From sequence record SRR22947727_3270: 34,265 nucleotides of DNA; one strand, given 5' to 3'. Shown one piece after another: positions 1-34,265 of this stretch; the stretch's first letter is position 1, and each line of letters starts with the position of its first letter. A model generated the notes under the pieces. That model worked only from the letters and a program-made list of their open reading frames with translations. It was not told the origin of the DNA and did no database searches. The position numbers and the translations under genes are program-made.

Positions 1-23
1 TCGCTGGCTCAGGTAGGGATATT

Positions 24-221
24 CTATTTTTTAAAACGCTTCCATGTACCGCCATACTGGTAGGTCTCGGGGCATTTCACCTGCAGCGCGTTCAGGCACC
101 GCGAGCATAAGAAGCGCCACGCACTGAAGCGCCCAGCTCGACACCGATAGAGCGTTGCCGTTTCAGCTGAGCAAGCCTCGCACGATTTAGAGCGTTGTCG
201 CACGGCAGCGCTCGACATCAC
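24..221 (-). CDS. Small Cys-rich putative zinc-binding protein (about 65 aa)
   Basis: Two CxxC pairs (CEAC, CSRC), an LYRC motif and a C-terminal YQYGGTWK with basic tail. Lies 27 bp downstream of the DUF6607-like gene on the same strand. Confidence 0.65.
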   Translation of the reverse strand: MMSSAAVRQRSKSCEACSAETATLYRCRAGRFSAWRFLCSRCLNALQVKCPETYQYGGTWKRFKK

Positions 222-248
222 TCATCACAATCAGGGTTCGCGACAACG

Positions 249-1406
249 CTAGTCTGTCACCGCCAACCCACCCACCGTGATATAGCGGCTCAAGGTGTCC
301 GCAATCGCAGCATCCGTCTGTTCGAGCGTGTCAAAGGATTCGTCTGCCATGTTAAACATGGCCATGAACAATGGGATTCCCTCCACCGATTTGACAAAGT
401 GGAAGGCGGACTCGTTGCGATACAGGGTTGTCCAGTAGTCTCTAACACGTGACCAAAAAGGCCCCGTATTGCGCCAATAGTCGTCGCCCGCGCTGAAATC
501 GTATCCCACTATCCGATCGTAACGTGACAACCCCGCCTCGCGAGCCAAATAGGGCTGCTCAGAGCGCGGGTTGTTGCGGTCATCCAGCACCAATTTCAAG
601 GCGTCCTCTTCTTGGGTCCAGCCATGAGGCGTAATGGTGATCCGGTGCGATCCGAACAGCGTCTGGTAATCATCTCGAACACTGAACTCTCGCCGGGGCA
701 GAGGGCGCCGGCGATCATCCGATTGCCAAAAAGAAACCCCCTGCGTATGAGTCCAGCGCCCAATGGCCTCGTAACGCGGCGAGTCGTCTACCTGATAGAC
801 GGTTTGGGTCCACGTGCCGGCAGTTGCCGTAGCCTCTAAGCGCTGCCGCTCGAACACCCCATTACCCTGAAACGCATGCACCGCAGTATCTTGGTACTGC
901 CAATCTTGCCGCCAATGTTTTACCACCATAGGCGCTGACAGCGTGCCGTCTTCCCCCGCAAAGTGCATGACGATAATGTGCTGGAGGCTGATAAATTCTG
1001 GCTCGTCGGCGACTACGTGCACCCGCTCGGTGCCCCAACTCTGATAGGGCGCTCGCGATTCGTAATTAGGGGTAAAGCCCACCGTCTCGATGAAATCAAA
1101 GCTCGTTCGATACGCTCCAGCCATCGCCAAAATAGCCTGCCGGTCGCGGCCCAATCGAGTCAGCTCGGTAGACTGGAGTTGTTGGAAATCGGCGGAGACC
1201 TGTTGGTCGAGCACAACGGCTGGTCCCGACGTTGTGCCCCCGCGAGGCTTCATCGCGTCGACATCAGAAAACATCCATGAGTAGGTATACTGACGCGGCG
1301 CGGGCTTATCATCGGAATTTAATGCGTCTTCCGCCCACAGACTCTGTACCACGAGTAACGCGCTCATCAGCGACAGAGCTGATTTTTTCATGATGGGGTA
1401 TCGCAT
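249..1406 (-). CDS. DUF6607-like exported protein, probably linked to iron acquisition
   Basis: Signal peptide (MKKSALSLMSALLVVQSLWA). Motifs DRQAILAMAG-YRTSFDFIET, ISLQHI, VKHWRQDW, VYQVDDSPRY and RPLPRRE recalled as DUF6607-like. A GAGGAG RBS precedes the ATG at 1406. Confidence 0.75.
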   Translation of the reverse strand: MRYPIMKKSALSLMSALLVVQSLWAEDALNSDDKPAPRQYTYSWMFSDVDAMKPRGGTTSGPAVVLDQQVSADFQQLQSTELTRLGRDRQAILAMAGAYRTSFDFIETVGFTPNYESRAPYQSWGTERVHVVADEPEFISLQHIIVMHFAGEDGTLSAPMVVKHWRQDWQYQDTAVHAFQGNGVFERQRLEATATAGTWTQTVYQVDDSPRYEAIGRWTHTQGVSFWQSDDRRRPLPRREFSVRDDYQTLFGSHRITITPHGWTQEEDALKLVLDDRNNPRSEQPYLAREAGLSRYDRIVGYDFSAGDDYWRNTGPFWSRVRDYWTTLYRNESAFHFVKSVEGIPLFMAMFNMADESFDTLEQTDAAIADTLSRYITVGGLAVTD

Positions 1407-1506
1407 GACTGCTCTCCTCAAGTATGACCAATAACGCTAGTCGAACTCAGCGCGTGAAAAAACAACCCACGACTCGGCTGGGTCGCTCGATTGCGACCTC
1501 TTTCGA

Positions 1507-1873
1507 CTAACCGGAAAATGCACGAGTCGCGCTGACGACGCCTCCCGGCGTTTCTCCGCGCAGATAAGCCAACATCGCGTCGGCATCTGAGCGCTCAAAG
1601 GGGTCTTCCACGGCGTCATCTTGCAATCCTTCTTCGGCAAAAACCGTCGTAATTTGACTGTCCTTCGCCAGCAAGGCGTAGCGCCACGATCGAGCCCCAA
1701 AGCCCAGATTATCCTTACCTACGAGCGCGCCCATTCTTCTCGCAAAGGTGCCATTACCGTCAGGGAGCATCTGGACCTTGCCAACATCGATCGACAGTGC
1801 CCACTGTCGAATGACAAAAGCATCGTTCACGCAAATGAAACGTGATGTTGGGTAGCGTGCCGGTCTTTTTCAA
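1507..1873 (-). pseudogene. Prx5/Redoxin-type peroxiredoxin with internal deletion and frameshift
   Basis: GGAG RBS then TTG at 1873 gives MKKTGTLPNITFHLRER, a Prx5-like N-terminus. It is joined out of frame (43 nt offset) to VNDAFV...PDGNG.F...GFG.RSWRY, the Prx5 C-terminal half. The peroxidatic PGAFTPxC motif is absent. Confidence 0.8.
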
Positions 1874-1957
1874 AACGGTGCTCCGGTGGTTTTAAAGCGT
1901 TGCAATAGCACTGCTCGTTCACCCCACCGCTCACCGAACTGCCCGGCAGAGTGTGGC

Positions 1958-2425
1958 TCAGTGTGCAATCGCTTTGGAATTTTCTACGTAACGACTCATC
2001 GCTAACTGCACAGATGGGGAGATGTGTGTGGGTATATCGCGCAGGCTCATCAAGTGGTGGCAGGCATTGAGCGCCGCTTTGCGCAAGTAACCATTAGCCA
2101 TCACGCGCGATAACGTGTGAGCGGTGGAGCTCACCACCTCGGTAGCAAGCTGTGTTTCCCCTCTGTTGATCAGACACACATATAGGGCTGCCGTCGTGTC
2201 TGTCAATATGGCGAGGGCGTCCTCCGTGACTTCATGCTCTCGGAAGAAAAGCTTCCCCGCGACGAATGCCTTGATCAGCTGCGGCTCTGCCGCAGTCAAC
2301 TGACGGCCCTTAATCGCGGTAATGCCGGAGTCCAAACAGCCCAACCAGACGCGAGCCGCAAAAAAACCACATCCCCGCATCGCTTGCCAATGCTTCTCAC
2401 AAAAACCTTCGCGGTTATCCGACAT
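1958..2425 (-). CDS. Hypothetical protein (155 aa), first gene behind the Fur-boxed promoter
   Basis: The ATG at 2425 (MSDNREGF) lies just downstream of the promoter. The longer ORF-track start at 2485 runs through the Fur box and is unlikely. Confidence 0.65.
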   Translation of the reverse strand: MSDNREGFCEKHWQAMRGCGFFAARVWLGCLDSGITAIKGRQLTAAEPQLIKAFVAGKLFFREHEVTEDALAILTDTTAALYVCLINRGETQLATEVVSSTAHTLSRVMANGYLRKAALNACHHLMSLRDIPTHISPSVQLAMSRYVENSKAIAH

Positions 2426-2456
2426 CAGAATTGCTCTTTTCAACCATTGAAAAGTC

Positions 2457-2485
2457 ATACTAATGATAATGATTATCATTTGCAA
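2457..2485 (-). promoter_or_regulatory. Sigma70 promoter overlapped by a Fur box
   Basis: Perfect 9-1-9 inverted repeat AATGATAAT-G-ATTATCATT at 2462-2480. On the minus strand it fills the 17-bp spacer between -35 TTGCAA (2485-2480) and -10 TAGTAT (2462-2457). Confidence 0.9.
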
Positions 2486-2609
2486 TAGTATTGCAGCGGT
2501 GACTCAGTATTCCTCCGCTGATTGCGCGAGGCAGTCCGAGGAGCCGGAGCTCACTGTCCCCTGAGCGCTAGCGATGCTGACTGAGGAAGATGACAAAGCG
2601 CACCAAATG

Positions 2610-3590
2610 CTAACCCCACAGTTCAGGGTCTGGTGGCGCGATAACCCCTCGCACGATGGACAGTGGCGGCTCAACATCGTCGAGCTGCCAGAGTGGGCCA
2701 TCGAGATCGACAAAATCAGCCCCTTGGGCCACCAACAGCGCAGGCGCCATTGCCAGAGACGAGCCCAGCATATTGCCCACCATGATTCTTTTGCCGTAGC
2801 GACGGCACCACTCCCGCATCTTTAATGCATCGGTCAAACCACCGCACTTGTCGAGCTTGATATTGATGGCATCGTAACGGTCCGCCACGGCCTCGAGCTC
2901 CACGCTACTCTGACAAGATTCGTCAGCACACACGGGCACCGGATACTTGAGATTCTCAAGTGCTCGGTCTGCACCCCGCGGAAGCGGTTGTTCCAGTAAC
3001 GCGACACCACAACGGGCCAGATCATCCCCCAGCGCCATCAGCAACTCGTTACTCCAGCTTCCGTTGGCGTCGATCACCAGCTGCGCATCGGGACGGGCAG
3101 CACGAATCGCCGCAAGGCATTCAAGGGGCGAGTCTGCGTTTAATTTCAGTTTCAGTCGCTGCAACTCCGGCACTGCACTCGCCTGCCGCGCCATCTTTTC
3201 CGGGTCAGCTAGGGATAGCGTGAATAGCGTGCTGACTGGCTTTAGCGAAATACCCGTCAGCCCGCTAATACCGCCGGCCGATTGCTTCGCCTTAAGATCC
3301 CAGAGCGCGCAGTCGAGACCATTTCGACTGCCCCCAGGTGGCAGCAGGTTCTGGAGCAATTCGCCGTCGAGTTCAGCAATGGTGGCGGGGTCCAGCGCTG
3401 CCAGCTCAGCCTGCAGGCTCTCGACCGTCTCATTCAAATAATCCACACCCATGGTCTCAGACCGGCCAGATATCCCGCCTCGGGATACCGTCACCTGCAG
3501 CACCTGAATCGCGTCGATCACCTCGGCGGCCGTGATAAACGGCGCCTTTAAGTGCCATTCCTTGAGTTCCATTTTCAGTTTCAGGTTCAC
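2610..3590 (-). CDS. Dipeptide epimerase / N-acetyl-D-Glu racemase (YcjG/DgcA-like, enolase superfamily)
   Basis: Motifs RNGLDCALWDL, KLKL, IDANGSW, LEQPL, ADES, INIKLDKCGGLT and DLDGP. Confidence 0.9.
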   Translation of the reverse strand: MNLKLKMELKEWHLKAPFITAAEVIDAIQVLQVTVSRGGISGRSETMGVDYLNETVESLQAELAALDPATIAELDGELLQNLLPPGGSRNGLDCALWDLKAKQSAGGISGLTGISLKPVSTLFTLSLADPEKMARQASAVPELQRLKLKLNADSPLECLAAIRAARPDAQLVIDANGSWSNELLMALGDDLARCGVALLEQPLPRGADRALENLKYPVPVCADESCQSSVELEAVADRYDAINIKLDKCGGLTDALKMREWCRRYGKRIMVGNMLGSSLAMAPALLVAQGADFVDLDGPLWQLDDVEPPLSIVRGVIAPPDPELWG

Positions 3591-3876
3591 GGCGGACGCA
3601 CCCAGAAAGGAGAGTTGAGACTATATCGCATCGCCCATGCTCGCTGACTCACCGTGTCGCAATCGGTCTGACGCCAGCTTCTTCGCTACACTGCGCGATG
3701 CGCCATCACCGAAGAACAGGCTAAAGCCCCTCGGCATTTTTCAAGAGAAGGGTTCTATTCGAACTTCACTTACCCTGATGTGACGACCGATAAGCCGATA
3801 CCGATTGGCAGATACCGCAGAAAACCTTGCCGCACTTTATGTCGCCATTATTTCCGGCATGAAACATAGCTGGCAT

Positions 3877-3915
3877 GAACTGGAGGGAACTGGACGGAAC
3901 TGGAGGGAACTGGAG
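3877..3915. repeat. 10-bp tandem repeat, about 4 copies of GAACTGGA(G/C)G
   Basis: Read directly: gaactggagg gaactggacg gaactggagg gaactggag. Confidence 0.9.
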
Positions 3916-4100
3916 TGAGTGATGGCGAGATATCACTGTCTCTGAATCCCAGCAAAGGGCACCTCGCACCGCTAATAGGTGACAGGCCCCACCGCCCAAG
4001 ACGCGCCTAGGCGCTTGCTCACAGCGTCAGTGCCGCGCACACTGGAGCTAAAAAAAGTAGACTGATAGCCAGATTAAGTCGTGGGGTCGGGAGACAGCAT

Positions 4101-5447
4101 ATGAACGCCGAACAGCCACTCAACCAACAGGGCCAAAAGTCCTACAGTGGCACCATCAAGAATTTCTCTAAGGAGCGTTACATCAGCAGCGACTGGTCCG
4201 CTCGCGAATGGAACGCGGTGTGGACCAAAAGCTGGCTCGCCGCCGTGCATGTTTCAGACCTCAGGGAGCCCGGCGATTTCGTGGTCTTCGACCTTGGCCC
4301 AGAGAGCGTGTTGCTTACCTGCAACGCTCAAGGGAACGTACAGGCTTTTTACAACGTCTGTCAGCACCGCGGAGTTCGCCTGGTCACTGATCATACGGGC
4401 AATACCGAGAACTTTCGCTGCCCTTACCACAGCTGGCGCTATGACACCGACGGTGACTTGATCTATGCCCCGCATCAGGACGGGTTTCAGGAGGGATTGC
4501 CGACTCAGACCCTCTGCCTGCCTGCCGTGCGCTGCGACAAAGCGCTGGGGTTTTACTGGATTAACCTCGACCCTAACGCCGAGCCGCTAGACGCCTTTTT
4601 AAAAGAGATGGTCTCGATCATGGGACACTACGAGTTCGAAAACCTGACACTGGTGCAGGACCAGACCGTTTCCATCAACTGTAACTGGAAGGCCGTGGTT
4701 GATAACTTCAGTGAGCTTTACCACGTGCACTACCTCCACCCCCAGCACCGACGCTTTGTCGATTGCACCGAGTCGCTGAGCGAGTGCTACGAAGGTGGCC
4801 ATACGCGAGTCTGGGTGCCCGGCGCCAAGACCGACTCTCTGTTTTCAACACCCGATAAACCGACCGATCTGCTCACGATGCAGCTTCAAGCCTTCGGTTT
4901 AGACGCTGAACAATACGAAGGCAAGGTGGATGAAATACAGGCGGCGATCCGGATGGCCAAACGGGCCCTAGAAGAAAAAGAACCCTTTTACGGAAACTTC
5001 TCAGACGAGGAACTGACCGACGTCATTCAAACCAACGTCTTTCCCAATGCCATTCTCACCTACCAGCCCGAGATGTTATGGCTACTGCGGCTGCGTCCCC
5101 ATGCCACCGACCCCAACCAGTGCTATCTCGACAAACTTTCTTTTGAGCGCTCTCCCCGCGACGCAGCAGATCGCCCCCCCGAAAGCGCCGATGATCTGCA
5201 GGAGAAGCGTACCGAACACACCGGTAAGACCAACCGACCTGAGCGCGACTGCTTTGATTACTCCGACGTCATTACGGGTAGTGCGACCATGACCGATACC
5301 ATTGACCAAGACCTCTCGCTGCTCGCTCACGCCCAAAAGGGGATGCACTCCGAGGGCTTTCAAGGCCCGTGGCTGAATGAAATCGAATGTCGGGTGAGCC
5401 ACTTCCACGAACATCTCGACACTCTTATCCGTCACTCCGAAAACTAG
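4101..5447 (+). CDS. Rieske non-heme iron oxygenase, ring-hydroxylating alpha-subunit family
   Basis: Rieske motif CQHRG...CPYHSW; mononuclear iron motif NWK..DNFSELYHVHYLH and distal QD. GGGAG RBS. Confidence 0.92.
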   Translation: MNAEQPLNQQGQKSYSGTIKNFSKERYISSDWSAREWNAVWTKSWLAAVHVSDLREPGDFVVFDLGPESVLLTCNAQGNVQAFYNVCQHRGVRLVTDHTGNTENFRCPYHSWRYDTDGDLIYAPHQDGFQEGLPTQTLCLPAVRCDKALGFYWINLDPNAEPLDAFLKEMVSIMGHYEFENLTLVQDQTVSINCNWKAVVDNFSELYHVHYLHPQHRRFVDCTESLSECYEGGHTRVWVPGAKTDSLFSTPDKPTDLLTMQLQAFGLDAEQYEGKVDEIQAAIRMAKRALEEKEPFYGNFSDEELTDVIQTNVFPNAILTYQPEMLWLLRLRPHATDPNQCYLDKLSFERSPRDAADRPPESADDLQEKRTEHTGKTNRPERDCFDYSDVITGSATMTDTIDQDLSLLAHAQKGMHSEGFQGPWLNEIECRVSHFHEHLDTLIRHSEN

Positions 5448-5456
5448 AAGAGAGTC

Positions 5457-7241
5457 GTGCACGCGATCACGCTACAACAGGGACTCTTGTTCTCACTGAT
5501 TGGCACCCTCTTTATTTTTTTAATCTGGGGGCGCTATCGCTACGATCTCGTGGCCTTTGGCGCCCTATTAATCGCCTACCTTATCGGTGCTGTTTCAGTT
5601 GACGAGGCCTTCTCGGGGTTCGGTCATCCTGCGGTCATTATCATTGCACTCGTGCTGATCATCAGTCGGGGGCTGTATCTGTCGGGCGCCATCGAATTCA
5701 TGGCGAGTGCTCTGCTAGACAGTACCCGAAGTATTGGTCGGCATATCTCCGTGATGGCTGGCGTCTCAGCCGCACTCTCAGCCATCATGAACAATGTCGC
5801 AGCGCTCGCTTTACTGATGCCTATCGACCTGCAAGCAGCCGATAAAGCTGAGCGCAGTCCGAGACTGACCCTCATGCCACTGTCTTTTGCTTCGATCTTA
5901 GGTGGCATGATTACGCTAATCGGCACGCCTCCTAATATTGTGATTGCCACCTTTCGCCAAGAGGCACTCGGCGAACCCTATACGATGTTTGATTTTGCGC
6001 CCGTCGGTTTGGTGGTCGCATTGGTCGGCATCGCCTATGTGGCGCTGATCGGTTGGCGGCTTATTCCCCATGAGGGCACTAACACGCAACGCCCGTCAGC
6101 CGTTGAGGAGCTCGAGCGCTATCTGGTGGAACTCAGAGTCCCGACTGACGCTAAGGTCGTCAATCAGCGACTGCGTGAACTGGATAAAGAGGCTGACGAG
6201 TGTGGCGTCCAGATTTTGGGGCTCATCCGCGGCGGCAATCGGCTACCGGGCATGGCGGCACATGAAATGCTCGTGGCAGAGGATCGTATTGTGGTCGAGG
6301 GTGGCCCTGATGCCATCGATACGTTCGCGGGTGCAGTGGGCCTCAGCTATGCCGACTCAGATCGACCTTCTAAAGCGTTATCCGGCACGACGGTCATGCG
6401 CGAAGTCGCCGTGCCAGAAACGGCTCGAATGGTAGGCCGGTCTGCGTCGTCACTGCGCCTCCGATACGGCAGAGGCGTCATCTTGCTCGGTATTGCTCGG
6501 GGTGGTCGTAAGCTGCGCGACCGTCTACGCGAAACAAAAATTGAAGCCGGTGATTTATTACTCCTACTGGGCCCTGAGGACACACTCGACGACGTCATTG
6601 AATGGCTCGGGTGCTTGCCGCTAGCGCCCCGTGGCCTGGACGTCATCCAACGTGATAAAGCGTGGCAGGCGATCCTCATTTTCGCGGGCGCGATCGGGTT
6701 AGCCAGCCTCGAATTACTGTACTTACCGATGGCACTGGGATCCGTTGTGGTGCTCTACGTCGTTCTCGATATCGTTCCACTTTCGCAGGTCTACGAGTCA
6801 ATCGAATGGCCAGTGATCGTTTTGCTCGGCGCGATGATCCCCATTAGCGTTGCCCTCGAAGCGAGTGGCGGCACCCAATTGCTCGCGGATCTTTTTTTAG
6901 CGGGTACGGCAGGCTGGCCCGTCATGCTCATTCTCGCAGCGTTGATGCTAGTCACGATGACCCTGTCTGATGTCCTCAACAATGTGGCAACTGCCTTAAT
7001 TGCCGCACCAATCGCATTGGATGTTGCCCAACAATTAGGCGTCAGCCCCGACCCATTCCTGATGGCCGTTGCGGTAGCGGCTTCTTGCGCGTTTCTCACC
7101 CCCATTGGCCATAAAAATAATACGCTCATCATGGGGCCCGGCGGATACCAGTTTGGCGATTATTGGCGCATGGGCCTGCCACTGGAGCTATTGGTGGTGG
7201 CCACATCGCTTCCCATGATTCTCCTCGTCTGGCCACTCTGA
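5457..7241 (+). CDS. SLC13/DASS-family di/tricarboxylate or sulfate transporter with two TrkA-C domains
   Basis: Hydrophobic N- and C-terminal halves; motifs SAIMNN, GGMITLIGTPPN, SDVLNN and TPIGHKNN..IMGPGGY.FGDYWRMGLPL; soluble central RCK_C repeats. Confidence 0.9.
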   Translation: MHAITLQQGLLFSLIGTLFIFLIWGRYRYDLVAFGALLIAYLIGAVSVDEAFSGFGHPAVIIIALVLIISRGLYLSGAIEFMASALLDSTRSIGRHISVMAGVSAALSAIMNNVAALALLMPIDLQAADKAERSPRLTLMPLSFASILGGMITLIGTPPNIVIATFRQEALGEPYTMFDFAPVGLVVALVGIAYVALIGWRLIPHEGTNTQRPSAVEELERYLVELRVPTDAKVVNQRLRELDKEADECGVQILGLIRGGNRLPGMAAHEMLVAEDRIVVEGGPDAIDTFAGAVGLSYADSDRPSKALSGTTVMREVAVPETARMVGRSASSLRLRYGRGVILLGIARGGRKLRDRLRETKIEAGDLLLLLGPEDTLDDVIEWLGCLPLAPRGLDVIQRDKAWQAILIFAGAIGLASLELLYLPMALGSVVVLYVVLDIVPLSQVYESIEWPVIVLLGAMIPISVALEASGGTQLLADLFLAGTAGWPVMLILAALMLVTMTLSDVLNNVATALIAAPIALDVAQQLGVSPDPFLMAVAVAASCAFLTPIGHKNNTLIMGPGGYQFGDYWRMGLPLELLVVATSLPMILLVWPL

Positions 7242-7373
7242 TCACAGCCGATACGATTGCGAACCCTGCTGACCCCAGACCGGTAGTTGCAACGCGCCCT
7301 TAAATTTAAAGGCGGCCTTTATAGCGGCTGCGAGAGCGCGTACAATGCGGCTTCTGTTTTAGGACCACTCCCG

Positions 7374-7997
7374 ATGAGCGAGCAAAAAGCCACTAACGTC
7401 CACTGGCACGATGGAGAAATCAATCGACCCGATCGTGCACAATTACTGGGCCATGGTGGCGCCACGTTGTGGTTCACCGGACTCAGTGGTTCGGGTAAGA
7501 GCACCATCGCCGTCGCACTGGAGCAAGCACTTTATCGGCGGGGCGTCCTAGTCTACCGCCTTGATGGCGATAACATTCGGCTTGGTATCAACAAGAACCT
7601 CGGTTTCAGCGCCGAGGATCGTGCTGAAAATATCCGGCGCGTTGGCGAGGTGTCCAAATTATTTGTGGATGCCGGCATCATCGTGCTCAGCAGCTTTATC
7701 AGCCCATATTTAGTCGACAGGCAGCTAGTGCGTGAGATGCATGAGACCGATGACATGCCTTTTGTCGAGGTCTTTGTGGACTGCAGTCTTGCAGCAGCAG
7801 AAGAGCGCGACCCAAAAGGCCTTTATAAAAAAGCACGTGCGGGCGAAATCAAGAACTTCACTGGCATCGACGACCCCTACGAGGCACCTGAGGCGCCCGA
7901 AGTGCATTTGCACACCGATCGGCAGTCGCTCGAAGAGGAAGTCAACATTCTGATGGGTTTACTCGAAGCACGGGGATTGATTCCCACCGCACCGTAA
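7374..7997 (+). CDS. cysC: Adenylyl-sulfate (APS) kinase
   Basis: [13 protein letters not shown]-loop, [46 protein letters not shown] at 7374 follows an AGGA RBS. Confidence 0.96.
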
Positions 7998-8059
7998 TTT
8001 TTTTAGTCCCCGGGAATTCCCCAGCACTGCCCACACCACTGAATGAGACGAGAGATGAT

Positions 8060-9262
8060 ATGGCTTTGATTGCACCCCATGGCGCAGATGCGCTTCGCCC
8101 TGTAATCGTTGATGCGGCCCGGCGGGCAGAGCTCGAAAGTGAAGCGGAGACCTTGCCCTCGATGATGGCGAGCTCGGCTGCCGCTGCCAATGCAGTGATG
8201 ATGGCGGCGGGATACTTCACCCCCCTGACCGGCTACATGAATCGGGCTGACGCCCTATCTGTGGCAAAAAACATGACCACATCCGAAGGTCTTTTTTGGC
8301 CCGTTCCGGTGATGAACCTTGCCGAGGGCGCCACGGTAACAGCGGGCCAGCGCTTGGCCTTAACCGACCCCAATCGCGAGGGGCATCCGGTGTTGGCGGT
8401 CATGACGGTTGACGCGGTTGAAACACTGTCCGATAACGATATGGCTATCATCTTAGAGAATGTATTTAGAACGGATGACCCCCAGCATCCTGGCGTTGCC
8501 GCCATGACGGCACAGGGCCGAACGTTAATATCAGGACCCATTGAGGTCCTCAACTTCTCTTACTTTGAAGAGGACTTTGCGGAGACCTTTCGCACGGCGA
8601 TGAGCATCCGAGAAGAGATTGCTGAGCGCGGCTGGGAGCGAGTGGTCGCTTTTCAGACACGTAACCCCATGCACCGCGCCCATGAGGAACTGTGTCGCAT
8701 GGCGATGGAGGACCTCTCTGCGGATGGCGTTTTGATCCATATGCTGCTCGGCAAGTTAAAGCCGGGAGATATTCCTGCAGACGTTCGCGATGCCTCGATC
8801 CGCAAGATGGTGGACTTATACTTTCCTGCCAATACCGTCATGGTGACCGGTTATGGCTTTGACATGCTCTATGCGGGGCCCAGAGAGGCAGTACTGCATG
8901 CTGTATTCCGTCAAAATGCAGGATGCACCCACCTGATTGTCGGACGAGATCATGCGGGTGTCGGCAGCTACTACGGGGGTTTTGACGCCCAAACGATCTT
9001 CGACGAGGACGTACCCGAGGGTGCTCTGGCTCTGGATATTTACCGTGCCGACCACACCGCCTTCAGTAAAAAACTCGATCGGGTGGTGATGATGCGGGAC
9101 GCTCCTGATCACAGCCCCGAGGATTTCGTCCTGTTATCAGGAACGAAAGTGCGTGAAATGCTCGGTCAAGGCATTGCACCGCCTCCCGAGTTTTCTCGCC
9201 CGGAAGTGGCCGAAATCCTAATGGCTTACTACCAAGAGCTGGATGGTCATTCGGCAACCTAG
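8060..9262 (+). CDS. sat: Sulfate adenylyltransferase (homo-oligomeric ATP sulfurylase)
   Basis: VAFQTRNPMHRAHE, MLYAGPREAVLHA, IVGRDHAGVG, LSGTKVREML and PPPEFSRPEV. Confidence 0.96.
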   Translation: MALIAPHGADALRPVIVDAARRAELESEAETLPSMMASSAAAANAVMMAAGYFTPLTGYMNRADALSVAKNMTTSEGLFWPVPVMNLAEGATVTAGQRLALTDPNREGHPVLAVMTVDAVETLSDNDMAIILENVFRTDDPQHPGVAAMTAQGRTLISGPIEVLNFSYFEEDFAETFRTAMSIREEIAERGWERVVAFQTRNPMHRAHEELCRMAMEDLSADGVLIHMLLGKLKPGDIPADVRDASIRKMVDLYFPANTVMVTGYGFDMLYAGPREAVLHAVFRQNAGCTHLIVGRDHAGVGSYYGGFDAQTIFDEDVPEGALALDIYRADHTAFSKKLDRVVMMRDAPDHSPEDFVLLSGTKVREMLGQGIAPPPEFSRPEVAEILMAYYQELDGHSAT

Positions 9263-9554
9263 TGGCATGCCCTCACGGTGAGTCCACCCTGAGGGTGCTC
9301 TCCGCGTTGGTGCACTGCTCCAGGCTCTGGTTGTCTTCGCTCTGATGTCGCGCCCTGCTTGACTGCACGCTAGCTCCCTATGCTTTTGCCGGCTGCGCTC
9401 TTGCTGACTGTGCTCTTTCTGACTGTGCTCTGACCTGATTCGCGCATTCCTCCTGCACACCGGTTTAACGCCGATGGCTTCGCTGGGTACCCGCTCACCA
9501 ATTTTGCACTCAGTTAATCGCCTCACTTAAGCGCTACCAGACGCCCTGCTTCTT

Positions 9555-9620
9555 ATTGGCGCGTCGGGTCAAAGCATTGGCGCGTCTCGACAATGCGTTG
9601 GCGCCAGTCGCGCGCATAAT
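9555..9620 (+). promoter_or_regulatory. Three phased direct repeats plus a -10-like CATAAT
   Basis: ATTGGCGCGTC at 9555 and 9576 and GTTGGCGCC at 9597 (21-bp period); CATAAT at 9615-9620. Confidence 0.45.
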
Positions 9621-9626
9621 CTGTTC

Positions 9627-9735
9627 ATCAATGCATTGCAATGCGCTGACAGGCTCTGCAGACCCAGCACCCATTAAGGTTCATTGATGTTTTCATGATT
9701 GACTCCTTTTTGCCCCGCTTGCGGGGCTTTTTTTT
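9627..9735 (+). ncRNA. Candidate Hfq-type small RNA (about 110 nt)
   Basis: Short non-coding stretch between a putative -10 and a strong intrinsic terminator, with a U-rich tract and anti-SD-like ACTCCT before the hairpin. The 5' end is a guess. Confidence 0.45.
9712..9735 (+). terminator. Rho-independent terminator
   Basis: GCCCCG-CTTG-CGGGGC followed by T8. Confidence 0.9.
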
Positions 9736-9767
9736 CACCCTTGTTAGGCTTGATACAAGGAATAGCG

Positions 9768-10262
9768 ATGGACAAAGCAACTTACTTTCAGTCGGTATAC
9801 GAAGCACAGTTTGCGCTCGGCAAAAAAATGGGCGCCGCGATGAGTGCGCAAATCCTCGCTCTGGAAGCGTTTATTCAGCGCAGCGCTCACTGGCATTTTC
9901 GATGGTGGCCCATTGTGGGCATCACACCCAACGCCTGGTCAATGCTGCAACAACGTGCCGTGGAAAAATCTGGCCCGGGTATCATCAGTAATCGCGGCTT
10001 GATCCGAGCACACCGCTATAACCGCGAGGCGCGCAGCCGAATGCTCTTTGAACGAAAGGCTCCGTTGCCTGAGGCCTGGCATTTTTATGAGTCACGTGAC
10101 GCCACAATACTGGCGCTCACCGAGGAACGAGAAAAGATCACCGACACAAAGTGGTTGGCCCTCGATCCCAAGATATTGGGGCAGCAGAGTAGTGCCGTGC
10201 CCACTATTACGCGAAAACGCTTTACTGCGATGCAATTAGCGCTGCAACGAGAAGCGGCGTGA
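9768..10262 (+). CDS. Hypothetical protein (164 aa)
   Basis: AAGGA RBS before the ATG at 9768 (MDKATYF); protein-like composition; no family recognised. Confidence 0.7.
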   Translation: MDKATYFQSVYEAQFALGKKMGAAMSAQILALEAFIQRSAHWHFRWWPIVGITPNAWSMLQQRAVEKSGPGIISNRGLIRAHRYNREARSRMLFERKAPLPEAWHFYESRDATILALTEEREKITDTKWLALDPKILGQQSSAVPTITRKRFTAMQLALQREAA

Positions 10263-10332
10263 GCCCGCGCCCGACCCGATGATCACAGCCCTCGCCGCCA
10301 GATTACTGCCTCATCTTAATGACAACCGCTAC

Positions 10333-10506
10333 TCAGCGAGGGAAAGTCGTCAGGGAAAACCCCAGCGGATTGGGGTACGCCTTGATGCTCGCCTGGCACT
10401 CCCCCATGATTTTCATATAAGCGCCGATTACCCACGCCTCGGTGCCGACCACATTCATCTCTTCACGAGGATCCCGAGCGATATTGAAAATCGCGGGGAC
10501 GATCAG
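10333..10506 (-). pseudogene. 3' remnant of an arylsulfatase-like gene
   Basis: Manual translation gives LIVPAIFNIARDPREEMNVVGTEAWVIGAYMKIMGECQASIKAYPNPLGFSLTTFPR*. The P.(I/L)FN(I/L)..DP.E..N pattern is typical of sulfatase C-termini. An in-frame stop lies directly upstream and the catalytic N-terminus is missing. Confidence 0.7.
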
Positions 10507-10523
10507 TTAATCTCGACACCTCA

Positions 10524-10543
10524 TTTATACTTCTTATACTTAG
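10524..10543. repeat. 20-bp junction motif, copy 1 (TTTATACTTCTTATACTTAG)
   Basis: 19/20 identical to 13782-13801; contains an internal tandem TATACTT. Confidence 0.8.
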
Positions 10544-10601
10544 CTGGGCATTTAGAGGGTTTTAAACCTGTTGTTGCAATTACACAAGCGAAGGCATTGT
10601 T

Positions 10602-11438
10602 ATGTTCGAAGACCTTAATATTGAAGCTATGGCAAATACCTACCTTGCCCCTTACGCGGCCAATATTGCGCTCGCAATTGTCATTTTTATTGCTGGAAGA
10701 TGGCTCGCCAACACCCTGACTAATGTTGTGATTAAACTACTTCAAAAGTCGAAGAGGGACGACACGCTGATTAGCTTTGTCGCGTCGATTACAAAAACTA
10801 TTTTGCTGCTTTTCGTCGCGATCGCAGCCCTTAATCAGCTCGGAATCGATACCACCTCATTGATTGCTTTGTTGGGCGCGGCCGGACTTGCCGTAGGTCT
10901 GGCATTACAAAATTCCCTGCAGAATTTTGCGGCTGGGGTCATGCTCATTGTTTTTAGCCCGTTTAAGGCCGGAGATTTCGTTGAGTTAGCAGGCGTCGCA
11001 GGCATTGTCGAAAACATCGGTATTTTTAGTTCAGTGTTGCGAACCGGCGATAACCGAGAGCTGATCATTCCCAATGGCTCGATTTACGGAGGCATCATCA
11101 TTAACTATTCGGCGCGCTCCACGCGCCGCGTCGATATGGTGTTCGGAATTGATTATGATGACGACTTGAGAGCAGCAAAGGAATTACTGCGGTCCATTAT
11201 TTTAGCGGACGACCGCGTGTTATCTGATCCTGAGCCGGTAGTGGCGGTCTCCGAACTAGCCGATTTCTCGGTGAATTTCATTGTAAGGCCCTGGGTAAAA
11301 AACGCCGACTATTGGCCTGTGCTCTGGGACACAACCGAAAAAGTAAAGCTTGAGTTCGACGCTCATGGTCTGTCAATTCCTTACCCGCAGATGGACATCC
11401 ATATTCCAAAGCGCGCCATGGATACCACCGAAAATTAA
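10602..11438 (+). CDS. mscS: Small-conductance mechanosensitive channel
   Basis: TSLIALLGAAGLAVGLALQNSLQNFAAG, PFKAGDFVE, IIPNG, INYS..TRRVD and SIPYPQMDIH. Confidence 0.93.
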   Translation: MFEDLNIEAMANTYLAPYAANIALAIVIFIAGRWLANTLTNVVIKLLQKSKRDDTLISFVASITKTILLLFVAIAALNQLGIDTTSLIALLGAAGLAVGLALQNSLQNFAAGVMLIVFSPFKAGDFVELAGVAGIVENIGIFSSVLRTGDNRELIIPNGSIYGGIIINYSARSTRRVDMVFGIDYDDDLRAAKELLRSIILADDRVLSDPEPVVAVSELADFSVNFIVRPWVKNADYWPVLWDTTEKVKLEFDAHGLSIPYPQMDIHIPKRAMDTTEN

Positions 11439-11620
11439 CAGTGGCTGCTGGTTTTCTCGCTCTTGATCGCGGTGGCAATCGACTCGGTGAACCGATTAAA
11501 AGGTTTCTAACCACCAGACGTCTTATATCCCGTCACCGTGCATGACGCTTTAGCTGAGCCCTCAGTAGAACTTTTTCACAGCTTTCCATACAAGAATGCC
11601 AGCGATGATTAGCGAAAGCG

Positions 11621-12826
11621 TCAGTCAGCGACGCTGCCGCTGTCGTCCAGCTCGGGAAGGCCTTGAGGTACTGGACGACGGCGCCGGCGGGTACGCACGG
11701 GAATCATGCCGCGCATGACTTCGAGCTTGCCAAAACACAACAATTTGTCTTCGGCTTCCAACTCACGACTGAGGCGGGGATTAGGGATAACTCGGGTGCT
11801 CCGATACACCGTGAGCACATTGAGCTCCCGGTCGTTGAGCTGAAAATCTGCAACGGTTTTGCCAACAAACTCCGAGCCCTCGGGAATATAAATTTCACTC
11901 ACGCCGTAGCCTTTACTCACCGTCAGGCGCTGACGCACGTCGATCTCGGGAAAGTCGACTTGGGCGGCAATGTAGTCGACCACTGCCCCAGCAATATCCA
12001 GCTCGGTACAGCTCTCAATGCCCTCGAGCCCCGGGGATGAATTGACCTCCATGACCTGGGGGCCGTCTTTGCCTTCGAGCATGTCGACCCCCGCCACGTT
12101 GAGACCCATAATCTGGGCACAGCGCACGGCGGTCTCACGGTATTCGTCGTCGAGCTCAACGGGCTCGGCAATACCACCCCGATGCACGTTGCTGCGAAAC
12201 TCCTGACCCTGAGCTACCCGGCGCATGGCAGCCACCACCCGGTCACCCACGACAAAGGCGCGAATATCCCGGCCCTTGCTCTCGGCAACAAACTTTTGAA
12301 TCAGCACGTTTTGTTTTTGGCTTTGCAGCAACTCAATAATCGACTCGGCCTGCTTGACGGTGTCAGCCAACAGCACGCCAATGCCCTGGGTACCCTCAAT
12401 GAGCTTAATCACCACCGGGGCGCCCCCCACCCGCTCAATAGCCGGCAATACGTCTCTCTTATTCCGCACAAAGCTAGTTCGCGGAATCCCGATATTGTGG
12501 CGACTCAAAATTTGCAGGCTGCGCAGCTTGTCCCGACTGTTCAGAATGCCGTGGGCGGTATTGGCGCAGAAGATGCCCATCTCCTGAAATTGCCGCACCA
12601 CCGCCGTACCGTAGTATGTGACCGAGGCACCCACCCGGGGTAGCACCGCGTCGTAGTCACTGAGCTGGCGCGTGCGGAAATACAAATCTGGGGATCCCCG
12701 ATCGAGATCAATCGAAAAATTCAGCGTATTCAGTACCTTAACCTCATGGCCGCGCTGCTCTGCCGCCTCGCGAAGTCGGACGGTGCTATACGCACTGGGG
12801 GCACGAGAAAGGATGGCAAGTTTCAT
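11621..12826 (-). CDS. rimK: RimK-family alpha-L-glutamate ligase (ATP-grasp) with C-terminal TrkA-C/RCK_C domain
   Basis: MKLAILSR, RDKLRSLQILSR, KLIEGTQGIGV, FRSNVHRGG and MEVNSSPGLEGIE. An extra C-terminal segment of about 110 aa includes EIYIPEGSEFVGKT...LEAEDKLLCFG. Confidence 0.9.
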   Translation of the reverse strand: MKLAILSRAPSAYSTVRLREAAEQRGHEVKVLNTLNFSIDLDRGSPDLYFRTRQLSDYDAVLPRVGASVTYYGTAVVRQFQEMGIFCANTAHGILNSRDKLRSLQILSRHNIGIPRTSFVRNKRDVLPAIERVGGAPVVIKLIEGTQGIGVLLADTVKQAESIIELLQSQKQNVLIQKFVAESKGRDIRAFVVGDRVVAAMRRVAQGQEFRSNVHRGGIAEPVELDDEYRETAVRCAQIMGLNVAGVDMLEGKDGPQVMEVNSSPGLEGIESCTELDIAGAVVDYIAAQVDFPEIDVRQRLTVSKGYGVSEIYIPEGSEFVGKTVADFQLNDRELNVLTVYRSTRVIPNPRLSRELEAEDKLLCFGKLEVMRGMIPVRTRRRRRPVPQGLPELDDSGSVAD

Positions 12827-12979
12827 GAGCAAGTAACCGGGTTGGTAATTAAAAATCCGTTCTTCGCCGCAGCCACTACCTCAGATTTTGAGAACGGGAG
12901 CGAGACTTTAGAGCATGCCATTGAAATCGCAAGCCAATAACTGCCATATTGCACTATTGCCCCAACAAGGGGTCTTGCA

Positions 12980-13480
12980 GTGAGTGACCCCATGGTTCGA
13001 AAAGCCCGGCGCGGCCCCAAACCGCCCAAGGTTATTATTGGCTGGCAGGAGTGGTGTGCCCTTCCCGATCTTAATTTACCCGGCATTCTGGCCAAAATTG
13101 ATACCGGGGCCAAAACCTCGGCGCTGCATGCCGTAGACATACGTCCCAGCGATAAAGGCGAGGGCTGGCTCGATTTCAAAGTGCACCCCGTGCGGCGACG
13201 ACGCCGCCCGGCCATTCAATGCTCGGCCCGGTGCATCGACTACCGCAAAGTCACCAGCTCCAACGGTGAAACCGAAAAACGTCCGGTTGTGGAAATGCAG
13301 CTGGCCTTAGGAGGCCACACCTTTCTGACCGAGGTCACCCTCACTAACCGGGACGATATGGGATTGCGCATGCTCATTGGCCGGCAATCTCTGAAGAAAC
13401 GTTTTATTGTCGACCCCAGCCTGTCGTTTTGCTGCGGCACCGAAGACGAAGCTGAGCTATACCCGAAAGCCAGCCGGTAG
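12980..13480 (+). CDS. RimK-associated retropepsin-like protease (RimB / 'ATP-dependent zinc protease' family)
   Basis: IGWQEW..LPDL, AKIDTGAKTSALHA, VTSSNG.E.RPV and LTNRDDMG.RMLIGR. Confidence 0.88.
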   Translation: MSDPMVRKARRGPKPPKVIIGWQEWCALPDLNLPGILAKIDTGAKTSALHAVDIRPSDKGEGWLDFKVHPVRRRRRPAIQCSARCIDYRKVTSSNGETEKRPVVEMQLALGGHTFLTEVTLTNRDDMGLRMLIGRQSLKKRFIVDPSLSFCCGTEDEAELYPKASR

Positions 13481-13582
13481 CGCCTGAGGGAATAGCGGCC
13501 TAAAGACCAGAGGGCAGAAAATAGCCGCGCGCTGAAAAAAACGGGGGGCCGGCATGAAGTAACGGCCCTAGTTTTGCTGGAC

Positions 13583-13678
13583 TCAGTTAGCTGACACCCT
13601 GGGCGCCGCGGGGGCTGTCGCCTCTCCTCGGGCTGCGGCGTCCTAGGCCTGCTTCACCACATAGGCGCGAATGGCATG
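13583..13678 (-). pseudogene. Possible extreme C-terminal remnant of a quinohemoprotein (PQQ) alcohol dehydrogenase
   Basis: Translates HAIRAYVVKQA*DAAARGEATAPAAPRVSAN*. AIRAYV..QA(W) resembles the last helix of the QH-ADH cytochrome c domain. A hairpin and T-run follow on the minus strand (about 13535-13575). Confidence 0.4.
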
Positions 13679-13781
13679 CCAAACACAGTGAACAGGGTTT
13701 TGGGATCAACCAGCGCGAACTTCTCCAGATCAGCAACCCCAGTCAACAGAATCAGCGAGGGTGTCCGCTCTCATCAGGGCC

Positions 13782-13801
13782 TTTATACTTCCTATACTTA
13801 G
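13782..13801. repeat. 20-bp junction motif, copy 2 (TTTATACTTCCTATACTTAG)
   Basis: 19/20 identical to 10524-10543; sits at the left edge of the AT-rich segment. Confidence 0.8.
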
Positions 13802-13921
13802 GCCAGATTCAACTCATCTAACAACGGCTTCATAACACCTCCACTACGGTCAACACGCTACCGCATGCGCACAAACAAAATAACGTCATAGAAACACACT
13901 CAAATTTATCAACGCCCGCAC

Positions 13922-15082
13922 TTAACCAACACGCTTAAGATACGAGCCAACGGTTTCAGCCAAGCCACTAGAAGATAACCCCAATTCAACAGACTGTGCA
14001 TGCAGTGATAAAAAATTCGCTAAGCCCAGCGCATTCAGTAATTCAAAAGGCCCATCTTGTAGGTGGGTTCCAACCTTCCAAGCCATATCAATACCCTCAG
14101 GGCTCGCCACATCACGATCAGCGAGCACAATGGCATTTTCTATGAGTGTTACCAATAACGCTTGATAGATAAACTCGGATGACGAGTCAGTATCAACAAA
14201 CCCATCACGCTGATAACTAGGGTTAGGATAATGGTAAAATCCCTTTCCGGTTTTCATACCTAATTCATCACCCGTAATAAACGGGGAGAGGAAATGAATA
14301 ATTTTAGGCTTTAACTGTTTAGCTCTAGCGTCTAGATTATTATTTTTCCAGCTATCATTCACGACATTCAGGCCAAATAAATCCATCATTCCAAAGGGCC
14401 CCATCGGCGCTTTGAAATGGAACATCCACGCAGAGTCAATCTGTTCGATAGTAGAAACATTCTCAATCACTAACATCATCGACAATGTCAGTACGGGGCC
14501 TAACATGGCATTGAGCACATACCCCGGATAGGGCTTTTTTAACACCAGCGGATAACCCTCAATACTCTCAACATAGCGACATAAGGTATCGATGATCTCC
14601 TGCGAGGTATTGGCACCGCCAACGATATCAATAAGCCTAGAACCTAAATGTGAGTGAAGTGCAGCAAAAGCGTCACTTCGCCCCACAGCTACCTCAATAT
14701 CAGTGACTAATAAGGCGGAGGTATTCGTTGTCAAAATGGTTTTTTCATCGCACAGCTGATCTAACTGCTGATGCACGGTACGCTTGATATCGATATTCTC
14801 CGCCACCGATTCACTAATGAGATCAACACCACTAATAGCTTTTTTTAAATCGGCTTCAAACACTATTCGCTGTAAAGCATCCGGAATAATATCGGCCGTA
14901 AAAAAACCAAACGCCACCAGTGAATCGGCCATCTCTTGCAGTGCATCTGGCCCCTGCCGCAACACGTGATCAGAAATATCATAAAGAACCGCGCGATGGC
15001 CGGCCGATGCTGCCATCAGGGCATTAAAGCAACCCATCGTGCCAGCACCAACAAAACATACTGAATGAATCGTCTTCATCAT
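13922..15082 (-). CDS. 3-hydroxyacyl-CoA dehydrogenase family protein with duplicated C-terminal domain
   Basis: VGAGTMG Rossmann motif, ESVAENIDIK, TNTSAL, PGYVLN, PMGPFGMMDLFGL, LGMKTGKGFY, and a second IDMAW...GPFE repeat. Confidence 0.9.
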   Translation of the reverse strand: MMKTIHSVCFVGAGTMGCFNALMAASAGHRAVLYDISDHVLRQGPDALQEMADSLVAFGFFTADIIPDALQRIVFEADLKKAISGVDLISESVAENIDIKRTVHQQLDQLCDEKTILTTNTSALLVTDIEVAVGRSDAFAALHSHLGSRLIDIVGGANTSQEIIDTLCRYVESIEGYPLVLKKPYPGYVLNAMLGPVLTLSMMLVIENVSTIEQIDSAWMFHFKAPMGPFGMMDLFGLNVVNDSWKNNNLDARAKQLKPKIIHFLSPFITGDELGMKTGKGFYHYPNPSYQRDGFVDTDSSSEFIYQALLVTLIENAIVLADRDVASPEGIDMAWKVGTHLQDGPFELLNALGLANFLSLHAQSVELGLSSSGLAETVGSYLKRVG

Positions 15083-15088
15083 ACCAAC

Positions 15089-15916
15089 CTAAACCAGAGT
15101 TCTCGTCCAACGCTCTGGCAGCACGAGGTTTGTACTACCCATTGTTACCGTAGATTGCCGATACTCGAGTACAGGAAGTTCTGCCAACGCGTTGATGATA
15201 TGGTTTTGGGTTGGATTTTTTTCCCAACTCGATTCATGCCACTCGATATGCCCCTGCCCTAACATGACCTTGGTATAAATATTCTCAGAGGGATAGGTAG
15301 CCAACTCGTTGACCACCGGTTCGCCAAACCCACCCAGTGCAGGCATATATCGCCAAGCCATGGGGTGATCTTTATCCTTTTGTTGCTGCTGTTGTGCCTG
15401 CGCTTCAACCAGCGGCACTTCAGTTAAATCACCGATGGATAAATCAATAAACTTGTGGCCAAAATGACTCGCATGACAACTCCACCCCGCTGGGCTAATC
15501 GCATGCTCTGGAATATCCGCATAGACCTTCGGAATTCCTTGGATTTCTCGCCCTGATAAAATAGGGTCGGTTAGGTTTTCCCAAATCACTAAAGCATAAC
15601 TACCTTGTAGCTGTTCCTTTTCACCTTGATAAGATACCGCCGCGTTAACCCCCAGCATGTTATAGCCATGGCCCGCTAGCCAATCCACTTGCTTGTTACA
15701 GGCATAATAAACCGTCACCAACGCTTCTTCAGCTAACTCAAAGGGCGCTGGCAGATAACGTTTTAATCGCTCAGGGTCGGTCAAATAAGTCACAGCCATA
15801 ACCGTTACATCGCGGTACCAACCACTGGTTTTTTCGCCAATGTAACGCGGGCCAAAATGGGCGGGCATAACATAGCTTTGGCGGGGATCGAGTGTAAACA
15901 TAATGAAAGGTACCAT
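15089..15916 (-). CDS. Acetoacetate decarboxylase-like superfamily protein
   Basis: YLTDPERL.RYLPAPF and GREIQGIPK (Schiff-base Lys motif). The start may be at 15901. Confidence 0.85.
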   Translation of the reverse strand: MVPFIMFTLDPRQSYVMPAHFGPRYIGEKTSGWYRDVTVMAVTYLTDPERLKRYLPAPFELAEEALVTVYYACNKQVDWLAGHGYNMLGVNAAVSYQGEKEQLQGSYALVIWENLTDPILSGREIQGIPKVYADIPEHAISPAGWSCHASHFGHKFIDLSIGDLTEVPLVEAQAQQQQQKDKDHPMAWRYMPALGGFGEPVVNELATYPSENIYTKVMLGQGHIEWHESSWEKNPTQNHIINALAELPVLEYRQSTVTMGSTNLVLPERWTRTLV

Positions 15917-16109
15917 CTAGAAAGCATGCTGTAGATATTGCTTCCGTGAGTGTTGCCGTCAATTCATCCGCATTGTTTCTCTGAACGAATGAGTTGTTAG
16001 CGAGTGTGCATAATCCATTGAAAAAACAATCTTCCTGATTCTCACTGAGCACCAAGAATAAACATAGATAACACTGAATAGGCCATCTAACAAACCCTTG
16101 CTAGCCATC

Positions 16110-16143
16110 AATGTGCCCAACACCTCCATATGCTGGGCACATT
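16110..16143. terminator. Stem-loop downstream of the TonB receptor stump
   Basis: AATGTGCCCA (16110-16119) pairs with TGGGCACATT (16134-16143). There is no clear U-tract, so it may be a stabilising or attenuating stem. Confidence 0.55.
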
Positions 16144-16181
16144 CATTAAGCGACCGTGCTAGTCAGCTATTTAACTGTAGA

Positions 16182-16272
16182 CTAAAAGTTATAAACCACT
16201 TTAACACCGTACATTCTTGGATCTCGCAACGATGACGATGCCAAGCCCGATACCGAACTGGGTCGCCCACGA
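16182..16272 (-). pseudogene. 3' stump of a TonB-dependent outer membrane receptor
   Basis: Translates RGRPSSVSGLASSSLRDPRMYGVKVVYNF*. PRxYGVxxxYxF with terminal Phe is the TBDR C-terminal beta-signal. Confidence 0.8.
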
Positions 16273-16860
16273 TCACAGATCATTCGCATCAGCCCTGGTA
16301 AAACTGCGCAACTGATCCATCGCGATCGCTGGGCGTGGGGTAAACACCTTGCGCACGTCGAACCGCAGTTCAATACCATCTGGGCGATTACCGATTTCAC
16401 CTCTGAGAACGGTGCGACTCAGGTTGTACCGGGCAGCACCCAATGGCCTGACGATGCGAACATTAGCCCAGATCAGATCGCGACGGCAAAAATGAAAGCC
16501 GGCTCTGTACTCCTTTACTCAGGATCAGTTTTTCACGGTGGTGGCGAAAACCGAAGCGAACATGATCGTATTGGCATCAATATTACCTATACATTAGGTT
16601 GGCTGCGGCAGGAGGAAAACCAATACCTGACGTGCCCTCCCGAGATCGCTAAGGATCTGGAGAGGCCGCTTCAAGAGTTAATCGGTTACTCAATGGGCCA
16701 ATATGCCTTGGGTTACTTCACTCCCCCGGGTCAACCGGGTGAACACCCTGAAATTGTGCCCCCGCAATATGCGCTTGGACATCCTATTGAGGGCAGCATG
16801 CTGGGCACCTCGGATGAATTGGATGCGCTGCAGGCAGAAATCGGTACACCGTCAGACTGA
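16273..16860 (+). pseudogene. 5'-truncated phytanoyl-CoA dioxygenase (PhyH) family Fe(II)/2OG oxygenase
   Basis: The frame of ORF 16492 extends upstream as SQIIRISPGKTAQLIHRD...NTIWAITDFTSENGATQVVPGS...GSVFHGGGEN...LGWLRQEEN (HxD...H triad). There is no credible start, and in-frame stops occur near 16183-16194. Confidence 0.85.
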
Positions 16861-16919
16861 GTGCCGTCGTCTACCGCTGATCGGTTACACTCGAGAATTC
16901 TCCTGACACTGAGCATCTC

Positions 16920-17102
16920 ATGGACTGTGCGGTCAGCACCTACTCCTTTTTCGAAAGGCTTATAAAATGCGGTTTGTATGGCTTCAGCTCACTGCAAGTG
17001 CTGATTCTGATGGGCCTTGTATTAGTGGGGGCAACCTACGCCCTTTGGGAACATCGCAAGCAGTTGCGCACAGAGCGCGACGAAAAAACGGATCGCTTTT
17101 GA
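16920..17102 (+). CDS. Possible small single-pass membrane protein
   Basis: One hydrophobic segment (LQVLILMGLVLVGATYALW) followed by a charged tail; start uncertain. Confidence 0.4.
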   Translation: MDCAVSTYSFFERLIKCGLYGFSSLQVLILMGLVLVGATYALWEHRKQLRTERDEKTDRF

Positions 17103-17208
17103 GCTATTTCAGCTGGCCTATGAAAGGGGGCGATGAAATCTACAAGGGCCTGATCACAGCAAGTCGCATCATACTGTCGTCTACCCCTCTCCCGCGCCAA
17201 AACACAAG

Positions 17209-17231
17209 AAAAAATCCGGCCTGAGCCGGAT
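17209..17231 (-). terminator. Rho-independent terminator for the minus-strand genes
   Basis: ATCCGGC-ctga-GCCGGAT hairpin with an A-run on its left, which is a U-tract on the minus strand. Confidence 0.8.
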
Positions 17232-17253
17232 ATCGCTGATCACTTTCTCGCGG

Positions 17254-17661
17254 TTACTGCATGGTCAATACATGCGCGGTGAGGTCTTCTGCAGAACCGC
17301 AGGCCGCTGCCATCACAGCAAACTGAGCCTGCCATTCCTCATCGGCAGCCTGCCATGCCGTCGCGTTATTCATTGACGCGACAGAGCCATGCACATCCAC
17401 AGAAACGACCGCCCCGTCTTCATGAAGGGCCGGCGCCGCAGAATAGGGGTAAGGCGAGGCGTCGCGCTCATAGGCGATCAGCGCTTTTAAAAGCGACAGA
17501 CCCGCGTCGGCATCTGCGCACGGCCAGTGATAGACGATCATCATTTGACCGGGCTGAGCGGCGAGCATCATGTGATCACCCTTTTCGTGATGACCGGCTG
17601 TGGCAGTGACGGATATCCACAAGGTGACCATCAGTAGTGTCGCGGTTTTAATCAATCTCAT
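17254..17661 (-). CDS. Exported hypothetical protein (135 aa) with N-terminal GHHE motif
   Basis: Signal peptide ending ATA-GHHEKGDH; GGAGAG RBS; two Cys. Confidence 0.8.
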   Translation of the reverse strand: MRLIKTATLLMVTLWISVTATAGHHEKGDHMMLAAQPGQMMIVYHWPCADADAGLSLLKALIAYERDASPYPYSAAPALHEDGAVVSVDVHGSVASMNNATAWQAADEEWQAQFAVMAAACGSAEDLTAHVLTMQ

Positions 17662-17715
17662 AACATCTCTCCATTATTCAGTTTTAACAATGCATCGTTG
17701 GCCGCAAAACCCGAA

Positions 17716-18315
17716 TTACCGCGGGTCCTGATACTCGTAATAGCCGTCGGTTGGGATCATCACGTGTGCCCCAGGGGTTCCAGGGAACATGACATAGGGC
17801 GCGCCGCTGTTGAAATCGTCCGTCATACCATCGAGCGAAGAGGGGTCCTTGGGTAACAACATGAGGTGAGGGCCCGACTCGATCCACTGGGAGGGATCCT
17901 TGGCATCGGCCAGATCCAGCACACCAGCGGTCGTATTATCTTCACCAACATCACCATGGAGCATCCACATAAACGCATCACGTTCAAGCTGAGGATCTCT
18001 GCCTGCCATGAAGTCACTCATCCATTTCAACCCCACGTCGTCGGTACAGACGGGCATTGCTTGATGCGCACTGCTCCAGCCCCCTTCAGGGGCTGGCCGC
18101 GGATTCCCCACCATACAGGTCCAGCCATTGGACCCCTCACGCAATACCGTACCATCCAGTCCCAGCACCGTAGCATTCGTGCCCAGTGGTGCTGGCGCGG
18201 CGGAAGAATAGGCCCAGATCTGCCATTCGGCGCCATCGTGTGGTCCGGCCGGCTCACCGGCCTGCGCCGTCATCGTAAGGCCCACCAAAAACGCCCCGAT
18301 AATAAATTCTCTCAT
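17716..18315 (-). CDS. Exported hypothetical protein (199 aa)
   Basis: Signal peptide (AQA); motifs SAAP, LREGSNGWTC, WMLHGD.GEDN, WIESGPHLML and PYVM.PGTP.AHVMIP. Confidence 0.85.
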   Translation of the reverse strand: MREFIIGAFLVGLTMTAQAGEPAGPHDGAEWQIWAYSSAAPAPLGTNATVLGLDGTVLREGSNGWTCMVGNPRPAPEGGWSSAHQAMPVCTDDVGLKWMSDFMAGRDPQLERDAFMWMLHGDVGEDNTTAGVLDLADAKDPSQWIESGPHLMLLPKDPSSLDGMTDDFNSGAPYVMFPGTPGAHVMIPTDGYYEYQDPR

Positions 18316-18446
18316 CCTATTACGCTCCCGTTAGTCATCCTCTTGAGTCCGCATTGCACTCAGTTGCGCACTCACCTGTTGGCAACCCATGCAAAGCAAC
18401 GATTAGCCTAGGGTAAAACAAGTGTCGTCACAAACGTCCACTCCCA

Positions 18447-19451
18447 CTACAGACTCAGGCAAATCTTGCCGAAGTGCTGCTGTGACTCCTGATAGCGAAA
18501 GGCCTCTGCCAGCTCAGGTAATGCAAAGGTTTTATCAATGACCGGCTGCAGGTTATTGGCCTCGACAGCGGCAATCATGTTGATATGGTCCGCCCGACTG
18601 CCGACGGTAATACCACTCAAACGACCATTTTTCCTCATTAACTCGCCAGTGGGCATCTCACCCGCCCAACCGGTGAGTACACCGATGAGACTGATGCATC
18701 CATCGATCGCTAAGGCGTTAATGGATTGTGGCAAGTTGCCTGGGCCCCCTACTTCGACGACCAAATCCACTCCACAGCCGCCCGTAAGTTCAAACGCCTG
18801 TTCACCCCAGTTGGCCTGCTCTCGGTAATTGATCAGGTGTTCGGCACCCAACGCCTTCAGCCGCTCAAGCTTGGCATCGGATGACGACGTGGCAATGACA
18901 CGGCAACCCATCATCCGGGCAAATTGCAGTGCCACCACCGACACACCGCCACTTCCTTGCACTAACACCCAATCACCGGGCTTGAGATCTGTCTCGACCA
19001 CGAGTGCTCGCCACGCGGTTAATCCCGCGCAGGTGAGGGTTGCCGCTGCCGCAAAATCGAGATGCGCGGGCATTCGACTAAAGGCAGAAGCCGGCATGGT
19101 AACGCTCTGCGCCGCGAAGCCATCAACATGATCGCCCGGAACACCCAACAAATTAGGCAAGTTAGGACGACCCGAAGGCCAATGAGGAAAAAAGTAACTC
19201 AGCACGCGATCGCCCACCACATAATCGGAGACGCCGTCTCCGACCGCCGTGACGACACCCGCCCCATCGGACATCGGAATACGACCATCCGCTGCGGGAA
19301 TCATTCCCGTCACCACCGCATAATCATGAAAATTCAACGAGCTTGCCTTCACCTCAACTTGCACTTCGCCGAGACCAGGCGCTCGTGGCGTCATCTCATT
19401 GAGCTGGAGTTGGTCAAGCCCTCCCGGGGCAGAAAGCTGCATTGCTTGCAT
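18447..19451 (-). CDS. MDR-family NAD(P)-dependent oxidoreductase (quinone reductase/ADH-like)
   Basis: ASSLNFHD, IPMSDGAGVV, TLTCAGLTAWRAL, QGSGGVS and HFGKI. Confidence 0.92.
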   Translation of the reverse strand: MQAMQLSAPGGLDQLQLNEMTPRAPGLGEVQVEVKASSLNFHDYAVVTGMIPAADGRIPMSDGAGVVTAVGDGVSDYVVGDRVLSYFFPHWPSGRPNLPNLLGVPGDHVDGFAAQSVTMPASAFSRMPAHLDFAAAATLTCAGLTAWRALVVETDLKPGDWVLVQGSGGVSVVALQFARMMGCRVIATSSSDAKLERLKALGAEHLINYREQANWGEQAFELTGGCGVDLVVEVGGPGNLPQSINALAIDGCISLIGVLTGWAGEMPTGELMRKNGRLSGITVGSRADHINMIAAVEANNLQPVIDKTFALPELAEAFRYQESQQHFGKICLSL

Positions 19452-19690
19452 AAGCGCTCCTATTGCGTCTTATCAGTCAAAAATAAGCATCAAGCCTTTA
19501 CGTCCGCATGATGCACATCGCTGCAACAGGTGATTACCGCAATCGATACGCGCCTCACTGATTCAGCGGCCAAGGCTCGTGTGTCTGCTAAGCTACCACC
19601 AAATACACACATCGACCAAGACATGACCGACTATTAGGCCATGTCGCAACGCGCCCATTTGCTGGTGCCCTCTAGATGAGAACAATCGTC

Positions 19691-20611
19691 ATGACCAAAC
19701 TCGAACAACTGCGCACCATGACCACCGTCGTTGCCGATACGGGAGATCTTGATGCGATCGCTAAGCTCAAGCCGACCGATGCCACCACTAATCCTTCGCT
19801 ACTGTTAAAGGCCGCTGCGTTGACACAGTTCAGTGACCAAATCGGAACACTGCAAGCATCTTCTCTGCCGATCGATGATCGTGTCGATCAATTTGCGGTA
19901 GCGGTGGGTTCAGAGATCAACCGACTGATACCGGGCGTGATCAGTACGGAGGTAGACGCGCGACTCTCCTTCGACACAGACGCCACCATCGCCAAGGCCG
20001 AGAAACTGATCGAACTCTATGCCGACGCGGGCATTAGCGCCGATCGGGTGTTGATCAAGGTCGCTGCGACGTGGGAGGGCATCCGAGCCGCTGAAACGCT
20101 GGAGCAACGGGGTATTCACTGTAACGCCACGCTCATTTTCAGTTTCGAGCAGGCCTGCGCCTGCGCAGATGCGGGCGTCTTTCTCATCTCACCGTTCGTG
20201 GGGCGCATTACCGATTGGTACACCGCTCATACCGACCTAGTCATTGCCGATCCCCTACAGGACCCTGGCGTACAATCGGTCACGCGCATCTACACTCATT
20301 TTAAAACACACCAGTACGACACCGTCGTCATGGGTGCCAGCTTCCGCAATACGGGTCAGATAGAGGCCTTAGCGGGCTGTGATCGGCTGACGATCAGTCC
20401 TAACCTACTCAGCGAGCTAGCGGCTGACAACGGTGCACTGCCGCGCCAGTTACAGGACACCCGCGCACACTTGCCACGATCAGAGCGCCTCAGTCACAAC
20501 GCGTTTCTATTCGCCAACAGCCAAGACCCTATGGCATGTGACAAATTAAGCGATGGCATTCGACGCTTTGTCGCCGATCAAGAACAACTTGAGGCATTGC
20601 TCGCGGGTTAG
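19691..20611 (+). CDS. tal: Transaldolase
   Basis: [48 protein letters not shown] and VMGASFRN. Confidence 0.97.
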
Positions 20612-20651
20612 CGCGACCCCTCACGAGGCCGCATCAACCCCCTGCGGTGCG

Positions 20652-22028
20652 TCAACCCAGAATCGCGGGTAATTCCTTTGCGAGTGCCATTCGTTGTTTG
20701 ACCGCTTGGCCGGTGAGCGCGAAACCCAGCAGGTCTCCTTCGCTAGAGCGAAAGACCGCTTTGATGTCGGGCGCGTCGCCCTCAAAAAGCCACTCCCCCT
20801 CGGCATCGCGCGCCGGCGGCGACACCACAATCGGGCACGCCGGCGTTTTAATGGCGACAGGCATAGCCGGATAACTCACCTCGGTGGGCTCTCCAGCCAG
20901 CGTGGCCGCGAGTGCTCGCGCTGCCGCCATCAGCGGTGCAACGTAAACCAATACGTGTCCCGCCACCTCAGCGCAATCACCCATGGCATAAACATGTGGC
21001 GCACTCGTCTGTAACAAACGATCGGTCACGATACCCCGCTGGGTCTGAATGCCGGCCTCAGTAGCCAATGCCGTGCGGGGCCGCACACCAACCGCACAGA
21101 GCACCGCATCCGCCTCGATCGTCTCTCCATTGTTGAGCGATACGACGTACCCTGTCTCGCTACGGTTCACCTCGGTTGCCAGTGGTCCAAAATGAAATGT
21201 GGCGCCCTTCTCCTCTAATGCGGCCTGCACCGCCCGACCCGATGGCTCGGGTAACAGGGTCGGCAAACACCAACCCATTGGGTCAACTGCTTCCACTGAA
21301 AATCCGCCATTAAGCAGGTCATTAGCAAATTCACAGCCAATCAAACCAGCGCCAATGATGGCAATCTTTTTAGCACCGCGAGCCTCGAGTAAATCCTGAA
21401 AACGACGATAATCATCGAGGTCGTTGACACCCAGCACTTCGTCCGCCGCATCTCCCCCGATGGGCGGACGAATTAATTCAGCGCCCAACGCCAATACGAG
21501 CTCCGAGTACGACAGTGATTCACCCTTATCGAGCTGAATGGTTTGAGCATCAGTATCGATTTGGGTGATCTGCGTTCGCGTGCGAACCGTCACAGACAAT
21601 TGCTCAGCAAGCTCCAAAGCGCTTTGCGTCGCAAGCTTATCCGCCGAAAGATCCTTCGTGTAGCCGGTGGAGATCATCGGCTTGGAATAGCCCTCACCAC
21701 CGTCAGAAGTGAGCACCGTGATTGCGATCGCGTCATCTTTACGCCTTAGCTCGCGCACTAAACCGTAGCCCGCCAGCCCCGAACCAATCACGACAACGTG
21801 ACGGCTCTGAGCTTCACGCCCGCTATTGGCAGTGGCATCGGTGCTTTCTGATGCGCCATCTTCGGAGCCGGGAATCAGCTCAAAATCATCTTTACCCACA
21901 CCACAATCAGGACAGCTCCAGTCCTCTGGTACGTCTTGCCATTTTGTGCCGGGGGCAATGCCGTCATCCGGCCACCCCTCTTTCTCATCGTAAATTAGTC
22001 CGCAGACGATGCATTCCCATCGAGCCAT
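20652..22028 (-). CDS. Rubredoxin / rubredoxin-NAD(+) reductase fusion protein
   Basis: N-terminal CIVCG.IYD..GWP..GI.PGT.W..VP.DW.CPDCG rubredoxin, then an acidic/Ser linker, then [36 protein letters not shown] and YPAMPV.IKTP (RubB/AlkT-like). Confidence 0.93.
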
Positions 22029-22147
22029 GTGCTGTTTCCCTTTTTTGTCATCATTCGACTAGTGCTGTGCCGGCGGGTAAAACGCCGTGCACGGCTGCCG
22101 TCGTTACACCACTGATACGACGCTTTCTGCGCACCGCGCCATCGCCA

Positions 22148-24250
<2,103 letters not shown>

Positions 24251-24440
24251 TCAGTGGCAACATCATAGAGGACGCAAGATAGCGCAGCCGGAGGAGTGAA
24301 AACAGTAGTTTGATGCGGTTTTACCTGCGTCAATTGTGCCGCACAGCTTGGTTAATGGAGTGCGGACAAACCAAGGCCCCTGGCCACAGGACAGCTAAGA
24401 CCCCACTCATGGCGACCATCTGCAGTTTCTTTCCTTATTA

Positions 24441-24483
24441 TGTATAGCTTGTTAAACACAAATACAGTAAAACTATTAGCACA
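24441..24483. promoter_or_regulatory. Tandem PpsR/CrtJ-type operator
   Basis: TGT-N12-ACA at 24441-24458, a 7-bp gap, then AGT-N12-ACA at 24466-24483, ending 22 bp before the ATG at 24506. Confidence 0.75.
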
Positions 24484-24505
24484 TTAGCGGTATTACCTCA
24501 GGACA

Positions 24506-25699
24506 ATGGACAGAACAGCATTACTGACATTGGGACGCTTTCCTAAGGCACTCACACTCGCCAGAGGACTGCATCGTCAAGGGGTTCGCGTTATTGTGGC
24601 GGATCCGCTCAAACGTCACATCTGCTCGATCAGCCGCGCCGTCGCCAAAAGTTATCAGGTCACCGCGCCCAACGACGATCTCCTTGCGTGGCAAACGGAG
24701 TTGCTCGCGATTATCGAAACTGAGCACGTCACCGACGTCATTCCGGTTTCAGAGGAAATTTGCCACGTCGGTAATTTGGCGGCCCTGCTGCCCGAAAAGG
24801 TCCGCTACGTCGGCCCTTCAGCGCAGTGGCTAGATCATTGGCATGACAAACTCGATTTTGTAGATCATGCGATCAACCAAGGCGTCACAGCACCCTCTGT
24901 CTACGTGGCAACCGATCCCGATACCCGCGCATTGATCAGGCAAACCGACTGTGTCCTCAAGCCGCGCAGAGGTTGCTCGGGGACTGAGGTCTCGTTTATT
25001 CGCCGCGGCAGCGCACTCCCCCCCGCGTCCCCGGACATGCTATTACAACGCAAAGTCGAGGGCAGTCACTTGTGTACCCTGAGCTGGGTGAAGGACGGCG
25101 TCGCAGTAGCGACCGCAAGCTATCGCGGCACTACCTATAGCGGCACGGTGGCGGTTGGCTTTCAATGCGCGGCCACGCCTTTTTCCGTCCGGCAGTGGAT
25201 CGATCAATTCCTCGCCAATACCAGCACAACCGGATTCATTAGCTTCGACTTTATTCTTGATCGAGCGGGTATTCCTTGGGGTATCGAGTGCAACCCCAGG
25301 TTGAGTAGCGGTATTCACTTCATGGATGAAGGCTGGATTGGTGGCGCAGTGCTGGATCTGCCCCAAGGCCCTGGATCCATCAGTGCCGCGGGCAAGCGCG
25401 CTCAGTGGGGCTACTCGACCCTAACGGAGGCTTATAAATATCTTTTTCGGCTTCGCCTCCCCGAGCTCAGCCGTTGCCTCAGAGACTTTTTTCTGTCGCG
25501 TGATGTGGTGTGGTCTTGGCGGGACCCTCTTCCCTTTTTATTGATGACACCCCTGAGCTGGGAGCTTATCTGGATCTCGCTGAAAGAGCGGATCTCACTG
25601 GGAGACGCCAGCCAGCGTGATATTGCTTGGCATTGGTTTAAAACAACTGACGAGGTAGAGCACAGTGTTATACCGAGCGGTGATCAACATGAAGCATAA
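24506..25699 (+). CDS. ATP-grasp domain protein of unknown function
   Basis: VIPVSEE, HDKLDF, VLKP..GCSG, LLQRKVEG, GFISFDFI and IECNPR; AGGA RBS. Confidence 0.88.
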   Translation: MDRTALLTLGRFPKALTLARGLHRQGVRVIVADPLKRHICSISRAVAKSYQVTAPNDDLLAWQTELLAIIETEHVTDVIPVSEEICHVGNLAALLPEKVRYVGPSAQWLDHWHDKLDFVDHAINQGVTAPSVYVATDPDTRALIRQTDCVLKPRRGCSGTEVSFIRRGSALPPASPDMLLQRKVEGSHLCTLSWVKDGVAVATASYRGTTYSGTVAVGFQCAATPFSVRQWIDQFLANTSTTGFISFDFILDRAGIPWGIECNPRLSSGIHFMDEGWIGGAVLDLPQGPGSISAAGKRAQWGYSTLTEAYKYLFRLRLPELSRCLRDFFLSRDVVWSWRDPLPFLLMTPLSWELIWISLKERISLGDASQRDIAWHWFKTTDEVEHSVIPSGDQHEA

Positions 25700-27056
25700 C
25701 TTGGCTTGCCGGTCGCGTCGTCATTCGCGCTGCTGGCCGAACCGTCTGGCCCGACGCCAAAGTCCAGTCAAAATGACGCACCAGCTCGGCCAAGATCAGG
25801 ACACTCTCCGTCTGGGCAAATCCAGCACCCACACAGGTATGGGGTCCCTGTCCAAACGGAATGTAGGCTCCCTGCACCAGCTCTTTTTCATGCTCGGGCA
25901 AAAACCGCTCCGGACAAAACGCATGGGGGTCAGTCCACCATTTCGCATGTCGGTGCAGCGTCCAAGGCGCCACCATCACCAGGGCCCCCTTGCGCAATCG
26001 ACGACCTCCAATCGTGGTCTCTCGCGTGGCAACCCGGGGCATGAAGGTGATCGGTGGATACAACCGCAATGTCTCTTTAAAAAACGCCTTCGTCAGGGGC
26101 AATTGCCGGGTATGTTCGAAGGTCATTCGTCCGTCACCCACAACCTGCTCGATTTCGTCACGCAATCGCTCACGCCACTGCGGTTGATCGGCGAGCACGT
26201 AAAAAGCCCAAGTCAGCACGCTGGCAGTGGTTTCATGGCCCGCCAAAAAAAACACACCCAATTGATCAATCAATTCCTCGCGCGTAAACGGCTCACCAGT
26301 ATCACGGTCATGAGCGGCGATCACACTACTGGCGATATCGTCAAAGCCGCTGGGATCGTCAAGGTGGGAATCGACCAACACACCAAGATGATGTCGAATA
26401 CGCTCGCAGGCACCGAGCACTTCGGGAGGCTGCGGGAATTCACTCCAAGCCGGTTTGAAAATCAGGCGCAGCACGTCGACTTGAACCGCGGATTTTTCAA
26501 ACAGGGTAAAATCTTCAAAGACATCAACCGCCACCCCCGACTGCAGTGGCGTCGAGAACACAGTTCGACAAATAATGTCGGCTGTCAGGTGACTCATGGC
26601 CAAGTCCAGCGAAAAGACCTCACCCGAGTCCGCCTTGTCGCGCAGCGACAACAAGTGCTCATCGACTGCGGCTTGCATCGCCGTGAAGGCGTGACTGATG
26701 CGCATATGAGAAAAAGCGGGGTCGATCATTGCACGCTGTCGCTTCCAGCGCTCTCCGTCAGTGACAAAAATACTGTCGCCAATCAAGTGCTCCAGCGCGC
26801 TCACCATCAAATCACTTTTCGGAAATACGCCTTGTGCATCGCGCATAATCTCGCGGACAGTATCGGGGTCATTGAACAACACGGTGGAACGTCTCGAGTA
26901 ACCAAGATTGCCCACATCAAAACGGTAGGCAGCAGCGGGCAGCAACTCAAGCAAATTGCCATCACCCTTCCACAGTACACGCGCCAGCGCCACAACAGAC
27001 CAGAGCGACAGAGGTTTGGGGGGTATATACAGATTATCCGTTGCCATCACACGCAT
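25668..27056 (-). CDS. Cytochrome P450
   Basis: I-helix AGHETT, ExxR (ETLRLYPP), PERF and heme motif FGQGPHTCVG. Start at 27056 or 27047. Confidence 0.96.
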   Translation of the reverse strand: MRVMATDNLYIPPKPLSLWSVVALARVLWKGDGNLLELLPAAAYRFDVGNLGYSRRSTVLFNDPDTVREIMRDAQGVFPKSDLMVSALEHLIGDSIFVTDGERWKRQRAMIDPAFSHMRISHAFTAMQAAVDEHLLSLRDKADSGEVFSLDLAMSHLTADIICRTVFSTPLQSGVAVDVFEDFTLFEKSAVQVDVLRLIFKPAWSEFPQPPEVLGACERIRHHLGVLVDSHLDDPSGFDDIASSVIAAHDRDTGEPFTREELIDQLGVFFLAGHETTASVLTWAFYVLADQPQWRERLRDEIEQVVGDGRMTFEHTRQLPLTKAFFKETLRLYPPITFMPRVATRETTIGGRRLRKGALVMVAPWTLHRHAKWWTDPHAFCPERFLPEHEKELVQGAYIPFGQGPHTCVGAGFAQTESVLILAELVRHFDWTLASGQTVRPAARMTTRPASQVMLHVDHRSV

Positions 27057-27091
27057 CCCATTTTCTGCACACAGTATGGAGCGGGGGTGTA

Positions 27092-27838
27092 ATGGTGTCG
27101 ACCCACACCCTGTTTGAATGGCTTGTTGGATTACACATCCTAACCGGTGCCATTGGGCTGGTTGTCATTTGGATACCCATTGCAGGTCGCAAAGGGGGAC
27201 AGCTACACCGCCGAGCGGGCAGATTATTTGTTCAGACAATGATTATGACGGGGTTTACCGCGGTCGCTATTAGCCTGACGACCCTCTCAGACCCAATCGG
27301 CACACATCCACATCTTGCCGATCATCCTGTCTTTGCCAATCCGCGAGCCATCACCAATATTTTTGGCTGGATGATGCTCTATCTCGCCACGTTAACGGTG
27401 AACCTTGCATGGCAAGGTTGGTTGAGTCTGCGCAACAAGCAGAATCATCTGGCCAATCGTGCCTGGCACAATCTACTCTCACAAGCACTATTAACCGTTG
27501 CATCTGCCAATTGTTTTGTCCGTGGCGCCACCGAGCCTGAACCCATGATGATGGGTATTGCGATGGTCGGTTTTGCGACGGTTGCGACCAACTTATGGTT
27601 TATTTATAAGCCTTATCCGTTGCCCACTGATCGCATTAAAGAGCATATTAAGTGCTTGGTCGGCGCTGGCATCTCTGTCTACACCGCGTTCTTTGCCTTT
27701 GGTGCAGTGCGTTTATTACCGGAACTCGCGTTGCAACCCGGACTTTGGGCGGTGCCATTAATCGTCGGCTTAGCGTTAATTATTTATCATCAGAGAACCG
27801 TCACACGACCTGCTTCTCGCAAATGGAAAGTGGTGTGA
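27092..27838 (+). CDS. Multi-pass membrane protein, DUF2306-like
   Basis: About 7 hydrophobic segments with LHI.TG, KGG..HRR.G and EHI....GAGI..YTAF motifs. Its TGA overlaps the GTG start of crtD. Confidence 0.8.
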   Translation: MVSTHTLFEWLVGLHILTGAIGLVVIWIPIAGRKGGQLHRRAGRLFVQTMIMTGFTAVAISLTTLSDPIGTHPHLADHPVFANPRAITNIFGWMMLYLATLTVNLAWQGWLSLRNKQNHLANRAWHNLLSQALLTVASANCFVRGATEPEPMMMGIAMVGFATVATNLWFIYKPYPLPTDRIKEHIKCLVGAGISVYTAFFAFGAVRLLPELALQPGLWAVPLIVGLALIIYHQRTVTRPASRKWKVV

Positions 27839-29322
27839 CCCAGCGCCATGTGATCGTCATTGGGGCGGGTGCGGGGGGATTGTCAGCTAGCATCGACCTA
27901 GCGCGAGCCGGCATGCGCGTCACCCTGCTCGAGCGCGCTGCCGCTCCCGGTGGGAAAATGCATACTCGAGAAGTCGATGACCTCAGCGTTGATGGCGGCC
28001 CCACGGTCCTCACCATGCGGTCGATTTTTGAACAGCTCTTCGAAGATGCCGGCACCTCCCTTAGTGATTACATCACGCTACTCGACAGTCCTGTCATTGC
28101 GCGTCACGCCTGGAGCGATGGCGGTCTGCTGGACTTGTTCCCAGACCGCGAACGATCCCGCCAGTCCATCGAACAGTTTGCGGGCAGCGATAACGCAGCC
28201 GGCTTCGATCGCTTCTATTCGCAGAGTGAAAAGATCCACAGGGCGCTGTCCTCCACTTTCATGGCGGCCAGTAAGCCCAATCCGCTGACACTGGTTGGCA
28301 GAGTGTTACGTCAGCATCCCCTCAGCTCGTTACTCGCAGCACGGCCATCAACCGATCTATGGCGCGCACTGGGTGGCTTTTTTTCAGACGAACGACTGCA
28401 ACAATTATTTGCGCGTTACGCGACCTACGTGGGGTCTTCGCCACTCAGCACACCCGCCACCTTAATGCTGATTGCGCACGTCGAGTTAGACGGCGTTTGG
28501 TTAGTCGATGGCGGCATGCACCGGCTTGCAGCGGCAATGGCTAAACTGGGACAGCAACTGGGCATAGACCTGCACCTCAACACCCACGTGAGTGACATCT
28601 TGGTAAAAAATGGAAAGGCAGTTGGCGTGCGCTTAGACGATGGCACTTCCCTGACAGCCGACGCGGTGGTCTTTAACGGCGACACGCAAGCCATCGCCAC
28701 CGGCCAACTCGGGGAATCTGCCCGCTCTGCCGTGACACTGCGGCCAAGCCGTCAGCGCGCGCTCTCTGCCTTTACTTGGTGTATCAAGGGTCAAGCATCT
28801 GGCTTCGACCTCGACCACCATAATGTCTTTTTCGAGTCGAATTATCCCAGTGAATTCAATACTATTTTTGAAAAACATCACGTTCCCACGAAACCGACCG
28901 TTTATGTGTGCGCACAAGATCGTGGCCCTACTGGAAAACGAAATAACGCGGAACGGTTACTGATGTTGGTTAATGCGCCTGCCAATGGGGATAACAAGAC
29001 GTGGTCGACTGATGAGGTCAGCCACATCCGCGATAATGCCCTCGCTGTGCTAAACCGCTGTGGATTAACGCTACGCTTTCACGACGACGACTGCGTTGCC
29101 ACGACCCCAACCGATTGGCACAGTCGCTTTCCCGGGAGTGGCGGCTCGCTCTATGGCGGCGCGTCACACGGCCTTTGGTCTAGCTTTACCCGGTCCGGTG
29201 CTCGCAGTCGTCTAAAAGGACTCTATCTATCGGGCGGCAGCGTGCATCCTGGCCCTGGCGTGCCAATGGCCACGCTGTCAGGCAGACTGGCGGCGCGCAC
29301 CCTGCTCAGCGACATCATCTGA
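27835..29322 (+). CDS. crtD: 1-hydroxycarotenoid 3,4-desaturase
   Basis: VIVIGAGAGGL, GGKM, DGGPTVLTMR, LARHAW-like IARHAW, RYATYVGSSP, GGSLYG and GGSVHPGPGVPMATLSGRLAA. GTG at 27835 is the likely start rather than 27652. Confidence 0.9.
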   Translation: MTQRHVIVIGAGAGGLSASIDLARAGMRVTLLERAAAPGGKMHTREVDDLSVDGGPTVLTMRSIFEQLFEDAGTSLSDYITLLDSPVIARHAWSDGGLLDLFPDRERSRQSIEQFAGSDNAAGFDRFYSQSEKIHRALSSTFMAASKPNPLTLVGRVLRQHPLSSLLAARPSTDLWRALGGFFSDERLQQLFARYATYVGSSPLSTPATLMLIAHVELDGVWLVDGGMHRLAAAMAKLGQQLGIDLHLNTHVSDILVKNGKAVGVRLDDGTSLTADAVVFNGDTQAIATGQLGESARSAVTLRPSRQRALSAFTWCIKGQASGFDLDHHNVFFESNYPSEFNTIFEKHHVPTKPTVYVCAQDRGPTGKRNNAERLLMLVNAPANGDNKTWSTDEVSHIRDNALAVLNRCGLTLRFHDDDCVATTPTDWHSRFPGSGGSLYGGASHGLWSSFTRSGARSRLKGLYLSGGSVHPGPGVPMATLSGRLAARTLLSDII

Positions 29323-30204
29323 GGGCGTCGCTGCTTGGACCGATAGGGCCCAAAAATCATCCAGTGCTGAAATCGTGTCGAGAGGTAATTCCCAATGGGG
29401 CAAACCCATGCTGGGAACAAGGCGTTTGATGGTCCATTGACCGTTTGCATCGTTCAATTCGGGGACACGTTCAAAGCCAATATTAGGATCGTCGTCGTAG
29501 AGCACCAAGCACGGCAGTGTGAGCCGGCTATACAAACGCGACATCGCCTGCTCTGTGAACAGATTAAAAGTCAGAAACTTGAGGGGGACGCGATGCGCGC
29601 CGGGTTGCCGAGCCGTCTCCCACGCATACTGCACTAGATATTCAGGCGTTTGACCAACAAACGCTTTATTCAAGAACCAGCGGATACTCGCTTTGGTGGT
29701 CAAGGCACGAAATAACGGCTGCCCTACCCAAGGTGAATTCAGCAGGCGGTCAAGTCGAGACCCGTTCGGCAGCGAGGGGGGACTCGCCGTTCCCATCCCG
29801 GTAGGCGAAATCAATGTCAGACTGCGTATCCGAGTGCCTTGCTCCAAAATGGCGCGGGCCACAAACTCCCCGGTCAACGACAGCGCGACCACGTCAGGGG
29901 GACTTTTAAAGTCTTTCAGCCACTCCGCGATCCACCGCGCATACTGGACGCTGGAGTACAATACCGCTGGACGATCAGAGAGGCCAAAACCGGGTAAATC
30001 GGGCGCCATCACCGGTCGCTTATCGCGGTAGTGCTCAAATAAAGGGCGAATTTCCATCGCACTCGGGGCCGCGTTAATACTGTGCAACAGCACCAGTGGA
30101 GTGCCTTCTGAGACCTCTCCTTGGTACCCGCGCAGCGTCACGTTTCCATCGAGCGAAACAGCGAACTGTTCCGCATCCAAAGCAGGCGTCAGGGGCTTGG
30201 CCAT
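29278..30204 (-). CDS. Alpha/beta-hydrolase fold protein
   Basis: PLVLLHSINAA, APDLPGFGLSDRP, nucleophile elbow VALSL and C-terminal LPHWE. Confidence 0.85.
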   Translation of the reverse strand: MAKPLTPALDAEQFAVSLDGNVTLRGYQGEVSEGTPLVLLHSINAAPSAMEIRPLFEHYRDKRPVMAPDLPGFGLSDRPAVLYSSVQYARWIAEWLKDFKSPPDVVALSLTGEFVARAILEQGTRIRSLTLISPTGMGTASPPSLPNGSRLDRLLNSPWVGQPLFRALTTKASIRWFLNKAFVGQTPEYLVQYAWETARQPGAHRVPLKFLTFNLFTEQAMSRLYSRLTLPCLVLYDDDPNIGFERVPELNDANGQWTIKRLVPSMGLPHWELPLDTISALDDFWALSVQAATPSDDVAEQGARRQSA

Positions 30205-30212
30205 GATATAAC

Positions 30213-30255
30213 CATCAATGACAATTGACAGTCTAATAGTATAAATTGCGGGACA
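30213..30255. promoter_or_regulatory. Degenerate PpsR-type site pair in the hydrolase/bchI divergent promoter
   Basis: AGT-N12-ACA at 30238-30255 and a weaker CAT-N12-ACA at 30213-30230, with the same 7-bp spacing as the other pairs. Confidence 0.45.
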
Positions 30256-30335
30256 CTCGCCCGGATAGCTTCTTTTTCACATTTCTGGCATCGGGGCTTA
30301 ACATAGCGCTGACGCCGTAGTCACTGAGGACACAC

Positions 30336-31367
30336 ATGAGCACCGCGTATCCATTTACCGCTATCGTCGGTCAAGATGATATGAAACGGGCACTGACGAT
30401 TGCCGCCGTTGACCCCGGTATCGGCGGGGTTTTGGTTCTCGGCGAGCGGGGCACGGGCAAGTCCACCACCATTCGTGCTCTCGCGGCCCTGCTGCCCAAA
30501 ATCGATGTTGTCAAAAGCTGCCCCTATCAATGCGATCCGCATCACGCTCTGCCGGGGCTCTGTGACTTATGCGGCAAATCCTCGGCTGCCCCTGCAAAGA
30601 CAGCCATGACGATACCTGTTGTCGATTTGCCCTTGGGCTCGACAGAAGATCGCGTGGTCGGCGCACTCGATATTGAGCGCGCACTCGTAAACGGTGAAAA
30701 AGCGTTTCAGCCGGGGCTACTGGCGCAGGCTAACCGAGGCTTTCTCTATGTTGACGAAGTGAACTTACTCGAGGATCACATTGTCGACGCGCTGCTCGAT
30801 GTCGCCGCATCGGGAGAAAATGTGGTTGAGCGTGAAGGGCTCAGCATACGACACCCCGCAAAATTTGTTTTAGTGGGCAGCGGCAACCCCGAGGAAGGTG
30901 AACTGCGACCCCAACTCCAAGACCGTTTTGGTTTATCCGTTGATGTCCGAACCCCTTCGGATGTCCCGACTCGAGTCGACATTATTCGCGCGAGAGAAGC
31001 GTTCGATAAAGATCGCAGTGCTTTTCGCAAGCGATGGGCGCGCAAAGAGAGCACCCTACGACGACGCATACAGCGGGCTCGGGAAGCGCTCGATAGCATC
31101 GACACGCCCGCCAATTTGCTAGAGACCGCAGCCAAGTTATGTCTTGCACTGGGCACTGACGGATTGCGAGGAGAGTTAACATTAGTGCGTAGCGCACGCG
31201 CCTTGGCCGCACTCAACAGCGACCCGATAGCCACACTGGAGCACCTCAAAGCCATCGCTCCTTCTGTGCTCCGACATCGGCTACGGCGTGATCCTCTTGA
31301 TGAATCCAGCGCCGATATTCGAGTAGAACGTGTGATTTCGCAGCTTTTCAACGACTGTGACGACTGA
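30336..31367 (+). CDS. bchI: Magnesium chelatase ATPase subunit I
   Basis: YPFTAIVGQ, GERGTGKST, VVDLPLG.TEDRVVGALD, LYVDEVNLLEDH, GNPEEGELRPQL.DRFG and DGLRGEL. Confidence 0.97.
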   Translation: MSTAYPFTAIVGQDDMKRALTIAAVDPGIGGVLVLGERGTGKSTTIRALAALLPKIDVVKSCPYQCDPHHALPGLCDLCGKSSAAPAKTAMTIPVVDLPLGSTEDRVVGALDIERALVNGEKAFQPGLLAQANRGFLYVDEVNLLEDHIVDALLDVAASGENVVEREGLSIRHPAKFVLVGSGNPEEGELRPQLQDRFGLSVDVRTPSDVPTRVDIIRAREAFDKDRSAFRKRWARKESTLRRRIQRAREALDSIDTPANLLETAAKLCLALGTDGLRGELTLVRSARALAALNSDPIATLEHLKAIAPSVLRHRLRRDPLDESSADIRVERVISQLFNDCDD

Positions 31368-33102
31368 CACACCGTCTCTTTGGGCGGATGCAGAATGGGC
31401 TGCCGCACTGGTAAACCTGATCGGAGATCGTGTCGGCGGCGTGCATCTGCGCGCCTCTCCAGGGCCGGTCAGGGATTATTGGTTAGACCGAGTCGAGAGT
31501 TTCTCCGAGCAATCACACCTGAGAAAAATCCCCGCGAATATTCCAGAGGCTCGGTTACTGGGCGGCATTGATCTCGCTGCCACGCTGCAGCAAGGCAAGC
31601 CGATCGCCGAGACCGGCATGCTGGGAGAGTGTCATGAGCGCATTGTCATCGCCGCCATGGCCGAGCGTCTTCCCAGAAATACGGTTCATCACCTTTGCGT
31701 TGCATTAGATGATGGCCAGTTGTCGATCGCTCGCGACGGCATCGATACGCTGACCGCCGCACGCATTACATTGATTGCAGCAGACGAAGGAACAGAAGAA
31801 GAATTCATCCATGGTGCACTGTCTGATCGCTTGGGGATCACGGTCAATCTGCAACCTATCGGCATCCATGGCGTAGACGATGATATTTTTGATCGGGGTC
31901 AGATTGAACGCGCTCGGGCATGCTTAGACGAGGTCATGCTGACAGAGGAACATCGCATCGCCATCGCGACCTTGAGCCTCACCTTGGGCATTGACTCTCC
32001 ACGGGCTGCACTGGCCGCCGTCCAAGTCGCCCGTGGCGCTGCAGCGCTCGCTGGACGTCGCGCGGTAGACGACAGTGACATTGCCTGCGCGCTTCGCCTA
32101 TGCCTGATTCCCAAAGCAGCACAGCTTCCCGATATGGCTGAACCTGCACCCGAACCAGAACCGCAACCTGAACCTGAAGTGGATCAACCAGAAGAACCGG
32201 AACCACCCCAAACGACAGAGCAGATGCCGTCAGACGAGGATCGCTTGCTTGAGGCCGCACTCGCGCAACTGCCGGAAGGGTTATTACAGCAGCTACAAAC
32301 ACGCGCGGCCAAAGTGCGCCAGAGCAGTGCCGGTTCGTCGGGAGCCCAGCATCGGCACCAGCAACGCGGGCGGCCAACTGGCGTCTTTCGTGGTGATCAT
32401 CGCCGCGGCGGGCGGGTCAATATTCTTGCGACACTCCGTGCCGCTGCGCCCTGGCAACCCCTGCGTCGGCGCGAACGCGGCGACGCGCTGCGAAAGCTGG
32501 AAATACGCCGAGAAGATATTCATCTAACGCGCTATCAACAACGCCGCGAATCGCTGACATTGTTCGTGGTTGACGCCTCAGGTTCTGCAGCAATGCAACG
32601 CCTCGCCGAAGCAAAAGGCGCCGTAGAATTACTGTTAGCAGATTGCTACGTGCGCAGAGATCAAGTGGCATTGATTGCTTTTCGTGATGAAACAGCCGAA
32701 CTGCTTCTGGCACCGACTCGGTCGCTGGTGAGGGCCAAGAAAGCGCTAGCGGCACTACCCGGTGGCGGTGCCACACCGATGGCTGCCGCACTAAATTTAA
32801 CGCGGGATATTGTCGAACGCGCCAGCAAACAAGGTACGACCACACAGTACATTTTGCTCACCGACGGCGCTGCCAATGTGGCGCTTGATGGCACGCGAAA
32901 TCGCGAGGCAGGCACCCGAGATGCATTAACGGCAGCACAGCGACTCGCGGGGCAGCCCGTCAGCGGTCTGGTGATCGACACCGCACAACGTCCGCAATCT
33001 AGAGCCAGAGATTTAGCCGATACATTGCGGGGTACCTACATCGCACTGCCAAAGGCAGACGCCCACACGCTGAACCGGACGATCCGAGCTGTTTCGGGAT
33101 GA
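31357..33102 (+). CDS. bchD: Magnesium chelatase subunit D
   Basis: RLLGGIDL.ATL degenerate AAA domain, Pro/Glu-rich linker, ATLRAAAPWQ and vWA MIDAS VDASGS...LLTDG.AN. Confidence 0.95.
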   Translation: MTTDTPSLWADAEWAAALVNLIGDRVGGVHLRASPGPVRDYWLDRVESFSEQSHLRKIPANIPEARLLGGIDLAATLQQGKPIAETGMLGECHERIVIAAMAERLPRNTVHHLCVALDDGQLSIARDGIDTLTAARITLIAADEGTEEEFIHGALSDRLGITVNLQPIGIHGVDDDIFDRGQIERARACLDEVMLTEEHRIAIATLSLTLGIDSPRAALAAVQVARGAAALAGRRAVDDSDIACALRLCLIPKAAQLPDMAEPAPEPEPQPEPEVDQPEEPEPPQTTEQMPSDEDRLLEAALAQLPEGLLQQLQTRAAKVRQSSAGSSGAQHRHQQRGRPTGVFRGDHRRGGRVNILATLRAAAPWQPLRRRERGDALRKLEIRREDIHLTRYQQRRESLTLFVVDASGSAAMQRLAEAKGAVELLLADCYVRRDQVALIAFRDETAELLLAPTRSLVRAKKALAALPGGGATPMAAALNLTRDIVERASKQGTTTQYILLTDGAANVALDGTRNREAGTRDALTAAQRLAGQPVSGLVIDTAQRPQSRARDLADTLRGTYIALPKADAHTLNRTIRAVSG

Positions 33103-33977
33103 CCTCCGCGACACATTGGCAGGCTGTCGCTGACGTTTGGCCATTAGCCGATAGCAGTCGCTTCGTTACACTTGATGGCGCCGATTATCATGTGCAGGTC
33201 TCTGGCCGTGGTCCTGATGTATTGTTGCTGCACGGCGCCGGTGCATCGAGCCATTCGTTTGCCGGTATCACCCCGCTGCTCACGCCGCACTTTCGTGTCA
33301 TCTCACCCGATCTGCCGGGCCAAGGGTTTTCCTCACTACTGCCCCCTGAGCGAGTGGGACTGGTGCCATTTAGTGACTACCTTAAGGCCCTGTTACAGAA
33401 GCTCGATGCCACACCCCAATGGATTATTGGACACTCAGCGGGTGCTGCACTCGCCACACAGTTCGCGCTCAACGTAGGCGAATCAGTTCAAGGTATTCTT
33501 TGCATTAATCCAGCGTTTAATCCCTTTGGCTCCATGGCCGCCCCGTTTTTTAGCTTGGCCGCGAAATGGCTGTCTCGCAGTCAATGGCTGCCGCGTGCGC
33601 TCGCCTCGCCGAGTCTCCGCTGGCGTGCCACAGGGTCCATGCTCGCCGACACTGGATCATCAATCGACCCCATCATGTCCCGCTGTTACGACACCTTACT
33701 CAGTGACCCCGATCATATTGCGGGGACGCTGCGGATGATGGCCGGCTGGGACTTACCGCCATTACTCGGTCGTCTTAGCGAGCTTCAACAACCTATCTGG
33801 CTGGCCGCCTGCGAGGGAGACCGCACCATCCCACCGAGCCGCAGTACCTCGGCAGCGCGGTACTTGACTCACTGTCGGACTCTGCTCATTCCTGAACTAG
33901 GGCACCTTGGTCACGAGGAGTCACCCGCGACTTTCGCCAATCTGTTGCAGGCTTTAATCGTTAGCACGCAATCCTAG
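33099..33977 (+). CDS. bchO: BchO alpha/beta hydrolase (Mg-chelatase accessory)
   Basis: W...WP....SRFV, HVQ..G.GP.VLLLHGAGASSHS, GHSAG and LGHL.HEE; overlaps the end of bchD. Confidence 0.9.
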   Translation: MTSATHWQAVADVWPLADSSRFVTLDGADYHVQVSGRGPDVLLLHGAGASSHSFAGITPLLTPHFRVISPDLPGQGFSSLLPPERVGLVPFSDYLKALLQKLDATPQWIIGHSAGAALATQFALNVGESVQGILCINPAFNPFGSMAAPFFSLAAKWLSRSQWLPRALASPSLRWRATGSMLADTGSSIDPIMSRCYDTLLSDPDHIAGTLRMMAGWDLPPLLGRLSELQQPIWLAACEGDRTIPPSRSTSAARYLTHCRTLLIPELGHLGHEESPATFANLLQALIVSTQS

Positions 33978-34128
33978 CGCCCACGCGCGAGACGGAGCCC
34001 TACCGCTCAGCCAAAGGCCTTGATCTCTCAGTTGGGTATCAATTCGGGCGAGTCGCAGCGATATCGGCCAAACGACTCGGTTTTTTGGCAAAAAGAAGGC
34101 TGTGAACTGCGGTGACAGACTGCTACAC

Positions 34129-34146
34129 TGTCCAATATAAGTGACA
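34129..34146. promoter_or_regulatory. PpsR/CrtJ operator upstream of crtI
   Basis: TGT-ccaatataagtg-ACA exact match; a second half-matching TGT starts 7 bp later at 34154. Confidence 0.8.
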
Positions 34147-34165
34147 ACATAAGTGTCTTATTTAT

Positions 34166-34265
34166 ATGAATATTGCTCAGTCAGCGTTTGAATCTCTTAC
34201 AACCACGGACTCCCGACCCACCGCCATCGTGATTGGCACCGGTTTTGGTGGCCTCGCGGCAGCGA
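34166..34265 (+). CDS. crtI: Phytoene desaturase, 5' partial (cut by the window end)
   Basis: MNIAQSAFESLTTTDSRPTAIVIGTGFGGLAAA: a GxGxGGLAAA FAD motif directly after bchO and behind a PpsR box. Confidence 0.8.
   Translation, partial: MNIAQSAFESLTTTDSRPTAIVIGTGFGGLAAA

Follow-up and report, generated by a model that had tools for sequence, protein, structure and literature searches.

The Halieaceae (OM60/NOR5) are aerobic phototrophs abundant in coastal waters. In purple-bacterial spirilloxanthin and spheroidene pathways, crt genes are described at the bchIDO edge of the photosynthesis gene cluster (PMC3176799). For Halieaceae the location and expression of crtD have been left open, save for the remark that C. 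litoralis KT71 carries crtD outside the cluster (PMC3176799). The proteins with which the neighbours of crtD are compared here are (i) CYP97A3 (LUT5; PDB 6j94), a plant carotenoid beta-ring hydroxylase; (ii) the fungal DUF2306 membrane protein PraC, which according to the cited portion of its report is required for the terminal epoxidation of pramanicin (PMC12895699); (iii) PylC and other ATP-grasp carboxylate-amine ligases, and (iv) BchO, which shares fold family and cluster edge with the hydrolase.

The window, the whole stretch of 34,265 nucleotides analysed (record SRR22947727_3270), belongs to Luminiphilus, family Halieaceae, and one related locus (L001) matches it at 100% identity. Open reading frames and profile matches place five genes, crtD and four non-canonical ones, exactly where a sequence-only reading had put them. 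The order is ATP-grasp, P450, membrane protein, crtD, hydrolase and then bchIDO (30336..33977), where the photosynthesis gene cluster proper begins:

24441..24458, no strand: TGT-N12-ACA palindrome, candidate operator, some 65 bp before the ATP-grasp start
24506..25699, + strand: ATP-grasp ligase-fold gene, 397 aa (PF02655)
25668..27056, − strand: cytochrome P450 gene, 462 aa (PF00067)
27057..27091, no strand: P450/membrane-gene spacer, 35 bp, between divergent starts
27092..27838, + strand: 7-helix membrane protein gene, 248 aa (predicted helices, AF2 model)
27823..29322, + strand: crtD, 1-hydroxycarotenoid 3,4-desaturase (NF045637)
29278..30204, − strand: alpha/beta-hydrolase-fold gene, 308 aa (PF12697)
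30336..31367, + strand: bchI (TIGR02030, 487 against a cut-off of 467)
31357..33102, + strand: bchD (NF009943, 643 against a cut-off of 571)
33099..33977, + strand: bchO (TIGR03056, 233.7 against a cut-off of 172.55)

Within bchIDO, bchI overlaps bchD and bchD overlaps bchO.

Of 307 related loci, the best 80, all from Halieaceae, were compared with the window, absence from a neighbourhood meaning no match within 10 kb of the locus. We propose, with a probability of about 0.6, that three units, each with a history of its own, meet in this region, which would then not encode a single pathway. Unit 1 would be a Halieaceae-wide pair, the P450 and a membrane protein with three conserved His residues, divergent across a spacer of some 35-45 bp, on whose P450 the ATP-grasp ligase gene usually converges, and kept with or without nearby photosynthesis genes. 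Unit 2 would be crtD, a genuine spirilloxanthin-pathway desaturase gene that follows the membrane gene as second cistron in all phototrophic lineages compared. Unit 3 would be the hydrolase-fold gene, which bounds the bchIDO edge on the outside and is divergent from bchI. The sequence-only reading had proposed one undescribed tailoring module around crtD. Because the trio of ATP-grasp, P450 and membrane genes occurs without crtD and bchIDO, the ATP-grasp gene is patchy and the hydrolase goes with bchI, the four genes do not make up one crtD module; what survives of that proposal is the operon-like link of membrane gene and crtD (65/65).

The P450 gene and its divergent membrane-protein neighbour

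Cytochromes P450 are recognized by a Cys-ligand loop, F-x-x-G-x-x-x-C-x-G, an I-helix motif, A-G-x-E-T, and an E-x-x-R motif. The P450 of the window (PF00067, E 1.4e-77) starts at ATG 27056, or alternatively at 27047, is of the soluble type without an N-terminal membrane anchor, and has a conserved N-terminus, M..YIPPKP. The columns of the loop (F401, G402, C408, G410), of the I-helix (A272-G273-H274-E275-T276, hence AGHET) and of E-x-x-R (E328, R331) are all invariant among 23 sequences, and the P450 is intact.

In 69/70 testable loci the P450 and membrane genes adjoin in divergent orientation, and in the single miss (L019) the P450 match is split, the gene not being absent. Their matches lie 36-105 bp apart in 74/75 loci, with sequences down to 64% identity. 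The sequence-only reading had overlooked this arrangement, in which only some 35 bp separate the two starts in the window (27056 and 27092), so that both promoters must lie partly within the neighbouring coding region. A promoter scan of the spacer gave nothing above shuffled sequences, and TGT-N12-ACA is not typical of it, being found in 1/70 loci and not in the spacer of the window. Between genera the P450 and the membrane protein keep about 68-70% identity, against about 45-55% for crtD, bchD and the hydrolase; the pair evolves more slowly than these three.

Among solved structures the P450 comes closest to CYP97A3, both in a single-sequence comparison (E 2.1e-46), with an alignment over nearly the full length, and in one by family profile, where CYP97A3 scores 214.6 bits against about 176-178 for the next, CYP3A4, a modest margin. 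The other solved carotenoid P450, CYP97C1, reaches 159 bits in the family profile, below CYP3A4, and the CYP97 likeness therefore appears not to be family-specific; the resemblance to CYP97A3 is a lead only. CYP97A3 moreover acts on a beta-ring, which spirilloxanthin-series carotenoids lack, and the P450 of the window is also kept at loci from which crtD is absent.

The membrane protein is His-rich, with 248 aa and 7 predicted helices that the AF2 model renders as 7 long helices (pLDDT 85.1, pTM 0.84). H15, H39 and H185, all in predicted transmembrane helices, are invariant among 63 family sequences of 22-47% identity, and at E <= 1e-3 the family extends to 1164 clusters of 50% identity. Neither a Pfam family at threshold nor a PDB sequence match was obtained for it, and Foldseek against the PDB gave no fold match at E <= 1e-3, the best hit, E 0.098, lending no structural likeness to known membrane cytochromes. 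It is a member of an uncharacterised family without a solved relative, one now open to testing in cultivable strains. Membership in DUF2306 (PF10067) was rejected at 21.7 bits against a cut-off of 31.6. Among close relatives 7/16 match that profile at E <= 0.1 and 0/16 at cut-off; among distant full-length ones 25/87 match at E <= 0.01 and 0/87 at cut-off (best 29.9 bits), always within the first ~60 profile positions. The relation to the family of PraC is thus a recurrent weak match to the beginning of the profile. Set side by side by description, as far as the cited portion of the PraC report goes (PMC12895699), both are multi-helix proteins without a soluble domain and both neighbour oxidative enzymes acting on hydrophobic molecules, whereas PraC has 393 aa and 5 predicted helices.

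Ten of 75 testable loci hold the P450 and membrane genes, usually with the ATP-grasp gene, but no crtD. At E <= 1e-3 no fragment of crtD, the hydrolase or bchIDO was found within 10 kb of them, and RND efflux and ppk genes lie downstream instead. Nine of these loci were placed in the tree, where they group as a single clade (support 0.84) that branches from within the crtD-bearing lineages, with identities of 70-73% for the P450 and 69-72% for the membrane protein. We infer that these genomes are non-phototrophic. They offer a natural experiment, in which one clade lost crtD from the locus yet kept the P450/membrane pair. A further 12 loci, Congregibacter- or Chromatocurvus-like, have ATP-grasp, P450 and membrane genes together and crtD behind the membrane gene, with neither the hydrolase gene nor bchIDO within 10 kb. 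Linkage to photosynthesis clusters, which the sequence-only reading had itself named as decisive, therefore largely fails for the ATP-grasp, P450 and membrane genes, which were rejected as photosynthesis-cluster genes because they are kept in 10 + 12 loci without adjacent bch genes.

A carotenoid role for the pair is conceivable at most, given the link of the membrane gene with crtD and the rank of CYP97A3. In the three-unit model the pair would oxidize a membrane-resident hydrophobic compound, an isoprenoid or lipid, with the P450 providing the oxygen chemistry, the membrane protein acting as a metal- or haem-binding partner or as a second oxidase, and the ATP-grasp enzyme possibly ligating a carboxylate product to an amine.

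crtD as second cistron behind the membrane gene

The window crtD scores 639.9 bits with NF045637 (cut-off 580) over model positions 1-485 of 485. FAD-binding Rossmann folds are marked by G-x-G-x-x-G, and CrtD carries this motif near its N-terminus, VIVIGAGAGGL, besides NAD_binding_8 and Amino_oxidase matches. The membrane gene ends with TGA at 27836-27838, and crtD has two possible starts, ATG 27823 (16-bp overlap of the genes) and GTG 27835 (4-bp overlap). The tight junction noted from the sequence recurs among the related loci: crtD lies directly downstream of the membrane gene in 65/75 loci, which are all the testable crtD-bearing ones, and a candidate crtD start overlaps the stop in 59/66. 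The two genes form a conserved operon-like unit; we infer co-transcription, and crtD synthesis would by this overlap be tied to the membrane-gene transcript. So tight an overlap is expected of genes in one process, and a description of crtD as a mere passenger could give too little weight to a functional tie.

The place of crtD is kept in two separate clades without adjacent bchIDO, and with NF045637 the crtD orthologs that follow the membrane gene in Congregibacter brevis (L060) and Chromatocurvus (L072) reach 650.7 and 662 bits. They are followed by a giant DUF11 protein gene in C. brevis and by Hsp20/SUF genes in Chromatocurvus. This synteny agrees with the KT71 remark. Like crt genes of purple bacteria, the window crtD stands at the bchIDO edge, but it differs from their operons in being a second cistron behind a non-crt membrane gene, in having no adjoining crtC or crtF partner in the window, and in holding this position even in genera whose crtD is not part of the cluster. 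Across the family crtD is thus found at one constant site, the second cistron after the gene of a three-His membrane protein paired with a P450. Under the three-unit model it would have remained at the membrane gene when the other cluster genes went elsewhere, and would have been cleanly removed in the single lineage without it at the locus.

The same linkage would follow from carotenoid tailoring, in which spirilloxanthin-series carotenoids of the phototrophs would be altered, possibly by oxygenation, through the P450 and the membrane protein, the ATP-grasp enzyme taking part or not; crtD would therefore be welded to the membrane gene. The conserved stop/start overlap, the retention of crtD beside the membrane gene in clades without adjacent bchIDO and the rank of CYP97A3 as best solved relative all fit, as do the requirement of a DUF2306 protein for epoxidation elsewhere and the absence of crtA from the NOR5 clade reported in the cited part of PMC3176799. 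We consider it unlikely, since the trio persists at high identity in the clade without crtD at the locus, the ATP-grasp gene is missing from a phototrophic subclade, and CYP97C1 falls below CYP3A4. The pigments described in the cited part of PMC3679898 are plain spirilloxanthin-series carotenoids, and our literature search found no P450 assigned to these photosynthesis clusters.

The membrane gene is the only one linked to both the P450 and crtD, which suggests that its product might be a shared redox partner, binding haem or a metal and exchanging electrons with the P450 in all members and additionally with the FAD-dependent CrtD in phototrophs. The three invariant intramembrane His residues and the prediction, in the cited part of one computational screen, of DUF2306 as a haem-binding family (bioRxiv 10.64898/2025.12.11.692455) are consistent with this. 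Binding of haem or metal is, however, a pure supposition from the three His residues, and contacts with the P450 or CrtD are conjectural; the relation to DUF2306 stays below threshold, and the likeness to membrane cytochromes is missing. Such a partner is therefore improbable. A combined reading, for which we hold out little expectation, makes the three-His protein a new membrane-embedded haem/metal oxidoreductase family that in crtA-less aerobic phototrophic Halieaceae would join the CYP97-like P450 and CrtD in converting acyclic carotenoids, the pair working on another isoprenoid in non-phototrophic relatives. If true, the spirilloxanthin pathway would have an oxygen-dependent branch that has so far not been described.

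The flanking ATP-grasp and hydrolase genes

The ATP-grasp protein matches PF02655 (ATP-grasp_3) with 32.2 bits (cut-off 23.2). The equivalog NF005315 (PRK06849) was rejected at 210.8 bits against a cut-off of 406, despite a full-length alignment. With its AF2 model (pLDDT 85.7), Foldseek finds at least 500 structures at E <= 1e-3, and every match listed is an ATP-grasp enzyme. PylC is the top one (E 8.7e-17), sharing the fold at a TM of only 0.53-0.58, with biotin carboxylase and PurK scoring almost equally. The Lys and E-x-N motif positions are conserved; an additional conserved C-terminal region of about 100 aa sets the protein apart from PylC-type ligases. The gene is present in 46/64 testable loci and missing from a phototrophic subclade (18/64); in one subclade an FA_hydroxylase-family gene takes its place.

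The hydrolase matches PF12697 with 54 bits (cut-off 26.3) and no specific NCBIfam family at threshold. It is not BchO, TIGR03056 giving no match at E <= 1e-5, and the true bchO is at 33099-33977. The two are 28% identical over 133 N-terminal residues and lie on opposite strands. Alpha/beta hydrolases typically have a Ser-Asp-His triad and a G-x-S-x-G elbow. With putative triad positions taken from the alignment to BchO and not from a structure, the elbow Ser is conserved in 11/11 sequences but in an atypical A-L-S-L-T context, and the likely catalytic His is Gln in 3/11. The hydrolase adjoins bchI divergently in 50/50 loci (spacer 122-331 bp), co-occurring with bch genes only; two cases without bchI are contig ends, and it remains with bchI even where 1.1-2.9 kb are inserted after crtD (L065, L071). 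Hence it travels with bchI and not with crtD.

The 3′ overlaps reported from the sequence, 32 bp between ATP-grasp and P450 (25668-25699) and 45 bp between crtD and hydrolase (29278-29322), are exact to the base. They do not form a conserved lock, as their extents vary widely among related loci: the ATP-grasp/P450 ends range from −1525 to +85 bp, overlapping in 32/46, and the crtD/hydrolase ends from −2888 to +48 bp, overlapping in 35/51. In the window lineage the overlaps arise because the ATP-grasp and hydrolase proteins end in lineage-specific C-terminal tails of poor conservation, which cautions against taking overlapping gene ends as a sign of a shared pathway. Such tails, flanks beyond ATP-grasp and crtD that differ clade by clade, and the frequency of compact overlapping genes in the window would also fit plain neighbourhood by descent, with a cluster that landed beside the P450 and membrane genes in the family ancestor, functionally unrelated non-crt genes and spacers squeezed out by genome streamlining. 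This account is unlikely, however, as the close P450/membrane pairing, kept down to the lowest identities compared, is hard to explain without selection.

Upstream of the ATP-grasp gene, TGT-N12-ACA occurs at −46 to −177 from the start in 19/46 loci. The window has 9 such sites against 6.25 expected, hence no overall enrichment. As crtD-less loci are included among the 19, the palindrome is not specific to phototrophs; the copy at 24441..24458 is a possible operator.

Gene order around crtD in the window

The sequence-only reading had taken the ATP-grasp protein, the cytochrome P450, the membrane protein and the hydrolase as possibly a single tailoring module around crtD. The genes concerned are listed below; those of crtD, bchI, bchD and bchO exceed the curated NCBIfam cut-offs.

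Genes around crtD in the window (from the ORF list and family scans)
20652-22028, minus strand: rubredoxin-fused NorW-like reductase
22148-24235, minus strand: OYE/Fe-S flavoenzyme
24506-25699, plus strand: ATP-grasp protein
25668-27056, minus strand: cytochrome P450
27092-27838, plus strand: membrane protein, 248 aa
27823 or 27835 to 29322, plus strand: crtD
29278-30204, minus strand: alpha/beta-hydrolase-fold protein
30336-31367, plus strand: bchI
31357-33102, plus strand: bchD
33099-33977, plus strand: bchO

By ORF coordinates, the 3′ overlaps of 32 bp between the ATP-grasp and P450 genes and of 45 bp between crtD and the hydrolase gene are exact, as is the overlap of the membrane-gene stop with the start of crtD; the ~35 bp separating the start codons of the divergent P450 and membrane genes had been missed. 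Among related loci, the 3′ ends of the ATP-grasp and P450 genes are offset by anything between -1525 and +85 bp (overlap in 32 of 46), and those of crtD and the hydrolase gene by -2888 to +48 bp (overlap in 35 of 51). In the lineage of the window the overlaps stem from additional C-terminal tails, poorly conserved, on the ATP-grasp protein and the hydrolase. Convergent genes are not co-transcribed, and these 3′ overlaps are compaction and do not speak for coupling.

The P450/membrane-protein pair and its attachment to crtD

One genome per species was scanned with an alignment of the membrane protein and 15 homologs. Of 312 matching stretches, 307 code for a relative; the 80 best-ranked of these 307, all from Halieaceae, were compared with the window proteins by tblastn, each gene being counted only where the contig was long enough. 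The best-ranked locus belongs to an uncultured Luminiphilus species and encodes a 100% identical membrane protein. A midpoint-rooted FastTree phylogeny of the concatenated P450 and membrane protein was built for 70 loci, omitting 10 with partial P450 matches.

Among these best 80 of 307, the P450 and membrane genes adjoin divergently in 69 of the 70 testable loci, and in 74 of 75 their matches lie 36-105 bp apart. In the sole exception, the Luminiphilus MAG locus L019, the P450 match is split, not absent: at 8418-9182 it spans 55% of the query and stops 819 bp from the membrane gene, reflecting either a broken gene or an assembly fault. Between Luminiphilus and Congregibacter, identity is ~68-70% for the P450 and the membrane protein, versus ~45-55% for the ATP-grasp protein, crtD, the hydrolase and bchD. 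The pair is Halieaceae-wide and slowly evolving, with a tiny shared control region. A neighbourhood kept purely by descent, for which the varying outer flanks described below might speak and this fixed arrangement would not, appears improbable.

Directly 3′ of the membrane gene lies crtD in 65 of 75 loci. With the candidate start nearest the membrane-gene stop taken as that of crtD, a choice that biases toward overlaps, start and stop overlap by 1-8 nt in 59 of 66 loci; gaps of 23-97 nt occur in the other 7. In all crtD-bearing lineages crtD is a downstream cistron tightly joined to the membrane gene, on whose transcript its expression would rely. Twelve loci of the best 80 keep crtD behind the membrane gene while bchIDO is missing. 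Ten of them make up a Congregibacter-like clade; the others belong to a Chromatocurvus-like clade (support 1.0 each), whose third member, L076, is too short to test. In C. brevis (L060, 12271-20349) crtD is followed directly, on the opposite strand, by the gene of a 2,692-aa DUF11-repeat protein, and in Chromatocurvus by genes for Hsp20, a flavodoxin-like protein and SUF proteins; the crtD products of both exceed the NF045637 cut-off. This arrangement agrees with the published remark that in C. litoralis KT71 crtD is located outside the photosynthesis cluster (PMC3176799).

Ten further loci carry the pair without crtD, together with the ATP-grasp gene, except that the contig of L054 ends before the ATP-grasp position. 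Within 10 kb they contain no fragment of crtD, the hydrolase gene, bchI, bchD or bchO at E <= 1e-3; in one of them, L042, an RND efflux pair and ppk come next. In the tree all crtD-less loci group in one clade (support 0.84), nested among phototrophic lineages with a locus bearing crtD and bchI as its sister. The pair persists where crtD is gone from the locus, so what it does should not hinge on the spirilloxanthin pathway. A membrane redox partner shared by the P450 and CrtD would suit the tight junction of the membrane gene with crtD; we consider it quite unlikely.

Of 64 testable loci, 46 have the ATP-grasp gene; one well-supported subclade of 18 lacks it, and there its place is taken by a gene of the FA_hydroxylase family and an ORF of 131 aa that matches no family (L046, 7308-8598); the FA_hydroxylase gene of L046 gives a weak OlsE-like match (48 bits against a cut-off of 475). 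Genes outside the ATP-grasp gene vary by clade and include those for an OYE reductase, HD-GYP, MFS, methyltransferase and efflux proteins. At 20652-24235 in the window, the upstream neighbours encode the fusion of rubredoxin with a NorW-like NAD(P)H reductase and the OYE/Fe-S flavoenzyme (695 aa, 2,4-dienoyl-CoA-reductase-like). Both are kept only in close relatives of the window (L003-L031) and are not co-conserved with the P450; it is conceivable that they serve there as its electron source. Small ORFs upstream of the ATP-grasp gene yielded no convincing candidate for a peptide precursor.

The hydrolase gene, the bchI edge and regulatory sites

In 48 of 63 loci no more than 300 bp separate the hydrolase gene from the 3′ end of crtD; in 12 it is absent, and in the remaining 3 it lies 0.5-2.9 kb away, still adjoining bchI. 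It is divergent from bchI in all 50 bchI-bearing loci, across a spacer of 122-331 bp, and occurs without bchI in just two cases, both at contig ends. The hydrolase gene therefore belongs to the bchIDO edge. With the hydrolase following bchI in 50 of 50 loci, and the pair and ATP-grasp gene persisting without crtD, the four genes do not form one module; what survives of the proposed tailoring pathway round crtD is the link between the membrane gene and crtD, which is real and conserved.

The hydrolase has an alpha/beta fold by family scan, does not match the BchO model and shares 28% identity with BchO over 133 residues; its sequence found no match in the PDB. The conserved serine of its elbow stands in A-L-S-L-T, not G-x-S-x-G. 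Three of 11 aligned orthologs have Gln in place of the candidate catalytic histidine, which makes catalytic competence uncertain; in some lineages the protein may not act as a hydrolase.

The simplest ancestral order would be ATP-grasp, P450, membrane gene, crtD, hydrolase and bchIDO. Loci adjoining bchIDO are found to either side of the midpoint root. From this order, the tree suggests that the cluster would later have separated from crtD twice, with crtD staying in place, and that crtD itself would have been lost cleanly once.

A TGT-N12-ACA palindrome is found at 24441-24458, ~65 bp upstream of the ATP-grasp start, and a similarly placed site in 19 of 46 loci, crtD-less ones included (for example TGTTTGAC..TTCACA at -51 to -64). 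Its occurrence in crtD-less loci led us to reject a photosynthesis-specific (PpsR/CrtJ) operator; the palindrome may be an operator that is not phototroph-specific. Such PpsR/CrtJ-type sites are not enriched in the window (9 versus 6.25 expected). In the P450/membrane-gene spacer they occur in 1 of 70 loci, with none in the window, and the 131-bp hydrolase/bchI spacer of the window (30205-30335) has none either. Among related loci the latter spacer carries a site in 20 of 50, of which 19 share one motif and L058 has a different one. That motif, a conserved palindrome TGTTTAAATAAA(A/G)(T/C)GACA in PpsR/CrtJ-site form, belongs to the ATP-grasp-less subclade (L032-L077). The promoter and terminator scan did not rise above shuffles, and Rfam gave no match.

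Nature and possible function of the pair

The AF2 model of the membrane protein is confident (pLDDT 85.1, pTM 0.84) and has 7 long helices. With Foldseek it found 0 PDB matches at E <= 1e-3 (best E 0.098, TM 0.2-0.4), and the family profile matched no PDB sequence. Against 1.84 billion representatives the profile retrieved 1,164 clusters at E <= 1e-3, and still 412 when the limit was set to 1e-10 and 44 with 1e-30; in 63 full-length members, 22-47% identical to the window protein, H15, H39, G43, H185 and G226 are invariant. Among 16 close relatives, 7 match DUF2306 at E <= 0.1, and 25 of 87 distant relatives do so at E <= 0.01, the best with 29.9 bits; none reaches the 31.6-bit cut-off, and the matches always span just the first ~60 profile positions. 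The family is therefore unassigned, and any relationship to DUF2306 is a distant one at most. The ESM Atlas returned unnamed clusters only, and a lead of 0.84 to a cluster with DUF2306 in 20% of its members. The close-homolog search gave Halieaceae-type hypothetical names only, and the plasmid collection a single Hymenobacter relative, 25% identical, without P450 or crt context. A search for fused forms found two longer proteins; neither carries a Pfam domain, so they give no Rosetta-stone hint. PraC, the first DUF2306 protein with a function, is required in vivo for an epoxidation (PMC12895699), and DUF2306 figures among the hypothetical haem-binding families named by one computational screen (bioRxiv 10.64898/2025.12.11.692455).

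The P450 has invariant Cys-ligand loop, I-helix and E-x-x-R positions and no N-terminal membrane anchor. Its best solved relative is CYP97A3, a plant carotenoid hydroxylase, both as a single sequence (E 2.1e-46 versus 8e-40 for CYP3A4) and with the family profile (214.6 bits versus ~178 for the next). CYP97C1, with 159 bits by profile, falls under CYP3A4, and the CYP97 likeness is therefore a lead, not a family assignment. This likeness would favour carotenoid tailoring by the P450 and membrane protein, a reading that the persistence of the pair at crtD-less loci makes unlikely; where carotenoids exist, the pair could act on them.

The ATP-grasp model (pLDDT 85.7) has PylC as top match (E 8.7e-17), with biotin carboxylase and PurK near it in score (TM 0.5-0.6). 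The single sequence had no PDB match, and the profile found only 2pn1 (E 7.5e-7) and PylC (E 0.012); close homologs bear merely Halieaceae-type hypothetical or 'ATP-grasp domain' names. The protein has the fold of a generic carboxylate-activating ligase, to which a conserved C-terminal region is added.

What is new is the fixed pair of a P450 and a three-His membrane protein, and the attachment of crtD to it. The pair would be a P450-centred oxidative unit involving an uncharacterised membrane-protein family. We propose that it would oxidise a hydrophobic membrane compound, with the three invariant histidines binding metal or haem; more speculatively, the ATP-grasp protein, where present, might ligate an acid product. 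For NOR5-type clusters the crt and bch content has been described, with crtA absent (PMC3176799), and a further study reports spirilloxanthin-series pigments (PMC3679898); the only mention of P450 genes is that these oligotrophs generally have many of them (PMC4391266). A literature search that covered mainly openly available main texts found no paper in which crtD or the cluster is tied to a P450, an ATP-grasp enzyme or a DUF2306-like protein.

Elsewhere in the window, the gene of a CitMHS-type transporter, which carries two TrkA-C domains, precedes a sulfate-activation set of APS kinase and ATP sulfurylase genes (5457-9262), and a RimK-type ATP-grasp ligase fused to TrkA-C, on the minus strand, faces the gene of a putative ATP-dependent zinc protease (PF05618; 11621-13480). 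The stretch at 15917-17715 (1.8 kb) has short ORFs only. At 14001-16000 the G+C content falls to 0.44-0.48, versus ~0.55 elsewhere, across genes of an acetoacetate-decarboxylase-family protein and a 3-hydroxyacyl-CoA dehydrogenase.
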